Assembly: GCA_963775425.1 (NCBI GenBank)
Contig: CAVZJB010000004.1
Coordinates: 1 to 64,000 of the forward strand
DNA: 64,000 nucleotides
Reading direction: 5' to 3'
Origin: an uncultured delta proteobacterium
GTDB lineage: Bacteria > Myxococcota > UBA727 > VGSZ01
The first letter of the stretch is position 1, and each line of letters starts with the position of its first letter. A model generated the notes under the pieces. The model was not told the DNA's origin. It searched no databases and saw only the letters and a list, made by a program, of their open reading frames with translations. A program made the translations under genes and the position numbers. Positions 1 through 64,000 of the stretch are shown here, in pieces.

Positions 1-31
1 GAAAGAGAAAACCCGGCGAAGTCGCCGGGTT
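1..31 (-). terminator. Intrinsic terminator after tRNA-Val
   Basis: Stem acccggcg(11-18)/cgccgggt(23-30), followed on the minus strand by a T-rich run (TTTTCTCTTTC), directly 3' of the tRNA CCA. Confidence 0.75.
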
Positions 32-34
32 ATC

Positions 35-109
35 TGGTGGGCGCGACAGGATTCGAACCTGTGACTCCTACCGTGTGAAGGTAATACTCTACCGCTGAGT
101 TACGCGCCC
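35..109 (-). tRNA. tRNA-Val(CAC)
   Basis: Reverse complement GGGCGCG...TTACC-TT-CAC-AC-GGTAG...GTTCGAATC...CGCGCCC-ACCA gives a cloverleaf with T-loop, anticodon CAC and encoded CCA. Confidence 0.95.
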
Positions 110-371
110 TCGACGACGTTCGCTACCAAGGGGCGCGGGGGCGCGCAAGAGGTTCGCGAGCGAACGGCCTGACGGCACCGGCGCAGGGCCCGGGCGCGAC
201 CGCGAGGAGCGGGTGACCGCGAGCGGTCGCGAGCGCGTGGGTGCCACGTGCTTGGACACGGCAATGACGACGTGCCCGACGCCTTGCTGCCCCGGCCCCG
301 GGCGCCTGAGCTCCCGACGCCCCTGGGGCGCAACGGAGGCGCGCCCAGGACCGCCGGCGCCGCGAGCCCGG

Positions 372-962
372 TCAGGGCTGGCCGGCCTCGTCTTGCTGTT
401 TGATCCGCTGGTTCAGCCACGCGACGTCGGCGCACTTCTGCTGCACCTCGGGCCTCGCGAAGAAGCCCTTGGCCTTCTCGTCACCGGCCCAGACCGGCTC
501 GTCGCCGTTGCCGATGGCGTTGCAGCGGGCGTCGAAGGCGGCGCGGTCGGCCTTGGTCACCGCGCTGTTCACGTCCTCCTGCGCCTCCTCGCCGACGCTC
601 TCCTTTTGCTCCTCGCCGGGGGCTTCGTTTTCTTCCTCGCCGGACGTCAGCTTGTGTTTCACCTCGCTGCCGCCGTAGCGCGCGTAGAGGTCGTCGAGGA
701 TCGCGCGGCGCTGGGCCTTCAGGTCCGCCGAGGAGCCGGTGCCCGTGTCGCCCATGGTGTGGTCGTAGGAGGAGGACGGCGCCGCCTCGGTGTTCTCCGG
801 CGCCGGCGTCGTCTCCGAGCCAGACGAGCCGGACGAGCCGGTGTCACGGGGGGCGTTCGTCCCGTAGTCGGAGCCGCTCGTCCCCGTGCGGCCCGCGCCC
901 GTCGCACACGACATCAACGCCAGCGCACCCGCGCCGAGAAGAAGCTTGGTCAGCACCTGCAT
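372..962 (-). CDS. Hypothetical lipoprotein
   Basis: Signal peptide with lipobox-like LMSC, GGAGG RBS upstream, S/T/G-rich linker, two C-terminal Cys. Confidence 0.75.
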   Translation of the reverse strand: MQVLTKLLLGAGALALMSCATGAGRTGTSGSDYGTNAPRDTGSSGSSGSETTPAPENTEAAPSSSYDHTMGDTGTGSSADLKAQRRAILDDLYARYGGSEVKHKLTSGEEENEAPGEEQKESVGEEAQEDVNSAVTKADRAAFDARCNAIGNGDEPVWAGDEKAKGFFARPEVQQKCADVAWLNQRIKQQDEAGQP

Positions 963-1455
963 CTGCTACCTCCTTGGTTCCGTTCGAGAGCCTTCGGAGG
1001 TGAAGCAGAATCTCGCGCCGCCGGCCGAGCCGCGTCCCGTCGACGTCCTGTCTTGGACCCGTCGACGACCCGGACGGTCGCACCGGCGCCGTCCCGCACA
1101 AGCCCGGTGTGTCGACGTCCTCGCCGCGCGAACGCATCGACGAGACGACCAGCGCGACCCATCGGCGAACGGAGTCGTCCACCCAGACGCTCGACCCCTG
1201 CGGTCGTCACGCCGCGTAACGTGATCCATCGGGATCCGCGTCATCGAGAGCGCCGCGAGTGGCGACGAGGGTTGGCCCGATGGACCGTTGATCCGAGCCA
1301 CCCGGAAGGGGACGGTGCTACGGCCACACGGCGGAGCGGAAAGGAGCTCCGGCGGTGGCGACGTTGTCTAGCCTTCGCTGATTCCGAGCGCCCAAGCACT
1401 CGCAACTCACCGAGATTTGCGCGCCAAAAGTGCGGCTCGAGCTGATCCACCGTGC

Positions 1456-2165
1456 ATGGTGAAGCTCAAGCGCCGCGTGCGAATCCAGGAACCTGAAACG
1501 CGACAGGTTGAGCTGAAGACCCAGGCCGTGGACGACCTCATCGGCCCCGAGCACCCGGCTCGCCTGATCGACCGTGTGCTCGGTGGGCTCGACCTCGACG
1601 GGTTCACAGCGAGCGCCAAGGCCGTGCAGTTTGGCGGTGGGCGCGAGCCCGCGGATGCTCCTGACGCTGTTGCTGTCCGCGATAGGGATCGGGAGCGCCC
1701 GGGAGATCGCGCGGCTGACGATGAACGACGACGCCTTCCGTTTTATCGTCGGCGATCTGCGCCCGAGTCACGACGTCATCGCCAGGTTCCGCGTCGATCA
1801 CCGCGCCGCGTTCGACAAGCGCGCGCCTTCCGTGGTGCTCGCCGACGCGAACCACTTCAACCGCAACGACGTCAAGGAGCTCGATCGCCGCGGGATCCTG
1901 CCCGTGATCCCGCCACCTCGGCCGGCGATCGCCGCAAGCACCAGAAGCCTGATCCACGGCTGGACGGACGTGGGTGAAGAGCGCCGCAGCGAAGGCGCGA
2001 TACCGCACGCGCCCTGGTCTCGCCGAGCACGCCAACGCCGTGCTCAAGGCCCAGCTTGGCGTCGACACGGTCTACGTACGGGGGCTAGCGAAGGTGACGA
2101 CGGTCGCCCTGATGGCAGCCGTGGCCTTCAACCTGCTGCAGAACCTCGCGAAGCTCACCGCCTGA
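1456..2165 (+). pseudogene. Decayed IS1182-like transposase remnant
   Basis: N-terminal DDLIGPEHPARLI / PRMLL / FRFIVGDLRPSHDVIARFR pieces and C-terminal YRTRPGLAEHANAVLK lie in three frames; total length is far shorter than a full transposase. Confidence 0.75.
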
Positions 2166-2392
2166 AGTCCGCGCCGACGTCGCATCGAGGCACGTCGGCG
2201 CGCACACGACCCGCACGAACCCGCCCATGCGCTGATAGCGGGATCACAACACCGCTCGGACCCGCCGTTTCCTCACAACCTGCAGCGGTTCTTGCGCGCC
2301 GACGTGCCTCGCCACGTACTCCGCGCGGCGAGCCACCTTGTGGGCGGCTTCGCCGAGTGCTGCTACGAGCCTTATTTTTCGTCAGCCTTTCA

Positions 2393-3802
2393 TCAGCGCA
2401 CCTTGGCCAGGCGCTCCCTGGCGGCCGCGACCGCAGCGTCGTTCCTCTGCGCATCGGGGAGGTTCTCCCCCGCGTCCACGAGGTCCATCAGCGCCTTTTT
2501 CTCACCGGCCTTGTCGCCCCGCGCGGCGTCGACGTCGGCGAGCAGGCTCAGGTAACGCAAGCGCCGCGGGCCGTACGAGAGCGTCACCGCGTTTTGCACC
2601 GCCGGCAACGCGTCGTCGTCGCGCTTGAGCGCGTGGAACACCTGCCCGAGCCGCGCCCACGCCTCGTAGGACTTCGGGAGCTGCTGCGTGCGCTCGCGCA
2701 GCATCTTCACGGCATCGTCGCCGCGGCCGAGCGCGAGGTAGCTGTTCATGCGCGCGTAGTCGTGAACGCGCGCGGCCTCCGCCGTCTTCTGCGCCGCGGC
2801 GTCCGCCTCCAGGAGCGCGAGGCGCTTTTGGTGCGCGGCCTTGAACGCGGCGTCGTCGCCCTGGTCCTTGGCCACCTCGGCGAGCACGTCGAGGGCGTCG
2901 GCGACGTCGTCGACGGAGGCGCCCGCCGCGGGCTTGCCGGTGACCTCCTCGAGCAGCGCGCGCGCGGCCTGGAGCCCCGCCTTCTTCTTCGCCGGGTCCT
3001 TCAAGCGGTCGGCGCACGCGTAGAGGTAGTAGGAGAAGTCCCCGGCCGACGACGAAGCGCCCTCCATCCTGGCCGCGTTCTTCTCTCCAAAGTCGACGCA
3101 GGCGGCGTCGCCCTTGTCGGCGGAGTACGCGCGCATCGCGCCGAGGGCGGCCTCGCGCACGCGCGGCCCCGGGAGCGCCGCGGCGGCGACGTAGTGCGCG
3201 GCGGCGGCGGCGTAGTCCTTCTTGGCCATCGCCGCGTGGCCGGCGAGCACCTCCTTCACCTGCGGCTCCTTGGCCACCGACGGGTCGCGCGCGCGCAGGG
3301 CCTCGTCGAGGAAGCGCTCGAGCTCGACGAGCGACAGCGAGCCGCCGTGCTCTGCCAGCGCCGCCCCCGAGGAGGGATCGATGACGAACAGCGTCGGCCA
3401 CGCCTTGAGCGGGTAGCGCGCGACGAACGACGCCGACGACGCGCGGTCGGTGTCGACGGCGGCGAACACCACGCGGTCCTCGTACGCCTTGAGCGCGGGA
3501 TCGCCGAGGACGTCGCGCTGCATCGACAGGCAGGTGTGGCACCACTGCGCCCAGCCGTCGACGAAGACGACGCGGCCGCTTTCCTTGGCGGTGCTGAGGG
3601 CGGCGTCGACGTCGTCCTCGACGAACGACACGCCGTTTTCCGCCGCCGCAGGCGCAGCCGCCGTCGTCGCAGGCGCGGGCGCAGCAGGCGCAGCAGGCGC
3701 GGCCGCCTTGGGGCAGCCGCCGAAGACGAGGAGCGACAACACGGCGAGGCCGGCCGCCCGGGGGCGGAGGCACACGTCACGAGGGAGGAGCGCGCGCATC
3801 AC
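2393..3802 (-). CDS. Thioredoxin-like (CxxC) lipoprotein with TPR-like C-terminus
   Basis: Lipobox-like FGGC, WAQWCHTC motif, cis-Pro WPT loop, helical repeats. Confidence 0.75.
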   Translation of the reverse strand: MMRALLPRDVCLRPRAAGLAVLSLLVFGGCPKAAAPAAPAAPAPATTAAAPAAAENGVSFVEDDVDAALSTAKESGRVVFVDGWAQWCHTCLSMQRDVLGDPALKAYEDRVVFAAVDTDRASSASFVARYPLKAWPTLFVIDPSSGAALAEHGGSLSLVELERFLDEALRARDPSVAKEPQVKEVLAGHAAMAKKDYAAAAAHYVAAAALPGPRVREAALGAMRAYSADKGDAACVDFGEKNAARMEGASSSAGDFSYYLYACADRLKDPAKKKAGLQAARALLEEVTGKPAAGASVDDVADALDVLAEVAKDQGDDAAFKAAHQKRLALLEADAAAQKTAEAARVHDYARMNSYLALGRGDDAVKMLRERTQQLPKSYEAWARLGQVFHALKRDDDALPAVQNAVTLSYGPRRLRYLSLLADVDAARGDKAGEKKALMDLVDAGENLPDAQRNDAAVAAARERLAKVR

Positions 3803-3851
3803 GGGCGGGTCTTAAGACAGCGTGCGCGAGAACTCCACACGCTTCGCGCCG

Positions 3852-5489
3852 TCAGGGGCCGGCGGCCGCGGGCATGCCGCACAACGTGAGCTCGGGGCTG
3901 TCGGTCTTCACGCGGTGCCACAGGAGCTGCTTTTCGCGCGTGTAGCCCGGCAGCTCCAGGAGCGCCTGCTGCTCCCGGCCGTATTGGACGTTGTAGTGCC
4001 AGTACCCCTTCTGGCCGAAGCCGGTCTTCAAAGACACGCCGGAGATGGTCTGCACCACGATGCTGTCGTCGTCGAACGGCAGGCCGCGCACGTTCTTTCG
4101 ATACTGGTCCGTGAACACCCAGAACTCGGCGGCGTTGCTCGGGTAGTAGATGCGCACGGGGACGCCGAGCCTGCGGGCGGCGTCCCCGATGCTCTTCATG
4201 GCGTGCACGTCCAGCATGTTGCCGCGAAGCGCCCGCATCCGGCCCTGTTGATAGAGCAGCCTGATGTACGCGTAGTGCTCGTCGGAGCCGAGCCACGTGT
4301 AGCCGATCTTCTCCTGCGCGGCGTAGTGCCGCCCGAGGAACGGCGCCGACGACTTGTAGAGCGTCACGAGGTTCGCGCGCTCCGCGTCGGCCGGGTAGGC
4401 GGCCTCGATGGCGGCGACGCCGCGCGCCACGGCGTCCTTGTGAAAGAGCGCCGCGAACGCCGCGCGGTTCTCCGCCGCGAGGATGAGCGCGCGCAGCACG
4501 TGATGCCAACGGACGACGTTTTCGTCGTAGTCGAACAGCCACGCCCATCGCGAGCGCGCGAGCGCGACGAAGGTGTAGCTCTGCGCGCTGCCGACGCCGG
4601 TGTACGCGCCGCCCATGTTCTCGACGTACGGCACGAGCACGCCGAGCTTGGGCTCGTTGGACTTGAGGTAGCTGCGTGGGTCGCGGCACGTGAGGAAGGA
4701 GCGGCCCGCCTTGGGGCACGGCGGCACGTCGAGCGTGTCCTCGACGACGCTGTCGAACGCCGCCTTCTCCGCGGCCGTCGGCGGCTTCGGATCGGGCGGC
4801 GTTGCGCGCGCGGCGGTGAAGCGCGAGGGGAACGTGGTGAGGTACGTCGTCGACGTCGCGCAGCGAAAGCCCTTCCGCGCGCCGTCCTCGAGCGACGACG
4901 CCTGGTGCCGCGCGGAGGGCGCGGCCGCGTCCTTCCACACGCGCTTGTGGAGCGTGCCGCACAGGACGGCGCCGTCACACGCGTCGAGGACGTCGCGGGC
5001 GCCGCAGCGCGCGGGGGGAAACCACTCGACCTTGGACGCGGACTCGATGGGGACGCTCGGGGCCGGGCACGTCTTTGGCGTGACCGCCCACGTGTTGGTC
5101 CACTCCTGGCCCGTGGGGACCATCCCGCCCTGCACGGCGGCCTCCCACTCCGACTCCTGGGCGAGGCGCTTGCCGGCGAACGCGCAGTAGCGCTCGGCCC
5201 GCGCCCAATCGACGGTGACGGGTCCCCTGCCCTTGCCGGCCGCCGCGGGCTCGCACGCGTGCGCGCGGACGCACTTGCGGTAGTCGCCGGCGCTGACGAC
5301 GTGCTCGTCGATGAAGAAGCGCGGCACGGTCACGGTGCGCGCGGTGTCGCCGACGCCGACGGAGACGCGGCCACCGGCGACGCAGCGCATGCCTGCGCGC
5401 CCTTCGCACGCCGGGACCGCCGGCGGCGCTCCGACGTCGTGCGAGGGGAGCGACGCGACGGCCAGGGCGAACAGCAAAGGAGCAGGCAT
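3852..5489 (-). CDS. Secreted protein with N-terminal FGE-sulfatase (SUMF1-like) domain and uncharacterised C-terminal domain
   Basis: FFIDEHVV, YCAFAGKRL..ESEWE and GFRCA motifs; signal peptide from MPAPLL (start re-picked). Confidence 0.65.
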   Translation of the reverse strand: MPAPLLFALAVASLPSHDVGAPPAVPACEGRAGMRCVAGGRVSVGVGDTARTVTVPRFFIDEHVVSAGDYRKCVRAHACEPAAAGKGRGPVTVDWARAERYCAFAGKRLAQESEWEAAVQGGMVPTGQEWTNTWAVTPKTCPAPSVPIESASKVEWFPPARCGARDVLDACDGAVLCGTLHKRVWKDAAAPSARHQASSLEDGARKGFRCATSTTYLTTFPSRFTAARATPPDPKPPTAAEKAAFDSVVEDTLDVPPCPKAGRSFLTCRDPRSYLKSNEPKLGVLVPYVENMGGAYTGVGSAQSYTFVALARSRWAWLFDYDENVVRWHHVLRALILAAENRAAFAALFHKDAVARGVAAIEAAYPADAERANLVTLYKSSAPFLGRHYAAQEKIGYTWLGSDEHYAYIRLLYQQGRMRALRGNMLDVHAMKSIGDAARRLGVPVRIYYPSNAAEFWVFTDQYRKNVRGLPFDDDSIVVQTISGVSLKTGFGQKGYWHYNVQYGREQQALLELPGYTREKQLLWHRVKTDSPELTLCGMPAAAGP

Positions 5490-5576
5490 CGGCCCGTTGT
5501 ACCCGAACGGCTCAGGCCGCACCGCACTCGAAGCGGACCCGTCGCCCCAAAGCAGCGCGGCGGTCGTGACGCCGCG

Positions 5577-5969
5577 CTACTCGAACGTCGACGTGGTCAC
5601 GGCGCCGTCGTTCAGGATGCGCTGCACCGGGCACTTGCCGGAGATCTGCTGCAGGCGAGCGCGCTGATCGTCGTCGAGGTCGCCGGCGATGCGCACCGTC
5701 TTTTTGATCTGCGCCTGCTTGCCCGGCTCGTCGACGAGCTCGAGCGTGACGTCGACGGACGTCACCGGCCAGCCCTTGCGCGCCGCGTACAGCTTCAGCG
5801 TGTCCGCCGTGCAAGCGCCGAGCGCCGCCAGCAGCGCCTCGCGCGGCGTGGGGCCGGCGTCGCCGCCGCCGACGTCGACGGGCTCGTCGAACACCAGCGT
5901 GTGCCCGCCGATGGTTGCGTGTTCCTGGTAGCGGCCGTCGCCGCCTGTGACGTGGACTGTGCGGCTCAT
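5577..5969 (-). CDS. OsmC/Ohr-family (YhfA-like) protein
   Basis: DEP..GG.D.GPTPRE.LLAALGAC and KCPV motifs; start MSRTVH overlaps the SDR stop (ATGA). Confidence 0.85.
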   Translation of the reverse strand: MSRTVHVTGGDGRYQEHATIGGHTLVFDEPVDVGGGDAGPTPREALLAALGACTADTLKLYAARKGWPVTSVDVTLELVDEPGKQAQIKKTVRIAGDLDDDQRARLQQISGKCPVQRILNDGAVTTSTFE

Positions 5970-6754
5970 GACAGAAGGAACCCTCCATCGACGGTGAGCA
6001 CGGCGCCGGTGACGTACGACGACGCCGGCGACGCAAGGAACAACACAGCGCGCGCGATGTCGTCGGGCTCGCCCATGCGCCCGAGCGGGATGCGGGTCAT
6101 GAACCCCTCCTCCGCGGCGGCGCCGCCCATCGCCTTCATCGACGCCGCGGCGCCGGGGGTGTGGATGCCGCCGGGCGCGACCGCGTTCACCCGGATGCCC
6201 TTCCTGCCGAGCTCGAACGCGAGCGACCGCGTGAGCATCACCACGCCGCCCTTCGACGTGTCGTAGGGCACGAGGTTCCCCGTCGGGTGGAAGGCGTCGA
6301 TGGACGCGATGTTGACGATGGCGCCGCCGGTGCCCGCGTCGACCATGCGACGCGCCGCCGCCTGCGCGAAGAAGAAGGTGCCCTTGAGGTTGAGGTCGAG
6401 CACGCGATCCCACATGCCCTCGTCGATCTCCAGCGCGCTCCGCATCGGGAACACGCCGGCGTTGTTGACCAGCACGTCGAGGCGGCCGAACGCGTCGACC
6501 GCCGCCTCCACGGCGCGCTTGGCGTCCTCGGGCCTGGACACGTCCACGGCAAGGAAGCGCGCGCGGCCCCCGGTGCGCTCGACGGCCGCGGCGGTCTGCG
6601 CGCCCGCCTCCTCGTCGACGTCCGCGATGACGACGCTCGCACCCGCTTCTGCCAGGCGGAGGGCGATGCCGGCGCCGATGCCTTTGGCGCCGCCCGTGAC
6701 GATGGCGGCTTGATCCTTCAACGAGAGGAGGTCGGTCATGAGCGGGACAGACAT
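5966..6754 (-). CDS. Short-chain dehydrogenase/reductase (FabG-like)
   Basis: TGGAKGIG, NNAG, YDTSK (YxxxK), VNAVAPG; start MSVPL with GGAG RBS. Confidence 0.9.
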   Translation of the reverse strand: MSVPLMTDLLSLKDQAAIVTGGAKGIGAGIALRLAEAGASVVIADVDEEAGAQTAAAVERTGGRARFLAVDVSRPEDAKRAVEAAVDAFGRLDVLVNNAGVFPMRSALEIDEGMWDRVLDLNLKGTFFFAQAAARRMVDAGTGGAIVNIASIDAFHPTGNLVPYDTSKGGVVMLTRSLAFELGRKGIRVNAVAPGGIHTPGAAASMKAMGGAAAEEGFMTRIPLGRMGEPDDIARAVLFLASPASSYVTGAVLTVDGGFLLS

Positions 6755-6900
6755 GGAGATCTCCAGGTGTGCGTCGCCGCCGTGAAGTCCAGTTTCCATG
6801 CCAACGCGCGCACCGCCCGCGCCGCCGTCGACGCCGCGGCGCTGGGCGGACGCACACGGACGCACCGTGTGGAATCGCGCCGCGAGGTAGCCTCGCTGCC

Positions 6901-7707
6901 ATGAGACTCCTCGCCGCGCTCGCGCTCGCTTGCGCCCCCGCCCTCGCCGAAGCTCCGCCGCCCCCGCAACCCGCGAGCGCGCTGCGCGCCGCCGTCGCCC
7001 CCCACGCCGCCGCCGCACGCGAGCGGCGGACGACGCTCGCCGGCGCCTACGCGCTCACCTCCGCCGGCATGATCGGCGGCGGCGTCACCTACGTCGCGGT
7101 CGCCTACCTCGACGGCACCCTCGGCACCGTCGAGGGCGAAGACACCATCTTCGCCGGCGCCGCCCTCGGGGGCGCCGCGCTCGTCCCGGCCGCCCTCGCC
7201 GCCGCCGAGCTCTTCGTGGAGGCGCCCGCAGAGCGCCGGCTCGACGAGGTCGACGCCGGCGGCAGCCTCGACGACGTCGTCGCCGCCCAGTCCGCCGACG
7301 CGTCCGGCAGCACGCTCCTGCGGGTCGGCGCCGGCCTCGGCTTCCTCGCGGGCGGCGCCGTCGCCGCCACCGCCGGCAGCCTCTCGCTCGCGCGGCCTCA
7401 CACCACGGAGCACCGCAGCTTCGTCACCCACGGCACCGGCGCGGAGCTCATCGGGCTCGGCGTCGCCTCCGTCGGCGTCGGCGTCTTCACGCTGCTGTCC
7501 AGCGACGACGACGCGGCGCTGCTCGACGCCTTGCGCGCGGTGCCGCCGACGCAGGAGGCAAGCGCGACGCCCGCGCCGGCGATCACGGCGCCGGCGGACG
7601 AACCGCCGGCGGGCGATACCCACGAAGGAGCGACGCCGGCTCCTGCATCCCCAGCTCCTCCACCATCGCCTCCCGCAGCCCCGGGAGGTGCCCCCCGATC
7701 GAGGTGA
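6901..7707 (+). CDS. Hypothetical membrane protein with Pro-rich tail
   Basis: Signal peptide MRLLAAL, several hydrophobic Gly/Ala segments, GC3-biased frame. Confidence 0.55.
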   Translation: MRLLAALALACAPALAEAPPPPQPASALRAAVAPHAAAARERRTTLAGAYALTSAGMIGGGVTYVAVAYLDGTLGTVEGEDTIFAGAALGGAALVPAALAAAELFVEAPAERRLDEVDAGGSLDDVVAAQSADASGSTLLRVGAGLGFLAGGAVAATAGSLSLARPHTTEHRSFVTHGTGAELIGLGVASVGVGVFTLLSSDDDAALLDALRAVPPTQEASATPAPAITAPADEPPAGDTHEGATPAPASPAPPPSPPAAPGGAPRSR

Positions 7708-8752
7708 ACACACACGAGCCGTCCTCCGGGTCGCACAGGGCGTCGTTGCCGACGAGGATGCTCCGCTGGCCCGGGTGGTCCCACGCCTCGCGCACCCGCG
7801 TCAGCCGGCAGGTGCCGGCGGTGTCGGCGAGCGCGCGCGTGATCATCGTGTGCGCGCCCGCGTAGAGCGCGGGCGCCACGGGCTCGATCTGCAACAGCAC
7901 GCGCGCCGTCTCCTGCACCGCCGCGCAGCGGCCGACGGCGGCGGCGTCCGACGACGTCAGCGCGGCCGCCACGGCGGGGTCGGCGTGGACGTCGAGGAAC
8001 GCGCGGTACGCCTCGAGGACGCGCGCGTACGCTGCGAGGGTTTGCTCGTCGAGCGGCGCCCAACCGGCGACGTCCTTGCCGTGCGCGCGCGCGTAGTCGA
8101 ACGCCGCGCGCTCGGCGCGCAAGAGGGCCGGCGCCTGCCCCTCCACCGCGGCGATCTCCGTGGTGCCCATGAGCCGCGCGAGCGCTTCGACGTCGCGGCC
8201 GGCGGCGGGGCCGTCGTCGTGGGCGAGCCCTTGCAGCAGCCGCACCTTCGCGAAGCGCAGCGCCTCCACCACCGACGGCAGCGGCATGGTGTCGAGGTGG
8301 AGCGGCCGGTCTTCATTGACGACGGGGGCGGTGAACAGGTCCCACTGATCGAAGCCGGCGAGGCCCGCCATCCAGCTCGTGTCCACGCCGTCTACGTCGA
8401 GGGAGACGGCGGCGGCGGGAAAGCGCGCGGGAGGCACCGCGTCGAGCTTCTTGGCGAGCGCTTCGGGGACGACGTGCGGATAGTGAAAGCGGCTTTGCGC
8501 GTCGGGGTACGGGATCTTCGTCGCGAGGAGCGCGCCGGCGTCCCGGCCGTGGCGCGGCGCGAACAACGGCAGCGCCGACAGTCGCTGCTCGTCGGCGACG
8601 AAGCGCGCGCGGTCCGCGGCGAGGGCCGCGCGCAGCTCGGCGGCGGTCTCGTCGAAGCGCGCGCGCGCGTCGGTGTACGCCCAAAAAGAGGCGGCGCCGC
8701 CGACGACCACGAGGACGACGACGGCACCGAGGCCCAACCAACGCCACTTCAC
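7583..8752 (-). CDS. Hypothetical protein with N-terminal membrane anchor
   Basis: GTG start with GGAGAAGG RBS, TM helix, natural composition; 3' end overlaps the convergent gene. Confidence 0.65.
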   Translation of the reverse strand: MKWRWLGLGAVVVLVVVGGAASFWAYTDARARFDETAAELRAALAADRARFVADEQRLSALPLFAPRHGRDAGALLATKIPYPDAQSRFHYPHVVPEALAKKLDAVPPARFPAAAVSLDVDGVDTSWMAGLAGFDQWDLFTAPVVNEDRPLHLDTMPLPSVVEALRFAKVRLLQGLAHDDGPAAGRDVEALARLMGTTEIAAVEGQAPALLRAERAAFDYARAHGKDVAGWAPLDEQTLAAYARVLEAYRAFLDVHADPAVAAALTSSDAAAVGRCAAVQETARVLLQIEPVAPALYAGAHTMITRALADTAGTCRLTRVREAWDHPGQRSILVGNDALCDPEDGSCVFTSIGGHLPGLREAMVEELGMQEPASLLRGYRPPAVRPPAP

Positions 8753-8821
8753 GCGGCACCTTCTCCTCTCCGCACGCCTTCCCTCGCTGCGCTCGGTGGG
8801 AGGGCGCGCTGCTGCGGTCGG

Positions 8822-9385
8822 CTATTGTGCCGTGAAGCTCGTCGTCGCGACCAGATCGTCGCGCTTGGCGTCGAAGTGCAGCGCGGACTTGTGCTCACCC
8901 GGCAGCAGGAAGGTGAACTCGTCGCGCCGGTTCCTCGCCCACGCGACCTCGGTGTGCCCCTCGTCGAGCGGTTGCTCCTCGCCGAGCGAGATGATCTGGA
9001 CGCGCTCCTTCGGAACACCGAGGCGCATCAAGTAGCTGCGCGCGGACTGGGCGCGGCGCTCGCCGAGGGCGAGGTTGTACTCCGTGTCCCCGCGCTCGTC
9101 GGCGTGGCCGCCGACGATCACGCGCACGCGCGGCACGCGGTGCATCTGCGCCGCCACCTGCTGCAGGAGGACCTGCGACTCGTCGGTGAGGGTGTCCGTG
9201 TCCGTCTCGAAGTGCAGCGGCCCCTGCGCCACGAGGGCGTCGAGCTGCTTGACGAGCGCGCGGCGCGCGGCGTCGTCGGTGTCGGCGTCGGCCTTGTGGG
9301 CCGCTTTCGTCGTCGAGCAGGCGGTGGAGTGCATGACGGCGAGGGCGAGGAGAATCTGGGCGAGGGCGGCGGCGGCGGTCTTCAT
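8822..9385 (-). CDS. pal: Pal/OmpA-family peptidoglycan-associated lipoprotein
   Basis: Lipobox STAC; GHADERG.TEYNLALGERRA, ISLGEE.P, NRR; AGGAG RBS. Confidence 0.85.
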   Translation of the reverse strand: MKTAAAALAQILLALAVMHSTACSTTKAAHKADADTDDAARRALVKQLDALVAQGPLHFETDTDTLTDESQVLLQQVAAQMHRVPRVRVIVGGHADERGDTEYNLALGERRAQSARSYLMRLGVPKERVQIISLGEEQPLDEGHTEVAWARNRRDEFTFLLPGEHKSALHFDAKRDDLVATTSFTAQ

Positions 9386-9546
9386 GTGGCTCCTGTTGGT
9401 TCCGTGTGGAGCCATTTGTCTCCCGCCGGATCCTCCGAATCAAAAAAATGGCTGTTTTTGTGGGCTGACGCTCATGAACAGCCGCGCCGTTTGTGTGAGC
9501 TGACGCTCCGAACGGCCGCACCCTGCGGCGCCCGGGGGCTTCGCGC

Positions 9547-10503
9547 TCAGGGGCCGGCGAGCACCGAGGCGAGGGTTCCCGCGAGGTCACGGGGGTCCCG
9601 GACCGTGCCGCGGCCGAGCGCGCCGCCACCGACCGTCACGACCCGCGTGAGCACGCCGCGACGCTCGGGCGGGAGCTCGCCGACCCGGCCGTCAGTCACC
9701 ACGAGCAACACGCGCCGCTTCGCCGGGAACAATGCGAGCTCCCGCTGCGCCTCGGCGATTGCAGGCGCGAGCGCGCCGGCGTGCACCTCCAGCAGCGCGA
9801 GGCGCGGGCCCTTCTCGACACGCCGCCCGGCGCGCGGTGCCACGACCAGCGAGCGCGGCGCGCGGCTCTTTTCTTCCGCCGCGCTGCGCACCTCGAGGCT
9901 CACGCACGCGGCGCAGGCCGCCTCCGCGAACACCACGAGCGCCGTGCGCAGCTCGTCGAGCGCCGGGTTGTCCGCGGCGAGCGACACGAGCAGCGTCACC
10001 GCGAGCACGCCCGCCACGCCGTCCCCCGCCCCGAGCAGCGCCGCGCGCGCGCCGCGCAGCGTCGACGCCGTCGCACGCACGTCGGGCAAGCGCTTGTTCA
10101 ACACCGCGTACGTCGCCGCCACCGCCTCCGACGCCGCCGCCTCCGGGTCCGGCTCCACGAACGTCCCCGTCAGGAGCGCCAATCGATCGTGGGCGACGCA
10201 GAGCCGCCACGCGTCCTCCACGGCCGCGCCGAGGATCGGAGACATCGCCTCCAGGTCGCGGGCCGCAGCGCGCGCCTCCTCGACGATGCCCGGGCCGCCG
10301 CCGATGGGCGCCACGCGCCCGCCGACGAGCCGCGCCGCCGTCGTCGCCGCCAACGCCGCGCGGACCGCCATGATGCCGCGGTTCACGTTGCCGCCGCGCA
10401 CGAGCGCGATGCGCTCGGGCAGGACCAGGCCCCGGCCGAGGATCCCGCCGTCGCCCGCGCCGGCACACAGCTCGACGCAGAAGCCCGCGACCGTCGTCGC
10501 CAT
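9547..10503 (-). CDS. Hypothetical protein with degenerate vWA-like C-terminus
   Basis: LLVVTDG motif near the C-terminus; start uncertain (ORF is open to 10689). Confidence 0.45.
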   Translation of the reverse strand: MATTVAGFCVELCAGAGDGGILGRGLVLPERIALVRGGNVNRGIMAVRAALAATTAARLVGGRVAPIGGGPGIVEEARAAARDLEAMSPILGAAVEDAWRLCVAHDRLALLTGTFVEPDPEAAASEAVAATYAVLNKRLPDVRATASTLRGARAALLGAGDGVAGVLAVTLLVSLAADNPALDELRTALVVFAEAACAACVSLEVRSAAEEKSRAPRSLVVAPRAGRRVEKGPRLALLEVHAGALAPAIAEAQRELALFPAKRRVLLVVTDGRVGELPPERRGVLTRVVTVGGGALGRGTVRDPRDLAGTLASVLAGP

Positions 10504-10707
10504 CGGCTCCAGGATGTCCAGCAGTGGGAACAGGCGCGCCGTGTCGTCTCGCCTCGAGGGTGTGGGCGTTCCCGCAGCCAACGTGACCCACAGGGCCGTC
10601 AGTCGCCTGCGCGCCTGGGTCTGCCAGTCGCGCTTGACCGCGTGCAGGGGCTTCTTCCGCCGCGGGACCACGCCCGCGACGTTGCACACGGCGTACCGTC
10701 GATCAGC

Positions 10708-12753
10708 CTACCGGGCGTACTTGTCCATCCAGGCAAAGACCTCTTCGTGCCATCGCTTGGAGTTCTGCGGCTTGAGCACCCAGTGGCTCTCGTCGGGGAA
10801 GTAGAGGAAGCGGCTGGCGATGCCCTTGCGCTGAAGCGCGGTGAACGTGCTCATGCCCTCGGTGTCCACCACGCGGTAGTCGTGGCCGCCGTGGATGACG
10901 AGCTCGGGCGTCTTCCAGTTCTTCACGTAGTTGATGGGGCTGTCCTTGGCGTAGCCCTGCGGGTTGTCCCAGGGCACGCCGCCGTGATCCCACTCCGGGA
11001 ACCACAGCTCCTCCGTGGCGAAGTAGGCCGCGGTCTCGTCGAGGTTGCCGTCGTGGCAGATGAGCGCCTTGAAACGATCGGTGTGGCCGTTGATCCAGTT
11101 GATCATGTAGCCGCCGAACGAAGCGCCGAGGGCCACCGCGCGCTTGCCGTCGAGCCACGGGTACTTCTGCAGCGCGAAGTCGAGGCCCTTCATGAGGTCC
11201 TCGTAGGGTGCGCCGCCCCAGTCGTGGTGGATGGCGTCGGTGAAGGCCTGGCCGTAGCCGGTGGACCCGTGGAAGTCGATGAAGACGACGCCGTAGCCGT
11301 GGCCCGCGTACACCTCGGGGTTCCAGCGGTAGTGGAAGTGGTCGCTGAAGCTGCCCTGCGGGCCGCCGTGGATGAGGAACGCCACCGGGGCCTTGCCCTT
11401 GGTGTAGCCCGCGGGCTTGATGGCGTAGCCGTAGACGGTGTCGCCGTGCGCGCCCTTGAAGCTGAACTGCTCGTACGCGCCCCACGCGATGTTCGCGTGG
11501 CGCGCGGCGTTCAGCGCGGTGACGGCCTTGACGTCGCTGCCGTCGGGCTTGGCCGTGTACAGCTCGGCCGGTGACACCAACGTGTCCCTGGCGAAGAGGA
11601 TGCGGCCGCCGGCGGGCTGCGGCGACTGCACGTTGCCCTTCATCACGAGGCCCGTGGCCTTGCCGCTGGCGGCGTCGACCGAGAACAGCGCGTGGTTGCC
11701 CATGTCGTCGGCGGTGGCCCACAGGCTCTTGCCGTCGGGGCTCCACCTGATCTCGCCCGGCGAGCGGTCCCACGCCTCGGTGAGCACGCGAACCTTGTGG
11801 CTGGCGACGTCGAGGAGCGCGATGCGCAGCCGGTCGCTCTCGTAGCGCGGGCGCTGCATCTGCAGGAACGCGAGGGTCTTTCCATCGGGGGAGAACGCCG
11901 GCGAGAACTCGTATGCCTTGTTCACCGTGGTCAGGTCGCGCGCGTTGCCCCTGCCGCTGGACGACGCGAGGAAGATGTCCGTGTTCGTGTTCCAGGCGAG
12001 CTCGCTGCCCTTGCCCACGCGCGCGACGAACGCGACCCACTTGCCGTCCGGAGAGATGGAGACCTCCTCCATGCCTCCCCAGGGGTGCGTCGGCGAGTCC
12101 GTGAGTTGGCCGCGCGTGAGGTCGACGGGCTTGTCGGGCGCGCCCGGGCTCCAGACGAACAGGTGCGAGTACTTGCCGTCTTCCCACTGGTCCCAATGGC
12201 GAAAGAGGAGCTGGTCGTAAGCGCGCGCCTTGACCTTGGAGGCTTCCTTCTCCTCGTCACGCTTCTTGGTGTCCTCGAGGGTCTTTGCGTCCGGGTAGAC
12301 GTCGATGGCGAGGACGAGGCGCTCACCGTCGGGGAAGAGCGAGAAGCCGTTGATGTCGAGCGGGAGCTTGGTGACCTCCTGCGCCTCGCTGCCGCCGACG
12401 GCGATCTTCCAGACCTGCGCGGAGCCCGAGCGCGACGACACGAAGAAGATCCACTTGCCGTCCGGAGAGAACACGGGGCTGTTGTCGTTCTCGGGGTTGG
12501 TGGTGAGGCGCTTGCTCCAGGAGCCGTCGGTGGCCGCGAGCCAGACGTCGGTGCGGCCGCGGTTGGCCTCGTAGTCGGTGTCGCGCACCGTGAAAGCGAC
12601 GAGCTTTCCGTCGGGGGAGACGGCGGGCTCGGAGACGCGCTGCATCGCGAGCATGTCGTCGATGGTGAGGCCGTGCTTGCCCTTGCCCTTGAGCGCGAAC
12701 GCCGGCGACGCGAAGAGGGCCACGAGGAGGATCGAGAGGAGGACGCGCTTCAT
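10708..12753 (-). CDS. S9-family peptidase (dipeptidyl-peptidase 5-like) with PD40 repeats
   Basis: Signal peptide, repeated SPDG motifs, IHGGPQ, GASFGG nucleophile, DYRV Asp, DESH His. Confidence 0.92.
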   Translation of the reverse strand: MKRVLLSILLVALFASPAFALKGKGKHGLTIDDMLAMQRVSEPAVSPDGKLVAFTVRDTDYEANRGRTDVWLAATDGSWSKRLTTNPENDNSPVFSPDGKWIFFVSSRSGSAQVWKIAVGGSEAQEVTKLPLDINGFSLFPDGERLVLAIDVYPDAKTLEDTKKRDEEKEASKVKARAYDQLLFRHWDQWEDGKYSHLFVWSPGAPDKPVDLTRGQLTDSPTHPWGGMEEVSISPDGKWVAFVARVGKGSELAWNTNTDIFLASSSGRGNARDLTTVNKAYEFSPAFSPDGKTLAFLQMQRPRYESDRLRIALLDVASHKVRVLTEAWDRSPGEIRWSPDGKSLWATADDMGNHALFSVDAASGKATGLVMKGNVQSPQPAGGRILFARDTLVSPAELYTAKPDGSDVKAVTALNAARHANIAWGAYEQFSFKGAHGDTVYGYAIKPAGYTKGKAPVAFLIHGGPQGSFSDHFHYRWNPEVYAGHGYGVVFIDFHGSTGYGQAFTDAIHHDWGGAPYEDLMKGLDFALQKYPWLDGKRAVALGASFGGYMINWINGHTDRFKALICHDGNLDETAAYFATEELWFPEWDHGGVPWDNPQGYAKDSPINYVKNWKTPELVIHGGHDYRVVDTEGMSTFTALQRKGIASRFLYFPDESHWVLKPQNSKRWHEEVFAWMDKYAR

Positions 12754-12862
12754 GGCGCCCGTGTCGACCGGCGCCTCGACGACGTCAACCTCCCTCGGGC
12801 CGCCGCCGCGGTCGTCGCTGCGGCGGCCGTCGGCGCGCGCGCGAGCGTGCTACCCTCGGTGC

Positions 12863-13609
12863 ATGCGCGTCACACCGTGGCTGCTCGCACTCTCGGCGCT
12901 GAGCTGCGCGCCGGCGGCGCCCGCGGACGTCGTGGTCCACTTGCCGTCCGGCGACTGCCGCGCCGGCGACGCGTGCGCGCTCGACTTCGGCGCGCTCTCC
13001 GCGCAGCAGATCATGGCGCTCGACGTCGAGGACGTCGGGGGAGGCGACGCCGCCCTCGGCGCAAGCGTCCGCGACGACGTGGGCGGCGGCGCGTTCGCCC
13101 TGCTGCAGGCGCCGGCGACGCCGCTTGCGCCGGGCGCGTTCACGCCGCTCGCGCTCGCCGCCGCCGCGCCGCCGGCGGGCGCGGCGGCCACGGGCGTGCT
13201 CGCGGTGGGTTGGTTGCCCGGCACCGGGCCGTTGCCCGAGGTGGGCGTGCCCGAGGACGCGCCGCACGAGATCCGCATTGCGCTCACCGCGACGGGCGCC
13301 GGCGAGGCAGGCGCCTGTCCCGCGCTCGCCCCCTGCACGCTGCCCGACACCCCGGTCGGTGCGAGCGCGTCCTGCGCCATCGAGCTGCACAACGACTCGG
13401 AGCGCGTACAGACCATCGACGACGTCAGCGTCGAAGGCGAGGGCTTCTCGACGAGCAGCCTCGTGCTCCCGAACCCGATCGCCCCGTTCACCGGCCTGGC
13501 CCTTATCGTCACGGCGACGCCCCCGGCGGCCGGCGAGCACAGCGCGACGGTGGCCGTCCGCTGCGGGACCGTCGTCGAAACGACCGTCATCACCGTGACG
13601 GGGACGTGA
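12863..13609 (+). CDS. Lipoprotein with Ig-like beta-sandwich domains
   Basis: MRVTPWLLALSALSC lipobox; LDFG and beta-strand pattern ending VTGT. Confidence 0.6.
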   Translation: MRVTPWLLALSALSCAPAAPADVVVHLPSGDCRAGDACALDFGALSAQQIMALDVEDVGGGDAALGASVRDDVGGGAFALLQAPATPLAPGAFTPLALAAAAPPAGAAATGVLAVGWLPGTGPLPEVGVPEDAPHEIRIALTATGAGEAGACPALAPCTLPDTPVGASASCAIELHNDSERVQTIDDVSVEGEGFSTSSLVLPNPIAPFTGLALIVTATPPAAGEHSATVAVRCGTVVETTVITVTGT

Positions 13610-13655
13610 TTCGTCGCCGGCAACGCGCGCCCACTGGGGCCCGCGTCGAGGCGAC

Positions 13656-16600
13656 TCAGAACAGCGTGAGCTGGCGCTTCTTCGGATCGCTCATGACGGG
13701 CTCAGCCCCGCCCGCCTCGTCCGTCGGCTGCGCGCTCGACACCGCAGGTGTCGTCGGTGGCGGCGTGGCTGCCGGCGCTGGCGACGCGGCGGCCGTCGCG
13801 GAAGGCGTCACGGGCGCCGCCGAGGCCGGCGTCGTCGTCGCCGCGGGCGCGGGAGTCGCCGACGCCGACGCGGAGGTCGACGCGGAGGCCGACGCAGAGG
13901 TCGACGCGGAGCTCAGCGAGCTCATCAAGGCCTCGAACGCGTCCTCGTCGATGATCTGAAGGGCCGCCCCGTCGGCGACGAGCTTCTCCGCGGCCTTCTG
14001 CTTGGTCGACGGCGACGCGCGATCGCTCGCGCCGATGACGAGGTACGTGAGCGCCTTGGTCACGCCCGAGGGCACCGCGGCCCCGAGCGCCTTCACCCGC
14101 GCCTCGGCGGCCTTGCGGTCGATCCTGAGCTTGCCGGTGAACACGAAGGACTTGCCGGCGAGCCCGCCCGTCGTCGACGACGGCGCCGCGCCAAGCTCGA
14201 GCAGCGCCTCGAGCGCGTCGAGCAGCGCCGCGTTTTCGCGCAGGCCTTCGACGATGGCGGCGGCGATGACCTCGCCGAAGCCCTTGATGGCCGACAGCTC
14301 CCCCGCCGTCACCGCGCGCACGCGCGCGAGGGTCTCGTAGCGCTCCGCCAGCGTGCGCGCCGCGGTCTTTCCGAGGCTCGCGATGCCGAGCGCGCGCAGG
14401 AGCACGTCGAGCGGCAGGCGCCGCGCGCGGTCGATCTCCGCCACGATCTTCTGGGCGTTCTTGTCGCCGCACTTCTCGAGCGCCGCGAGCTGGCCGGCGG
14501 ACAGGCCATACAGGTCAGCGGGCGTCGTCAGCAAACCCTTCTGCACCGCCTCCTCGACGACCACCTCGCCGAGCCCCTGGATATCCGCGGCCTCCGCGAA
14601 GTGCAGCAGCCGCCCCACGCGCGCGGCCACGCAGCTCTCAGGCTTGCTGCACAACAGAAAGTCGCCCTCTTCGACGACGGGAGCGCCACACGCCGGGCAC
14701 GTCGACGGCACCGGCACCGGCTCCGTCCCCGGTGACAACACACGCTCCACGTGGGGGATGACGCCGCCGCGGCGCACCATGGCGATGCTCGCGCCGATGG
14801 ACAAGCCGAGCTTCGCCAGGAAGCCCTTGTGGTGGAGCGTGGCTCTCCCCACCGTCACGCCCGAGAGCTGCACAGGCTCGACCAGCGCGACCGGCGTGAT
14901 GGTCCCCGTGCGCGCCACGGACCACTCCACGCCGCGCAGCACCGACGTCCCCTCTTCGCCCTGGAACTTCCACGCGAGCGCCCAGCGCGGGTGGTGCGCG
15001 GTGGCGCCGAGGCGCTTGTGGGCCGCGACGTCGTCGGCCATGAGCACCACGCCGTCGGTCTCGTAGCCGAGCTCCCCTCGCCGCGCAGACAGCTCGGCCA
15101 CCGCGTCCATCGCCTTGTTCACAGGCACGACGACGACGTCGATGGCGCGGAAGCCGGCGTCCTTCGCCAGCGCGAGCTTGTCGCGCTGACGGGTGAACGC
15201 CCCCGCGCCGTCGCCGCGCACGTCGTACGCGAGGAACGACAGCTCCATCCTGCGCGTGGCGTTCGGGTCCTTCTGGCGGAGCGCCCCGGCCGCCAGGTTG
15301 CGCGGGTTGGCGCCGCGCTCGCCGGCGGACCGGGCTTTATGCTTCTCGAAGACTCGAAGTGACATGAAGACCTCGCCGCGCACCTCGAGCGGGGCGCGCT
15401 CGGGGTCGATGCGCGCCGGGATGTCGGCCACGCCGCGGGCGTTGGGCGTGATGTCCTCGCCCTCCTCGCCGTCCCCGCGGGTGGCGGCCACTTCGAGGTT
15501 CCCGGAAGCGTCATAGCGTAGCGAGCACGCCAGGCCGTCGATCTTCGGCATGGCGAGGACGTCGTCGCAGCCGAGGTCTCCCGCCCACTTCTCGAGGTCG
15601 CTCTGCTCGTAGCACTTGTCGAGCGAGAGCATGGGCTCCCGGTGCTTCACCGCGGAGAACGCGTCGGGTCGCGCGCCCAGGTGCTTGAGCGCCCGCGACG
15701 ACGGGTCGCGCGCGGAGAGCGCCCGGCAGAGGCGGTCGAACTCGACGTCGGAGATGACCGGCGCAGCCAGCTCCCAATAGAGGCGGTTGTGGCGCTCGAC
15801 GAGCGCCTCGAGGTCGGCGGTGCCGAGGCCGTCGAGGTCGGGCAGCCGTTCGGCCGCTACGGGGTCCTCGTCGTCGTCGCCCTCGGGCGCGTCGGCGGCC
15901 GGGGTGTCGTCGGCGTCGGGCGTGTACTCCTCGGTGGAGTCGAGCTTGGTCACCGACGTGCTGGGCGCCCGCGGCTTGTCGACGTCGAAGAAGTCGAGCT
16001 TGCCCGGGAGTGACGGCTCGTCGGCCTTGCTGCTCTTGACGTCCCAGAGCTTTCGCGCGAGCGCGTCGAGGTCCTCGCTGCGCTCCACGCCCGAGACCCA
16101 CTCGGGCTTGATGCCGGCGACGCCGCCGAGCGCGCCGGCGATGGAGCCGGCGATGCACGCGATGGAGTCGGAGTCACCCGACGAGTTCGCCCCACGCAGG
16201 ACGCTCTCGGTGAAGTCGCCCTTGGCCTTGAGCACGCACCACAACGCGCACGCGACGGCCTCTTCGCCCACCCAGGCGCCGCCGAGGAACTGGCAGACGT
16301 CCTCGCTGTCGTCGCCGAGCGCAGCGGCGGTCTCGTCGAGCATCTCCATCTGCTCGCGGATGCCGATGGCGTCGATGTCGCTGTCCTTGGCCCCGAGGTC
16401 GCGCAGGATCTCGGGCGTGACGCGGGAGACCATCTCCTTGGTGTACTCGATGATGCCGTCGAGGCCGTTGCCCTTGAGCACCCACGCCACCGGCGCCGCC
16501 GCCGCCACCGACGACGCGATGCCCGTCGGGTGGCTGTGCGTGAGCACCGACTGCGCCGCCGCCACCCTCACGAGGGCCTCGTCGTCGTCGTAGAAGAACA

Positions 16601-17042
16601 AGCCCACGGGAGCCGCGCGCATGGCGGCGCCGCAGCCCTTGGACTCCTTGACGCCGGCGTCCCGCCACGAAGCGCCGCCCTTGAGCTTGCGGCAGCCGGC
16701 GAGGCACGTTCCGCCGGGGGCGCGGTTGTTGGTCGGGTGCTCGGCCCAGGCGACGAACTCCCGACCGAGGAGCGTCATCAGCGCGTCGAGCGCGAGGCCG
16801 CCGCCCGCGCGGACCGTGTTGCCGGCGCGAACGAGCGCCCGCGCCACGGCGATGCTCATCTGGGTGTCGTCGGTGAAGGTGCCGGGCTTGTGGACGCCGG
16901 AGGCCTGGAAGTCCGTGAGGCCCTGCTCACCGTACTTGGCGCGGATGCGCGGCACCGATGAGATGAACTCCGTGGGGTGGCCGAGCGCGTCGCCGACGGC
17001 GAGCCCGATGAAAGAGCCGCGAAACCTGTCCACCGTCTCCAT
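13656..17042 (-). CDS. ligA: ADP-ribosylglycohydrolase (DraG/ARH-family) fused to NAD+-dependent DNA ligase
   Basis: ARH motifs GDALG, TDDTQM, GAAMR, THSH, GDSDS; ligase motifs MLSLDK, KIDG, RGEV, NPRNLAAG, DGVV, WKF, RTGTITP, C4 zinc finger, HhH repeats, BRCT (GKSFVFTG). Single frame; ATG 17042 has a GGAGG RBS. Confidence 0.92.
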   Translation of the reverse strand: METVDRFRGSFIGLAVGDALGHPTEFISSVPRIRAKYGEQGLTDFQASGVHKPGTFTDDTQMSIAVARALVRAGNTVRAGGGLALDALMTLLGREFVAWAEHPTNNRAPGGTCLAGCRKLKGGASWRDAGVKESKGCGAAMRAAPVGLFFYDDDEALVRVAAAQSVLTHSHPTGIASSVAAAAPVAWVLKGNGLDGIIEYTKEMVSRVTPEILRDLGAKDSDIDAIGIREQMEMLDETAAALGDDSEDVCQFLGGAWVGEEAVACALWCVLKAKGDFTESVLRGANSSGDSDSIACIAGSIAGALGGVAGIKPEWVSGVERSEDLDALARKLWDVKSSKADEPSLPGKLDFFDVDKPRAPSTSVTKLDSTEEYTPDADDTPAADAPEGDDDEDPVAAERLPDLDGLGTADLEALVERHNRLYWELAAPVISDVEFDRLCRALSARDPSSRALKHLGARPDAFSAVKHREPMLSLDKCYEQSDLEKWAGDLGCDDVLAMPKIDGLACSLRYDASGNLEVAATRGDGEEGEDITPNARGVADIPARIDPERAPLEVRGEVFMSLRVFEKHKARSAGERGANPRNLAAGALRQKDPNATRRMELSFLAYDVRGDGAGAFTRQRDKLALAKDAGFRAIDVVVVPVNKAMDAVAELSARRGELGYETDGVVLMADDVAAHKRLGATAHHPRWALAWKFQGEEGTSVLRGVEWSVARTGTITPVALVEPVQLSGVTVGRATLHHKGFLAKLGLSIGASIAMVRRGGVIPHVERVLSPGTEPVPVPSTCPACGAPVVEEGDFLLCSKPESCVAARVGRLLHFAEAADIQGLGEVVVEEAVQKGLLTTPADLYGLSAGQLAALEKCGDKNAQKIVAEIDRARRLPLDVLLRALGIASLGKTAARTLAERYETLARVRAVTAGELSAIKGFGEVIAAAIVEGLRENAALLDALEALLELGAAPSSTTGGLAGKSFVFTGKLRIDRKAAEARVKALGAAVPSGVTKALTYLVIGASDRASPSTKQKAAEKLVADGAALQIIDEDAFEALMSSLSSASTSASASASTSASASATPAPAATTTPASAAPVTPSATAAASPAPAATPPPTTPAVSSAQPTDEAGGAEPVMSDPKKRQLTLF

Positions 17043-17084
17043 CCGGACCTCCACGTCGCGATCGTCTCCGTCGTCCCCCGGCGA

Positions 17085-18491
17085 TCAACCTCGGGCCAAC
17101 GCACGCTGCAAGAGCAAGCCGAGCGCGGCGCCGCGCCGCGGGTCGACCATCTTCACCCAGGCGACCTTGCCCGCGAGGTGCGCGGCGAAGTCGGGGTGGT
17201 TGTCGCGGTTTTGCGCGGCCATGCCGGTCCTGGCGCAGTTGTGCAGGATGGCGCGCAGCCGCCGCACCTCGCGCCGGTCGACGGCCGGCTTGTCGTTGAC
17301 GACGACGCCCGTGACCTCCTGGCGGCGGCCGCGTCGCATGACGCGCGTCTTGTCCGCGTTCAGCACGAAGCCCTCGGCCTCGAGCACGCTGCGCGCGCAG
17401 CCGAGGACATGCGTGGTCTGGGCAGGGTCTTCACCGGAGAACGTGAGGTCGTCGGCGTAGCGCGTGTACGTCCAACCCGTGCTCTTCGCGAGCCCCGCGA
17501 GGCGCCGGTCGAGCTTCCCACACAGGACGTTGGTGATCGCCGGCGAGGTGCACGCGCCCTGCGGCAACTGCCGATCGCCGAGGGCGATGTAGAGCTTCTT
17601 TCCGTCGAGCTCGACCTCGGCGCGCGGCGGCTCCGTGCACAGGAGCGCGAGCACCGTGGCGACGCTCTCGGAGTAGCCGACCTTGACGAACAGGCCCTTC
17701 ACGCGGCGGAAGGTGATGGTGGGGAAGAAGTCCTTGAGATCGAGGTTCACCACCACCGGCTTGTGCACGTGCGGCCGCGCGTTGGTCACGACGCTTCGTT
17801 GAACGACGAAACCATGCGCGTGCTCGTCGACGCCGAGCTTGCTCAGGACGCGCTCGAGCACCCAGCGCTGCGCGCCGGCCAGCTTCTTCTTGGGCGCGGA
17901 GATGGCGCGAACGCCGCCGGTCTTCTTGGGCACGCCCCAGCGGTGGTAGTGCACGAGGGCCGCGCCCCGGCGGTGGTACGAGAGCCAGCGCAACTGCGAC
18001 AGCGGAACGCCCATGGCGAGCGCGAGCTCCGGCGCCGTGGACACCACCGGCAGCCCCGCGGCTTCGAGCTTCTGGACGTCGCTGGTGCGCCCCTCGAGGC
18101 CGCCGCTGACGCCGGCGCCGAGGTGGACGGCGTCCGCGTGCTTCTTCCTGGTCCAGCTCTCGCGGCGCTCGCGCGCGGTCTTTTCGCGGAGGACCTTCTT
18201 CTCCGCGCGCTTCTTGCGGGACTCCTGGGTGCGCCGCTCGTTCTCCGCCTTGAGCGCCGCCTCGGGGTCCTGCACCGCGAGCGCCGTGTGCATGAGCTTG
18301 TCGCGCTCGGCCTCGAGCTGCTTACGCGCCTTCTGCTCGTCCGCCGGGTCCTCGGGGAGGCCGACGCCGTGGGGCCAGAACCCGTTCACGCGCATGCGCT
18401 CGAGCACGATCCACTCGGGCCTGCCCGCGATGGAGTCCCACAGCTTCTGTTTCTCGCTCTTGGGTTTCTGGCTCGAGGTCACGGGAGGCAC
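17085..18491 (-). CDS. Retron-type reverse transcriptase with charged N-terminal extension
   Basis: DLKDFFPTI, LPQGACTSP, YADD, retron region X (NARPH = NAxxH) and region Y (VTG). Confidence 0.93.
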   Translation of the reverse strand: MPPVTSSQKPKSEKQKLWDSIAGRPEWIVLERMRVNGFWPHGVGLPEDPADEQKARKQLEAERDKLMHTALAVQDPEAALKAENERRTQESRKKRAEKKVLREKTARERRESWTRKKHADAVHLGAGVSGGLEGRTSDVQKLEAAGLPVVSTAPELALAMGVPLSQLRWLSYHRRGAALVHYHRWGVPKKTGGVRAISAPKKKLAGAQRWVLERVLSKLGVDEHAHGFVVQRSVVTNARPHVHKPVVVNLDLKDFFPTITFRRVKGLFVKVGYSESVATVLALLCTEPPRAEVELDGKKLYIALGDRQLPQGACTSPAITNVLCGKLDRRLAGLAKSTGWTYTRYADDLTFSGEDPAQTTHVLGCARSVLEAEGFVLNADKTRVMRRGRRQEVTGVVVNDKPAVDRREVRRLRAILHNCARTGMAAQNRDNHPDFAAHLAGKVAWVKMVDPRRGAALGLLLQRALARG

Positions 18492-18569
18492 TCCGAAGCG
18501 GGGACAAGCCCCGCGCTACCGGGGGAGACGAGCGCGCGGGCTGCGGGACGAGCCCGCGTACGGGACGAG

Positions 18570-18816
18570 GCGGGGGAAGACGGAACGAGCAGCAGCGCCT
18601 CTACGAACGCTCTTGGACGTGCTCGTTCCACTAAAGCGCCCGTCGGGGATGGCAAAAGCGCGCGAGTCGCGGCGCGACTCATACAGCTGCGCGCTGCCAT
18701 CCCTGACGGGCGCGGGTGAAGAACGGGCGCGTGACGAATGTCGGGCATCCGGGCATGTACGGCGTAACACCGCACGGTTGCTAGATCGCGACGCGCTGAT
18801 CGTTCCGTCTCCCCGC
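18570..18816 (-). ncRNA. Retron msr/msd non-coding RNA
   Basis: Inverted repeats 18570-18588 and 18800-18816 (11-bp perfect core agacggaacga/tcgttccgtct); long hairpin 18636-18713; short msr-like stems; ORF-poor gap directly upstream of the RT. Confidence 0.8.
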
Positions 18817-18851
18817 GACTCGTGGACCTGACCGCGGTTTTCCTGACGGCG

Positions 18852-20549
18852 TCAATGAACCTTGATGTCCTCCTGTTCGAGCTTGTCCATGTGGGCGAGC
18901 CGAAGCGCGAGCAGATGCTCACACGGGCCCTGGGTCAACTGGTTGCTCTTGAAATGCTTGCAGGTGCAGTTGCCCTCGATGATGGCGCCGGCGACGTCGA
19001 CGTGGAGCTGCGGCCGCACCCGGTCGCCCTTGGTGCCGAGCACCGAGCCCGAGAGCTTGAACCCCGTCTGCACGGGGCGGCGCGCGATGATGCGCACGTT
19101 GTCGCTCTTGAAGATGATGCGCGCGGCCTTGGCGAAGGGGTTCTGCTCTTCGACCACCTCGCTCACCGCCTGCTGGGCTTCCTTCATGGTGAAGGAGTCG
19201 AAGAACAGGTCCCTGTGGCGCCAGACGCCCGCGCCGATGTCGAACATGGCGCGCCCGACCTGACACAGATACGACAGCGCGCTCCGCGTCTTTTCGATGC
19301 CGAGCCCGCTCTTGGCCGCGACGTCGACGTCGGTGGCGAAGCGCACCTGTTTGAGCGCGTCGTACGCGTGCATCAGGTCCGCGGGCGTACCGTCGAGCCG
19401 ACGGGTGAGCAGGTCGAACTTGGCGCCGCCGGCCCAGTCGTTGTCCGTCCAGCCCGAGAGCGCCAGCGTGAACGTGGTGTCTCCGAGGTCGACGTCGTAG
19501 ATGGACGGCATCCCGAGCCCGGCCACGAACACGCGCACCTTGCGCGCCACGGGCAACAGGCGAGACAGCGTCTTCAAGCGGTCGCGGCCCCAGGTGCGCA
19601 CGATGGTGTCCGGGCCGTCCCAGACCGTGCCGATCTCGACGGGGTACTCCCACGGCTCGAGCACCGCCCGCACGCGCCGGCCCTTCACGAGCTCCCAGCG
19701 CAGCGCCCGCGGCGACGTGCGCGTCTTCTTCCTGCGCAGGAAGCGGATGATGTTGAACAGATCGATGGGCGCCACCTCGAACGAGGTGAGGCCCATGGCC
19801 ATGGTGGATTGCACCTGATGGAAGCCGCGCACCCAGCTCTCGGGCAGCTCGATCTTCTTCTCCTTGTGCACGCCGCCGCCGGGGCCGCTCGTGGTCACCG
19901 TGAGGCCGCCGGGCGCGATGTCGAGGTCGGTCTTCCGATAGGTGCGGATGCGATCGAGCTGGCGCGCGAGCGCGTGCGAGAAGTCGATGTTGGTGGTGCC
20001 GCACTGGAACTGGTCGACGCGCGAAAACAGCGAGCGCCTGGCGCCGAGCCTCGCATAGGAGGATTCGTCCTTGCTGAACGCCTCGAAGAACACCTCGTCG
20101 GGGTGAACGGTGATGACGGGGTCGAAGAGGTAGTTGAGCTCGTACTGGTGCTCGTAGACGTACTCGAAGTAGCGGTGGCGCGCGGCGTAGAAGGGCTTCC
20201 TGCGCTGCGCGCGCAGCTTGTCGAGCTCCGCGAGCTTCTGCTCCACGCGCTCGAGCTCCTCCTTGGCCTGCACCGACTTCGCCTTCAACGACATCAGGAA
20301 CTTGCGGTCCTGGTCGGCGAGCCAGGTCTGGAACGCGACGCGGTCCTTGGCCTTGTACCGGAAGTCGCTGATGACGACGTGGTGGAGCGCGCCGAGCGCC
20401 TCGCGAAACACGAGCGGCCGCTGCAGCTCCGCCTTGAAGTACGTGGCCTCACGCAGCGTGTTGGTGGCGAAGCCCACCTTGCCCGTGGTGAGCCCCTGCT
20501 CCACCCCGGAGGCGCCGTCGTAGCTCGTCTTCAAGGTGTGGCCGCTCAT
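18852..20549 (-). CDS. SWIM zinc-finger protein (retron-associated)
   Basis: C-terminal CTC...PCEH (CxC-xn-CxH); start MSGHTLK overlaps the upstream stop (ATGA). Confidence 0.85.
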   Translation of the reverse strand: MSGHTLKTSYDGASGVEQGLTTGKVGFATNTLREATYFKAELQRPLVFREALGALHHVVISDFRYKAKDRVAFQTWLADQDRKFLMSLKAKSVQAKEELERVEQKLAELDKLRAQRRKPFYAARHRYFEYVYEHQYELNYLFDPVITVHPDEVFFEAFSKDESSYARLGARRSLFSRVDQFQCGTTNIDFSHALARQLDRIRTYRKTDLDIAPGGLTVTTSGPGGGVHKEKKIELPESWVRGFHQVQSTMAMGLTSFEVAPIDLFNIIRFLRRKKTRTSPRALRWELVKGRRVRAVLEPWEYPVEIGTVWDGPDTIVRTWGRDRLKTLSRLLPVARKVRVFVAGLGMPSIYDVDLGDTTFTLALSGWTDNDWAGGAKFDLLTRRLDGTPADLMHAYDALKQVRFATDVDVAAKSGLGIEKTRSALSYLCQVGRAMFDIGAGVWRHRDLFFDSFTMKEAQQAVSEVVEEQNPFAKAARIIFKSDNVRIIARRPVQTGFKLSGSVLGTKGDRVRPQLHVDVAGAIIEGNCTCKHFKSNQLTQGPCEHLLALRLAHMDKLEQEDIKVH

Positions 20550-23176
20550 GCGGCCTCCTTGACGACGAGGTGCGGCACCTCGACGGACGGGAAGGCCAGC
20601 TTGATCTTCACCAGCGCCTCGAGCGCGCGCTCGCGGTCGTCGACGCACTGGGTGCGCACGAAGTCCGAGAGGACCTGCGCCGCCACCCCGGCCTGGTTCT
20701 CGTCCTGCTGCCCGCGCTCCCCGAGGAACGCGATGACCGTGCGCTTCACCTGACGCTCGGGCCACACATCGAAGAGCGCCGCGCGGAACAGCAGCTCGAG
20801 CTTGGCGAGCCGCACGAAGCCGGGCTTCAGGTGCTTGACGGCCATGTCCACCGCGTACCTGCGGGTCACCGGCGACGGGTGCTGCCCGAGCCGCGCCAGC
20901 AGCTCGTGCACGTCGACGGCCTCGGCGGCGATGGCGCGCTCGAGGATCTCGTGTGCCTTCTTCTGGACGTCGACGCGGGTGGAGTCGGCGAGGCCCATGA
21001 GCCCGTCGAGGCCGAGCGGCAGGAGGTCGACGCCGTCGATGAGCTTCAACGCCTCCGCGCGCACGTCGTCCCAATCGCTCTCGACGAGCCCGAACAGCAC
21101 CGAAGGATCGCGCTGGAGCTCGGCGCGGGCGCTCTCGAGGAGCGTCATGGCCGCCCGGCGCACGGCGGCCTTTTCGTGTGTGGCGAGCGCGAGCACCTGG
21201 GAGAGGCCGAGCACGTCGTACGCGCCTGGCTTCTTGGCGAGGATGGACGCGCCGACGGCGATGGCGGAGTCGCTCTCGGCGCCGACGAGCGCGATGGCGC
21301 GGGAGATGGGGCACGCCGCGGCGGCCTCGTCGAGGAGCCCCTCGCGAAGGACCGCGGCGAAGCCGGAGAACGCGCTCTCCTCGGGCTCCTTGTGCTCGAC
21401 GCGGTCGAGCAGCTCGCCCGCGAGGCGGCGGCGCTCGTCGGCCTCCAGCATCTTGACGGAGAGGTTCACGAGGCGGGCGGCGGCGTCGCGCGAGGCCGGT
21501 TGCGGCATCGAGAGGAAGCGGAGGATCCACTCGCGCCGCCGGGTCCACACGTGCGCGCTCTCGTTGAGCCACACGAGGCCGTGGTTGCGTACGAGGTCCT
21601 TCTGCGAGCCGGCGAGCTCGAGGACGAGGTCGAGGTCGGGCTGGTTGGGATCGAAGCGCCGACGCAGCTCCGTGAGGCCGAGGTCGACGATGCGCGCGTC
21701 GTCGCTGTCGAGGAGCGCCGCCACGTCGGCGTGCGTCGCCGCCTGCAGGGCCTCGGGGTGGCGCGTGACGCCTTCGAGGGCGAAGCGCTGCACGAGCGAG
21801 TGCCGCGCGCCGCCGAGGAGCCGCACGAACGCGCGCGGCGTGCGGTCCCAGAGCTCGGCGTAGGGCGCGTCCCCTCCAGACGACGGCGCGAGCGCGGGCG
21901 CGGCGCCCTTCAGCTTGGGCTTGTTCTTGAACCGCATCTGGCGGCCGTCGAACGTGTACTTGTTCGACGCGCCGAACAGCACGCGGTGCAGCATGTAGCT
22001 GCGGCCCGTGGCGGGCGAGTTTCCCTTGATGACGTCGTCACCGTCCTTGTAGTGGACGACGGCCTCGGCCGCGGCGAGCGCGTACTCCTCGGGGCGGTGC
22101 TTGGCCAACCGGCGCAGCCAGCGCCAGGCGCGGCGGCGCACGTAGTCGACGGTGGAGCGGGAGAAGACGCGGGTCTTCTTGGTCTCGCCGTCGTAGCCGC
22201 TCTTGAGCGTGGCAGTGTGGGCCTTCTGTGTGCGGGCCGCGATCTCGATGCAGTAGGAGAGCAGCCCGAACGTGGCGTAGTCGCGCCGCACCTGCGCGCG
22301 CTTCCACACGCTCTTGGTGTAGCGCCAGGTGTACGGCTGGTGCAGCGCGGCCGTCGTCAACATCGCCAGCGCCGCCTCGACGCACGGCGAGCGCGCCGCG
22401 AGCGCGCCGATGTCGACGGGGGACGGCGGCTTGCCCGCCGCGGCGTCGACGGTGCCTGCTGGGCCCGGCAGGGCGAGGAAGGTCTGCACGGCGCCGAGCT
22501 CGTAGAGGGTGTCGGCCGTGATGCCGCGGTCGCGGGCGTCCACGCCGGCGGTCGCGTTGATGATCGTCGACGCCGCCGCCGTCACCGCCGACCGCACGGC
22601 GTCGGGCAACCGCTGCACCGCGCGGTCGCGCGCCCCCTCGAGCGCCTCCCGCAGCGTGACGTCCCCGGGCGCGCGCGCGCCGATCTGCAAGAGCGCCTCG
22701 ACGCCCGCACGCCGGCGCGACAGCAGCTTGCGCTCGGCCTCCGCGCGCACCGCGGGCAGCGCGCGCACGTCGCCGAGAGCGCCGAGCGCGTCGACGACGC
22801 TCGAGACGTCGTCCTTGGGCTTGTCGAGGAGCTGCAAGAGCGGCTCGACCGCCGACGCCTCCCCGCGCCAGCCGATGCGCCGCTCCGCTCTCGCCCGCGT
22901 GCGCGGGTTCTTCTCCTTTAGCGCGAGCAGCAGTTGGCCGAGACCGCCGGCGACGTAGCCCTCGCCGAAGAGGCCGTCGACGATGGACTTGTGCGCGAGC
23001 GCGACCTCTTCGGCCGAGAACGGCCCGAACATCCGGGCGTCGGTGAGCGCGGTCCGCTTCTTTCCCCGTGCGACCTGCACCATGAAGGCGCCGGGCTGCC
23101 CGCTGGCGGGCTCCACGGTCACGAGCGCGATGCGCTCGGGCCTGGAGGGGTGAAAGAGGCGGACGGGATCGATCAT
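20546..23176 (-). CDS. HEAT/ARM-repeat protein with degenerate N-terminal WGR-like domain
   Basis: Repeats such as ALGALGDVRALP, VRRAA, DDVRAEA; N-terminal FMVQVARGK...EGY; ATGA overlaps on both sides. Confidence 0.8.
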   Translation of the reverse strand: MIDPVRLFHPSRPERIALVTVEPASGQPGAFMVQVARGKKRTALTDARMFGPFSAEEVALAHKSIVDGLFGEGYVAGGLGQLLLALKEKNPRTRARAERRIGWRGEASAVEPLLQLLDKPKDDVSSVVDALGALGDVRALPAVRAEAERKLLSRRRAGVEALLQIGARAPGDVTLREALEGARDRAVQRLPDAVRSAVTAAASTIINATAGVDARDRGITADTLYELGAVQTFLALPGPAGTVDAAAGKPPSPVDIGALAARSPCVEAALAMLTTAALHQPYTWRYTKSVWKRAQVRRDYATFGLLSYCIEIAARTQKAHTATLKSGYDGETKKTRVFSRSTVDYVRRRAWRWLRRLAKHRPEEYALAAAEAVVHYKDGDDVIKGNSPATGRSYMLHRVLFGASNKYTFDGRQMRFKNKPKLKGAAPALAPSSGGDAPYAELWDRTPRAFVRLLGGARHSLVQRFALEGVTRHPEALQAATHADVAALLDSDDARIVDLGLTELRRRFDPNQPDLDLVLELAGSQKDLVRNHGLVWLNESAHVWTRRREWILRFLSMPQPASRDAAARLVNLSVKMLEADERRRLAGELLDRVEHKEPEESAFSGFAAVLREGLLDEAAAACPISRAIALVGAESDSAIAVGASILAKKPGAYDVLGLSQVLALATHEKAAVRRAAMTLLESARAELQRDPSVLFGLVESDWDDVRAEALKLIDGVDLLPLGLDGLMGLADSTRVDVQKKAHEILERAIAAEAVDVHELLARLGQHPSPVTRRYAVDMAVKHLKPGFVRLAKLELLFRAALFDVWPERQVKRTVIAFLGERGQQDENQAGVAAQVLSDFVRTQCVDDRERALEALVKIKLAFPSVEVPHLVVKEAA

Positions 23177-23895
23177 TCTTCGTCGTCGAAGTCGTCCGCG
23201 TCGTCGTCCGACAGCGGCGTGGGCGCGGGCGCGTTGATGGCGGCGGTGGCGGCGGCGATCTTCTGCTTGCCGGCGTCGCTCTTCATGGTGTCGCCGAACT
23301 CACCGAGGTCGCCGAGGATCTCTTCGAGCGCTTTGCGCATCTCGGCGTAGTCCGTGAACTCCTTCTCGCGGAACAGGTTGTAGGCCGTCCACATCAGGTC
23401 CGCGCAGATCTCCACCGGCGTCTTGCCCGTGGCCGCGCCGAGGCCCGGCAGCGCCACCGAGCGGATCTGCCCGCCGTGCTGCGCGTTGTACATGTGCACC
23501 GCCTGAAACGCCGCACAGCACGCGAGCGCGACGTTGAGCGTGTTGCTGACGTCGTCACTGGAGCCCATCATGGTGGGCGTGGAGATCAGGAAGCGCGGCA
23601 TATCCGCACCCGTCTCCACGCACGTGGCCGTACCGACCTTCATGGTGCCGCCGTAGAGGCTCTTCACCTCGGCCTGCACCTTCTTTTCAATCTGCACGCC
23701 GAGCTGCCGCTTGATGACGGCGTCGAGCCCGCCGTCCATGGACGCCTTGGCGTTGGTGGGCGTCACCCACGCGCCCACCTGCTGCTCGAGCATGGAGCCC
23801 TGGATGATGTCCACCTCGGGGTTCTCTTCGAACGTCTCGCGCCAGGCCGCGATCATCTTCGGGTTGATGTCCACCAACGCCACACGCACCAACAT
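23173..23895 (-). CDS. Macrodomain (Appr-1''-p processing) protein
   Basis: VTPTNA.ASMDGGLD, ISTPTM and VALPGLGAATG macrodomain motifs; AAGGAG RBS; acidic tail. Confidence 0.85.
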   Translation of the reverse strand: MLVRVALVDINPKMIAAWRETFEENPEVDIIQGSMLEQQVGAWVTPTNAKASMDGGLDAVIKRQLGVQIEKKVQAEVKSLYGGTMKVGTATCVETGADMPRFLISTPTMMGSSDDVSNTLNVALACCAAFQAVHMYNAQHGGQIRSVALPGLGAATGKTPVEICADLMWTAYNLFREKEFTDYAEMRKALEEILGDLGEFGDTMKSDAGKQKIAAATAAINAPAPTPLSDDDADDFDDEE

Positions 23896-23907
23896 GACGG
23901 GCTCCTT

Positions 23908-25326
23908 CTACGCCTTGAACTCGACGAGATACTCGAGGCGCTGCTGGTTCTGCCGATAGATCACGTACTCGTCGTCCTCGAACTGCGACGGCAGGCCCTT
24001 GCGGTTGCGCAGGCCGTGGCACGAGTCGTAGCCGGGCGGCGGCTCGTTCAAGCCGTACGTGATCTTGGTGAACTCCTTCATGTTGCCGAGCCCCACGCGG
24101 GCGATGGCCATGAAGCGCGTCCGCTTGCTCCCCGGCGTCGTGTAGAACGCCGACGTGCACGACGCGTCGCCGAAGTAGATGCCGTTGCCGAGCCAGCCGG
24201 CGTCGGTGCGGTTCACGCCCATCGACACCACGATCTTCGGCATCAGGATCCCGCGCGACAGGATGCCCACCCAGTTCTTGATGCGCGAGCCGTGGAACAT
24301 CATCTTCTCGTTGCCGACCTTGGTGTCGAACGCGTCCCACTCCGCGGGGCGCTTCAGCTTGAAGACGTTCAGCACCTTGATGTTCTTCGACTTCACCTGG
24401 TGGCCGACGACGTAGTCGGCCCACTCGTCGCGCTCGGCCTTGCCGCACTCGACGAGCTCGCAGCCGAGCGCCTTGTACTGGTCGTCCACCTGGTTGTTGA
24501 ACAAGACGGAGCCCTGCTCGCCGTTCACCGCGAGCATGTCCTTCATGAGCTGAAGCGTCTCCTGCTTGGCCGCGATCTCGGCGAGGGTGTCGATGACGGC
24601 GGCGGCGATGGCGTCACGCGTGCGGCCGATGCGGTGCGGGACGGCGGTGTAGAAGTCACCGGACAGGTCCTCGAGGCGCGACTTGGACGCGCTCTTCTTC
24701 ACCGCGTCGTTGATCTCCTCGAGGATCTCCTCGCCCTTCTCCACCTGCCCGACGGTGAGCACGCCGAGCGGCGTCTCGATGCCGTTGGCGGTGATCTTGG
24801 CGGCGACGGTGGTGGTGAGCGCGTTGGTGGCCTCGGCATAGATGTACTTGACGAGCTCCTGGACGCCGCCGGGCAGCGCGCTCGGCGCCGACGCCTTGGG
24901 CGCGGCGGCCTTTTCGTCGGGGGCCATCTTGGCCACGGTCTTGTCGTCGACGTGGCCCGACGAGCTCCCGCGCGCCTTCTGCGAGCCGATCTTCGACGAC
25001 GCCAGCGCCACCTCCTTGTAGCCCTTGGAGCGGCCGGTCTTCTCCCGATAGATGCGGTCGTACTCGGCCTGCGCGGCGGCGAGGTGGGCGAAGTAGCGCG
25101 ACTCCTTGGCGCCCGCGTTGGGGTCGTGCTCGAGGTCGTCGGTGCGGCCGTAGTGCGTGAACACGCGGAAGCTGGCGCCGGCGGAGTGCAGCTCGATGCC
25201 GTAGTACTTGTTGTTGTTGTTCTTGATGTCGGTGACCTGAAGCACGGCGCGCTTCACGATCTCGAAGTCATCCGGGAACGACGGCTGCGCCGGATCGTTG
25301 ATTCGCCACGCTTTCGCTCCCGCCAT
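23908..25326 (-). CDS. PARP-like ADP-ribosyltransferase (WGR - regulatory helical - catalytic)
   Basis: NNNKYY..HYGR (WGR), LSGDFYTAVPH (regulatory domain), FHGS / GIYFG / DEYVIY (H-Y-E triad); ATG 25326 with GAGGAGG RBS. Confidence 0.92.
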   Translation of the reverse strand: MAGAKAWRINDPAQPSFPDDFEIVKRAVLQVTDIKNNNNKYYGIELHSAGASFRVFTHYGRTDDLEHDPNAGAKESRYFAHLAAAQAEYDRIYREKTGRSKGYKEVALASSKIGSQKARGSSSGHVDDKTVAKMAPDEKAAAPKASAPSALPGGVQELVKYIYAEATNALTTTVAAKITANGIETPLGVLTVGQVEKGEEILEEINDAVKKSASKSRLEDLSGDFYTAVPHRIGRTRDAIAAAVIDTLAEIAAKQETLQLMKDMLAVNGEQGSVLFNNQVDDQYKALGCELVECGKAERDEWADYVVGHQVKSKNIKVLNVFKLKRPAEWDAFDTKVGNEKMMFHGSRIKNWVGILSRGILMPKIVVSMGVNRTDAGWLGNGIYFGDASCTSAFYTTPGSKRTRFMAIARVGLGNMKEFTKITYGLNEPPPGYDSCHGLRNRKGLPSQFEDDEYVIYRQNQQRLEYLVEFKA

Positions 25327-25441
25327 GCCCGCCTCCTCGTGCGCTGAGCGGCGGACGCTACGCCCGAGCGCGTCGTCGAGGCAACGGACCTCGAGGCGAC
25401 CCGTGCCGGCGGTCACGACGTGGCCGTAACGAGCCGAATGA

Positions 25442-25966
25442 TCAGGAGAAGACGGCGGGGAGGAACCAGCGGGCGTGGGTCAGGCCGGCGATGGTCTTGG
25501 CGTCGTGGATCTCGCCGTTGGCGACCATGCGCATGCAGTCGTCGTAGCGGAACGCCCTCACGTCGGTGATCACCTCATCCTCGTCCGGCTTCTTCTTCGC
25601 GGGCGACAGCTCGCGAGCGATGAAGATGTGGATCTTCTCGTCGCAGAAGCCGGGCGTGGTGAAGATGAAGCCCGCGTGCTCGAGGCGGCCGGCCTCGACG
25701 CCGGCCTCCTCGACGAGCTCGCGGCGCGCACACTGCTCCGGCGTCTCGCCCGCGTTCAGCGTGCCGGCCGGGCACTCCCACAGCCAACCGCCTGCGCAGT
25801 GGCGCCACTGCTTGATGAGCGTGACGCGGTCGCGGTCCATCGGCACGATGAGCGAGGCGCCGGGGTGCTTGATGACGTCGAGCGTGACCGTCAGCCCTGA
25901 CGGCAACGTCACCTCCTCGGTGCCGACGTCGATGACCCGTCCTTGAAAGATGTGCTTGCGTGTCAT
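25442..25966 (-). CDS. Nudix hydrolase, ADP-ribose pyrophosphatase (NudF)-like
   Basis: Nudix box GTLNAGETPEQCARRELVEEAG, HPGA, TPGFCDE, IHDAKT; start MTRKH overlaps the upstream stop. Confidence 0.88.
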   Translation of the reverse strand: MTRKHIFQGRVIDVGTEEVTLPSGLTVTLDVIKHPGASLIVPMDRDRVTLIKQWRHCAGGWLWECPAGTLNAGETPEQCARRELVEEAGVEAGRLEHAGFIFTTPGFCDEKIHIFIARELSPAKKKPDEDEVITDVRAFRYDDCMRMVANGEIHDAKTIAGLTHARWFLPAVFS

Positions 25967-26439
25967 CCGCAGAGCTCCCCCATTTCCTCGAGGCCGACCA
26001 CCGTACCCACGAAAGGCGCCTCCATGTCGACGAAGCGCATCAGGTTCATTCCCGTGCCGATGATCGGCCACGCCGGGTGCGGCGCCGTGAGCATGTGCGA
26101 GCGATCGGACGCGAACGTCTCGACGTAGGTGGCGGCGTCGACGACGCGGAAGCGGGGTGGCTCGGCCAGGGGCGGGAAGCTCTCGTCGAGCCACGTGCGC
26201 GCGGGCACGGGAAAGCCGAGCGTGGTGTCGAGATCCCACACGACGCCGGGCGTGATGAGGACGACGTGGTAGTCCCAGAAGATCACCCCGCCCCGCCCCG
26301 CCTGCTGGTGGCGCATCGCCACCCGCCGCGCCGGGTTGGACACGAAGACCACGCGCCGTCTCTCCTTCGGCACCCGGACGGAGGCGTCCTGGCACAGGTG
26401 CCACACGTTCTCCTCGCAGAAACAGGCGCAGTAGCGCAT
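25963..26439 (-). CDS. Protein N-terminal glutamine amidohydrolase (NTAQ1)-like
   Basis: CEENVW, WDYHV, DLDT, FASDRSHM motifs (Cys-His-Asp triad); GGAGGAG RBS. Confidence 0.8.
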   Translation of the reverse strand: MRYCACFCEENVWHLCQDASVRVPKERRRVVFVSNPARRVAMRHQQAGRGGVIFWDYHVVLITPGVVWDLDTTLGFPVPARTWLDESFPPLAEPPRFRVVDAATYVETFASDRSHMLTAPHPAWPIIGTGMNLMRFVDMEAPFVGTVVGLEEMGELCG

Positions 26440-26471
26440 CGCTCCTCCATTCTGGTGTAAACCAGGGGTTC

Positions 26472-27446
26472 ATGGCGACGAGGCGATCCTTCGACGACTC
26501 CGACGAGGAGGAGGAGGCAACGGCGATCGATCTGCGATCGACCAGCCAGGCCATCAAGCGATCCATCTCCGCCAAGCCGGGTCGCGCGCCCGCGCGCAGC
26601 CCCGAGCCCAGGAGCCGCGCCTCGTCGGAGCGGCTGCACCAAAGCGAGGAGCACGACGAGGAGGCCACCGAGTTCCTCTCGCCGCGCCCGGCGTCCGTGC
26701 GCTCCTCGCAGGGCGACGGCGTCCCGTCGTCGCTGCGCGCCCGCGGTCGCGCGGTGCCGCTCGAGGCGGACGAGGACCCCGCGCCGTCTCGCGGGGACAA
26801 GCGCGGCGAGGCCGGCACCATCACGGACCCGGAGGTGGTCCCCGCGGCGCTGCCGCAGCGCACGCCGCGCCCGCTGCCCCCTCGCATCGTGAGCGACATG
26901 AAGAGCGAGACCCAGACCGGCAGCTCCACCGGCGGCGGTCAGAAGTCTTCGCCGCGCATCACGCGCATCTTCGTGGACCCGGACGCCACACACCGGCAGA
27001 TCGTCGACGACGACGACGCCGTCTCGCAGACCGATCCCGGCGACGGCGAGCCCACCGATCCCCCGCGGCCGCGCCCGCTGCCGCCCGCGGGCAAGCCGCC
27101 GACCATCGCCGCGGTCTCGTTGCCGAGCGGCGAGACCAGCGGCAAGAACCCACATCACCGCCGGGCGAAGACGGAGCGCACGCGCACCAACCCGTCGTCG
27201 GAGACGCTCGAGGCCGAGCCCGCCGACGGCACCCTCATCGTCGAGGTGCCCGACGGCGCCGTCGTCTTCATCGACGGCCTCGAGCGCGGCACCGGCCCTT
27301 CGCTGCGGGTCAAAGAGATCGACCGCTACGCCAAGCACGCCGTGCGCATCCACTGCCCCGGCTATCTCCCCTGGAGCGGCAGCGTCTGTCTCGAGGGCCG
27401 CACCGCCGCCAAGATCCGCCCCGGGCTGAAGAAGCGCCCCTCGTAG
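26472..27446 (+). CDS. Disordered protein with C-terminal PEGA-like domain
   Basis: Low-complexity P/S/D/E N-terminus; PDGAVVFIDG...G...PGY.PW at the C-terminus. Confidence 0.65.
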   Translation: MATRRSFDDSDEEEEATAIDLRSTSQAIKRSISAKPGRAPARSPEPRSRASSERLHQSEEHDEEATEFLSPRPASVRSSQGDGVPSSLRARGRAVPLEADEDPAPSRGDKRGEAGTITDPEVVPAALPQRTPRPLPPRIVSDMKSETQTGSSTGGGQKSSPRITRIFVDPDATHRQIVDDDDAVSQTDPGDGEPTDPPRPRPLPPAGKPPTIAAVSLPSGETSGKNPHHRRAKTERTRTNPSSETLEAEPADGTLIVEVPDGAVVFIDGLERGTGPSLRVKEIDRYAKHAVRIHCPGYLPWSGSVCLEGRTAAKIRPGLKKRPS

Positions 27447-27478
27447 GCCTCGCGCTTCCGTTGCCGTGGGGCGCGCGC

Positions 27479-29017
27479 CTACCGCGGATCGATCAGGTAC
27501 GCGACGTCACCCGCCAGCGGCACGTCGACACCGCCGGCGAACGCGCGCGCGAGCTCGCGGCCGTCCTGGCCGACCACGCGGGCGCCGTCGCCGAGGCCGT
27601 CGACGGAGACGTGGGCGGCGGCGCCGTCGACGCCGGCGAAGCGCCAGCACGCGATCACGGTCTCGCCGTCGTTCGCGAACGCGAGCGCGCGAGCGCCTGG
27701 GTCGAGGCGGAGGTCCTTCGAGACGTCGCGCACGAAGCGCGCGTCGCCGAGCACGTCGAGGAGCGTGCGGACCGCCCGCGCCGCCGGCTTCTCGCTGCCG
27801 TCGACGCGCAGGAGTCCGAACGCGGCCTCCTGGTTGATGTCGGGCTCCACGTCGAAGTCGCGCAGGGTGTAGAGGTACACGCGCTCGACCCCGTCGGCGG
27901 ACGCGATGAGGATCGCGCGCACGGTGTCGCGCGCCTGCTGCGCCTCGGAGACGCCGCGCACGGTCTCGAGGAGCTTGTCGAAGTCGCCATCGCCGAACGC
28001 GGCCTTGCCGAGGCCGACCACGAGCGGATCGAGGCCGAAGACGCGCGCGATGTCGTCGACGCTCTCGGGGACGCCGGGGTTCGTCGGCCAACCCTCCTCG
28101 GTGATCCACAGCGGCGGCGCGGTCCCGGCGCCGTGGGCGGCGAGCACCGCGCGCACGTGGCTCGCCTGCGTGTGCAACGAGCCCTGCTCGCGCCCGGGGA
28201 ACGGCGCGGTCTCCACCTCGGGCGCGTCCTTCGGGTACTGGTAGGGGTGGAACGCGACGGCGTCGACGATGGCGGCGGCGCCGGGATCGTTCGCGAGCAC
28301 CTCGTCGAGGAACGCGGGGCCCTGCGGATAGACGTCGATGTCGGGGACGGGCTGCGGCATCGAGAGCCCGCCGAGGACGAAGGTGCACGACGGGCACGCG
28401 GCGTGACCCGCAGCGGCGGCCTTGTCGAGGAGCGCGCCGTACGCCACCGGGCTCGCCTGCGGCCGCCAGAAGCGATAGCCGATGTTCTCCTCGTTCCACA
28501 CCTCCCAGTCGACGACGCGCGCGCCATAGCGATCGACGACCTGGGTGACGTAGTCGGCGAAGTGCTGCGGGTCCTGCGGGGGGAACAACGTCTCCGGCGG
28601 GTTGTCGAGCGTGAGGTCCGTGGCGGGCGCGCTGCCGTCGGCGCCGGTCTGCGGGTAGATGGGGTTTCCGTAGTCGAGGATGCCGAGGAGGTGCACGCCG
28701 GCTGCGTCGGCGTCATCGACGACGACGTCGAGGTCGTCGAAGCTCCAGGTCCCGGGCGCGGTCTCGAGGCGGTGCCACGTGAAGTCCCCGCGCACGTTCA
28801 CCACGCCGACAGACGCGAGCGCGGCGAGGTCGTCCTGCCGGGAAGCGCGCGCGTCGGCGCCGGCGCCCCAGCGGAGGTTCCACGAGACGCCGACGCGCTC
28901 GCGCATCGTCGGACCGGAGCCGTCGGCGACGCCGGGCAGCGGCGCCGCGCAGGAGAGGCTCGAGGCGCAGGCGAGCGCCGCCCCGAGGAGGATCGCCGTG
29001 TCGTGCAAACGCCCCAC
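27479..29017 (-). CDS. Secreted clan GH-A glycoside hydrolase (GH39/GH5-like)
   Basis: RGDFTW, WEVWNEEN acid/base, AFHPY, WITEEG nucleophile, FGL. Confidence 0.8.
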   Translation of the reverse strand: MGRLHDTAILLGAALACASSLSCAAPLPGVADGSGPTMRERVGVSWNLRWGAGADARASRQDDLAALASVGVVNVRGDFTWHRLETAPGTWSFDDLDVVVDDADAAGVHLLGILDYGNPIYPQTGADGSAPATDLTLDNPPETLFPPQDPQHFADYVTQVVDRYGARVVDWEVWNEENIGYRFWRPQASPVAYGALLDKAAAAGHAACPSCTFVLGGLSMPQPVPDIDVYPQGPAFLDEVLANDPGAAAIVDAVAFHPYQYPKDAPEVETAPFPGREQGSLHTQASHVRAVLAAHGAGTAPPLWITEEGWPTNPGVPESVDDIARVFGLDPLVVGLGKAAFGDGDFDKLLETVRGVSEAQQARDTVRAILIASADGVERVYLYTLRDFDVEPDINQEAAFGLLRVDGSEKPAARAVRTLLDVLGDARFVRDVSKDLRLDPGARALAFANDGETVIACWRFAGVDGAAAHVSVDGLGDGARVVGQDGRELARAFAGGVDVPLAGDVAYLIDPR

Positions 29018-29076
29018 GCGCCGATGCTGGCGCGATTGACTCCGGTGTCAACCCCGCTCGAAGCGTATGCTGCGGC

Positions 29077-29487
29077 ATGACACGCATCCACGCTCGTCCC
29101 GTTCACCCGAGGCCGCAAACCGGCGACCTCGACGCCGTGCGCGGGCGCATCGCCCGGCTCAAGGCCACGTCCACGGACCCGATGACGAGCTCACACTTCG
29201 CCGAGGTCAAGCTCCACGAGCTCACCGATCTCGACGCGCGCGCCTTCGCCGCCATCGTCGAGGAAAAGAGCCCCGATTGGCGCGAGAAGGCGCCCGCCTT
29301 CGACGCCTACTTCGCCGACGTCCGCGCCCACGTCGACGCGCGCCGCGCCGCAGACCCCGGCTTCGACGCCCTGAAGGACACGCGCGAGAACTTCGCCGCA
29401 TACCTGCGCCACGTCGTCATCCTCCACGCCATCGAGGAGCGCCGCGCCGCGCGAGGCGCCGCGCACGAGGACGACGGGCACAGCTAG
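29077..29487 (+). CDS. Hypothetical protein
   Basis: GC3-biased frame with natural composition; no motif recognised. Confidence 0.55.
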   Translation: MTRIHARPVHPRPQTGDLDAVRGRIARLKATSTDPMTSSHFAEVKLHELTDLDARAFAAIVEEKSPDWREKAPAFDAYFADVRAHVDARRAADPGFDALKDTRENFAAYLRHVVILHAIEERRAARGAAHEDDGHS

Positions 29488-29640
29488 AGAAGTGATCCGC
29501 ACAGCGGAAAAGGGTCAGTGCCGGCACGCGCGGTGGTCCCGCCGCCGGTGCGCCTGTCGGCATCGTGCGCATCGACGACGTGCGGGCAGCGCTTCGCGCC
29601 GAGTGCTTGGCCGACCCATTTGTTTTTGCGGTTCAACTCT

Positions 29641-30108
29641 CTAGCGCGCCGTGAGCGCGGCGCGCACGTCCACGCGCGCGGCCGCCAGGAGGGAGCGCTC
29701 GCAGGCGGCCTGCACCTGCGCCTCCGCGACCGAGCGCTCGTGGTCGAGGCCGGCGAGGTGACAGATGCCGTGAGCGACGAGCACGGCGATCTCCACGTCG
29801 AGGCCGTGGCCTTGCGCCCGCGCCTGCCGGCGCGCGGTGTCGACGGAGATGACCAGATCGCCGAGCACGTCCTCGGCGCCGGGGGTGGGCTCCCCGGCCG
29901 GGAACGAGAGCACGTCGGTGGGCGCGTCCACCCTGCGCCACGCGCGGTTCAGCGCCCGCATCTCGAGGTCGTGGACAAACGTCAGCCCCACGTCGACGGC
30001 GCCGGCGTTGGCGACGCGGAACACGCGCCGCGCGAGCTTCAGGCTGCCGCGCTTGTCGTCGCGGAGCAGGCGTTGGCCGAGCACCAGGAGCTGCCCGCGC
30101 TCCCTCAC
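29641..30108 (-). CDS. ybeY: rRNA maturation endoribonuclease YbeY
   Basis: PTDVLSF, LGDLVIS, HGICHLAGLDH; GTG start overlaps the HD gene stop. Confidence 0.9.
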   Translation of the reverse strand: MRERGQLLVLGQRLLRDDKRGSLKLARRVFRVANAGAVDVGLTFVHDLEMRALNRAWRRVDAPTDVLSFPAGEPTPGAEDVLGDLVISVDTARRQARAQGHGLDVEIAVLVAHGICHLAGLDHERSVAEAQVQAACERSLLAAARVDVRAALTAR

Positions 30109-32554
30109 GCCGCGTCCTGCCGGAACATGCGCAGCAGCGCGCGTTGCAAGGCCTCGCGCGCGCGGCCGAGCTCCTTCAACGACAGCTCGCACTCCGAGAG
30201 CGTGTCCTCGGCGATGGCGCGGTTCACGAACGCGTCGACGAGCCCACACAGGCCCTCGGGCGTGGGCTTGTCCAACTGGCGTGACGCCGCCTCCACCTGA
30301 TCGGCGAGCATCACCAGGGCGCTCTCCCGCGTCTGCGGCGCCCTGCCCGTGTAGCGGAAGCCGCGCTCGTCGACGTCGTCGTCGGTGGCCGAGCGCGCCT
30401 TGGCGAGGAAGCCGTCCATGAGGTTGTCGACGTGGTGCTCCTCGATGGCCGCGGACACCGCCTTGGGGAGCCCGCGCTCCGCCGCGAGGGCGAGCCCGTC
30501 CTTCACGTGGTTGCGCAACAGCTCCGCGCTCTGCTCCGCGGGCAGGCGGTCGTGCGGGTTGTCGCCCTTCTGGTTCTCCGAGAACATCAGCGGGTGCTTC
30601 ATCTTGCCGACGTCGTGGTACAGCGCCATGACGCGCGCGAGGATGGGGGACGCGTTCACCGCGCGCGCCGCCGCCTCCGCCAGCTCCGCCGTGCGCATGC
30701 TGTGGTGCCACGTGCCCGGCGCGTGCACGATCAGGTCCTTGAGGAGCGGGTGGTTCAGATCGGCGAGCTTGTAGAGCCGCTGCTCGGTGGTGTAGCCGAA
30801 GAGCACCTCGACGAGCGGCGTGACGACGAGCACGAGCAAGCCCGACAACAGACCGCCGGCGAACGTCGCGGACAGAAGCCACAACAGCTCCCAGCCGACG
30901 AGCGCGCCGCGGAACAGCTCGAGCGTGAGCGCCGCGAACATGCCAACGAGGCCCGCGCCGGCGCCCGCGAGCAGCAGCGTCGAGCGGCGCTGCGAAAACG
31001 ACACGCCCGCGGCGCCGGTGAGCGAGCTGACCATCGCCACCACGGCCCACTCCATGCCGGGCTCGACGACCACGCCCCCGAGGAGCGCGATCACGAGCGA
31101 GAACAGCAGCGCGACGTCGGGCGGCAACGTGAGCCGCGCCGTCATGGCTCCGAACGCCACCGGCACCGCGAAGAACAGCACCTCCGCCGGCATCTCCGGC
31201 ACCGCCGACTGCAACAGCGGCGTGATGGCGTCGGCGGCGACGATGCCGAGGAGCTGCACGAGGAGAAGCGTGGAGAGGAACGCGAGGTCCTTGGTGCGCA
31301 GGTTGCGCCGGAACACGCGGCGCGCGCCGAAGAGATAGACGACGAGGCACAAAAGACCGACGAAGAACGCGGTGCCGCTCACCGCGCGCGTGCGCATGTC
31401 CCCGGCCTGCTGCACCTTCATGGCCTGCACGAGCAGGTGGTGCGTCGGCGTGATGATCTCGCCGGGGCGAAGCACGAGCTCGCCGCGGTGGGCGCGGACG
31501 ATGACGGGCGGGACGGCGTCGGCGGCGTCGCGGCGACGCTGATCGGTCTCCGCGGCGTTGAAGGTCAGCGTGGCGCGAACGAGGCCGGCGACGAACGCGC
31601 CCACGCTCTCGGCGTCGGCCTCGCCGAGCGCGTGCTTCTGGGCGAGGTCGGCGGCGATCTTGCCGGCGACCGCGGTGCGCGCGCCGGCGACGTCTTCGAT
31701 GTCGGCGACCTCGCGCCGCGTCTCGCCGCCGGGGCGCTTGGGCACCACGCGCACGACCACCTGCGTCTGCGCGTCGCTCGTGAGCGTGCGCGACAACAGC
31801 GCCTTGTCCTCGACCACGGGCTGCGTGAGCGCGTCGGTGAGCCGCTCGTCGATGGCGTCGGCGACGGCGGGCGCGCGCCAGATGGCCTTGACGAGCGCCT
31901 GCCACACGTCGTCGCGCGGGGCCTCGACGCCGACGAGGGCGAGCTCGCCGGCGAGCACGGCGCGCACGGCGTCCGCCGCGGCCGTGGCGGCCGTAGGAAG
32001 CTTGTGCGCGTCGACGCCGGCGGCGGCCTCGCCCCTTTCCTGCGCCGCGGTCGCGGCGTCGCCCGGCGCAGCGTCCTGCGACGCGCCGTCGCCGTGGCCA
32101 GCGCGCGACGAGGAGCGCACGGGCTCGAGCGCGACGGCGAGGCGCACGAGGCCCCTGTGCAGCACCTGCGCGTCCTTCTGCGACATGGACACGTCGAGGT
32201 CCCACACCGGGGCGCTCTTGGCGCCCGCCGTCGTGCGCAGGGCGTTGGTGGCGTCGGGGTCGACGAGCGTGTAGTCGCGGTCGGCCTTCACGAACGCGCG
32301 CGCCGGCGTGCCGACGAGCGCGGGGTCGTCGGGCAGATCGCCACGCACGAGGCGCGGCGCGAGGAGGAACGCCGCGCTCGTTCCGAGCAACAGCAGGAGC
32401 GCGATGCGCAGCACCATCGACAACGGCCGCGCGCGCGGCCGATCGCGCCGCGGGCGCCGCGGCCGCGAGCCGCCGGGTGGCAGCGCGAGATCGTCGTCGT
32501 CGACGGTGAGCTCGCCGGCGTCGGGCACGGGCCGCAGGTGCTTCACCTCACCGG

Positions 32555-32558
<4 letters not shown>
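30105..32558 (-). CDS. 7TM-HD phosphohydrolase (PgpH-like, HDIG family)
   Basis: APGTWHHS, YHDVGK, ENQ, HV.DG, EHH, MLADQVEAA; multiple TM helices; phoH-HD-ybeY synteny. Confidence 0.88.
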
Positions 32559-33571
<1,013 letters not shown>

Positions 33572-33582
33572 GATGACGCGAT

Positions 33583-34794
33583 CTAGCGAAGCGGCAGCGA
33601 CAATGCGTAGCTGTCGACGCCGCGGCGGTACGCGTAGGAGGTGGAGAAGGGGAAGGTGAGCTCGCGCTCGGCGACGAGGCCCTTGTCTACGAGATCCTCG
33701 AGCTTGGCCGGATAGATACCCTCGAGGAGCCGGTAGGTCTGGATGGCCTGGTCGAGCCGCACGCGCTCGGCGTCGCCGAGCTTCTCGCGCACGGCGGCGC
33801 GGTGCACCACGACGGTGTCGTCGGTGGCGAGCACGCCGATGTCGCTGGTGGACGCGAGGCGCACGAGGCCGCCCACCGCCGCCGCCACCACCGCGTAGAG
33901 CGCGACGCGCGTGAGCACCGGCGCCACGCCCGCCCACGCGCGCCGCAGCGTGAACGGCTCGTCGTCGCCCTTCTTCTCCTCGACGCGCGGGATGACCACA
34001 CGCAAAAAGCCGCTGGAGACGAGGTTGGCCAGCGCCTTGGAGGTCTCGAACTCCCCGAGGCGCGACAGGTCGATGATGTCCTGCACGGTGCGCGTCGACG
34101 AGACCAGCGGGAACACGCGACGCTCCGCGGCGCCGAGCTTCTTGGCCGGGGCGCCGAGCGAATCGGCGGAGACCTCGGAGCTCGTCTCGCCGAACGCGTC
34201 GGCCATGCCCGCGAGGATGTCCTCGTCGTCGCCCCCCTGCGCCGACGGCGGCGGGATGTCGCGCAGCTCCGTGAACGTGCAGCGCGACGACGGGATCACC
34301 TTCCGGACGGCGGGCCACTCGTCCACCATCCGGAAACCCTCCATGAGGATGTTCTCGGCGCGGATGGGCTCGTAGCTCTGCTCGTCGTAGTCGACGGGAG
34401 TGGCGGTGAACTCGTAGGTGCCCTTTCGCCACATGAAGAGCCGGTAGATGGTCTCCGTGGTCTGAAGACGCGCGATCTCCTTGAGCGTGGCGCGGTCGGC
34501 CGCGTTCATCTCGATGAGGATGTCGCCGAGGCGGCGCAGCGTGCGCTCCTGGGTGACGAGCGCCTCGTCGAGCTGCTCCTCGGTGATGACGCCGGCGCGC
34601 ACGAGCATGTTGCCGAGCAGCTCGGCGCGCTCGCGCGACGATTGCTCCGCCTTCACGACGTTTCCCTCGACGAAGAAGATGCGCACCTCCAGCTCTTTGT
34701 CCTTGAGCAGGAGGACGCCGGTCTTTTGCTGGTGACCGACGAGCTGGAAGATGTCGGGCAGGCCGAAGTCGCCGAGGGTGCCTCTGAGCGCCAT
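33583..34794 (-). CDS. DUF4388 domain protein with GSPII-N-like repeat and C-terminal TM/pseudopilin-like segment
   Basis: MALRGTLGDFGLPDIFQL..KTGVL, LGNMLV..G.IT, RLGDILI; GGAGG RBS. Confidence 0.8.
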   Translation of the reverse strand: MALRGTLGDFGLPDIFQLVGHQQKTGVLLLKDKELEVRIFFVEGNVVKAEQSSRERAELLGNMLVRAGVITEEQLDEALVTQERTLRRLGDILIEMNAADRATLKEIARLQTTETIYRLFMWRKGTYEFTATPVDYDEQSYEPIRAENILMEGFRMVDEWPAVRKVIPSSRCTFTELRDIPPPSAQGGDDEDILAGMADAFGETSSEVSADSLGAPAKKLGAAERRVFPLVSSTRTVQDIIDLSRLGEFETSKALANLVSSGFLRVVIPRVEEKKGDDEPFTLRRAWAGVAPVLTRVALYAVVAAAVGGLVRLASTSDIGVLATDDTVVVHRAAVREKLGDAERVRLDQAIQTYRLLEGIYPAKLEDLVDKGLVAERELTFPFSTSYAYRRGVDSYALSLPLR

Positions 34795-34796
34795 GC

Positions 34797-37170
34797 CTAC
34801 CTCCTGCCCCGCCCGCTGGCGTCGCCGGCGAGGATGACGGTGGAGCGCAGCGCGATGAGCCACACGAGCCCGGCCACCACGCTCACGGCCACGAGCGGCG
34901 GCGTGTGCCCCCAGGGCCCTTCGAGGCGCGGCATCGGCAGCAGGCCGAGCGCGAGCCCGATGCAGCACAGGCCCGCGCCGTGCAGGACGGCGAAGACGAG
35001 GCCGCGCACGGGCGCCTCGCCGAAGATGTGTCCGGCACCCGGCCACACGATGCCGAGCGCGAGGATGGCGCGGCTCAGGCGCGTGCGGCGCCGGATGATC
35101 TCGCGCTCCTTCCTGAGCTTCACGCCGGCGTCGATGCGAGAGCGCGTCGAGACGAAGGCGTGGAAGCACTGCCCGCAGGTGTCCTCGGGGACGTCCTTGC
35201 CGTCGACGCGGCTGCTGGCGGGATCGCCGCAGCGAACGCACGGCTGCGACGGCGCGATCTTCTTGCGCGCCGCGAGCAGCGCCAGCCACACGAGCGGGAA
35301 CGCGCCGAGGATGCCGGCGGCGCGCGTGCCGGTCTGCCCGCGGAACAGGAGCCGCGCGATGCCGTCGGCCACGGCGCTGCTCTCGGGCGTCGGCTGCGAC
35401 ATCGCCTCGTGGAGGAGCTCGTGCGCCGACGGGTAGATGTCGATGAGCGCGCGGTTTTGCCCGACGGTCTGGTCGGGCGCGCGGAACGTGGTGCGGCGGT
35501 AGGCGTTCAAGAGGTCCGGCGCCTCCCGCGCCACGGGGCTCACCGCGCTGCCCGCCTTGTCGGTGCGGCCGGCGCGGTAGTGGAGCACCGAGATGTCGAA
35601 GGACGCCGCGTGCTCGTGGGGGTTGGCCGCGACCGCCTTGCCCAGCTCCGCGAGCGCGGTGTCCTCGTCGCCGCGCAGGGACGCGATCACGCCGAGCTCC
35701 GCGTGCGCCCACGGCAGGCTGCCGTCCTTGGCGACGATGGCCTCGAAGCGGTTGACGGCGTCGTCGAGGCGGCCCTCGCGCTTGGCCGCGAGGCCCAGGG
35801 CGGCCTGCTCGACGACGTCGAGGTCGGCGGGTGAGCTCTTCGCGAGCTCGGTGCGCAGCGGCTCGGCGTCGGCGTCGAAGAGCGCGCGCACGGCGCGGTC
35901 GGCGCGGGAGCCGGGGTACGCGACGAGGCGCGCGACGCGATCGACGGCGAGGGGAGCGGCCACGCACGACAGCGCGACAACGAGGAGCAGGACGCGCTCG
36001 CGTTGCGACACGTACAGCCACGCCAGCGTGAGGATCCACAGCGAGCCGAAGACGGGGCCGGCCCCGACGACGAGCGGGCACACGGCCGCCATGACGACGA
36101 GCGCGAGCACCTGTCCGCCGTGGGCGCCCTTGGGCAGCACCTGCAGGAGGTCGAAGCTCAGGATGCGCAGCGACGGCAGGCCGCGCAGGAGCGCGAAGAG
36201 CACGAGCGCCAGCACGACGAGGGCGACGAGGACCGCGAGCGCGCGCGCCGCCACCTGCGAGATGGCCAGGGGATCGCTGAAGTGTGCGCGGGCGGCGTCG
36301 CCGAAGGCGTTGATGGTGCCGCCCACGTCGCCCTCGCGCCAGCGCAAGAGCGCCTGCGCCGTGTGCACGGCGACGAGGTCGGGGGCGGCGTGGGCGGCGG
36401 CGTCGAGGAGCGCGCCGGCGGACTCGAGGTCTCCGTCGTCGAGCGCCTTGTGGCCCTCGATGACGAGCGCGGTGGCGACCGCGGTGGACTGAAAGCCGCC
36501 CGGGATGCCTTGCACACCGAAGTCGAGCAGCGCGGCGTCGATGTCGGCGAGCTGCTTGCGCGCCCGGCCGACCTCGCCGCGCCGGACTGTGGCCTCGCGC
36601 CCGTCCCACTTCTCGAGGTAGGCCGCGTACGTGGTCTCGAGGACCCGAACGCCGCCGTCGCCCGCGAAGGGGTCGCCGCTGCCGAGCGCGGACGCTGCCC
36701 CGGACGGCGCGCCGGACGGCGTGCCGGAAGACGGCGTGCCGGAAGACGGCGTACCGGGAGGCGGCGTGGCCGAAGGCGGCGCTCCCGGGGCGGGCGCTCC
36801 GGGGTCCGGCGTGGCCGCCGTAGCGGGGGCGGGCGTGGCGGAGGAGGGCGTGCCGGCGGCGGGTGACGGCGTCGCGGGCGCCGGCTCGTGGGCCGCGGGC
36901 CCCGCGTCGGCCGGGGGCGTGGCGGGCTTTTCGGCGGCGGCGTCGGGAGCGTCGAGGTCGACGTCGGCGAGGTTGGTGGGCTTGTTCGGCTCCACCTCCT
37001 CGACGAACTCGCGCTGGGCGAGCGCCGGCGCGGCGAGCACGACGAGGACCGTCCACAGCAGGAGGCTCGAGGGCCGCCGCTCGACCGCGCCCGACACCCG
37101 GCGCGACATTCGGGCCGACACCCGGCGCGACATTCGGGCCGACACCCGGGCCGACGTTCGGCCCGACATT
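34797..37170 (-). CDS. TPR-containing multi-pass membrane protein with CxxC...CxxC motif
   Basis: Signal peptide, TPR-like helices, TM segments, CVRCG...CGQC, PGAGH; start uncertain within the 12-nt repeat. Confidence 0.75.
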
Positions 37171-37174
37171 CGGC
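37091..37174. repeat. About 7 x 12-nt (24-nt higher-order) tandem repeat
   Basis: Alternating ccgacacccggc / gcgacattcggg units. Confidence 0.8.
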
Positions 37175-37220
37175 ACGAGGGGCCCTCAGGCCCGGGGATG
37201 CGGGGCATCGACGTGGATTA

Positions 37221-38147
37221 TCACGCCGGGACGCCGAGCAGCCACTCGAGCAACGCCTGCTGCACACAGAGACGGTTGCCCGCCTGTTGAAAAGCGACCG
37301 AGTGCATTCCCTCGAGGACCTCGTCGGTGATCTCCTCGCCGCGGCGCGCGGGCAGCGGGTGGAGCACCGTGTGGTCGTCGGCGGCGCGAGCGACGAGGGC
37401 GTCGTTCACCTGGAAGGGCATGAGCGCCTTCGCGCGCGCCTCGCGCGCGGCCCCGTCGAGCGGCGCGAGCGAAGGCCACGCGTCCGTGGACACCACGCCG
37501 GCGCCGTCGACCGCGGCGACCGGATCGTGCAGCACCTGCACGCGCGCCCCCGCCGCGCGGGCCTTCTGCAGGTAGAGCGCGTCGGGCGCCTGCCCTTCGG
37601 GCATGGCGAGCGCGAGCTCGATGCCCGTGATGGCGGCGAGCGCGACGAGGCCGTTGGCGGTGCCGCGCACCTCGCCGAGGTAGGCCCACTTCACGTCGAA
37701 GGGCCGCTCCTTGCGCTCGAACACGGTGAACATGTCGGTGATCACCTGGCAGGGGTGGTCGAGCTCGGACGAGCCGTTCACGACGGGGACGCCGGCGTGC
37801 TTGGCCAGCTCCTCGACGCTCGCGTGGACCCGCGCACGCACGACGAACGCGTCGAAGTAGCTGCCGAGCACGCGGGCGGCGTCGCGCAGCGGCTCGCCTT
37901 CCGTGTGAAGCTGCGTGTCGCGGCCGTGCAACACGACGCTCGAGCCGCCGAGGAGCGCCACGCCCGCCTCGAAGCTCGCGCGCGTTCGCGTCGACGGCTT
38001 TTCGAACAGCATGCCGACCACCCGCCCCGACAGCGTGGGCGCGAGCCGGTGATCGCCGCGCTGGCGCTTGAGCGTCTGCGCGCGCAGCAGGAGCTTCTCG
38101 AGGGTGGCCTTGTCGACGACGTCGAAGACGGTGCGCAGGTGGAGCAT
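37221..38147 (-). CDS. argF: Ornithine carbamoyltransferase-like protein (divergent)
   Basis: FEKPSTRTR, HPCQ, RGEEIT, QAGNRL..Q.ALL; ornithine-site motifs are altered. Confidence 0.75.
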   Translation of the reverse strand: MLHLRTVFDVVDKATLEKLLLRAQTLKRQRGDHRLAPTLSGRVVGMLFEKPSTRTRASFEAGVALLGGSSVVLHGRDTQLHTEGEPLRDAARVLGSYFDAFVVRARVHASVEELAKHAGVPVVNGSSELDHPCQVITDMFTVFERKERPFDVKWAYLGEVRGTANGLVALAAITGIELALAMPEGQAPDALYLQKARAAGARVQVLHDPVAAVDGAGVVSTDAWPSLAPLDGAAREARAKALMPFQVNDALVARAADDHTVLHPLPARRGEEITDEVLEGMHSVAFQQAGNRLCVQQALLEWLLGVPA

Positions 38148-38239
38148 GCCGCTGCCTAGCACCCGCCCCCGGCGCTGGACAAGCCGCCGCTCCACGTCCG
38201 CCGTCGCGGGGCGCGGCGGCTCGCCCGCCGCCGGAGCGG

Positions 38240-39589
38240 TCAGAACTTCTTGGTGGGATCGTCGACGAGGGTCCCGGCGGGGATGCGCACCGTGTCGCCG
38301 CCCTCCTCGTCGACGGGGAGCTCCACCGCCACCGCGCGCGGCACGGGGTTGCTGCCGGTGTGGGGCGGGGTCGGCAGGGTCACCGACGCCGCCGGCTCGT
38401 CGATCATCGCCGGCTGCTGCTTGGTGGGGGCGTCGTCGAAGAGGCTCGGGTCGTCGGTGGGGGCCTCGAACGGGAGGATCTGCACGTCCGCGCTCTCCGC
38501 GGTCTGGGGGACGGTCGGCAGCCGCGCCGTGTCGCCCGGAAACGGATCCGCGAGCGGGGAGAGCGGTCGCACCTCACCGCTCGGCGCCGACGACGCCTCG
38601 AACGTCACCGGGCGCGGCGCGCCGCGCGACACAGACGTGCGCCCGCGCATCACCGCCACCATCGGCTCCGGCTCGTCGTCGACGTCGCTGGCGGTGACGT
38701 CCATGAGGTCGCGATAAAAGGCGACGTCGGCGTCCCGGTCGAGCAGGCCCTGCGCGCGCGCCTGGATGGTGAGGTCGACGTCGGCGCCGGTGGGCACGCG
38801 GGCGCTCTGGTCCTTGGCGAGCAAGCACATCACGAGCTGCTCCACCCAAGGGGGCACGTCGGCGTTGCGCGCGCGCACGGGCTCCGGCTCGGCCCCGAGG
38901 ATGGCGCGCATGATGCCGAGGTCGTTGTTGCCCTGGAACGGGTAGCGCCCCGTCAGCAACCAGTAGGCGGTGACGCCGAGGGAGAAGAGGTCGGCGCGCC
39001 CGTCGAGCTCGCGGCTCTCGAGGTGCTCCGGCGACATGAAGTTGATCTTGCCGCGCCGCTCGCCCTGCTCCGTCAAGAGCTTCATGGTGGCGCCCCGCGC
39101 GACGCTGAAGTCGAGCAGCTTGGTGGTGCCGTCGGCGACGAAGAAGAGGTTGTCCGGGGAGACGTCGCGGTGGACGAGCTTCTCGGGTTGGCGGTGGATG
39201 TAGTCGAGGCCGCGGGCGGCGTCGGCGACCACGCGCAGCGCCAGCTCGATGGGCAGCGCCCGCTCCGCGCGCCACGCCCGCAGCGCGAGCTGCTCGACGG
39301 TGATGCCGGCGAGGTACTCGAGCGCGATGTAGAGCTCTCCGTCGTCGGCGCGGCCGCAGTCGAGGATCTGCACGACGTTTGGGTGGCTGAGGCCGGAGAG
39401 GATCCCGGCCTCGCGCATGAACATCTCCTCGAGGCGCTCGTCGTCGATGAGCTCCCGACGCATGCGCTTGACGACGACCTGCTTGAACGTGGGGCCGAGG
39501 GGCTTTTTGGCCAGGAAGATCTCGGTGGCGCCCCGGGCACCGAGGCGCCGCTCGAGGACATAGGGACCAAGCCGGGACTCGGGGGCCAC
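38240..39589 (-). CDS. Ser/Thr protein kinase (cytoplasmic, atypical motifs)
   Basis: VVVKR, HRDVSPDN, DFS, MSPE, DLFSLG; disordered tail. Confidence 0.85.
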   Translation of the reverse strand: MAPESRLGPYVLERRLGARGATEIFLAKKPLGPTFKQVVVKRMRRELIDDERLEEMFMREAGILSGLSHPNVVQILDCGRADDGELYIALEYLAGITVEQLALRAWRAERALPIELALRVVADAARGLDYIHRQPEKLVHRDVSPDNLFFVADGTTKLLDFSVARGATMKLLTEQGERRGKINFMSPEHLESRELDGRADLFSLGVTAYWLLTGRYPFQGNNDLGIMRAILGAEPEPVRARNADVPPWVEQLVMCLLAKDQSARVPTGADVDLTIQARAQGLLDRDADVAFYRDLMDVTASDVDDEPEPMVAVMRGRTSVSRGAPRPVTFEASSAPSGEVRPLSPLADPFPGDTARLPTVPQTAESADVQILPFEAPTDDPSLFDDAPTKQQPAMIDEPAASVTLPTPPHTGSNPVPRAVAVELPVDEEGGDTVRIPAGTLVDDPTKKF

Positions 39590-39597
39590 GAACCTCT

Positions 39598-41745
39598 CTA
39601 CCGCGGCGGAACCGCTGAGGTGAAGTCCACACTGACGAGCGTGTCGTCGGGCTGCAGCGCGTCCATCACGTCGAGGCCCTCGCTGACCCGGGCAAACAGG
39701 GTGTAGCGCCCGTCCAGATGCGGCTGGTCGGAATGCGTGAAGAAGAATTGGGAGCCCCCGGTGTCCTTCCCGGCCGTGGCCATCCCGACCGCGCCGCGCG
39801 TGTAGGCCTCGTCGCTGTTCTCGCAGGCGATGGTGGTGCCGGGGCCGCCGGCGCCGTCCCCGCGCTTGTCGCCGCCCTGCGCCACGAAGTCGGCGATCAC
39901 GCGGTGAAACGGGGTCCCGTCGTAGTAGTGCGCCCGGGCGAGCTTCACGAAATTCGCCACCGTCGCCGGCGCGTGCTCGCGATCGAACGCGATGCGGATG
40001 TCGCCCCGCGACGTCTTCACGAGCGCGTACAGCGGGAGCTGCGCGAGCGGTGGCGCGACGAGCACGCTCGCCCGCGGCCCGGGGGCGCGGTCACCGGAGA
40101 AGACGCCGTTGGCGGCGTCGCGCACGCGCGGCTCACCGAACGACGCCAGCTCCTGCACGATGGCCCGCGCCGTCGGCGTCTGCCGCTTGCGCGCGAGCGT
40201 GGCCACCGTGATGAGCGGCTCGGCCTGCTCGAACGAGGTTGCCGCGCGGAACCGCTCCACGATCTTGTAGAGCGCAGAGTCCGGCAGCGCGGCGGCGTTG
40301 TCGTCGGACTCGAACAGGCCGTCGAGCAGCGTGCCTGCGACGCCGAAGTCGTCTTCGTCGACGAGCGCCTTGGCGGCGGCGACCGCTGCGTCGTGGGAGC
40401 CGTCGGCGGCGAGGGCGGCGGCGGCGTCCATGCGCACCTTGACGTGCGGGCTGCGCAGAAAGCGCGACAGGCTCTCCACCCGCTCCTGCGACGACGTGCG
40501 CGCGCGCGCCGCCACCTGCACCTTGAGCCGGGCGATCTGCTCTTCGCCCGCGTCCTTGTCGCAGCTCTCCACCGCGTCGCCCCCGGGCGCGACGACGTCG
40601 AGCGCCACCGCGCACGCGCACGCCTCGCCGCGGTGATCCGGGGTCGGCGACAGCGCGGCCACCGCCTTGTCGAGCGCCGGCGTGACCTGCGCCGGCGCGG
40701 CGCTGCTCCCGGACAAGGCCGTGCACGCCTCGCGCACCACGTGCGCCCGCGCGCCCTCGCCGGCGACGAGCTTCTTGACCGCGTCGTGGAGGACGCCTGC
40801 GACGGTGTCGACGTCTTGCGGCCGCGCCGCCCGCAGCGCCTCCACCTGGACGCGCCAGTCGGCGTCCTTGAGGCCGGCGGTGACGATGGCGCGCGCGCTC
40901 TTGTCGTCGAGAACGCCGAACGCCGATAGCGCGGTGCGCGCGGTGAAGATGCGCGCCTGCGTGTCGGCGCTCTTCATCCCCGCCGTCGCGGCCGCCTCGG
41001 AGATCTTCAGCTTCTGGCGAAACGCGGTGTACGCCGCCGCCGCCTGCAGCTTGGCGTCGCCGCCCTCGAGCGCCGCCTCCACGGCTTTCGTCAACGCGGG
41101 GTCCCCCGAGCGCGACGCGTTGCGGCGGGCGCCCGACACACCGAGCGCGACGAACGCCGGCGCGCGCTCGTCAGCCGCGCCGCTCGTGGCGAGCGCGGTG
41201 AGGGCGTCGAGGCCGGCGGCGTCGGAGACGCGCCCAAGGGCGCGAATGATCGCGATGCGCACGGCGGGGTCGTGCTCGCGCGCGAGCCCGTCCACGAGCT
41301 GCTTGTCCGCCTTCGCGCGCAGCGCCTGGTGCCCGGGCGCCGCGGGGTCGACGGCGAGATCGATCTGCCCGAGGCCGAACGCCGCCTGCGCCCGCACGAG
41401 CGGCGACGGATCGCGGCCGAGGGCGGCGGCGAGCGGGTCGAGCGCGGAGAGCATCTCGAGGCGAGCGACGGCGAGGACGGCGCGCGCGCGCACCTTCGCG
41501 TCGGCGTCGTGGAGCCACTTGCCGAACGCCGACGGCGCGGCGCGCTCCTGCTCCTTTTTCTGGATGGCCGCCATGGCGTCTTCGGCGGCGGCCTCCCCCT
41601 TCTTCTGCGCGCCCTTGGGACAGGCCCCGCCGCCGAGCGCGAGCGCGGCTGTCACCACGGCGACGCCGACGGCGAGGCGACGCAGCGGGCGGGTGCGGTC
41701 GAGCGGGTGGGCGGGCGAACGGACGATGACGGGCAACGGGCGCAT
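39598..41745 (-). CDS. HEAT-repeat lipoprotein with C-terminal cyclophilin PPIase
   Basis: GGAC lipobox, HEAT repeats, FHRVIADFVAQGGD, GSQFF, HLDGRYT. Confidence 0.88.
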   Translation of the reverse strand: MRPLPVIVRSPAHPLDRTRPLRRLAVGVAVVTAALALGGGACPKGAQKKGEAAAEDAMAAIQKKEQERAAPSAFGKWLHDADAKVRARAVLAVARLEMLSALDPLAAALGRDPSPLVRAQAAFGLGQIDLAVDPAAPGHQALRAKADKQLVDGLAREHDPAVRIAIIRALGRVSDAAGLDALTALATSGAADERAPAFVALGVSGARRNASRSGDPALTKAVEAALEGGDAKLQAAAAYTAFRQKLKISEAAATAGMKSADTQARIFTARTALSAFGVLDDKSARAIVTAGLKDADWRVQVEALRAARPQDVDTVAGVLHDAVKKLVAGEGARAHVVREACTALSGSSAAPAQVTPALDKAVAALSPTPDHRGEACACAVALDVVAPGGDAVESCDKDAGEEQIARLKVQVAARARTSSQERVESLSRFLRSPHVKVRMDAAAALAADGSHDAAVAAAKALVDEDDFGVAGTLLDGLFESDDNAAALPDSALYKIVERFRAATSFEQAEPLITVATLARKRQTPTARAIVQELASFGEPRVRDAANGVFSGDRAPGPRASVLVAPPLAQLPLYALVKTSRGDIRIAFDREHAPATVANFVKLARAHYYDGTPFHRVIADFVAQGGDKRGDGAGGPGTTIACENSDEAYTRGAVGMATAGKDTGGSQFFFTHSDQPHLDGRYTLFARVSEGLDVMDALQPDDTLVSVDFTSAVPPR

Positions 41746-41765
41746 GCGACGCGCCTAGCGCGGGC

Positions 41766-42071
41766 TCACAGCGAACGGAAGGGGCGGGTCTTCTGCGAGG
41801 GTGGCTCGAGGTCCACCTCGTAGTGCCGATCCTCGAGGAGCTCGATGAACTCGACGAGGTCCTGCGCGCGCTTGTGGATCATGCGCACCCGCGGCTCCCA
41901 CTCGATGGAGAGGTACTGCCCCGCGGCCCACTCGCACGGCGCCATGAGCCCGTCCGCGTCGCCGTCGGGGGCGAGCGGTCCGTGCGTCGGAATGAACGAG
42001 CCCGCCATGGCCTTGAAAATGAGGACGAGCTGGCCGCGCTTGTAGACCCAGAAGGTCTGTGGCTCTGGCAT
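41766..42071 (-). CDS. Hypothetical protein
   Basis: 101-aa ORF with natural composition, divergent from murA. Confidence 0.55.
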   Translation of the reverse strand: MPEPQTFWVYKRGQLVLIFKAMAGSFIPTHGPLAPDGDADGLMAPCEWAAGQYLSIEWEPRVRMIHKRAQDLVEFIELLEDRHYEVDLEPPSQKTRPFRSL

Positions 42072-42109
42072 CGGGCGCCATCATCCAACGGTTCGGAGTA
42101 ACGTGCATC

Positions 42110-43390
42110 ATGGACACGCTGATCATCGAGGGCGGCCGGAGGCTCTCCGGCGAGATCGCCGTCGAGGGGAACAAGAACGCGGCGCTGCCGCTTCTGGCGG
42201 CCACCCTCCTCACCGACGAGCCGGTGATCCTCGACAACGTGCCGCGCATCAAGGACGTCCACGTGATGCAGGGCTTGCTCACGGGCCTCGGGACCGAGGT
42301 CGTGGAGCAGGCGCGCACGCGCTTCTCCATGACCACGCGCGATCTCAAGTCCACCACGCCGCAGGCGGAGCTGTGCCGCCAGATGCGCGCGAGCTTCGCG
42401 CTGGCCGGCCCGCTCCTCGCGCGGGGCGGCGCTTGCACCCTACCGGTCCCCGGCGGTGACCGCATCGGCCGCCGCCCCGTCGACACGCACATCTCCGCGC
42501 TCACGCAGCTCGGCGCGGAGATCGACGTCACGTTCGAGCAGTACACCATGCACGCCAAGAAGCGCCTGGTGGGCTGCGACATCTTCCTCGAGGAGATGAG
42601 CGTGATGGCGACGGAGAACGTGGTCATGGCAGCCTCGCTCGCCAAGGGCACCACCACCATCAAGAACGCGGCGAGCGAGCCCCACGTGCAGGACGTCTGC
42701 CGGCTCATCGTCGCCATGGGCGGAAAGATCGAGGGCATCGGCACCAACACCCTCGTCGTCCACGGCGTGGAGAAGCTGCACGGCTGCACGTTCGAGGTCG
42801 GCCCCGACTACCTCGAGGTGGGGAGCTTCATCGCGTTGTCCGCGATGACCGGCGGCCCGGTCACCATCAAGCGCGCGCGCCCGGCGGACCACAAGATGAC
42901 CGCCGTCGCGTTCGGCAAGCTTGGCGTCCACTTCGAGGAGCGCGGCGACGACATCTACGTCCCCGCCGATCAGGAGCTCGAGGTGCGGCACGGGCTCCAC
43001 GGCGCCGTCGCCCGCATCCACGACGCGCCGTGGCCCGGCTTCCCCGCCGACCTCGTCTCCATCGCCGTCGTCCTCGCCACGCGCTGCAAGGGCTCCATCC
43101 TGATCCACGAGTGGATGTACGAGTCGCGCCTGTATTGGGTGGACAAGCTCATCGCCATGGGCGCGCGCGTCACCGTCTGCGACCCACACCGCGCCCTCAT
43201 CGAGGGGCCGGTGAAGCTCTACGGAAAGACCATGTCCTCGCCCGACATCCGCGCCGGCATGGCGCTGCTCCTGGCCGCGCTGGTCGCCGACGGCAAGAGC
43301 GTCATCCAGAACGCCCAGCAGATCGATCGTGGGTACGCCAACATTGAGGGCCGGCTGCGGGCGCTGGGGGCACAGATCGAGCGCGTTTGA
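42110..43390 (+). CDS. murA: UDP-N-acetylglucosamine 1-carboxyvinyltransferase (Asp-type)
   Basis: GNKNAALP, MRAS, PGGDRIGRRPVDTH, PWPGFPADL, DIRAG, IDRGY. Confidence 0.95.
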   Translation: MDTLIIEGGRRLSGEIAVEGNKNAALPLLAATLLTDEPVILDNVPRIKDVHVMQGLLTGLGTEVVEQARTRFSMTTRDLKSTTPQAELCRQMRASFALAGPLLARGGACTLPVPGGDRIGRRPVDTHISALTQLGAEIDVTFEQYTMHAKKRLVGCDIFLEEMSVMATENVVMAASLAKGTTTIKNAASEPHVQDVCRLIVAMGGKIEGIGTNTLVVHGVEKLHGCTFEVGPDYLEVGSFIALSAMTGGPVTIKRARPADHKMTAVAFGKLGVHFEERGDDIYVPADQELEVRHGLHGAVARIHDAPWPGFPADLVSIAVVLATRCKGSILIHEWMYESRLYWVDKLIAMGARVTVCDPHRALIEGPVKLYGKTMSSPDIRAGMALLLAALVADGKSVIQNAQQIDRGYANIEGRLRALGAQIERV

Positions 43391-43461
43391 TCAGCGCGGC
43401 GGCTCCCACCGGTCGCTGATCAGCGGATCGGAGCCGGTGCTCAAGCGAGTAAGGTCTGAGC

Positions 43462-44763
43462 GTGACCAGCGACAAGCGCGCCGAGCCCCGGTACGAAGTC
43501 TCATCGACGGTGCCCGCCTCCTGGAGCGGCGGCGGCCCGGTGGACTGCGCGGCGTCGGACATCAGCCGCAACGGCATCTTCCTCGAGATGGAGGCCCCGC
43601 CGCCCGTGGAGACGGCCATCCGCGTCGGCGTCGCCGAGGCGGCCGTCGGCGGGCGCGTCGTGTTCAGCCTCGGCGCCTCCGACGCCGCCGCCATGGGACG
43701 AAAGCCCGGGGTCGGCGTGCAGCTCGACGCGCCCATCGACCCGGACACGTTCCTCCTGCGCTGCGCCGAGGCGCGCGCGGCGCTGGCGGCGATTCGTCCC
43801 GGCGGCAGCGGCGCGGTGGCGCCCGCGCTCCAGCCAAAGCGCCCGTCCGCCGTCGCCACACGCGTCGCCGTCCCCGGGACGCGCGCGGCGGCGACCCACC
43901 CGGCGCCGGTGGAGGAGCTGGTCTCCGACGTCGTCCTCGTCGAGGGCGTGCCCGGGCAAGCGGCGATCACCGAGGCGCTGGTCGCCGACGGGTACACGCC
44001 GCTCGTGGCCAAGCACGGCTTCGAAGCGCTGATCCTGTGTATCCGGCGGCGCCCGCTGTTGTGCGTCGCCGACGGCGGCGGCGCGCCCTTGTCGGGCCGC
44101 CGCCTGCTCGACGAGGTGCGCGGCCGCGAGGATCTCGCCGACGTCACCGTCATCCTCGTCGACGGGAGCGCCGCCGCCGACCCGGCGACGCCGCGCACCT
44201 ACCGCTGGCGCGCGCCGCCACCCGACGTCGACAAGGCGCGGCGCCTCGTGGACGCTGCGCTGAGCATCACCCACGCCGTGACCCGCGTGGTGCGCGCCAC
44301 CGACGCGCACGTGCTCGCCGACGCCGTCTCCGACCTGGCGCGCCGCCTCGACGCCGACGGCGAGACCGACGCCGCCGCCGCCGCGGTGCGCTACGCCGCC
44401 GAGCTCGCGCCGACGGCGTCGAGCCACACGCTGCTGCTCGCACGCATCCTGCTCGCGGCGCCCGAGCAGAAGCGGCGCGACGAGGCCGCGGTGCTCATCG
44501 AGCGCGTCGCGCGCCAGGATCCGCGCTCCCCGGAGGCGTACCTGTTGCGCGCGTTCGTCCTCGACCAGCGCGGGCGCCGCGACGAAGCGCGGGCGGCGCT
44601 GCGCCGCACGCTGATGTTCTCGCCGTCGGACCCCGAGGCGCTCCTGGCCCTCGAGCACCTCGAGGCCGGCCAGCCCCTCGTGGAGACGCGCCACGCCGTC
44701 CCGAGCGCCGCGCCCGAGGGCACGGAGAAGCGCGGGCTGTTCGGCAAGCTCTTCAAGCGGTGA
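43462..44763 (+). CDS. PilZ - receiver-like - TPR protein
   Basis: RAEPR (RxxxR) and DISRNG (DxSxxG), degenerate REC segment, C-terminal TPRs. Confidence 0.7.
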   Translation: MTSDKRAEPRYEVSSTVPASWSGGGPVDCAASDISRNGIFLEMEAPPPVETAIRVGVAEAAVGGRVVFSLGASDAAAMGRKPGVGVQLDAPIDPDTFLLRCAEARAALAAIRPGGSGAVAPALQPKRPSAVATRVAVPGTRAAATHPAPVEELVSDVVLVEGVPGQAAITEALVADGYTPLVAKHGFEALILCIRRRPLLCVADGGGAPLSGRRLLDEVRGREDLADVTVILVDGSAAADPATPRTYRWRAPPPDVDKARRLVDAALSITHAVTRVVRATDAHVLADAVSDLARRLDADGETDAAAAAVRYAAELAPTASSHTLLLARILLAAPEQKRRDEAAVLIERVARQDPRSPEAYLLRAFVLDQRGRRDEARAALRRTLMFSPSDPEALLALEHLEAGQPLVETRHAVPSAAPEGTEKRGLFGKLFKR

Positions 44764-45568
44764 GCGACGCGCGCTCCGGCGGCCGCGCCGACGCCGCCGC
44801 CGCCGACGCGCGCGCGGCCCGGGGCATCAAGGTCTTTCGCTGGACCTCGAGCACGCCGAGCTTCTCGAGCGCGAGGCACGCGGCCCAGCCGAGGTCGACC
44901 TCGCGGCGCGTGTACGAGAAGCGCGCGGAAGACGCCCAGCGATGGTGGTTGTTCTGGAAGCCCTCGCCGAGCACGAGCCACGCGGCGAGGTGGTTGTTGC
45001 GCGAGTCGTCGTCGGAGTCGAAGTTGCGGCCGCCGTGGGCGTGGCCGAAGTAGTTGATGACGGCGCCCTGGACGACGTGGCTCATCATGCCGGCGAAGAG
45101 CGCGAGCGCGAGCAGCCAGCCGCCGCCGACCGCGACGACGCCGACGGCGATGGCGACGTGCAGCAGGATCGGCAGCCACGAACGCTCCGTGCGGATGGGC
45201 CAGGACATCTCGAGGTCCTTGCCGATGGACGTGAAGCGGGGGTCGTTCGCGCGCAACCCGTCGAGGACGACGTTGTAGCTGAGGATCTGTGTCCGGAACA
45301 TGCCGAGGAAGCCCAGCACGCCCTTGCGCTTCGGGGCGTGCGGATCGTCCCGGGTGTCCGAGTAGGCGTGGTGCATGCGGTGCATCACCACCCACCCCTT
45401 CGGATCGATGCTCGTGAGCCAGATGCCGGCCGCCACGAGCCACGAGCGGAACGGCTCGCGGATGCGCACGGCGCCGTGGGCGAGCCCACGGTGGTACCCG
45501 ACGCTCGTCGTCACGATGGTGAACGTGTAGCAGGCGACGAACACGAGGGCGCAGACGGCGATGTACAT
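44753..45568 (-). CDS. Acyl-CoA/fatty acid desaturase
   Basis: His boxes HRGLAH, HRMHH, QNNHH; TM helices. Confidence 0.88.
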   Translation of the reverse strand: MYIAVCALVFVACYTFTIVTTSVGYHRGLAHGAVRIREPFRSWLVAAGIWLTSIDPKGWVVMHRMHHAYSDTRDDPHAPKRKGVLGFLGMFRTQILSYNVVLDGLRANDPRFTSIGKDLEMSWPIRTERSWLPILLHVAIAVGVVAVGGGWLLALALFAGMMSHVVQGAVINYFGHAHGGRNFDSDDDSRNNHLAAWLVLGEGFQNNHHRWASSARFSYTRREVDLGWAACLALEKLGVLEVQRKTLMPRAARASAAAASARPPERASLTA

Positions 45569-45613
45569 ACCTTCACCGTATGCGCCCTTGGGGCCCCGGG
45601 GGTCACCGCGGTG

Positions 45614-46402
45614 TCATGGATCAGGCGAAATCGGCGATGACGAGGTCGTCTCCGCGGCCGCGGCGGCGTAGATGCCGCTCGCCATGAACGACGCCTCGGC
45701 GGCGCGGCGCGCACCGCGCGCACAGTCGCGTCGTCGGGGGCGGCCTGCGCGGCCATCTCGGCGAGGTGACACGCGAGCCTGAGCTCCCCTTCGGCGGCGA
45801 GCGCTTCGGCGCGCGACGCCAACGCCGCGGCGCCGCCAGCGAGGGCGGCCACCTCGCGCGCGAGCGCGGCGTCGCGCGCAGGCTTCAGGTGTGCGGGGTT
45901 GCCGTCGTACCAGCCGCCGTAGAGCCGCCATACGTTGCGAACGACGAGCTCGGGCTCGTCGTAGGTGGCGCGCAACCAGGGGCGATCGCGGAGATCGTCC
46001 GGGAGCTTGACCGTATGGATGATGTCGTCGAGCCGCGCACCCGCGTTCATCATCGCGATGACCTGCTCGTGCAGCGACTCGAGCGCGCGCGCGGTCTCCC
46101 CGAGCACCAGCGCCACGCGCTCGCGGCCGGCGACCGCGGGGCCGTGCGCGGGCAGCAGCAGCTCGGGGCCGAGCGCGAGCATGTCGCGGAGGGCCACCGC
46201 CCAGTCCCAGGCGTAGCGCTGCGCCTTCTGCGGGGTGCCGGCGTTCGGGAGCTGCCAGATGAACAGGTCGCCGACGACCGCAGGCGATGTGCGGGGCGAC
46301 CTCCTGGGCGTCGCTAAAAGCACCGACGTCGAGCAGGCCGTGCATCTCGATGGGAGCGCTGCCGTCGATCATGGCGGCGGCGCGGGCCAACATTCTGGTC
46401 AT
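45614..46402 (-). pseudogene. Alkyl sulfatase (SdsA1-like) remnant
   Basis: GDLFIW..PNAGTPQK.QRY, LLPAHG, VRNVWRLYGGWYDGNP (dimerisation region); N- and C-termini are in another frame and most of the MBL domain is missing. Confidence 0.7.
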
Positions 46403-46463
46403 CGGCGGACCCCAGCCCCGGCGTCGCCGCGCGCGATCGACCCGGGATCGGATGTCGCGCGCT

Positions 46464-47483
46464 TCAGGGCCCGAGCCGGTCGCGGTCGCCGTGGTACGAC
46501 AGCGCGTCGTCGCGCCGGTCGACGCGGCCGCCGCGGACGGCGCCGACGGCGTCGAGCGCCGACAGGCCCGCGATGAGCCCCACGCACGCCGCGCGCCGCG
46601 CACCGCGCACGCGTGGCAGTCCCTGGCGGTTGAGCGCGCGCACGCTGAAAGCGAAGCGCGCGCCGAGCACGAGCAGCGGCGACGCCCAGCCGAGTCGCAA
46701 CAGGGCGCGCGCGCCGCGCGGGCCGTCGACGGCGCGCAGGTGTGCCCGGAGCGCCCCGGTGAGCGAGACGGTGTCTGCGCCGCGGTGCATGCGCAGCTTG
46801 ACGAGCTCGCGCGCCGTATCGGGGAAGCGGTGCACCGTGTGCGCGCGCGGCTCGTAGCGGACGGCGACCCCGCGCTCGACGAGCTTCATGCCGGCCACCT
46901 GGCAATTGCCCCGATAGAACACCGGCGCGCTCCCGTAGCGCACGCCGTCGAAGGCCGGGCGGCGGAAGGCGACGTTGTTGGCGTAGAAGTTCCGCCGGTT
47001 GTCGTCGCCGAAGGGGCTTTGGAAGTACATGAAGTCGATGGTGGTGGCCGCGATGCCGAGCAGGTCGTCGCGGTAGGTGGTGCGGCCGGCGACGACGTGA
47101 ACGGCGTCGCTCGCGAACGGCGCCGTGAGGCGCTCGAGCCAGGCGTCGTCCGGCCAGCAGTCGGCGTCGGCGAAGGCGACGACGGCGGCGCCGGTGGCGT
47201 CGAAGCCGCGCTCCTTGGCCTCGTAGTACCCCGTCCCTGCGGGGAGCTCGACGAAGCGGACGACGCGCCCTGCGGCCTCCTCGAGGCGCGCGCGCTCGTC
47301 CTCGAGGAGCGCTCCTTCATGGGTCACCACGAGCGCGTCGAGCGTGTCGAGCGGCCGCGTCTGCCGGCGCAGGTGCGCGAGCAGCCTCGCGAGGGAGCGC
47401 ACCACGCGATCCCCGCCGCCGCCTTGCAGGTTGTTCGTCTCGATCACGAGCGCGCACGCCGGCGCCGCAGACGTCTCCGCCAT
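46464..47483 (-). CDS. Glycosyltransferase family 2
   Basis: VVAFADADC (DxD), FYANNVAFRR; GGAGAGGGAG RBS. Confidence 0.75.
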   Translation of the reverse strand: MAETSAAPACALVIETNNLQGGGGDRVVRSLARLLAHLRRQTRPLDTLDALVVTHEGALLEDERARLEEAAGRVVRFVELPAGTGYYEAKERGFDATGAAVVAFADADCWPDDAWLERLTAPFASDAVHVVAGRTTYRDDLLGIAATTIDFMYFQSPFGDDNRRNFYANNVAFRRPAFDGVRYGSAPVFYRGNCQVAGMKLVERGVAVRYEPRAHTVHRFPDTARELVKLRMHRGADTVSLTGALRAHLRAVDGPRGARALLRLGWASPLLVLGARFAFSVRALNRQGLPRVRGARRAACVGLIAGLSALDAVGAVRGGRVDRRDDALSYHGDRDRLGP

Positions 47484-47642
47484 CGTCGTCTCCCTCTCGC
47501 CCCATGGGCGGCCTCGGGCCGCTCGCGAACGCGGCTCCGTGTCCTTCGTCGTCGGCAACGGCGCCCAGCGCCGCGCGATTCCGCCGGATCAACGCGTCGC
47601 GTCGTACGCAGCCCGCGTCGCCTGCGACGCGCCGAGCGCTGA

Positions 47643-47792
47643 TCAGCGACCGGAGGGAGCGGCCGCGCTTGGCTCAGCGACCGGAGGGAGCGGCCGCGCT
47701 TGGCTCAGCGACCGGAGGGAGCGGCCGCGCTTGGCTCAGCGACCGGAGGGAGCGGCCGCGCTTGGCTCAGCGACCGGAGGGAGCGGCCGCGC
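47643..47792. repeat. About 4.8 x 31-nt perfect tandem repeat (REP-like unit)
   Basis: tcagcgaccggagggagcggccgcgcttggc starts at 47643, 47674, 47705, 47736 and (partial) 47767; no spacers. Confidence 0.92.
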
Positions 47793-47795
47793 CGA

Positions 47796-48461
47796 TCAGC
47801 GGCGGTGCGTGGCGCGCGCGCCGAGGCGCCGCAGCCGGTAGCTCACGCTGCCCCACACGGCGGTGAGGAGCATCCACTGCTTCTTCAAGAAGCCCACCAC
47901 CGCCGAGTCTTCCTTTTCTTCCTTGGGCCGGTGAAAGAGCCCGTCGCACACGAAGGCGCGCGTGCGCATGCCGAGGTCGCGGCAGAGCGCGTTGAGCGCC
48001 GCCTCGACCTTGTAGCCGCGGTAGTCCTCGGGATCGAGGAGCGCGAACAGCTCGCGGCGCAACGAGCGCTGCCCGGTCAAGATGGGCAGCGCGTTCAGGA
48101 AGATGGCGTTCTGCATGGCGCCGCGATCGAACAGACCCATGGCCATGGCGACGTCGTCCTCGAGCTCCAGCACGAGCCTGTCGACGTGCTCGGGCCGAAG
48201 GCCGAGGAGATCGGCGTCGAGGAAGACGACGACGTCGGCGTCCACCGCGGCGACGCCTACGGCCATCGCCTGCCCCTTGCCCTTCTCGTGGCACGCGACC
48301 ACGCGCGCGCCGGCCGCGGAGGCCACAGCGGCGGTCGCGTCGGTGGAGGCGTTGTCGACGACGACGACGTCGCTCACGGAGCCCGCCCGCAACGCCGCCG
48401 CGACGACCGTTCCCACGGTCGTCGCCTCGTTGCGAGCGGGGATCACCGCGGCGACGCGCAC
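47796..48461 (-). CDS. Glycosyltransferase family 2 (GpgS/DPM1-like)
   Basis: VIPARNE, VVDNASTD.T, GKGQAM, FLDADL, LTGQR. Confidence 0.85.
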   Translation of the reverse strand: MRVAAVIPARNEATTVGTVVAAALRAGSVSDVVVVDNASTDATAAVASAAGARVVACHEKGKGQAMAVGVAAVDADVVVFLDADLLGLRPEHVDRLVLELEDDVAMAMGLFDRGAMQNAIFLNALPILTGQRSLRRELFALLDPEDYRGYKVEAALNALCRDLGMRTRAFVCDGLFHRPKEEKEDSAVVGFLKKQWMLLTAVWGSVSYRLRRLGARATHRR

Positions 48462-48599
48462 CGTTTCACGGTAGCGACTCGTCGCGGGCGCGACATGCGG
48501 CGCCGGCGACGTCAACGCGTGACCGACCCGCGCACGCCGGCGGCGCGCCGTGCTCGACACCGACGGCGGGTCGAAGGCCCGCGGCGCGCCGCACGACCG

Positions 48600-49883
48600 T
48601 CACAAGCAGCGCTCCGTCGCAGCGGGCACCGCGCCCACGGCGCCGCCGCAGGTCTCCACCGCGCCGCCGCCGCCGCCGCCGCCCGAGCCGTTGGTGCCGC
48701 CGACACCCGACTGCCCGCTCGCGCTGCCTGCGCCGCCGGCGTCGCCGTCGCCGGAGCTGCCGCCGGCGCCGCCGCTCGCGTCGACGGTCCCGGCGCCCGT
48801 GTCGACGGCGTCGGCCTCGACGCGCACGAAGCCGCCGCCGCCGCCGCCGCCTGCGCCGCTGGTGCCCGACAGCGTGGTGGCGGTGCCGCTCGCGCCCGTG
48901 CCGCCGCGCGCGACGATGGCGCCGTCGAGGGTGAACGTGCCCGCGACGCTCACGGTGATCGCGCCGCCGCCGCCGCCGCCGATGCCGCCCGCCGTGTTGC
49001 CGACGCCGCTGCCGTCGCCGCCGTCGCCGCCGCTGCAGCCGCCGAGCCCGGCGCCGGCGCTCGCCGTGCCGCCGCCGCCGCCGGAGGCGCTGGTGCCGCC
49101 GCCGCCGCCCCCGTTGGTCGCGTTCGCGCCGCCGCCGCCGCCCGCGCCGACGCCCGCGTCGCCGCCGGAGCCGCCGTTGCAGCCGACGAGGCTGCGCGCG
49201 CCCGGGCCGGCGGTGCCGCCGGAGGCGCTCGCGTCCAGGGACGCGCCGACCGCCACGCGCAGGTCGCCGAACGCCACGAGGATGACCTGGTGGGTGCCGC
49301 TGAAGTGGACGTCTCCGTTCACCGCGATCTCCTGGGCCACGAGGATGGTGGTGTCCCCGTCGCGGACGACGCCCAGGTCGTCGCTGCCCGCGAAGGTGTC
49401 GACGTCGATGTCGATGGTGCCGAGCGTGGACACCGCGTTCGCCGGAAGCGCCGCGAGCGCCGCGTCCTTGTCGAAGCTCGGCGTCAGGGCGAAGTCCGCC
49501 ACGCAGCGCGTGGGGTCGTCGAGGGGCGCGATCTCGTCGGCGGCGCAGGGGTCGCCTTCGCCTTCGCCTTCGCCTTCGCCCTCGCCCTCGCCTTCTCCTT
49601 CGCCCTCGCCCTCGCCTTCTCCTTCTCCTTCTCCTTCTCCTTCTCCTTCTCCTTCTCCTTCTCCTTCTCCTTCTCCTTCGCCCTCGCCTTCGCCTTCCCC
49701 TTCGCCTTCTCCTTCGCCTTCGCCTTCGCCGGTGGCGCTGACGCACGTGTTGTCGGAGCAGGCCTCGCCCGTCCCGCAGTCTTCGTCGGCGTTGCAGAAG
49801 GCGGCGGGCGCGGGCGGCGGACAACCGGTGGCGAACGCCAACAGCGGCAACAGGAGTGGCAGGGGCAGGAAGATGTGGCGCAT
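48600..49883 (-). CDS. Gly-rich surface lipoprotein with (GE)n linker
   Basis: FATGC lipobox, Cys-rich mini-domain, about 29 GE units, GGGGGG.I/V repeats. Confidence 0.8.
   Translation of the reverse strand: MRHIFLPLPLLLPLLAFATGCPPPAPAAFCNADEDCGTGEACSDNTCVSATGEGEGEGEGEGEGEGEGEGEGEGEGEGEGEGEGEGEGEGEGEGEGEGEGEGEGEGEGEGDPCAADEIAPLDDPTRCVADFALTPSFDKDAALAALPANAVSTLGTIDIDVDTFAGSDDLGVVRDGDTTILVAQEIAVNGDVHFSGTHQVILVAFGDLRVAVGASLDASASGGTAGPGARSLVGCNGGSGGDAGVGAGGGGGANATNGGGGGGTSASGGGGGTASAGAGLGGCSGGDGGDGSGVGNTAGGIGGGGGGAITVSVAGTFTLDGAIVARGGTGASGTATTLSGTSGAGGGGGGGFVRVEADAVDTGAGTVDASGGAGGSSGDGDAGGAGSASGQSGVGGTNGSGGGGGGGAVETCGGAVGAVPAATERCL
49557..49730. repeat. 6-nt coding microsatellite encoding about (GE)29
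   Basis: ttcgcc / ctcgcc / ttctcc units. Confidence 0.9.
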
Positions 49884-50093
49884 GGGTTCCCTCATGCACA
49901 CCCGTACGGACCCCGCGGATGGATCCGATCCGATCGCACCGGGACCCGCACGGCGATCGAAACGTCCGCCGCCGGCCGTACCCCGGGCATGGACCAGGGT
50001 GCGTCAACACACACCGAGCGGTACGCTCGGCGAGCGGCCCGCCGGGCGTGCGGCGTCGCGGTGCGGGATTGTGCGAAGGGACGCAGCCGACGC

Positions 50094-50780
50094 GTGAACA
50101 GACAGGTGAAGCCCCCAGGCGCGCCGACACTGGAAGGGGACCTCCGGTTGCTGGCCGCGTTCAAGCGCGGGGAGCGCGAGGCCCTCGCCCGCGTGCTCCG
50201 GCTGTACGCCCCGATGGTCGCGGGCGCGGTGCGCGCCGGCATCCGCTTCACCGTCGACGGCGAGACGCTGCGGGTGGGCCAGGACCTGATGGAGCACGAC
50301 GTCGAGCTCGTCGTGCAGGAGACCTTCGTGCGGGCGTTCGGCGAGAAGGCGCGCGCCTCGTACGACGGCGTCAGGCCGTTCAAGCTCTGGGTGCTCACCA
50401 TCGCCAGGAACCTCGTCATCGACCTCGCGCGCGAGAAGTGGCGCGGCGTGGTCGTCCCCGTCGAGACGCTCGAGCGCTTCCCCAGCAGCGGCCCCGATCC
50501 CGCCCAGGCGTTCGAGGAGTCCGAGCTGCTCCGCCTCGTCACGACGTTCGCCGATGGCCTCGAGGAGCCCGACCGCTCCGTGTACCGGCTGCGCTACCAG
50601 GAGCAGAGGAACGTGCGTGAGACCGGCGCCGCCCTGTCGATGACCGAGATCCGCGTCCGCCGCCGCGAGGCCCACCTGCGCGACCGCCTGCTCTCGTTCC
50701 TGCGCGAGCACGGCTTCCTCGAGAAGGCGCGCGTCTCGTTCGCCTCGAGCCTCCTGCGCAAGAAGGGAGCCGCTTCATGA
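50094..50780 (+). CDS. ECF-type RNA polymerase sigma factor
   Basis: G.REAL, VQETFVRAF, WVLTIARNLVID (region 2), LEEPDRSVYRLRY and HTH (region 4); start approximate. Confidence 0.85.
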   Translation: MNRQVKPPGAPTLEGDLRLLAAFKRGEREALARVLRLYAPMVAGAVRAGIRFTVDGETLRVGQDLMEHDVELVVQETFVRAFGEKARASYDGVRPFKLWVLTIARNLVIDLAREKWRGVVVPVETLERFPSSGPDPAQAFEESELLRLVTTFADGLEEPDRSVYRLRYQEQRNVRETGAALSMTEIRVRRREAHLRDRLLSFLREHGFLEKARVSFASSLLRKKGAAS

Positions 50781-51544
50781 GCCTCAAGAGCTTCCTCCTC
50801 GAGCGCTACGCCGCCGGCCGCCTCCCCGCCGCCGTCGCCGCGCGCGTGGCCCGGCGCGTCTTTACCGACGAGAGCTGGGCGCGCGCCTACCACGAGCTGC
50901 GCGTCGCCGAGCGCGCCGTCGACGGCGCCGCCGCGCTGTCGACGGCGCAGATGGACCGCCTCACCGCCGGCGTGCTCGGGGCCTCGACGCCCGCGCCGCC
51001 GGCGCGCTCGCCCTGGCGCGCGGGCCTGTTCACGCTCGCGGGGGCCGCCGCGTGCGCCGCCGTCCTCCTCGTCGTCGTCCGCCCCGGCCACGACGACACC
51101 GGGTTCCACGCCCGCGGCGGCGACGGCCCGAAGGCCGGCGTGCACGTGCGCTGCGTCGACGCCTCCCGGCAGAACATGCTCGGCGAGGCCGACGTCGCCC
51201 CCGGCGCGCGCCTGTCCTGCCCGCGCGCGGGCCTCCTCGCGTTCTCCGCCACCAACACCGGCGCGGCCGCGGCGTACGTGCAGGGCGTCGCCGTCACCGA
51301 CGCCGCGGACGACGCCGCCCTCTTCACGCTCCCCTTCGCCGGCGAGCCCGCGTTCGCCGTGCCGGCGGGCAGCATCGACCTCCCGCTGCCGCGCGGCTTC
51401 CCGCTCGCGGGCGTCAGCGGGCCCATCCGGCTCTCCGCCGGCCTCTTCGCCCAGGCACCGTCGCCAAGCGGGCCGTCGTCGAGCGCGCCGCCGTCGAGCG
51501 CGCCGTCGCCCGACGGGGCGCTCGTCATCGAGGTCACGCCCTGA
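50777..51544 (+). CDS. Putative single-pass anti-sigma factor
   Basis: ATGA-coupled to the sigma gene; short cytoplasmic LERYAAGRL domain, TM helix, ARGG, then a beta domain. Confidence 0.65.
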   Translation: MSLKSFLLERYAAGRLPAAVAARVARRVFTDESWARAYHELRVAERAVDGAAALSTAQMDRLTAGVLGASTPAPPARSPWRAGLFTLAGAAACAAVLLVVVRPGHDDTGFHARGGDGPKAGVHVRCVDASRQNMLGEADVAPGARLSCPRAGLLAFSATNTGAAAAYVQGVAVTDAADDAALFTLPFAGEPAFAVPAGSIDLPLPRGFPLAGVSGPIRLSAGLFAQAPSPSGPSSSAPPSSAPSPDGALVIEVTP

Positions 51545-51549
51545 CGGCG

Positions 51550-53067
51550 GTGGTCCCCGTCCTCGCCGCCCTCGCGGCGCTCGCCCCCGGCGCCCAAACC
51601 GGGGCGACGGCGCGGTACGTCATCGCCATCGGCTACAACGGCGCCGACGGCGATCCGCGCGGCAAGCTCGAGTTCGCCGACGACGACGCCGCGCGCTTCT
51701 TCCTCGAGGAGAAGGGCGGCGCCAAGCGCGCTTGGCTCCTCACCACGTTCGACACCGAGAGCGCGCGCGCGTTCGGTGACACCGTGGAGCTCGCCAAGGC
51801 CCCCACCGCCGACGAGCTGTCGCGCACGCTCGGCGAAGCGTTCTGGCAGATGCGCCAAGACCGCGACAAGGGAACGCGCACGGAGCTCGTCGTCTACTTC
51901 GCCGGCCACGGCGACATCACCGACGGCGGCGAGGGCTACGTGGTGCTCGCCGACGAGAAGCTCACGCGCTCGCTCCTCGAGAGCGAGGTGCTCATCCCGT
52001 CGCCCGCCGCCACCAACCACCTGCTCATCGACGCGTGCGCGTCGGCCTACATGCTCCCGCGCGGCGGCCACGGCGCGCCCGCGGGCGAGCCGGTGTCGCC
52101 GAGCTTGTTCCTCAAGCGGACGCCGGCGGCGCAGGCGGCGTGGGCGCGCACCGGCGCCATCGTCGCCACCAGCGACGCGAGCGCCGTGCACGAGTCGAGC
52201 GAGATCGGCGGCGGCCTGTTCTCGTTCGCGCTGCGCTCCGCGCTCGTCGGCGCCGGCGACGTCAACGGCGACGGCCGCGTCGAGTACGCCGAGGCCGCCG
52301 CGTTCATCGCCGCGCAGAGCTCGGCTGCACGCGACACACGCGCGCGCGTCAGCGTGCTCGCGCGCGCGCCGGCGCAGCGGCCGCACGCCGCGCTCGCGGA
52401 TCTGGCGCGCGTGGGCGCGTCGCACTTCCTCGTCGTCGATCAGCCACGCACCGCCTCGCTGCGTGTGCTCGACGACCACGGCGAGCCCTACGCCGACGTG
52501 CACCGCGAGGGCGCGGCGCCCCCCGCCATCCTCGCGCTCATGGGCAGCAGCTACTACGTCGTCGTCAACGGGAACGAGGAGGCCGTGCTCGTGCCGCGGC
52601 GGGAGGGGGCGTACGCGCTGTCGTCGTTGTCGTGGAAGCCGGCGCCCCGCGCGCGCGACGCCGCGCCCGCGCTCGGCAAAGCGCCGGTGGCGTTCGGGCC
52701 GCAGTTCGTCGACGGCTACCTGGTCGGCGCCAAGGATCTCGTGCCGCCGCTCGACGGCCAGCCGGTCAAGCTCGCGTTCGCTCCCGACGGTCAGCCGGAG
52801 GTGCACATCCCGTGGTGGACCCTCGCGGGCACGGCGGGCTCCGCGGCTGCCGTGCTGGCGGCGGGCGCGGTGGCGTGCGCGGTGGGCAACTCGCTGTCGC
52901 TGGTGGCCCTCGACGAGAGCTTCCGGCGCACCGGCACGCTCGACCCCGCGCTGTCCCTCCAGACGGACACGTGGCTCGCGGCGTCGGTGTCTCTCGGCGT
53001 CGGCGCGCTCGCCACCGGCGTGGTCGCGGGCGGCCTCGCCTTCGTCGCGACGGAGGACGACAAGTGA
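51550..53067 (+). CDS. Caspase-family (peptidase C14) membrane protein
   Basis: YFAGHG (His) and IDACAS (Cys) dyad, ESSEIGGGLFS, DVNGDGRVEYAE EF-hand-like motif, C-terminal TMs. Confidence 0.85.
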   Translation: MVPVLAALAALAPGAQTGATARYVIAIGYNGADGDPRGKLEFADDDAARFFLEEKGGAKRAWLLTTFDTESARAFGDTVELAKAPTADELSRTLGEAFWQMRQDRDKGTRTELVVYFAGHGDITDGGEGYVVLADEKLTRSLLESEVLIPSPAATNHLLIDACASAYMLPRGGHGAPAGEPVSPSLFLKRTPAAQAAWARTGAIVATSDASAVHESSEIGGGLFSFALRSALVGAGDVNGDGRVEYAEAAAFIAAQSSAARDTRARVSVLARAPAQRPHAALADLARVGASHFLVVDQPRTASLRVLDDHGEPYADVHREGAAPPAILALMGSSYYVVVNGNEEAVLVPRREGAYALSSLSWKPAPRARDAAPALGKAPVAFGPQFVDGYLVGAKDLVPPLDGQPVKLAFAPDGQPEVHIPWWTLAGTAGSAAAVLAAGAVACAVGNSLSLVALDESFRRTGTLDPALSLQTDTWLAASVSLGVGALATGVVAGGLAFVATEDDK

Positions 53068-54014
53068 GCCTTCGCCGTCCACGGCTCCGTCCGGGCCGCC
53101 CGCGTCGTCGGGCGCGCGCGCTCGTCGCGCTCGCGCTCGGCGGGGTGGCGCTCGGCGGCTGCCGCTTCGGGCCGGCGTCGAGCGTCCTCGACGGCGCCAA
53201 CGTCGAGATCGTCGTCGCCGGCACGGCCGACGGGGATCCCGTGCACGTCGACTTCGGCGGCGAGGTCCGCGACGCCGTCGCCGGCAACGCCAATCCGCTC
53301 GTCGTGTACCTCACGCTCGACGTCGGCGAGCACCGCGGCTCGCTCTCCGTCGGCGCCGGCGACGCCGCCGTCTGCGCCGCCCTCGACGGCGACGTCGGCG
53401 ACGGCGTCACCGTGCTCGCGTTCGACGCCCGGCAGCTCCCGCGCTGCGCCGCCCCAGACGCGGGTGAGCCAGACGCGGGTGAGCCGGACGCGGGTGAGCC
53501 AGACGCGGGTGAGCCGGACGCGGGCGAGCCGGACGCGGGCGAGCCGGACGCGGGCGAGCCGGACGCGGGCGAGCCGGACGCCGGGGAGCCGGACGCCGGG
53601 GAGCCGGACGCCGGCGTCGACACAGGCACGTTCGTCGCGATGTCGGAGACGGTGAACGACGCCGTCTGCGTCGACCTGCCCTGCCGCGTCCTCACGACGG
53701 TGTCGTCGCTCGGCACGGTCACCGTCGTCGATCACGCCAATCCGGCCACGAGCGGCGACATCGACGGCGCCGACCTCCTCGCCACGGCCCTCCAGGTGAC
53801 CGGCAGCGACGCCGACACGCTGTTCGCCGGCGACGACCCGCTGTGCCCACAGATCCTCGCCAACCTCGCAGGGCTCGTCATCCTCGAGCGCACCGTCGAG
53901 GATCCGCCGGGCAGCGACACCACCCGGACCGACACCGTCGACGTCAGCCTCTGCACCACCGGAATCGCGCACACGTTGCGCGCGCGCCTCGAGCTCCTGC
54001 GCTCGCTGCTTTGA
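53064..54014 (+). CDS. Lipoprotein with (PDAGE)n linker
   Basis: LGGC lipobox; GTGA overlap with the caspase gene stop. Confidence 0.7.
   Translation: MSLRRPRLRPGRPRRRARALVALALGGVALGGCRFGPASSVLDGANVEIVVAGTADGDPVHVDFGGEVRDAVAGNANPLVVYLTLDVGEHRGSLSVGAGDAAVCAALDGDVGDGVTVLAFDARQLPRCAAPDAGEPDAGEPDAGEPDAGEPDAGEPDAGEPDAGEPDAGEPDAGEPDAGEPDAGVDTGTFVAMSETVNDAVCVDLPCRVLTTVSSLGTVTVVDHANPATSGDIDGADLLATALQVTGSDADTLFAGDDPLCPQILANLAGLVILERTVEDPPGSDTTRTDTVDVSLCTTGIAHTLRARLELLRSLL
53454..53615. repeat. 15-nt coding tandem repeat, 10 x PDAGE + PDAG
   Basis: ccrgacgcsggngag units. Confidence 0.9.
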
Positions 54015-54031
54015 CCCGAAAGCGAGGACCC

Positions 54032-54565
54032 GTGAACCACACCCGCCCTTCGGCTACCGTCCGCTGCGCCGCTGTCCTCGGCGCCGGACTCCTCGCGGCA
54101 ACCCTCCTCGGCGCGGGCTGCGGCGGCGGGCCCTTCGGCGACTTCGTCGTCACGGACGCGTCGCTCCACGACGTCGACTGGCAGTCCGCGGCCATCATCG
54201 GCGGGGCGAGCTGGACGTCGGGTCTGCTGGACCTCACCGACGACAGCGGCCAGGTCCACGCGTTCGACGTCGACGTCAGCGGCCCCGAGGTCGGCTTCTT
54301 CATCGACATCGGCACCGGCGACAACAACCCCGACGACTGCCTCCTTCAGTCGAGCGCCTCGCTCGTGCTGCCGGCCGGCAAGCAGGTGATCGCCGACGAC
54401 GTGGCCGGCGTCTACGCGGGCACCAAGGGCAGCCTGCGCTTCGCGCTCGGCGCCGAGGAGCACGACCTGCAAAACGGCGCCGGCGTGAAGCTCTCGGGGG
54501 GCGCCTTCGACCTCGGCATGGGCATCTGGCTCGGCTTCGAGTGGCTCGGCATCGGCGTGAAGTGA
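54032..54565 (+). CDS. Hypothetical beta-rich lipoprotein
   Basis: GTG start with GAGGA RBS; LGAGC lipobox. Confidence 0.65.
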   Translation: MNHTRPSATVRCAAVLGAGLLAATLLGAGCGGGPFGDFVVTDASLHDVDWQSAAIIGGASWTSGLLDLTDDSGQVHAFDVDVSGPEVGFFIDIGTGDNNPDDCLLQSSASLVLPAGKQVIADDVAGVYAGTKGSLRFALGAEEHDLQNGAGVKLSGGAFDLGMGIWLGFEWLGIGVK

Positions 54566-54694
54566 CGAACCGCGCAGGAGCGGCCGGCCGCGCCAAAGCA
54601 CGCGGCCCCGGGCGCTTCGACACAGGCGCGCGCGCGCGGGCGCGCTGAACCGCCGCGGCGCGGTGGCACGGTTCTTCGACCGTGCGCTTGCGCC

Positions 54695-56311
54695 ATGCGT
54701 GCGTTCGCTTCCCTGCTCACCGGTCTCGCGCTCAGCGCGGTGGGCTGCGCACATCCGCCGTGGAGGGAGCAGGTGCGGAACCTGCCGGAGCCGTCGTCGG
54801 AGCGGCGCGCCTTCGACGGCCTCGAGGGCGCGGAGGGACCGTCCGGCGTGGTGCTCCTGTCGAGCAACGCCGAAGCGTGGGCGACCCGCTGGCAGATGAT
54901 CGCCGACGCCGACCGGCGCATCGACACCGCCACGTTCATCCTCGAGCGCGACATCGTCGGGCTCGCGTTCCTCGGCCACCTCTACGAGCGGGCCCGCGAG
55001 GGGGTGGAGGTGCACCTGCGCATCGACGCGCGCGGGAGCGCGTCCTTCGCGCCGCCCCTCGCGGTGGCGGCCTCGCTCCAGGACCTCGCCGACGCCGGCG
55101 CCGACGTGCGCATCTACAACCCGCCGCTCAACCAGCTCGCGCGGACGCTCGTCGAGGCGAACGCTGCGCCCGTGTCGGCGTGCGCGCACGAGAAGATCCT
55201 CGCCGTGGACGGGCGCCGCGCGGTGACGGGCGGGCGCAACATCGCGTCTGTCTACTACACGTTGCCGAGCGAGAACCGAGGCGCCGTCGTCGACGACGAC
55301 GTCCTCCTCGAAGGCCGCGCCGTCACCGCGCAGCTCGCGCGCATCGTCGACCGCGCGGACAACGAGGTCTCCGTGCCGCCGACGCTCCCGCCAGACGCGG
55401 TGCCGCGCGCCGACCTCCTGATGATGGCGTACGGCGCCATGGACGCGTGGTTGCACGGCGACGTCGTCTTTGAGCCGAGCGACGCGGCCGTGCTCGCGCT
55501 CGAGGCCGCGGGCCTCGCCCGCTTGCCCGGGCTGCCGCCGCGCGCCGTACGCGACGATCTGCGGCCGTACCTGCGCGAGCTCGCGTCGTATCACTCGCTG
55601 TACGGGACGCTCCCGCTCGACGACGTCGAGCGCGACTATGCGGACGTCCGCGTGGTCTACGGAGGGGGCGGCGCCGACGGGCAAGAGCACCACAACTCCG
55701 CCACCGACGCGCTGCTGCGCTGCATCGCCGGCGCGCACAACCGCATCCTGATCCAGTCCCCGTACGTGATGCTCACCCGCGGCGTGCTCGTGGCGCTCGC
55801 GCGCGCGAGCCGGCGGGGCGTGAACATCGACATCGTCACCAACTCGCCGAGCTCGTCGGACAACGACGCGTCGCAGGCGCTCTTCATCGACAGTTGGCCG
55901 GAGCTCGAGGCCCGCTTGCCCACGCTGCGCGTGTTCGTCGCCGCCGACGGTCAGATGCAGCACGTGAAGCGCGTCGTCTGCGACGAAGACCTCACGCTGC
56001 TCGGCAGCTACAACCTCGACCCGCTCTCGGCGCACTTGAACAGCGAAGTGGTGGTGGGCATCTGGTCGCCCGACGTCACCGAGCAAAACCGGAAGATCGT
56101 GGACGACCGCATCAACGGCGGCGAAGTCCTCGAGTACCGCATCGCGCGCGACACGCACGGGCGCGCGATGCGGGACGGCAACGGGAACGTGGTGGTGGCG
56201 TTCGGCCCGAGGAACCACGTCCCCGCCAGGCGCCTCGCCGAGCTCGAGTCGCTGAAGCGCTTCCTCTTCTCCGTGCGAGGCATCTGGGACTTCGAATTCG
56301 TCGTTTGGTGA
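54695..56311 (+). CDS. Phospholipase D family (ClsC-like) lipoprotein
   Basis: Two HKD motifs: HEKILAVD..GGRN and HVKRVVCD..GSYNLD; AVGC lipobox. Confidence 0.88.
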   Translation: MRAFASLLTGLALSAVGCAHPPWREQVRNLPEPSSERRAFDGLEGAEGPSGVVLLSSNAEAWATRWQMIADADRRIDTATFILERDIVGLAFLGHLYERAREGVEVHLRIDARGSASFAPPLAVAASLQDLADAGADVRIYNPPLNQLARTLVEANAAPVSACAHEKILAVDGRRAVTGGRNIASVYYTLPSENRGAVVDDDVLLEGRAVTAQLARIVDRADNEVSVPPTLPPDAVPRADLLMMAYGAMDAWLHGDVVFEPSDAAVLALEAAGLARLPGLPPRAVRDDLRPYLRELASYHSLYGTLPLDDVERDYADVRVVYGGGGADGQEHHNSATDALLRCIAGAHNRILIQSPYVMLTRGVLVALARASRRGVNIDIVTNSPSSSDNDASQALFIDSWPELEARLPTLRVFVAADGQMQHVKRVVCDEDLTLLGSYNLDPLSAHLNSEVVVGIWSPDVTEQNRKIVDDRINGGEVLEYRIARDTHGRAMRDGNGNVVVAFGPRNHVPARRLAELESLKRFLFSVRGIWDFEFVVW

Positions 56312-56320
56312 GGAAAAGCC

Positions 56321-56995
56321 ATGACCACTCTCCGCCGCTACATCGCCACTCCCTTCATCGAGCTCGGCCTCCTCGCAGGAGCCGCCGTGCTCGCCGGCTT
56401 CGCCGCGTGCGCCACCACCGGGCCGCGCGATCTCAACGCCGACGACAACCGCGCCGCGGCCGCCGCCCACCGCGCGCGCGCCGCCGAGGAGATGAGCCGC
56501 TACGACCCGGGCGCGGTCGCCGTACAGTCGACGGTGACGACGTCCGGCCAACACGCCGTCGAGGTCTACAACCCCACCGGCAGGAACCGCGAGCTCGCCG
56601 CGCGCAACATCGCCGAGGCGCGCGCGCACGAAAAAGAGGCGGCGCGGCTGGACACGCTCGACGACGCCGCCTGCGCCGGCGTGCCCGAGGCCGCGCGCGC
56701 CGCCTGCCCGCTCCTCGGCCGCCTCGCGGTGCTCCAGCCGATCCACAACGGCGCGCGCATCCAGCTCCTCGACAAGTCGATGACCGCGGCCTCCGCGGCG
56801 CGCATCCGCTGCCACGCCGCCTTCGCCCGCGCACACGGCCGCGACGGCCTCGAGATGTGTCCGTTGTACGTCGAAGGCCTGCGCGTCGACGTCGACGGCG
56901 ACTGGATCGTGCTGCGCTCCCCGACGCAGGGCCGCGAGCTGCTGCGGCTGTTGCGCGAGCACCTGCCGCCGGCGCCGGACCGGCCTCACCGCTGA
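56321..56995 (+). CDS. Hypothetical Cys-containing lipoprotein
   Basis: FAAC lipobox, AC...ACP and CH...CP motifs; GAGGA RBS. Confidence 0.7.
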   Translation: MTTLRRYIATPFIELGLLAGAAVLAGFAACATTGPRDLNADDNRAAAAAHRARAAEEMSRYDPGAVAVQSTVTTSGQHAVEVYNPTGRNRELAARNIAEARAHEKEAARLDTLDDAACAGVPEAARAACPLLGRLAVLQPIHNGARIQLLDKSMTAASAARIRCHAAFARAHGRDGLEMCPLYVEGLRVDVDGDWIVLRSPTQGRELLRLLREHLPPAPDRPHR

Positions 56996-56999
56996 GGCA

Positions 57000-58142
57000 C
57001 TAGCCCGGCCCGGGCGTCACGGACCAGTCGAGCGTGTACGGGCCGTCCTCCGGGAGCGCGTAGGCGTCCACGACGAGGAACACGGGTTTGGGCGCCGCGT
57101 CCGGGTTCGTGAAGCTGACCACTTCGTCGTCGCCGACGAAGCCGTCGTCGGCGGCGACGAGGCAGTTGCCGTCGAAGGGACAGGTGCCGTCGGTGACGTC
57201 GAGCAGGCCGTCGTGGCTGGGCGTGTTGAGCGTGGCGTCGAGCCGGGCGCCGGGGTCGAGGGTGATGGAATAGACGAAGTCGGGGCCCGCGGAGCCGAAG
57301 GGGCTGCACGCCGTGAGCACCTCCTGCTCGTCCTTCAGATCGGTGGTGTCGCCCGTCTCCGCGCCGCTCGTGCCCACGAGCGGGACGGCGTCGACGCAGT
57401 CGTCCCCGGGGGTCGCGGCGCAGACGCCGGCGATGCAGGACAGCCCGAAGCCGCACCGGGTCCCGGCGTCGATGCCGTCGCACGCCGTGCCCTCGTCGAG
57501 GAGCTTGAGGGCGAGGATCTCGTAGTCCCCGGACTCCTGCGAGGCGACGCCGTCCACCGAGACGAACACGGGCTTGTCGTCGACGACGCCGAAGGTCACC
57601 TCCTCGTGCGAGCCGATGCCGTTGACGTCGTTGGCGCAGCTCACCTCGCTAGTGGCGTCGGCGCACGACGCGATGCGGGCGAACAAGACGGCGTCGTAGC
57701 CCTCGGTCGCCGTCTGCCCGAGCGTGTGCAGGATGACGCGAACGAAGGTGGCTCCGCCCGGGTGCACGACGTAGGTGATGTCGCGCGCGGTGAGGCCGCC
57801 GCAGGTGCCGGCGGTGTCGTTTTCGCGGTCGGACGTGGAGCCGGGCGTGACGACGCCGAAAGGCAGCTCGATCGGGTCGTCGCACGTGCCCGGCACCGGG
57901 ACGCCGGCGTCCTCGGGGCCGGCGTCGGCGACGCCGCCGTCCGCACCGGGCGCCGCGCAGATGCCGCGCGCGGTGTCGCAGGTGGTCCCGTCGGGGCACG
58001 CCTGCCCGTCGAGGCACGGCGTGACGCCGACGAGGAGGTGGCACGACGCCGCGAGCGCGACGAGCGCGGACAGGCCTGCGCACCGCGCGGAGACGACGCG
58101 CGAGCGCGCGACGCCCTTCGCCTGCGACGACGGCGGCCTCAT
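57000..58142 (-). CDS. Cys-rich secreted lipoprotein with two PPC-like beta domains
   Basis: LAASC, GTCDDP / GDDCVDA repeats, D..Y and VSVDG motifs. Confidence 0.75.
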   Translation of the reverse strand: MRPPSSQAKGVARSRVVSARCAGLSALVALAASCHLLVGVTPCLDGQACPDGTTCDTARGICAAPGADGGVADAGPEDAGVPVPGTCDDPIELPFGVVTPGSTSDRENDTAGTCGGLTARDITYVVHPGGATFVRVILHTLGQTATEGYDAVLFARIASCADATSEVSCANDVNGIGSHEEVTFGVVDDKPVFVSVDGVASQESGDYEILALKLLDEGTACDGIDAGTRCGFGLSCIAGVCAATPGDDCVDAVPLVGTSGAETGDTTDLKDEQEVLTACSPFGSAGPDFVYSITLDPGARLDATLNTPSHDGLLDVTDGTCPFDGNCLVAADDGFVGDDEVVSFTNPDAAPKPVFLVVDAYALPEDGPYTLDWSVTPGPG

Positions 58143-58819
58143 TCGGCCACCGCCGCGAGCACGCCGCCGCCCGCCGCGGCGACGGCGGCCACACCCGTGC
58201 ACACCGAGAGCGCGACGAAGGCGACGTCGAGGGTGCGGTAGTCGTCGCCGAGGGGCTTGCCGCGATCGCGCGCTTGCACGAGCAGCGACGCCATCTGCGA
58301 CGACACGCCGAGCGCGCCGCCGCCGCAGCCCGCGACGACGACGGCGCCGGCCGCCGCCGAGTACACGCCCGTGTAGAAGAGCCCACCATGGGGCGCCTGC
58401 GGCGGCGCGGCCGCGTGCCCCGACAGGAGCGCGGCGAGCGCGTCGTCCGCCGAGCGCCGGGGGTCGTCACCGAGCGTGGTGGAGGTGCGGGCCGCGGTGC
58501 GCGCGGGGACGTCGACGAGCAGCAGGTCGATGCGCTTGTCCTTCACGCGCAGGACGACGATGCGATCGAGCTCGCTCAAGACGCCGAGCCGCGCCCAACA
58601 GTCGGGCCCCTCGTCGAACGCGCACGCGGCGCCGACGTGGCGCGCCTCGGCGACGGCCTTGTCCACGGCGGCGGCGGACTGCACGTCGAAGCGCCCGAGC
58701 TCGACGGCCGCCGCCGCCAGCGCCGCCGCCACGTCCGGCGCCCCCGCCGCGGTGGTGTCCACGACGCCCAGCCGCGGCTGAGCGGCCGCGAGTCCGAGAG
58801 CGAGCGCGACGGCAATCAT
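58139..58819 (-). CDS. Hypothetical membrane protein
   Basis: Signal peptide MIAVALAL, C...C pair, C-terminal TMs; ATGA overlap with the downstream gene. Confidence 0.65.
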   Translation of the reverse strand: MIAVALALGLAAAQPRLGVVDTTAAGAPDVAAALAAAAVELGRFDVQSAAAVDKAVAEARHVGAACAFDEGPDCWARLGVLSELDRIVVLRVKDKRIDLLLVDVPARTAARTSTTLGDDPRRSADDALAALLSGHAAAPPQAPHGGLFYTGVYSAAAGAVVVAGCGGGALGVSSQMASLLVQARDRGKPLGDDYRTLDVAFVALSVCTGVAAVAAAGGGVLAAVAE

Positions 58820-58957
58820 GCTCCGCGAGGGTACCGCGCCGCACACGGCGCGCGCGAAGCGACGCTGAGGGAGGCTGCCCCCCTCGCGGCGCGCGTCGTC
58901 GTGTCGGCCGATGTGCCGCCTCGCGTCGGCGCGCGCGGCGCACGCTATCCTCCTCGA

Positions 58958-60790
58958 ATGCCCACGGGCCCATCGACCTTCGAGGGAGCCGAAGAGACGG
59001 CGGCGTCGCTGCCGCGCCAGCTCGGCAGCTACTTGCTGTTGAAGCGGCTCGGGCGCGGCGGCATGGGCACCGTGTACCTCGCGCGCCAGTCGCTCGGGGG
59101 GAGCTTCGAGCGGATGTGCGTCGTGAAGCTCGTGCGCCGCCGGCACCTCGGCGACCCGCTGCTGCGGCAGCGGTTCCTCGACGAGGCGCGCACGACGCTC
59201 CTGTTGACGCACCGGAACATCTGCCGCGTGCTCGACGTGGGCATGGCGGAGGGCGTCGTCTACCTCGCCATGGAGCACGTGAACGGACGCGACCTGCGAA
59301 CGGTGCTCAAGCGCTGCGCGGCGCGCGGCCACGGCGTGCCCCCGGAGATCGCCGCGGCCATCCTCGGCGAGATCCTCGAGGCGCTGGACTCCGCGCATCG
59401 CCTCGTCGATCCGCAGACGGGGAGCCCCCTCGAGATCGTCCATCGTGACGTGTCCCCGCACAACGTCATGGTGAGCTTCGAGGGCGAGGTGAAGCTCATC
59501 GACTTCGGCGTCGCGCGCTCGGCGACGCAGCTCGCGCAGACCGACCCGGGTCTCGTCGTCGGCAAGCTTGCGTATATGTCGCCGGAGCAGGCGTCGTCGG
59601 TGGCCGTGGACGGGCGCTCCGACGTGTTCGCCGCGGGCATCCTCGGCTACGAGATCTTCGCCGCCGACCGCTTCTACTCAAGGCTCAGCATCGACGAGAT
59701 CGGCCAGATGCTCGACGACGGCTCCTATGTGCCGCCGCGCTTCTCCGAGCTGCCCCTGGGCATCGCCGCGCTCTTGATGCGCGCGCTCACCCACGACGTC
59801 TCCGATCGGCCGCGCGCGGGCGCGTTGCGCAAGGACCTGATGGCGTGGTGCGTGGAGCACAGGAAGGTCGCCGGCGCCGCCGAGGTGCGCGCGTTCCTCG
59901 CCGACCTCTTCCCGGGCGAAGCGCAGGAGGACCGCGCGCGCTTTCAGTCACTCCTGAGAAAAGAAGGGCCGCCGACCGACGACGACGATCCCGAGCCGGA
60001 GACTGCTTCGGAGGGCTCCATCCACGCGAACGCCGCCGAGCCCACGCTCCAGGATCGCCCGCGGCGAAACCCCGACAGCGCCTCCACCCGCTCGGCGCTG
60101 AAGCCGGCCGAGCCGAACAAGCGCGGCGGGGGCCGCATGCTCCTCGCCGCGGCGGCGGTGATGGTGCTCGCGGGCGCCGCCGCCGGCGTCGTCCTCACGG
60201 TGCCGACGCTGCGCCCGGTCGCCGCGTTTGCGACGGTGGCGCCCCCGCCGGCAGCGCCCCCGCCCGTCGCCACGCCCCCGGTGGCGGACTCCGACGCGAC
60301 CGGCGCGCCGCCCGACGAGGGTGACACCCCGGCGCCCGACCGCCCCGAGGTCGCCCGCCCCGACGGCGCCCGCCCCGACGTCGCCCGCCCCGACGGCGCC
60401 GCCGGCCACCGCGGCCACGCGCACCACGCGGCGCGGCCGCACGCCCACCGCGCACATCACGCCACCCACGCCGAGGCGGCGGGCGACGCGGCCGTCGACA
60501 ACGGCGGCGGCGCGGCCGGTGAGGACGAGGGCGAACGGCAGCTCCCCGCAGGCGGCGCCGGCGACGCGCCCCTCGACGTCGGCGCGGACGCGACGAAGCC
60601 GCCGCCTCTCCCGCCGAGGCCGCGACTGCTCGTCGAGAAGGTGCGCTACCTGAAAGCGCACTGCGCCGTCCTCCCCTGCGGCACCGCCGCGCAGCGGAAG
60701 CTCGCCGGGGTCGGCGGCATGTCCGCGGACCAGGCCGAGGCGTTCCGCACCGATATCAATCGCTGCCTCGACACCTGCGGCGCCCCCTAG
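58958..60790 (+). CDS. Membrane Ser/Thr protein kinase
   Basis: LGRGGMGTVY, VVK, HRDVSPHN, DFG, YMSPEQ; TM helix; Pro/His-rich exterior with Cys-rich end. Confidence 0.92.
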   Translation: MPTGPSTFEGAEETAASLPRQLGSYLLLKRLGRGGMGTVYLARQSLGGSFERMCVVKLVRRRHLGDPLLRQRFLDEARTTLLLTHRNICRVLDVGMAEGVVYLAMEHVNGRDLRTVLKRCAARGHGVPPEIAAAILGEILEALDSAHRLVDPQTGSPLEIVHRDVSPHNVMVSFEGEVKLIDFGVARSATQLAQTDPGLVVGKLAYMSPEQASSVAVDGRSDVFAAGILGYEIFAADRFYSRLSIDEIGQMLDDGSYVPPRFSELPLGIAALLMRALTHDVSDRPRAGALRKDLMAWCVEHRKVAGAAEVRAFLADLFPGEAQEDRARFQSLLRKEGPPTDDDDPEPETASEGSIHANAAEPTLQDRPRRNPDSASTRSALKPAEPNKRGGGRMLLAAAAVMVLAGAAAGVVLTVPTLRPVAAFATVAPPPAAPPPVATPPVADSDATGAPPDEGDTPAPDRPEVARPDGARPDVARPDGAAGHRGHAHHAARPHAHRAHHATHAEAAGDAAVDNGGGAAGEDEGERQLPAGGAGDAPLDVGADATKPPPLPPRPRLLVEKVRYLKAHCAVLPCGTAAQRKLAGVGGMSADQAEAFRTDINRCLDTCGAP

Positions 60791-61079
60791 ATCAGGGTGC
60801 CGCGAGCGTTGGGGCGCGGCTCAGCGTGGTGGGCGAGCGGGGAGCGGTGGCGCCGGGCGCGGCCGCACCATCCGCGTTGTCGACGATGAGCGCCGCCAAC
60901 AGCGCCTCCGCGGCCCGGCCGCATCAGCCTTCGACGCCGCAGCCGTGCTCGAGCACCACCTCGCCCGCGGCGCTGCCCGCCACGACCGCCCCCGCCGTGG
61001 ACGCGGGCGGCGGCGCCTGCGCGCAAGACGCGTCGTTCGTGCGGCGACGTCAGGGCACGCGGGTTGCTGCTCCTGGAGC

Positions 61080-61502
61080 ATGCGTACTCGAACCCTCATC
61101 GTCGCCGCGCTCTCTCTCATCGCCCTGCCGTTCGTCGCTGCGCGAGCCGCCCCGCCCGCGCAGCCGCCGCCTGCGGGGTTTCACATCACCGGGGACGCGA
61201 AGGCGGGCGCACACGTCTACGCGTCGAGCTGCGAGACATGCCACGGGAAGCACGGCGACGGCGCGGGCGTCGCGGGCAAGGCCCTGACGCCGCCGCCGTT
61301 CAGCTTCATCGACCCCGCGCGCACCCAGGGCCTCGGCGACTGGGAGATGTTCAGCGCGGTGAAGCACGGCGGCGCCACCGTGAAGCTCTCGGCGGCCATG
61401 CCCGCGTTCGGCGACACCCTCACCGACAAGCAGATCGACGACGTGCTCGCGTACGTGAAGGCCACGTTCATCGAGCCGCACCGCGCCGGCGCGGCGCAGT
61501 GA
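61080..61502 (+). CDS. Monoheme cytochrome c
   Basis: Signal peptide, CETCH, distal Met in MPAF; GGAG RBS. Confidence 0.88.
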   Translation: MRTRTLIVAALSLIALPFVAARAAPPAQPPPAGFHITGDAKAGAHVYASSCETCHGKHGDGAGVAGKALTPPPFSFIDPARTQGLGDWEMFSAVKHGGATVKLSAAMPAFGDTLTDKQIDDVLAYVKATFIEPHRAGAAQ

Positions 61503-61534
61503 GCAGCGCCGCCGCCTCGCGTCCCGCGCGCGCG

Positions 61535-62395
61535 TCAGGCGGCGGCGACGTTCGCGCCGCCGCCGCCGGCGAGCGACTCGAGCAGGGACCACACCCGGGC
61601 GCGCACGAGCTCGTCGGTGTCGGGCTTGGGCAGCGGCGCGGGCTTGCCCTTCACGATGTAGCTGCCGCTCGGCACGTCGCCGAAGGCGGCGACGCGGAAG
61701 CGCGCGACGGCGCCCTCGAGCGACGTGGCGAAGCCGATGGCGCGCATGAGGGGGCCGGCGATCATCTGCGCGACCTTGGGCTGCCCGCCGCCGAAGCGCG
61801 TCCCCATGATGATGCCCGGGTGCAGTGACACGGCCGTGACGCCGTCGGCGGCGTAGCGGCGCGCCTGCTCCACCGTCATCATCACCGACGCGTTCTTCAC
61901 GCGGCCGTACTGGCTCATGCCCGTGTACTTCTTGGGCGACACAAGATCGTCGACGTCGACGGGGAAGCGATCGAGGAAGCCGGTCGCGAGGTTGACCACC
62001 CTGCCCCGTGCGGCTTTGAGCGCGCCGTGCAGCGCGCGCTCGAGCACGAACGCGCCGAGGGTGTTGAGGGCGAGGGTGGTCTCGACGCCGTCGGCGGTCT
62101 TCGACATCGCCTTGAAGGTGCCGCCGGCGTTGTTCACCAGGACGTCGACGCGGTCGGTGCGCGCGAGCAGGGCGTCGGCCACGGCGCGCGCGCCCTTCAC
62201 GGTGGACACGTCGCCGATGACGACCTCGGCGTCCCCACCGGCCGAGCGGATGCGCCCGAGCGTCTCGTCGGCGCGCGCGCGGTCGCGTCCCACGAGGAAG
62301 ACCTTGGCGCCGGCGGCGGCGAAGTCGATGGCGGCGGCCTGGCCGAGCCCGCTGGTGGCGCCGGTGACGACGACGATCTTGCCTTTGATATCCAT
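61535..62395 (-). CDS. Short-chain dehydrogenase/reductase (retinol dehydrogenase-like)
   Basis: TGATSGLG, NNAG, YGRVK, LHPG; GGAGGAG RBS. Confidence 0.88.
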   Translation of the reverse strand: MDIKGKIVVVTGATSGLGQAAAIDFAAAGAKVFLVGRDRARADETLGRIRSAGGDAEVVIGDVSTVKGARAVADALLARTDRVDVLVNNAGGTFKAMSKTADGVETTLALNTLGAFVLERALHGALKAARGRVVNLATGFLDRFPVDVDDLVSPKKYTGMSQYGRVKNASVMMTVEQARRYAADGVTAVSLHPGIIMGTRFGGGQPKVAQMIAGPLMRAIGFATSLEGAVARFRVAAFGDVPSGSYIVKGKPAPLPKPDTDELVRARVWSLLESLAGGGGANVAAA

Positions 62396-62535
62396 GTGCT
62401 CCTCCTGCATGCCCATCAGATGGTCAACTGTGGCTCCAGTTCCACAGAAATCCGTCGCAATTGTAAACCTGTAGTTGATGCTCGAGTCACCGAGGCGGAT
62501 TCCGGCGGCCGAGAGCCTGCTAGAGTGCCGCCACG

Positions 62536-63177
62536 ATGCGCGCCTTCGTCGCCGCCGCCCTGTCGCTCGCCGTCGTCGCCGGCGCCGGATGTCCGCTCGG
62601 CCCCGGCGCGGGCGAGCCGGGCGCAGGAGAGGGCGAGGGCGAAGGCGACCCCGGCACCCCCGACGGCACCCCGGACCACCGCCGCGCCTGCACCAACAGC
62701 TTCGGCGACGCCGTCACCGCCGAGTACGGCCGCGTGGACGGCTTCCTCGCGGCGGTGGTCCCCACCACCACCAGCGGCTGTCGCGCCGACCCCAATCACC
62801 TGCACCTGCAGATCGACGTCGGGGGGAGCATCGTCGACGTCGCGGTGAACCTCGACGTCAGCGTCGCCGAGCGCGACGTGCCGCCGGTGCAGGCGTGGGA
62901 CGAGGGCTGGCACCCGGGCGTCACCTTCGACTACGTGCGCGACCTCGCCACCCACGCCGCCGACCTGAGCACGGCGTCCCCGGGCGCGGTGCAGACGCAG
63001 GTGCTCGAGGCGCTCTCCGACGCCAACCACGTCTCGCTGTACGCCCGCGGCTACGACGTCGACGGCCTCCACGACGTGCACCGAAACGGCGCGCAACGCG
63101 ACGGAGCCATCGTGGCCAAGCCCACCGAGGGCACCGCGCGCTACCTGATCTTCCGCTTCAGCGATCAGCAGTTCTGA
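62536..63177 (+). CDS. Lipoprotein, DUF2278/YukJ-like
   Basis: GAGC lipobox; HL, DVAVN, DYVR, GLHDVHRN..DGA motifs. Confidence 0.6.
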   Translation: MRAFVAAALSLAVVAGAGCPLGPGAGEPGAGEGEGEGDPGTPDGTPDHRRACTNSFGDAVTAEYGRVDGFLAAVVPTTTSGCRADPNHLHLQIDVGGSIVDVAVNLDVSVAERDVPPVQAWDEGWHPGVTFDYVRDLATHAADLSTASPGAVQTQVLEALSDANHVSLYARGYDVDGLHDVHRNGAQRDGAIVAKPTEGTARYLIFRFSDQQF

Positions 63178-64000
63178 CGGGGCTGCACGTGATCTGCGTG
63201 GTGCGGGGCGACGCCATCGCCTCGCACATCAGCTCGAGGACCTCGCCGGTGCTGCCGGCGAAGCCGCCGCTCGAGTCCACGGCGACCACCGTGGGCCAGC
63301 GCACGCCGGTGCGCGAGTACAGGGTCCTGTCGTTTTGGTGCAGCAGGACGAGGGCCACCTCGCCGCGCACGGCGCGGTCGACGTTCTCGGTCCACCACCG
63401 CTCGAGCTCGCCGTCGTCGTCGCTCATCACCTCGCAGCCGCGCCGGTAGGCGTCGATGCACTCCCGCACCGTGAGGAGCGGCTCCGACGACGACGGCAGG
63501 AGCGCCGGCGGCAGCCGCGCCGTGGGCGCGTCGATGTCGAAGCGCGCCGCCCAGAACGCGCGGCCCCAGGCGCCGAGGACGGTCCTGGCGTAGCGGACGG
63601 CGGCGGAGTCGACGTTCTTCGGCCCGCGCGCCTCGACCACGTGCCCATGCTCGTCGACCTGCACCGTGGCCTCGCCGTCGGCGACGTCGACGTGGAAGAG
63701 GAACGCCTTGCCCGCGAGCGCCTCGAGGCGGCGGCTGGCGACGCAGTGCCGCATGGCGCGCCCCTCGGCGATGATCTCGCCGAAGGTCTTCAGAAACGTG
63801 AAGCCCGGCAGGTCCGGCAGCGGGATGGGCGGCAGCACCGTCTCCGTCTCGTCCGGGTAGCTCGCGGACCACCAGTCGACGGCGAGGTTGATCAGGGCGG
63901 AGAAGGAGCGCACGTCGCGCGCGTTCGGCACGGAGGCGAGCATCTCGGCGAGGGCGTGGCAGGGATCGATGTTCGGCGGCAACCCGAAGCTCTCCACGGC
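63158..64000 (-). CDS. PcfJ-like domain protein (5'-truncated by window edge)
   Basis: EIIAEGRAMRHCVAS and EARGPKN motifs; frame is open at the window end. Confidence 0.65.
   Translation of the reverse strand, partial: AVESFGLPPNIDPCHALAEMLASVPNARDVRSFSALINLAVDWWSASYPDETETVLPPIPLPDLPGFTFLKTFGEIIAEGRAMRHCVASRRLEALAGKAFLFHVDVADGEATVQVDEHGHVVEARGPKNVDSAAVRYARTVLGAWGRAFWAARFDIDAPTARLPPALLPSSSEPLLTVRECIDAYRRGCEVMSDDDGELERWWTENVDRAVRGEVALVLLHQNDRTLYSRTGVRWPTVVAVDSSGGFAGSTGEVLELMCEAMASPRTTQITCSPVRTADR

Follow-up and report, generated by a model that had tools for sequence, protein, structure and literature searches.

A type XIII retron encoded beside a PARP, a macrodomain protein and an ARH–DNA ligase fusion in an uncultured delta proteobacterium

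The 64,000-nucleotide stretch of DNA analyzed here (the window) encodes on its minus strand, at 13656–26439, eight co-oriented genes and one structured non-coding RNA that place a type XIII (Mx162-like) retron among enzymes of ADP-ribosylation. The conserved core of the cluster, judging from its recurrence in other genomes, consists of genes for a PARP, a macrodomain protein, a HEAT-repeat protein and a SWIM protein, followed by the ncRNA and the reverse transcriptase (RT), and the linkage between PARP and retron appears to be more than chance adjacency. We propose that the cluster is a distinct PARP-bearing subtype of type XIII retron, in which DNA would gate ADP-ribosylation in the service of phage defence; taken jointly, subtype, mechanism and role stand in our estimate at about an even chance of being right.

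The cluster is bounded by two genes on the plus strand (12575–13606 and 26472–27443). From its 5' end it comprises, all on the minus strand, genes for an N-terminal glutamine amidase-like protein of 158 aa (25963..26439; Pfam PF09764 Nt_Gln_amidase, 3.3e-39), a Nudix hydrolase of 174 aa (25442..25966; Pfam NUDIX, 3e-20, Nudix box present), the PARP of 472 aa (23908..25326; Pfam WGR, PARP_reg (HD) and PARP), the macrodomain protein of 240 aa (23173..23895; Pfam Macro, 8e-9), a HEAT/ARM-repeat accessory protein of 876 aa (20546..23176; PADLOC type XIII profiles, Pfam HEAT_2) and a SWIM zinc-finger protein of 565 aa (18852..20549; PADLOC SWIM_XIII, 9.9e-175), then the msr/msd ncRNA (approximately 18574..18814), the RT of 468 aa (17085..18491; PADLOC RT_XIII, 1.9e-167; Pfam RVT_1) and an ARH-LigA fusion gene (13656–17042; Pfam ADP_ribosyl_GH and a full LigA). 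Four-nucleotide ATGA overlaps occur at the amidase/Nudix, macrodomain/HEAT and HEAT/SWIM junctions; the gaps are 12 nt from PARP to macrodomain gene, 42 nt from RT to ARH-LigA, given an ATG at 17042, and 115 nt from Nudix to PARP, given an ATG at 25326, a start supported by the Met-Ala beginning common to 8/8 aligned PARPs. An earlier, sequence-only reading had described eight co-oriented genes plus an ncRNA, with 12-nt, ATGA and 42-nt junctions; Pfam, gene coordinates and RNA folding agree with that layout and its domains, and the coordinates with those junctions.

The assignment to type XIII, already made in that reading, is confirmed by matches to the PADLOC RT_XIII, SWIM_XIII and WGR_XIII/HEAT-ARM_XIII profiles. 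The RT active-site motif YADD (Y345-A346-D347-D348) is unchanged in 13/13 aligned RTs. The SWIM protein scores slightly below the family cut-off of Pfam SWIM (0.002), and a sequence search for relatives of solved structure found none. The HEAT protein matches WGR_XIII (1e-92, over profile positions 243–536 only) and HEAT-ARM_XIII (3e-52). Its N-terminus had been labeled WGR-like, a label that neither Pfam, a PARP-derived profile nor a fold search upholds: the model of this region (pLDDT 81.6) is a small domain of four strands and one helix for which structure searching gave no significant fold match. The 360-nt gap between the SWIM and RT genes contains an RNA of ~241 nt with a long terminal a1/a2 stem (approximately, a1 at about 18795–18814 and a2 at about 18574–18593) and a long msd hairpin at about 18616–18732; G18781, within a TAGC motif, is a candidate branching G. 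The minimum free energy of this RNA is -139 kcal/mol (z = -7.9), and 0/200 shuffled sequences fold as well. It was found in 14/14 loci of the RT clade described below, where 37/48 pairs of the alignment have compensatory changes on both sides, a value attained by 0/500 shuffles, and 94% of alignment cells are paired, versus 34–43% with the partners slid. A search against Rfam matched no family.

The PARP retains an intact H-Y-E triad, with H345, Y384 and E453 unchanged in 8/8 orthologues. Among solved sequences the closest is the catalytic region of PARP4 (4e-47), and the region from WGR to catalytic domain aligns also to PARP2 and PARP1; none of the PADLOC profiles matches it. Two further WGR-HD-PARP genes lie elsewhere in the genome, on contig C6. 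In the macrodomain protein, the motif N48-x6-G55-G56-L57-D58 is unchanged in 9/9 aligned proteins. Its AF2 model (pLDDT 69.8) finds in Foldseek yeast Ymx7 (1njr, 9.6e-9) as best match, followed by macroH2A macrodomains, MacroD2, YmdB and DarG. Because this hydrolase-type motif is invariant, an enzymatic or regulatory role is more likely for the protein than the reader role given to it earlier. A model of the PARP–macrodomain complex reached an ipSAE of 0.69, against 0.00 for the best of 3 controls, with contacts at least 90% in agreement between runs and a partner pLDDT of at least 79. The pass mark for such models is met by 58/80 solved complexes and 2/110 mismatched pairs, counts that hold only roughly here because the complex modeling used its own alignments. 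The modeled interface on PARP comprises residues 8–10, 36–38, 59–61 (the Y-G-R of the WGR motif), 64–75 and, in the HD, 235–240; the macrodomain is thus predicted to dock on the WGR/HD surface.

The ARH module of the fusion (about aa 1–345; 16008..17042; Pfam PF03747, 1.6e-70) has MJ1187, ARH1 and DraG as its closest solved sequences, and its metal-site motifs TDDTQM and GDSDSI are present in 20/20 ARH modules retrieved. The LigA module (about aa 405–1040; 13923..15830) scores 508 bits against a TIGR00575 cut-off of 444; its alignment with E. coli LigA (2owo; 6e-96) runs from domain Ia through BRCT and includes the KxDG lysine as well as the zinc-finger cysteines, as in a complete NAD+-dependent DNA ligase. 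The fusion ends, after a low-complexity linker, in the pentapeptide QLTLF (13659..13673), which we take to fit the sliding-clamp-binding pattern; 6/6 ARH-LigA orthologues from genomes terminate in QL[TS]LF, with a linker before it that varies. The genome encodes a second, ordinary LigA on contig C11, 45% identical to that of the fusion and lacking this tail. The Nudix protein has NudE and YffH/AdpP as its best NCBIfam matches, both under their cut-offs, and would be nearest to the NudE/ADP-ribose pyrophosphatase group. The CEEN, WDYH and DLD motifs readable in the translation of the glutamine amidase are presumably the Cys/His/Asp triad of its family. An amidase gene lies 5' of PARP only in L016–L018, L112–L115 and L190, and both it and the Nudix gene appear to be narrower accessory additions, seen in the closest relatives of the window.

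Recurrence of the cluster was surveyed from both sides. In a tree of 92 RT rows, the PARP-macrodomain-HEAT-SWIM-ncRNA-RT arrangement recurs within a single clade of 15 rows (SH-aLRT 98) that spans Myxococcota, Planctomycetota and Pseudomonadota; all PARP-linked loci fall in it and 0/77 other rows have one, two divergent cases being counted apart. Among the 9 clade rows with enough upstream sequence, the macrodomain gene is present in 9/9 and PARP in 8/9, and one clade member (L034) has the former without the latter. At four clade loci the flanking genes (NHL repeat and cytochrome P460; deoxyhypusine synthase; DUF4336; a sulfatase-family protein) are unrelated to those beside the cluster in the window. 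From the PARP side, 30 of 80 metagenome loci were assessable (at least 8.3 kb downstream), and macrodomain, HEAT, SWIM and RT genes follow PARP in 17 of these and not in 13. A PARP clade of 61 rows (SH-aLRT 97) includes all retron-linked rows, with 25 assessable rows linked to a retron versus 4 without; members of the subfamily at L124/L125, L135, L156, L140, L131, L148/L149 and L134 lack one, as does an 18-row sister clade. The two divergent cases, type XIII retrons outside the RT clade in Bacteroidota (L107) and Planctomycetota (L086), have a WGR-PARP adjoining the RT that is only about 25% identical and unrelated-looking, and they would represent independent recurrence of the pairing. The surveys thus refute the possibility, raised with the sequence-only reading, that PARP, macrodomain and ARH genes never accompany this retron clade, co-occurrence being seen across phyla. 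As a single set with ARH-LigA the claim holds in part: PARP and macrodomain form the core, while ARH is frequent yet variable, occurring as a fusion or as a separate gene on either strand and missing from 3/14 assessable genome loci and 6/17 metagenome loci. The ligase fusion recurs in the window's own family and five metagenome loci, and in only part of the RT clade.

We infer that DNA gates the ADP-ribosylation and that erasers restrain it. The RT would make a long hairpin msDNA, held by a complex of RT, HEAT and SWIM proteins, while PARP would be kept off by its own HD domain and by the macrodomain on its WGR/HD surface. Alteration or release of the msDNA, such as a phage nuclease might cause, or the appearance of foreign or broken DNA ends would be the trigger; the WGR domain would then bind a DNA end and PARP would fire, consuming NAD+ and ADP-ribosylating proteins or DNA ends. 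Macrodomain and ARH would erase stray or finished marks, Nudix would clear free ADP-ribose, and ARH-LigA would uncap and seal nicks at the sliding clamp. It is reasonable to suppose that msDNA or DNA breaks control PARP through the WGR domain; that msDNA itself is the ligand is conjecture.

That two unrelated systems, a retron and a set of ADP-ribosylation genes, stand side by side by chance in this lineage is very improbable. For the window's own family, common descent could be enough to account for the synteny, the flanks being conserved as well, and the PARP subfamily does occur without retrons. Against this, the same gene order is found in three phyla with differing flanks at the four loci examined, the genes overlap or sit 12 nt apart, RT clade and PARP clade match each other, and divergent WGR-PARPs adjoin two other type XIII retrons; given the RT-side and PARP-side surveys, chance adjacency seems already close to refuted. 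A more serious competitor, though still unlikely, is a domesticated system of DNA repair or damage signaling rather than immunity, in which PARP would sense chromosomal nicks and breaks via WGR, as PARP1–3 do, macrodomain and ARH would reverse the marks, and the sliding clamp would recruit ARH-LigA to seal the break, the retron serving as DNA cofactor or regulator. The WGR-HD-CAT architecture matches break-sensing PARPs, and a complete second ligase whose tail is conserved in all six orthologues suits repair better than abortive infection. The position of the cluster is constant in related genera of the window's family, as are its flanks, ordinary genes among which no defence island or mobile element was recognizable; this is what vertical inheritance would give, perhaps with a housekeeping role, and it counts against our proposal as a whole, as do the PARP subfamily members without retron, L034 without PARP, the variable ARH and the lack of a PADLOC profile for the PARP. 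Type XIII retrons, moreover, correlate with 16S and may be domesticated for non-defence functions, according to the main text of Mestre et al. 2020 (PMC7736814). Yet only some clade members have the ligase fusion, and no ligase belongs to the core shared across phyla. A patchy distribution in three phyla, with accessory genes that vary, is typical of defence systems; an ordinary LigA and two more WGR-HD-PARPs are already present elsewhere in the genome; and all retrons tested to date are, per published abstracts, anti-phage.

Less probable again is that the msDNA or the RT–msDNA complex is the substrate of PARP and not its activator. ADP-ribose attached reversibly to the msDNA end or to retron proteins would then set the state of the retron, and macrodomain and ARH would reset it. 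Writer and erasers are indeed co-encoded with the msDNA-making genes, with catalytic motifs conserved in PARP, macrodomain and ARH, and PARP-family enzymes and DarT can ADP-ribosylate DNA, a modification that macrodomains and ARH3 can reverse, which also speaks for it. The predicted macrodomain–PARP contact, however, would point to direct regulation of the enzyme and not to action on a shared substrate. Between defence and repair, we infer phage defence to be the more likely biological role of the cluster.

In the full text of the papers searched we found no retron with a PARP, macrodomain and ARH set, in keeping with the earlier reading, which knew of none described with a PARP, a macrodomain and an ARH-ligase fusion. 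The nearest relatives are the type XIII retrons Mx162, Mx65, Sa163 and Ne144 described by Mestre et al. 2020 (PMC7736814), whose main text names neither PARP nor ligase. They share with the cluster the PADLOC RT class, the SWIM protein, the HEAT/ARM accessory protein and a long-hairpin ncRNA immediately upstream of the RT. In the classical members examined, the large accessory protein (about 1030–1100 aa, versus 876 aa) opens with a WGR domain, found by the PARP-derived profile; here WGR is no longer detected at the N-terminus, the HEAT gene comes after genes for a full PARP and a macrodomain protein, and an ARH is usually encoded downstream of the RT. Retron-Eco1 and Retron-Sen2 (type II-A) likewise combine a retron with an NAD+-using, ADP-ribosylating effector: their RcaT proteins are reported (10.64898/2026.10.13.758329) to hydrolyze NAD+ and to ADP-ribosylate themselves, and to be kept in check by RT-msDNA. 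Unlike the cluster, RcaT comes without WGR or HD, and without a macrodomain or ARH eraser. To our knowledge it is not a PARP-family enzyme.

DarTG also pairs an ADP-ribosyltransferase with a macrodomain, which there reverses the mark and restrains the transferase; it has no RT, ncRNA, HEAT or SWIM protein, and DarT is a small DNA-specific transferase, not a WGR-HD-PARP. The Foldseek matches of the macrodomain include DarG, but membership in DarTG was rejected, the PADLOC DarG match (0.009) being far too weak. The eukaryotic set of PARP1/2/3 with PARG/ARH3/MacroD and ligase shares the WGR DNA-end sensor, HD brake and H-Y-E catalytic domain, erasers of the macrodomain and ARH types, and a ligase that seals nicks; the present set is bacterial and operon-encoded, its catalytic domain is closest to PARP4 by sequence, the ligase joined to its ARH is an NAD+-dependent LigA, and all are tied to an RT and msDNA. 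Finally, stand-alone bacterial WGR-PARPs such as that of Herpetosiphon aurantiacus, thought to be horizontally acquired according to Perina et al. 2014 (PMC4245714), have the WGR domain and conserved H-Y-E triad in common with the PARP of the window; they are described without a retron context, whereas the PARP clade reported here is retron-linked in 25/29 assessable rows.

On the minus strand, from 26439 down to 13656, eight genes lie head to tail in a region of about 72% G+C, with plus-strand genes on both borders. By Pfam domain content they encode, in order, an N-terminal glutamine amidase, a Nudix protein, a PARP with WGR, PARP regulatory and PARP catalytic domains (472 residues, 23908..25326), a macrodomain protein (240 residues, 23173..23895), a HEAT-repeat protein, a SWIM-finger protein, a reverse transcriptase (RT) and ARH-LigA, a protein of 1128 residues in which an ADP-ribosylglycohydrolase (ARH) is fused to a complete NAD+-dependent DNA ligase. 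The sequence-only reading had described eight co-oriented genes with a structured ncRNA, which the Pfam assignments, the coordinates and the predicted RNA fold confirm, and the coordinates also bear out its junctions: three 4-nt overlaps, 12 nt between the PARP and macrodomain genes and 42 nt between the RT and the fusion. Between the Nudix and PARP genes lies a 115-nt non-coding gap (25327-25441), and because the module begins at the PARP in other phyla, an internal promoter may reside there. A consensus scan for sigma-70 promoters and for terminators, uninformative at 72% G+C, returned zero promoters, hence none in this gap, and in the intergenic stretches no minus-strand terminator that was convincing.

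Profile matches identify the cluster as a type XIII retron, in agreement with the earlier proposal, since the RT, SWIM and HEAT proteins all match type XIII profiles in PADLOC. The top profile for the RT is RT_XIII (1.9e-167; 556 bits vs 391 for the runner-up), and its YADD active site is invariant in 13 of 13 aligned RTs. The SWIM protein matches SWIM_XIII (9.9e-175) over profile positions 3-504 of 509, and the HEAT protein, which carries Pfam HEAT_2, matches the central part of WGR_XIII (1e-92) and also HEAT-ARM_XIII (3e-52). A PDB sequence search found no relative for the SWIM protein; for the HEAT protein, the matches were all designed alpha-repeat proteins. No PADLOC profile matches the PARP, and the remaining matches are weak (macrodomain to DarG, 0.009; Nudix to PDC-S07; the BRCT end of the fusion to PDC-S48). 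The type includes Mx162, the first retron ever found. In the parts of Mestre et al. 2020 (PMC7736814) that were covered, type XIII (Mx162, Mx65, Sa163, Ne144) is defined by exactly these partners (SWIM, cluster 114; HEAT/ARM), and an accessory protein of the type carries a WGR-like N-terminal domain (cluster 216_1). The N-terminus of the window's HEAT protein had likewise been called WGR-like, a label that found no support: Pfam WGR was not detected, hhalign against the WGR domain of the PARP gave a probability of 0.1, and a diverse-PARP/WGR profile, which does match classical type XIII accessory proteins, gave no match at E <= 0.01. The predicted fold of this region is a four-strand sheet with a helix, for which the best Foldseek E was 0.3, with a PARP1 chain at 0.89, and a search of the Atlas gave no usable match.

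The 360-nt gap that precedes the RT gene is predicted to form a long terminal stem (a1/a2) around a short and a long hairpin, as expected of an msr/msd; the fold has a z of -7.9, and none of 200 shuffles fold as well. An Rfam search of 17000-21000 at E <= 1 matched no family. The spacer between the SWIM and RT genes can be aligned in all 14 loci of the RT clade described below that include it, and RNAalifold predicts 48 pairs in these loci, 37 of them with compensatory changes. In a count on this alignment, from which the structure itself was derived, paired cells amount to 94.0%, vs 34-43% when the partners are slid by 1-3 columns, and the observed value is reached by 0 of 500 shuffles. From myxobacteria to planctomycetes, the short msr hairpin and the lower long stem are nearly invariant in sequence; the upper part of the long stem is free to vary with its pairing kept, a pattern that would be expected were the hairpin base recognized by proteins. 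A putative priming guanosine for branched msDNA is the G at 18781 in a TAGC motif. No RNA run is listed among the sequencing runs that contain the sequence, and one soil DNA run contains 0.05 of the sampled words. At a Sandaracinaceae locus (L036:8520-8750), short tandem repeats that are absent from the other loci lie in the stretch separating the ncRNA from the start of the RT.

Among 61 related genomes, an orthologous RT (54-67% identity) is present in 8 of the 11 that belong to the family of the window organism, its own included. The full eight-gene order, at 42-85% protein identity, is found in all three family loci that lie on long contigs (L016-L018), and four short family contigs show the parts that fit, three of them including the RT followed by ARH-LigA. 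Since flanking genes are also common to loci within the family, synteny at this level would by itself prove little, and it is recurrence across phyla that carries weight. A scan with the RT alignment, using one genome per species, returned 80 loci, each of which was searched with the eight window proteins. The order PARP-macro-HEAT-SWIM-RT was found in L032 (on the same contig as L018), L033, L035, L036 and L083, and macro-HEAT-SWIM-RT without the PARP in L034; the contigs of L037 and L039 are truncated upstream. A 92-RT tree groups these rows with the family rows in one 15-row clade (SH-aLRT 98), with the other 77 rows all outside, and by record titles the clade spans Myxococcota, Planctomycetota (Tepidisphaerales, Isosphaeraceae) and one Rhodanobacteraceae genome. 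The survey of neighbouring genes shows that the PARP and macrodomain do recur with this RT clade across phyla, the macrodomain in 9 of 9 rows with enough upstream sequence and the PARP in 8 of 9. For ARH-LigA, the association proposed by the sequence-only reading holds in part: an ARH is present in 11 of the 14 rows whose downstream sequence is assessable, as a LigA fusion in 7, as a free, convergent gene in 3 and as a same-strand gene on a truncated contig in 1, and is missing in L034, L035 and L037. At the four loci whose flanks were examined (L033-L036), these are unrelated to the genes beside the window cluster. The window's genome also contains, on contig C18 (~104000-107650, L023), a second, paralogous type XIII retron whose RT is 44% identical; it consists of SWIM and RT with no PARP, macrodomain or ARH detected, and has the same form in the relatives G005, G009 and G045.

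The same association was approached from the PARP through a metagenome scan with the PARP alignment, which returned 80 loci. Macro-HEAT-SWIM-RT follows in 17, and does not in 13, of the 30 loci in which 8.3 kb or more of sequence follows the PARP start; 8 more loci end within the HEAT gene and 17 within or just past the macrodomain gene. In a PARP tree of 87 rows, from which 4 short fragments were dropped, a 61-row clade (SH-aLRT 97) contains all 25 retron-linked rows and just four assessable rows without an RT (L124 = L125, L135, L156), and an 18-row sister clade has neither macrodomain nor retron; near-duplicate rows (L124/L125, L130/L132, L035/L139, L148/L149) make the independent cases somewhat fewer than these counts. 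An ARH accompanies the 17 metagenome retron loci in LigA-fused form in 5 and in free form in 6, with none within range in 6. Subfamily PARPs that lack a retron lie beside ordinary genes or have an ARH immediately upstream (L149, L156), which argues that the PARP with its eraser is a module in its own right, built into the retron in one large lineage. At one metagenome locus (L131:3294-7298), a 1335-residue protein with a peptidase M48 domain follows the PARP in place of the macrodomain and retron. Two tandem WGR-HD-PARP genes on contig C6 of the window's genome (~25668-28693; L029, L031) bring its PARPs to three, and both score above the retron-linked PARP on the Pfam WGR and PARP_reg models. 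In a plasmid collection, the sole matches were distant WGR-PARPs of no more than 33% identity, carried by megaplasmids of Bacillales.

The pairing of PARPs with type XIII retrons extends beyond this clade. A diverse-PARP profile run on all six-frame ORFs of 85 type XIII loci detected full PARPs at the five loci of the clade and at two outside it, L107 (Sphingobacteriales) and L086 (Pirellulaceae), whose PARPs are ~25% identical to that of the window and whose RTs fall in other clades. The order at L107 (L107:2740-11392) is WGR-PARP, WGR protein, a protein of 975 residues that matches nothing in Pfam, SWIM and RT, a parallel PARP-retron architecture with a divergent PARP and no macrodomain; at L086 the RT is followed directly by a WGR-PARP and then by a sulfatase-family gene. 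At classical type XIII loci, the profile matches weakly, and by its WGR part alone, the N-termini of accessory proteins of ~1030-1100 residues and those of the ~478-residue proteins that adjoin them. The full PARPs at L107 and L086, together with these WGR matches, indicate that WGR domains are a general companion of type XIII retrons and that in three RT lineages or more the WGR is joined to a PARP. At three PARP-retron loci from two phyla, a gene of the sulfatase / type I phosphodiesterase family comes immediately after the RT or PARP (L034:11403-14618(-), L035:11332-14166(-), L086:6021-7583(+)), none of which has an ARH match, and might encode an alternative ADP-ribose-processing enzyme.

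To judge from their sequences, the enzymes of the cluster look active. In the PARP, Pfam recognizes WGR (5.6e-10), PARP_reg (1.2e-18) and PARP (3e-30) domains, and the H-Y-E triad (H345, Y384, E453), which aligns with that of PARP4, is invariant in 8 of 8 PARPs. The nearest solved sequence is the catalytic region of PARP4 (4e-47), and the WGR-HD-catalytic span aligns with PARP2 and PARP1. The macrodomain (Pfam Macro, 8e-9) has no solved relative in a PDB sequence search; its AF2 model, of moderate confidence (pLDDT 69.8), has as Foldseek neighbours yeast Ymx7, the macroH2A macrodomains, MacroD2 and YmdB (E of 1e-8 to 1e-5 for Ymx7, MacroD2 and YmdB), with DarG further down. In 9 of 9 sequences, N48 and G55-G56-L57-D58 (N-x6-GGLD) are unchanged, and so is the glycine-rich loop. 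MacroD-type proteins are defined by an Nx6GG[VLI]D motif and a second motif, G[VIA][YF]G; here the loop reads G-L-G-A-A-T-G, and the protein is therefore filed as a macrodomain of uncertain class and not as MacroD-type.

When the PARP and macrodomain proteins were co-folded, the model confidence was 0.69, against 0.00 for the best of three controls; in the calibration of the method, 58 of 80 solved complexes reach the pass mark, as do 2 of 110 mismatched pairs, counts that are only rough here since our own alignments were used. At least 90% of contacts are common to the three runs, and the partner pLDDT is at least 79. On the PARP side the predicted interface is formed by the WGR domain, including Y59-G60-R61, and by HD residues 235-240, and on the macrodomain side by the helices that flank the glycine-rich loop, with many residues invariant on both sides. 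We know of no solved WGR-macrodomain complex that the model could be remembering. The macrodomain is thus predicted to contact the WGR/HD surface of the PARP.

The ARH part of the fusion (PF03747, 1.6e-70) contains TDDTQM and GDSDSI, which we take to be the acidic metal-site motifs of the ARH/DraG family; both also occur in 20 of 20 modules retrieved from other loci. Free ARHs represent a separate, well-conserved type, ~36-40% identical to the fused ones. The ligase part scores 508 bits against TIGR00575 (NCBIfam equivalog cut-off 444) and aligns to E. coli LigA (2owo) from domain Ia to BRCT, with the full domain set: Ia, adenylation with the KxDG lysine, OB, Zn finger with its cysteines, HhH and BRCT. 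The fusion is not the only ligase of the cell, as a second, tail-less LigA, 45% identical, is encoded on contig C11, and a Trp at one domain Ia position, considered as a fusion-specific feature, is also present in this ordinary LigA. In 6 of 6 ARH-LigA orthologues taken from genomes, the C-terminal pentapeptide is QL[TS]LF, preceded by an otherwise unconserved linker. Pentapeptides of the C-terminal QL[SD]LF-like pattern bind the beta sliding clamp, and the end of ARH-LigA, which fits this pattern, is a putative site of this kind. In the window the linker before QLTLF (13674-13860) is a long Ala/Ser/Thr/Pro low-complexity stretch; each orthologue has a linker of its own length and sequence, a Val/Glu/Ala repeat in the case of L021. 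The domain combination suggests that ARH-LigA couples the removal of ADP-ribose from DNA ends to the sealing of nicks. The Nudix protein is nearest to NudE and to ADP-ribose pyrophosphatases in NCBIfam, below both cut-offs.

Comparison among these loci demonstrates conserved gene co-occurrence, conserved catalytic residues and a conserved structured ncRNA, and a mechanism can be proposed. The RT would make a long hairpin msDNA, held by the RT, HEAT and SWIM proteins, and the PARP would be kept off by its HD domain and by the macrodomain bound on the WGR/HD surface. A change in the msDNA, or the arrival of DNA ends, would lead the WGR domain to engage DNA and release the catalytic domain, so that NAD+ would be consumed and proteins or DNA ends ADP-ribosylated, a modification that the macrodomain and ARH could limit or reverse. 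In the window's family, the Nudix protein would clear free ADP-ribose, and a clamp-tethered ARH-LigA would uncap and seal nicks. A bolder form of this scheme, which we put forward tentatively as a rather unlikely one, is that msDNA is the natural ligand of the PARP, a masked "broken-DNA mimic" which, once unmasked or damaged by a phage, triggers poly-ADP-ribosylation by way of the WGR domain, the bound macrodomain serving as a brake. If true, the circuit known from eukaryotic repair (DNA-end sensor, PARP, macrodomain/ARH eraser, ligase) would also exist as a prokaryotic immune module, and the recurrent association of type XIII retrons with WGR domains would reflect a single shared principle, the reading of msDNA by WGR.

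Whether such a system would serve defence or DNA repair is a matter on which the evidence divides. The ligase with its clamp-type C-terminal tail, the ordinary flanking genes and the conserved chromosomal position all speak for repair, a serious alternative that we consider the less probable because the patchy spread across phyla and the variable accessory genes count for defence. We therefore favour defence, in which case the cluster would be, to our knowledge, the first PARP-based anti-phage system; were it a repair system, it would be a case of retron domestication for genome maintenance.

The retron frame is known, and the PARP-based set of effector and erasers, together with the ARH-LigA fusion, is new within the literature covered, namely parts of Mestre et al. 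2020 (PMC7736814), a 2026 SPIRE retron survey, Perina et al. 2014 (PMC4245714) and a 2026 Sen2 preprint (10.64898/2026.10.13.758329). In the full texts covered, no PARP, macrodomain, ARH or ligase is linked to a retron, in accord with the earlier remark that no described retron with a PARP, a macrodomain and an ARH-ligase fusion was known to its author; the supplementary cluster tables of Mestre et al. might list such proteins. The same sources, as far as covered, state no function or effector chemistry for type XIII retrons and assign no biological role to bacterial PARPs. The cluster brings the two together: for a retron type it offers a definite effector chemistry, ADP-ribosylation that depends on NAD+ and has erasers of its own. 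It also suggests msDNA or DNA ends as the ligand of a bacterial PARP, would account for the recurrence of WGR domains in type XIII accessory proteins, and adds, in ARH-LigA with its clamp-type tail, a new domain combination. The nearest working precedent in the literature covered is the retron that carries RcaT, the effector of Retron-Eco1/Sen2, which, in the parts of the Sen2 preprint covered (10.64898/2026.10.13.758329), hydrolyses NAD+, ADP-ribosylates itself and is held by RT-msDNA: an NAD+-using, ADP-ribosylating effector under the restraint of its retron.

Follow-up and report, generated by a model that had tools for sequence, protein, structure and literature searches.

Type XIII retrons include Retron-Mxa1/Mx162, Mxa2/Mx65, Nex2 and Sau1 (Mestre et al. 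2020, PMC7736814; statements on this and the other cited papers refer to the portions consulted), and the terms 'ligase', 'ADP-ribos' and 'NAD' are absent from the main text of that paper. Bacterial PARP systems have been described in Herpetosiphon aurantiacus and Clostridioides difficile, where the PARP occurs with a PARG (PMC8120803, PMC5966428). The bacterial enzymes PARylate, PARG reverses the modification, and DNA is required to activate HaPARP (PMC8120803). Neither a reverse transcriptase nor a DNA ligase is mentioned in the consulted portions of these two papers; in those of PMC8120803 the word 'retron' does not occur, and the five occurrences of 'ligase' refer to RNA, lipoate and ubiquitin ligases.

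The initial annotation of the DNA analysed here had taken as established that eukaryotic PARPs can modify the terminal phosphates of DNA in vitro and that ARH3 and macrodomains reverse this, which agrees with the literature: PARP3 and PARP1 E998Q ADP-ribosylate DNA terminal phosphates, and the ADP-ribose is removed from DNA ends by PARG, MacroD2, TARG1 and ARH3, whereas ARH1 and ARH2 are inactive (PMC5725667). Reversible DNA-end ADP-ribosylation is the subject of both PMC5725667 and PMC5861426, and restoration of a ligatable 5'-phosphate by the erasers is a hypothesis of the authors of the former. We found no description in the literature of a retron combined with PARP-type ADP-ribosylation and an ARH-LigA protein.

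The ARH-LigA gene and its operon

The window (the whole stretch of DNA analysed, 64,000 nucleotides) carries a gene for an ADP-ribosylglycohydrolase-ligase fusion, which closes an extended type XIII retron operon. The cluster is co-directional, in the order Nt-Gln-amidase-like gene, NUDIX, WGR-PARP, Macro, HEAT/ARM, SWIM, msr/msd RNA, RT and ARH-LigA (Table 1). The RT gene lies 42 nt upstream of ARH-LigA, and the HEAT/ARM gene shares 4 nt with each of its neighbours, its start overlapping the Macro stop and its stop the SWIM start.

Table 1. Features of the retron operon and of the fusion gene in the window
Feature	Coordinates	Strand	Details
ARH-LigA fusion gene	13656..17042	-	1128 aa + stop; last gene of cluster
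Ala/Ser/Pro/Thr-rich tail	13659..13925	-	ends Q-L-T-L-F at 13659..13673, beta-clamp-binding-type motif
NAD+-dependent DNA ligase module	13926..15812	-	Ia, adenylation, OB, Cys4 zinc finger, HhH, BRCT
Acidic linker	15813..16019	-	net charge -18 over residues 341-412
L-D-F-F peptide in linker	15987..15998	-	residues 349-352; conserved
ARH/DraG-type ADP-ribosylglycohydrolase domain	16020..17042	-	residues 1-341; PF03747 1.6e-70
Type XIII retron reverse transcriptase	17085..18491	-	PADLOC RT_XIII 1.9e-167; RVT_1 1.4e-18; partial NCBIfam retron RT matches
Retron msr/msd non-coding RNA	18565..18823	-	inverted repeat and covariation
SWIM zinc-finger protein	18852..20549	-	PADLOC SWIM_XIII 4.6e-174; type XIII retron accessory
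HEAT/ARM-repeat protein	20546..23176	-	PADLOC WGR_XIII 1e-92, HEAT-ARM_XIII 3.2e-52; Pfam HEAT_2; type XIII accessory
Macro-domain protein, MacroD/Poa1-like	23173..23895	-	Pfam Macro 8.3e-9; AF2 pTM 0.78
WGR-PARP regulatory-PARP catalytic protein (bacterial PARP)	23908..25326	-	Pfam PARP 3.8e-30, PARP_reg 1.3e-18, WGR 6.3e-10
NUDIX hydrolase, NudE/ADP-ribose pyrophosphatase-like	25442..25966	-	Pfam NUDIX 2.1e-19; NCBIfam NudE 8.9e-21, below cut-off
N-terminal-glutamine-amidase-like gene	25966..26469	-	Pfam Nt_Gln_amidase 4.1e-39; directly upstream of NUDIX

The a1/a2 arms of the non-coding RNA (18795-18823 and 18565-18593) form a 29-nt inverted repeat with 86% complementarity, an msr hairpin occupies 18757-18775 and the msd folds into a long hairpin at about 18617-18732. 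In a 7-locus alignment analysed with RNAalifold, 30 of 62 pairs showed compensatory changes; the RNA had no match in Rfam. The match of the HEAT/ARM protein to WGR_XIII covers only positions 243-536 of the 973 in the model. A canonical HEAT-SWIM-RT retron is also present in the same genome, on contig 18.

In PARP1-3, the WGR domain and the helical regulatory domain link DNA-break binding to activation. The window's PARP, with its WGR-HD-catalytic layout, is of the DNA-break-sensor type; it matched PARP4 in the PDB most strongly (4.2e-47), followed by PARP2 and PARP1, and its H, Y and E align to the triad residues of PARP4. Foldseek searches with the Macro model gave yeast Ymx7 ADP-ribose-1''-monophosphatase, MacroD2 and YmdB as top matches, with DarG macrodomains at ranks 36 and 48. 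The NUDIX gene is restricted to the window's own family of genomes and lies upstream of PARP in four others (G084, G026, G069 and G125). The Nt-Gln-amidase-like gene precedes NUDIX in four loci (L035, L036, L038 and L040); it is peripheral and its membership of the cluster is uncertain.

The fusion is encoded by an uninterrupted ORF (13656..17054, minus strand), in which the ATG at 17042, with GGAGG 7 nt upstream, is the likely start; the resulting 1128 residues equal the length of database entry P0001. Pfam matches comprise, besides ADP_ribosyl_GH, DNA_ligase_aden (3e-59), OB (5.4e-20), HHH_2 (6.3e-11) and BRCT (4.4e-5), and the NCBIfam LigA model TIGR00575 gave 508 bits, its cut-off being 444. 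FTDDTQM, GDSDSIA, PKIDGLA and the four zinc-finger cysteines (CPAC ... LC ... SC) are all present, K500 in PKIDG being the adenylation lysine. The initial annotation, which described an ARH/DraG domain joined in frame through an acidic linker to a full LigA, was therefore correct in reading frame, domains and motifs, and its coordinates were exact. When the combined ARH and LigA architecture was sought, both domains were found in 45 of the 120 matches listed (protein clusters), with ARH parts 56-76% identical, and open fusion frames of more than 1000 aa were found in 7 of the 401 genomes searched. Because the fusion recurs among protein clusters and is open in several genomes, an origin by chance or misassembly was rejected; the fusion is a genuine and conserved single protein.

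The same genome encodes a LigA of normal size on contig 11 (C11:263511-265292, a 657-aa frame, 490 bits), and a separate LigA of this kind was likewise found in each of the seven other fusion-bearing genomes searched, so that the earlier suggestion of a ligase additional to the housekeeping LigA holds. A tree of LigA domains (59 rows, after four partial rows were dropped) places all 48 fusion rows on one side of a branch (SH-aLRT 97), with the housekeeping LigAs of the window's own family as sister group. The fusion ligase and the organism's own type of LigA are paralogues.

A Q[LMVF]x[LM]F motif stands at the extreme C-terminus in 37 of the 45 fusion clusters, compared with none of the 75 other ARH proteins among the matches listed, and it was not found at the C-terminus of the 11 non-fused LigAs compared. 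A model of the complex with the DnaN dimer of the same genome places the tail in the beta-clamp pocket and scored 0.63 against 0.14 for the best control; of 80 solved complexes, 58 attained the mark applied, as did 2 of 110 mismatched pairs. At least 48% of the contacts agreed between runs, the partner pLDDT was at least 43, and the tail residues in contact with DnaN were 1120 and 1123-1128. The pass may reflect likeness to known complexes, since clamp-peptide complexes have already been solved. The Q-L-x-L-F tail is predicted to tether the fusion to the DNA sliding clamp.

Proposed function and alternative explanations

The best explanation, which we regard as evenly poised between right and wrong, is that the operon is a type XIII retron armed with a PARP, and that the clamp-tethered ARH-LigA would serve as its arm for taking off ADP-ribose and resealing DNA. 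The retron complex would be the sensor, and a trigger such as phage infection would give rise to DNA ends or nicks, either produced by the nuclease-like SWIM protein or exposed in the msDNA. These ends would activate the WGR-PARP, which would spend NAD+ and ADP-ribosylate DNA ends, DNA-bound proteins or both, with a block of replication as the consequence. Macro, ARH and NUDIX would erase and recycle the mark, and ARH-LigA, stationed on clamps at nicks, would take off ADP-ribose and reseal the DNA, allowing less self-damage or recovery. The initial annotation had proposed an 'uncap-and-seal' enzyme for ADP-ribosylated DNA ends. The presence of WGR-PARP, Macro and NUDIX in the cluster and of a clamp-type motif on the protein itself, which that annotation did not cite, makes this putative role more plausible; however, it should not be taken as read, because the ARH sequence resembles ARH1, DraG and MJ1187 more than ARH3, the retron-linked fusions have lost the motif IV lysine, and the annotation had overlooked the main fact, the gene's membership of a type XIII retron operon.

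GDALG, HPTEF, FTDDTQM, GCGAAMR and GDSDSIA are conserved in 50-51 of 52 fusion rows, and the AF2 model of the ARH domain (pTM 0.85) has ARH1 and ARH3 as its nearest folds, with TM scores of 0.77-0.79 and 0.68-0.72, respectively, a comparison that does not separate them. By sequence, the domain is closer to MJ1187, ARH1 and DraG (1e-20 to 1e-23) than to ARH3 (1e-11); since it falls below the DraG and Tri1 equivalog cut-offs, it is neither of these. The inactivity of ARH1 on ADP-ribosylated DNA ends (PMC5725667) counts against the best explanation, the window's ARH being nearer to ARH1. One could envisage that the ARH domain acts not on DNA ends but on proteins or poly(ADP-ribose), as a stand-in for PARG that restores ligation after PARP signalling, the targets being PAR, automodified PARP, the clamp or the ligase itself. 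This we consider fairly unlikely, although no protein of PARG type was found in the cluster, where the sole macrodomain is MacroD/Poa1-like. In its favour, too, the closest relatives by sequence (ARH1, DraG and Tri1) remove ADP-ribose from proteins, and bacterial PARylation is PARG-reversible, as noted above. ARH3, moreover, hydrolyses PAR and serine-ADP-ribose, and ARH1 is arginine-specific (PMC5725667). Fusion or tight adjacency to a ligase, together with the clamp-type peptides, points instead to DNA; the substrate is the sole difference from the best explanation, and the results do not separate the two.

We also considered whether ARH-LigA is an autonomous clamp-tethered replication or repair ligase module that landed by a retron-PARP island and is functionally uncoupled from it, which appears unlikely. 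ARH and LigA occur as adjacent separate genes, without retron or PARP, in nine loci (L079, L081, L083, L085, L086, L087, L089, L094 and L095), and the pair must therefore have a function of its own for which the retron is not needed. The ARH-adjacent LigA, which has the ARH gene ahead of it and also ends in a clamp-type motif, Q-M-x-L-F, is the sole LigA in four of the five such genomes tested, some Polyangiales genomes among them. Relatives' loci differ in content between the same flanks (Nt-amidase/NUDIX ... S9 peptidase): G129 keeps Nt-amidase-NUDIX-ARH|LigA, and searches there for PARP (E<=1e-20) and RT (E<=1e-10) found neither, while G120 keeps PARP-Macro without the HEAT..ARH-LigA block. 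The modules are separable, which, like the pairs that lack a retron, weighs against the best explanation.

Against functional uncoupling stands the persistence of the RT-ARH pair, on the same strand and with a small gap, down to 54% RT identity. In the 401-genome search, RT lay directly upstream of ARH in eight of the nine other genomes with an ARH at least 63% identical. The complete NUDIX-PARP-Macro-HEAT-SWIM-RT-ARH-LigA order is present in G084, G026 and G069, and six more public loci (L070, L073, L077, L078, L080 and L084) have the adjacency, the last four, where the flank was sufficient, with the whole PARP..ARH order; related genomes are not independent, and the loci amount to perhaps 5-7 lineages. 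RT orthologues (at least 54% identical) and PARP orthologues (at least 62%) each occur in 12 of the 401 genomes and together in 11, while some type XIII-like RT occurs in 133. The adjacency also survived an apparent horizontal transfer into another family: G309 has the PARP-to-ARH-LigA order without NUDIX, and in the LigA-domain tree its fusion LigA groups with the window's family, its housekeeping LigA lying far away. ARH-only versions follow RT in L070, L073, L077 and L078. Furthermore, an unrelated ARH lineage holds the same position in G086 (PARP-Macro-HEAT-SWIM-RT-ARH) and adjoins PARP-Macro-HEAT-SWIM in G212 and G196; in these two genomes the orthologous RT lies away from this cluster, a point against the best explanation. 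The window's ARH falls in a clade of 31 rows and the ARHs of G086, G212 and G196 belong to another clade beyond it (support 100), which suggests that ARH was recruited to such clusters independently.

KxDG, RGDG, EVRGE, NPRN, AWKF, Cys4 and BRCT are kept in the fusion rows of the motif table (52 fusion rows), but the motif IV lysine, which mutagenesis of E. coli LigA reportedly found to matter for catalysis, has given way to V, M, L, I, T, W or S in 38 of the 45 fusion clusters, the window's fusion having methionine. Six deep-branching fusion clusters (P0033, P0037-P0040 and P0042) retain the lysine, as do 10 of 11 non-fused LigAs in the motif table and eight of the nine ARH-adjacent LigAs; the exceptions, the eleventh and L087, have Arg. 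The retron-linked form may therefore have a changed ligase chemistry. That its ligase module is non-productive, serving as an NAD+ and nick sensor or an abortive adenylyltransferase and so acting as effector or switch of the defence system and not in repair, would fit this loss and the presence of another LigA in all these genomes, but is most improbable, given that the other catalytic and DNA-binding motifs, Cys4, HhH, BRCT and clamp peptide are conserved across the clade, which argues for a working DNA enzyme under selection.

Comparison with known systems

The operon resembles type XIII retrons in its RT profile, in its msr/msd RNA with a1/a2 arms and a long msd hairpin, and in its SWIM and HEAT/ARM genes, which lie upstream of RT as is usual in these retrons. 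Unlike them, it adds WGR-PARP, Macro, NUDIX and ARH(-LigA); the WGR-like domain of canonical type XIII systems is on the HEAT/ARM protein (PMC7736814), whereas here a WGR domain is on the PARP. With bacterial PARP systems, which have members in Deltaproteobacteria, it shares the WGR-PARP_reg-PARP_cat architecture (PMC8120803, PMC5966428); their eraser is PARG, whereas the window's cluster has Macro and ARH erasers and its PARP is embedded in a retron operon.

The fusion ligase has the full Ia-NTase-OB-Zn-HhH-BRCT set of E. coli LigA (PDB 2OWO; aligned over 605 residues, 2.8e-96). It differs in its N-terminal ARH domain and acidic linker, its low-complexity C-terminal tail with Q-L-T-L-F, the lysine-to-methionine change in motif IV, and W and F in domain Ia at E. 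coli positions 23 and 35 (H and Y there), the W being common to the fusion and the family's housekeeping LigAs. The ARH domain is like ARH1, ARH3, DraG, Tri1 and MJ1187 in matching PF03747 over its full length with conserved acidic motifs, but it is followed by the L-D-F-F peptide, a version of which occurs in 43 of the 45 fusion clusters and near the C-terminus of ARH-only relatives, and such ARHs are fused or adjacent to a ligase.

DarTG systems, in which a DNA ADP-ribosyltransferase toxin is paired with a macrodomain or NADAR antitoxin, likewise bring a writer and an eraser of ADP-ribosylation, possibly that of DNA, together in a defence setting; their writer is DarT rather than a PARP-type enzyme, and they have neither ligase nor retron. 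In domain content alone, the operon is also like the eukaryotic single-strand-break module (PARP1/2/3, PARG/ARH3/MacroD2/TARG1 and XRCC1-Lig3), in which a break-sensing PARP, ADP-ribose erasers and a BRCT ligase work jointly at nicks in DNA. In contrast to that module, eraser and ligase are here one polypeptide and the ligase is NAD+-dependent, tethering is proposed to be by the beta clamp and not by PAR-binding scaffolds, and RT-made DNA is part of the system.

The fusion gene and the operon around it

The ARH-LigA gene lies in an uninterrupted frame on the minus strand (13656..17054); it probably begins at an ATG at 17042 with GGAGG ahead of it and then yields a protein of 1128 aa, the length of the database protein cluster P0001. 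The initial annotation described a fusion at 13656-17042 of an ADP-ribosylglycohydrolase (ARH) domain, an acidic linker and an NAD+-dependent DNA ligase (LigA); these coordinates proved exact, both domains were matched within the single open frame, the motifs quoted were found, and the linker is acidic (net charge −18). Pfam matches were ADP_ribosyl_GH (1.6e-70, whole profile), DNA_ligase_aden, ligase OB, HhH and BRCT.

We searched for relatives of the fusion with the ARH part as the sole query, among proteins of 622-1981 aa. ARH and LigA were both present in 45 of 120 proteins among the matches listed, the ARH parts being 56-76% identical, and most of these fusion proteins are metagenome-derived, with the source names "DNA ligase (NAD+)" or "ADP-ribosylglycohydrolase family protein". 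An ARH at least 63% identical was found in 10 of the 401 genomes of the phylum sample (the host genome counted), in seven of them within an open frame of >1000 aa and in three cut by contig ends. Thus the occurrence of the fusion in other genomes, a point raised by the initial annotation, was confirmed in both surveys. (The overall ARH tally, 37 of 401 genomes, takes in one unpublished genome, G195, on which no other result depends.) Reads came from one run (word share 0.17, short contigs), with no RNA run listed, and in it two 151-nt pieces (99-100% identity) fell inside the ARH domain and none spanned the linker (15813-16019); misassembly is excluded because the architecture recurs in other proteins and genomes.

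Features of the operon upstream of ARH-LigA
Feature	Position	Strand	Matches and remarks
RT, type XIII retron	17085..18491	-	PADLOC RT_XIII 1.9e-167, best of 63 RT profiles; 42 nt upstream of ARH-LigA
Non-coding region, 29-nt inverted arms	SWIM-RT spacer (360 nt)	-	a1/a2 arms
SWIM protein	18852..20549	-	SWIM_XIII 4.6e-174
HEAT/ARM protein	20546..23176	-	HEAT-ARM_XIII 3.2e-52, WGR_XIII 1e-92
Macro-domain protein	23173..23895	-	Macro domain; MacroD/Poa1-like, not PARG-like
WGR-PARP_reg-PARP_cat, H-Y-E	23908..25326	-	Pfam WGR 6.3e-10, PARP_reg 1.3e-18, PARP 3.8e-30; nearest PDB PARP4 4.2e-47
NUDIX, NudE / ADP-ribose pyrophosphatase kind	25442..25966	-	
Nt-Gln-amidase-like gene	25966..26469	-	

The Macro and HEAT/ARM genes, and likewise the HEAT/ARM and SWIM genes, overlap by 4 nt. 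The H, Y and E residues of the PARP align to those of PARP4, and a sequence search of the Macro protein against the PDB gave 0 matches, so that its likeness to MacroD/Poa1 was established by a fold search. When seven SWIM-RT spacers were aligned they had a conserved core in common, for which RNAalifold returned 62 pairs, 30 of them with compensatory changes, and the predicted structure comprises the a1/a2 arms, an msr hairpin and a long msd hairpin. An Rfam scan of 12000-24000 (E<=1) found no match; the RNA was revealed by its repeats and covariation, and on these signals it is a genuine retron msr/msd RNA. By the RT, RNA, SWIM and HEAT/ARM tests, the cluster is classed as a type XIII retron to which four enzyme genes have been added. 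No other defence-system profiles were seen among the window proteins scanned. Within 12500-28000, a promoter scan returned 0 promoter-like sites, and a terminator scan returned 15 terminator-like sites where 5.9 would be expected; their positions do not mark the ends of the operon.

The neighbouring genes look ordinary; one encodes a 7TM receptor that has an HD hydrolase domain (30108..32663, minus strand), the other a PD40/S9 prolyl-oligopeptidase-family protein (10708..12753, minus strand). Between the latter and ARH-LigA, and convergent to ARH-LigA, is a 343-aa frame (12578..13606, plus strand) that matches no Pfam family and has the codon bias of a gene (GC3 0.94); two relatives share only its first ~35 residues, and alternative frames of the peptidase region overlap with it. 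Elsewhere in the host genome, contig 6 (locus L045, ~7800-11950) has a tandem pair of PARP-like genes (23-26% identity to the window PARP) beside a divergently oriented ARH. Contig 18 (locus L046, 17-10675) has a second, canonical type XIII retron with a HEAT-ARM_XIII frame of ~2300 aa, SWIM_XIII and RT_XIII. It is followed by a gene resembling Ser/Thr kinases (PD-T4-6 and mad6 profiles), and PARP, Macro and ARH are absent.

Conservation and variants of the cluster

The RT gene is directly upstream of ARH on the same strand in eight of the nine other genomes with a close ARH, the exception being G129; in G125 the RT is represented by its last 34 residues only, at a contig end. The full order NUDIX-PARP-Macro-HEAT-SWIM-RT-ARH-LigA was found in G084, G026 and G069, and in G309 without NUDIX, and the pieces present in G125 and G151 agree with it. 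Orthologues of the RT (at least 54% identity) and of the PARP (at least 62%) each occur in 12 of the 401 genomes, with both in 11, and a type XIII-like RT of some kind is present in 133. Stand-alone ARHs of 45-50% identity were found in another family (e.g. G305, G234 and G317), where type XIII-like RTs are on other contigs.

An ARH alignment scan with one genome per species returned 80 loci, of which 32 have at least 50% ARH identity. The RT is directly upstream in 13 of these 32; seven are contigs of genomes already counted, and six are new (L070, L073, L077, L078, L080 and L084). The order PARP-Macro-HEAT-SWIM-RT-ARH is displayed by the loci with a flank that is long enough (L077, L078, L080 and L084). 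The retron-linked ARHs of L070, L073, L077 and L078 are 64-66% identical and come from bins labelled Holophagales, Thermoanaerobaculia or Acidobacteria, which points either to horizontal transfer from Myxococcota or to mis-binning. These four loci have the ARH without LigA, and in L080 ARH and LigA are adjacent genes. The site between the Nt-amidase/NUDIX genes and the S9 peptidase in the window's family holds either the full set, NUDIX-ARH/LigA alone (G129, where it is split over two contig ends), or PARP-Macro alone (G120); the modules of the cluster are separable.

G086 has the order PARP-Macro-HEAT-SWIM-RT-ARH with an ARH-only gene, and in G212 and G196 a divergently oriented ARH is beside PARP-Macro-HEAT-SWIM, with the orthologous RT elsewhere. 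In a tree of 58 ARH rows, from which L088, L098 and L113 (internal stops) and matches of <250 aa were left out, the ARHs of these three genomes are a clade of their own (support 100), and the window ARH belongs to a 31-row clade (SH-aLRT 96) that excludes them. Two ARH lineages thus serve the same system, an argument that the system requires ARH activity.

Nine loci with neither retron nor PARP have ARH and LigA as unfused neighbouring genes, so that the pairing is older and wider than its retron link, and the ARH-adjacent LigA is the sole LigA in four of the five such genomes tested. One could envisage from these loci that ARH-LigA is an autonomous module for repair or replication whose place next to the retron is incidental; this possibility has to be weighed against the recurrent position of the RT and the two ARH lineages. 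We consider it probable that ARH-LigA is a working part of a PARP-armed retron system. The position of ARH beside the sole LigA of some Polyangiales points to a possible link between de-ADP-ribosylation and ordinary nick sealing across a whole bacterial group. In eight loci of Polyangiales type (L079, L081, L083, L085, L086, L089, L094 and L095), ARH is directly ahead of a LigA ending in Q-M-x-L-F.

The ARH domain, the ligase module and the C-terminal tail

PF03747 matched the ARH domain with 238.4 bits (gathering score 26.2) along profile positions 1-286 of 287. The T-D-D and D-S-D-S type motifs, which we take to be the acidic metal site after the ARH3 and DraG structures, align to MJ1187 and ARH1 and are present in the fusion rows as FTDDTQM (50/52) and GDSDSIA (51/52), the catalytic motifs overall being kept in 50-51 of 52. 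MJ1187, ARH1, DraG and Tri1 are the closest sequence relatives (1e-20 to 1e-23), with ARH3 at 1e-11, so that sequence speaks for kinship with ARH1, DraG and MJ1187 more than with ARH3. The fold of the AF2 model (pTM 0.85) is about equally near ARH1 and ARH3, so the fold search gives no substrate call. ADP-ribosylation of DNA terminal phosphates is reversed by PARG, MacroD2, TARG1 and ARH3 and is not reversed by ARH1, according to PMC5725667. The sequence affinity to ARH1 would be compatible with an ARH whose substrates are PAR or proteins, either as a PARG substitute or as a regulator of the ligase; on the other side are the joining of the domain to a ligase and the clamp-type peptides. The reading that we prefer, in which ARH-LigA removes ADP-ribose at DNA and the nick is then sealed, is offered tentatively, at somewhat short of an even chance; the interpretation in the initial annotation, an uncap-and-seal enzyme and probable second ligase, is supported in part.

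For the ligase module, residues 415-1025 of the 1132-aa frame matched the LigA equivalog profile TIGR00575 (NCBIfam) with 508.2 bits, above its cut-off of 444.45, and the fusion scored 510.5 bits in the genome search. The ligase part aligned to E. coli LigA (2OWO) along 605 residues, including motifs I, III and V (PKIDGLA, EVRGEVF and RWALAWKF in the window) and the four zinc-finger Cys; Pfam gave 5.4e-20 for OB, 6.3e-11 for HHH_2 and 4.4e-5 for BRCT. Every one of the 52 fusion rows retains motifs I and III, and 51 retain motif V; RGDG, NPRN, Cys4 and BRCT are also conserved among them. At the domain Ia positions of E. coli Y22, H23, D32, Y35 and D36, presumably the NMN-binding residues, the fusion has Y, W, D, F and D; the W is common to the fusion and the housekeeping LigAs of the window's family, and the F also occurs in many of those.

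Motif IV (D-G-x-x-x-K) is without its Lys in the window (TDGVVLMAD). This lysine, which we assume to be E. coli K290, probably matters for the ligase; a literature search on it returned nothing relevant. It is kept in 10 of 11 non-fused LigAs (Arg in the eleventh) and in 8 of 9 ARH-adjacent LigAs (Arg in L087), and among the matches listed 38 of 45 fusion clusters, the window's included, have another residue in its place and only six keep it. The replacement could be explained if the ligase module were degenerate and worked as a sensor or effector, an explanation to be set against the retention of motifs I, III and V in the same fusion rows. As judged from its sequence, ARH-LigA belongs to both the LigA and the ARH families, the motif IV lysine excepted.

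The initial annotation had also proposed a second ligase beside a housekeeping LigA. This was borne out by a separate 657-aa LigA on contig 11 of the window's genome, and all seven other fusion-bearing genomes searched (G026, G084, G069, G131, G137, G309 and G129) have a separate LigA as well. A tree of the ligase region (59 rows; P0004, P0019, P0020 and P0043 were too short and were left out) placed the 48 fusion rows on one side of a branch (SH-aLRT 97), with the housekeeping LigAs of the window's own family as sister group. The housekeeping LigA of G309, which has the fusion and belongs to another family, is far off in the tree, and these two placements fit a duplication in a single lineage followed by later horizontal spread.

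Two observations concern the other LigAs. The four zinc-finger Cys are absent from the housekeeping LigAs of the window's family (loci L002, L050, L054, L055, L057, L058, L062, L063 and L065) and kept in the fusion and in the canonical housekeeping LigA of G309. G309 (L037 / L125) has a third LigA, a 659-aa frame at 18960-19898 of L037 with a long tree branch, convergent to ARH-LigA.

ARH-LigA ends in Q-L-T-L-F, behind an Ala/Ser/Pro/Thr tail, which fits the β-clamp-binding pentapeptide consensus, Q-L-[SD]-L-F, and makes the terminus a candidate clamp peptide. Among the matches listed, the pattern Q[LMVF]x[LM]F was present at the C-terminal end of 37 of 45 fusion clusters and of none of the 75 other ARH proteins; three more fusion clusters have near variants, and of the five without the pattern, three are truncated entries and a fourth (P0019) is without part of the ligase region. 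None of 11 non-fused LigAs ends in this pattern. The ARH-adjacent sole LigAs of Polyangiales end in Q-M-x-L-F, and this shared end argues that the putative clamp peptide is ancestral to this type of ligase.

When the last 44 residues of ARH-LigA were modelled with the genome's own DnaN dimer, the score was 0.63 and that of the best control was 0.14; this mark is attained by 58 of 80 solved complexes and by 2 of 110 mismatched pairs. Contact agreement between runs was at least 48% and partner pLDDT at least 43, and the modelled contacts are between tail residues 1120 and 1123-1128 and clamp residues 177-182, 256, 261 and 374-379, as would be expected of a clamp-binding motif at a flexible terminus that fits into the hydrophobic pocket of the clamp. 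The model is a predicted likeness to clamp-peptide complexes; such complexes are already solved, and the score may reflect resemblance to them. A second conserved peptide, L-D-F-F, stands behind the ARH domain in 43 of 45 fusion clusters among the matches listed, and ARH-only relatives have it close to their C-terminus; a role for it in clamp binding too is only a guess.

Proposed working and comparison with known systems

PARP1-3 rely on WGR and the helical regulatory domain to link catalysis to the binding of DNA breaks. We propose a PARP-armed type XIII retron in which the retron complex would sense a trigger, DNA ends or nicks would switch on the WGR-PARP, and ADP-ribosylation together with NAD+ consumption would block DNA transactions. 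Macro, ARH and NUDIX would then erase and recycle the ADP-ribose mark, and ARH-LigA, on clamps at nicks, would take off ADP-ribose and seal the DNA. The ligase was also considered for joining or circularising msDNA, an idea that was dropped because the msDNA 5' end is held in a 2'-5' branch and the ARH and LigA pair exists without a retron.

The proposal of a PARP-armed retron was made because DNA-activated PARPs and reversible DNA-end ADP-ribosylation are established. DNA is required for activation of a bacterial PARP, as reported in PMC8120803, and PARPs can ADP-ribosylate DNA terminal phosphates, an activity known to date from in vitro work only (PMC5725667). A more specific version is that the break-sensing PARP reads the retron DNA product or a damage signal: msDNA or SWIM-made nicks would gate the WGR-PARP, DNA-end ADP-ribosylation with NAD+ drain would arrest replication, and clamp-tethered ARH-LigA would uncap and seal. 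We regard this version as possible, though less likely than not. Our literature search found nothing linking retrons with PARP, Macro, ARH or LigA; supplementary cluster tables, which may hold hints, were outside it, and the accessible parts of PMC7736814, PMC13712802, PMC5966428, PMC8120803 and PMC9503650 contain no such link.

If the PARP-gated reading is true, the cluster would be the first natural setting that selects PARP-type DNA-end ADP-ribosylation and its repair together. For the function of type XIII retrons, a PARP writer, two erasers, a NUDIX and a ligase are concrete enzymatic handles, and an operon coupling a break-sensor PARP to an eraser-ligase fusion makes both the role of bacterial PARPs and DNA-end ADP-ribosylation directly testable.

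Mx162 and Mx65 were the first retrons found. They are type XIII retrons, which are defined by RT, SWIM and (WGR-like-)HEAT/ARM by Mestre et al. 2020 (PMC7736814), and the terms "ligase", "ADP-ribos" and "NAD" are absent from the main text of that paper. Compared with the type XIII retrons of Mestre et al., the window cluster shares the RT, RNA, SWIM and HEAT/ARM components but adds four enzyme genes. Under the PARP-gated reading, it would be a bacterial counterpart, employed for defence, of the eukaryotic nick-repair circuit of PARP1-3, eraser and BRCT-ligase.
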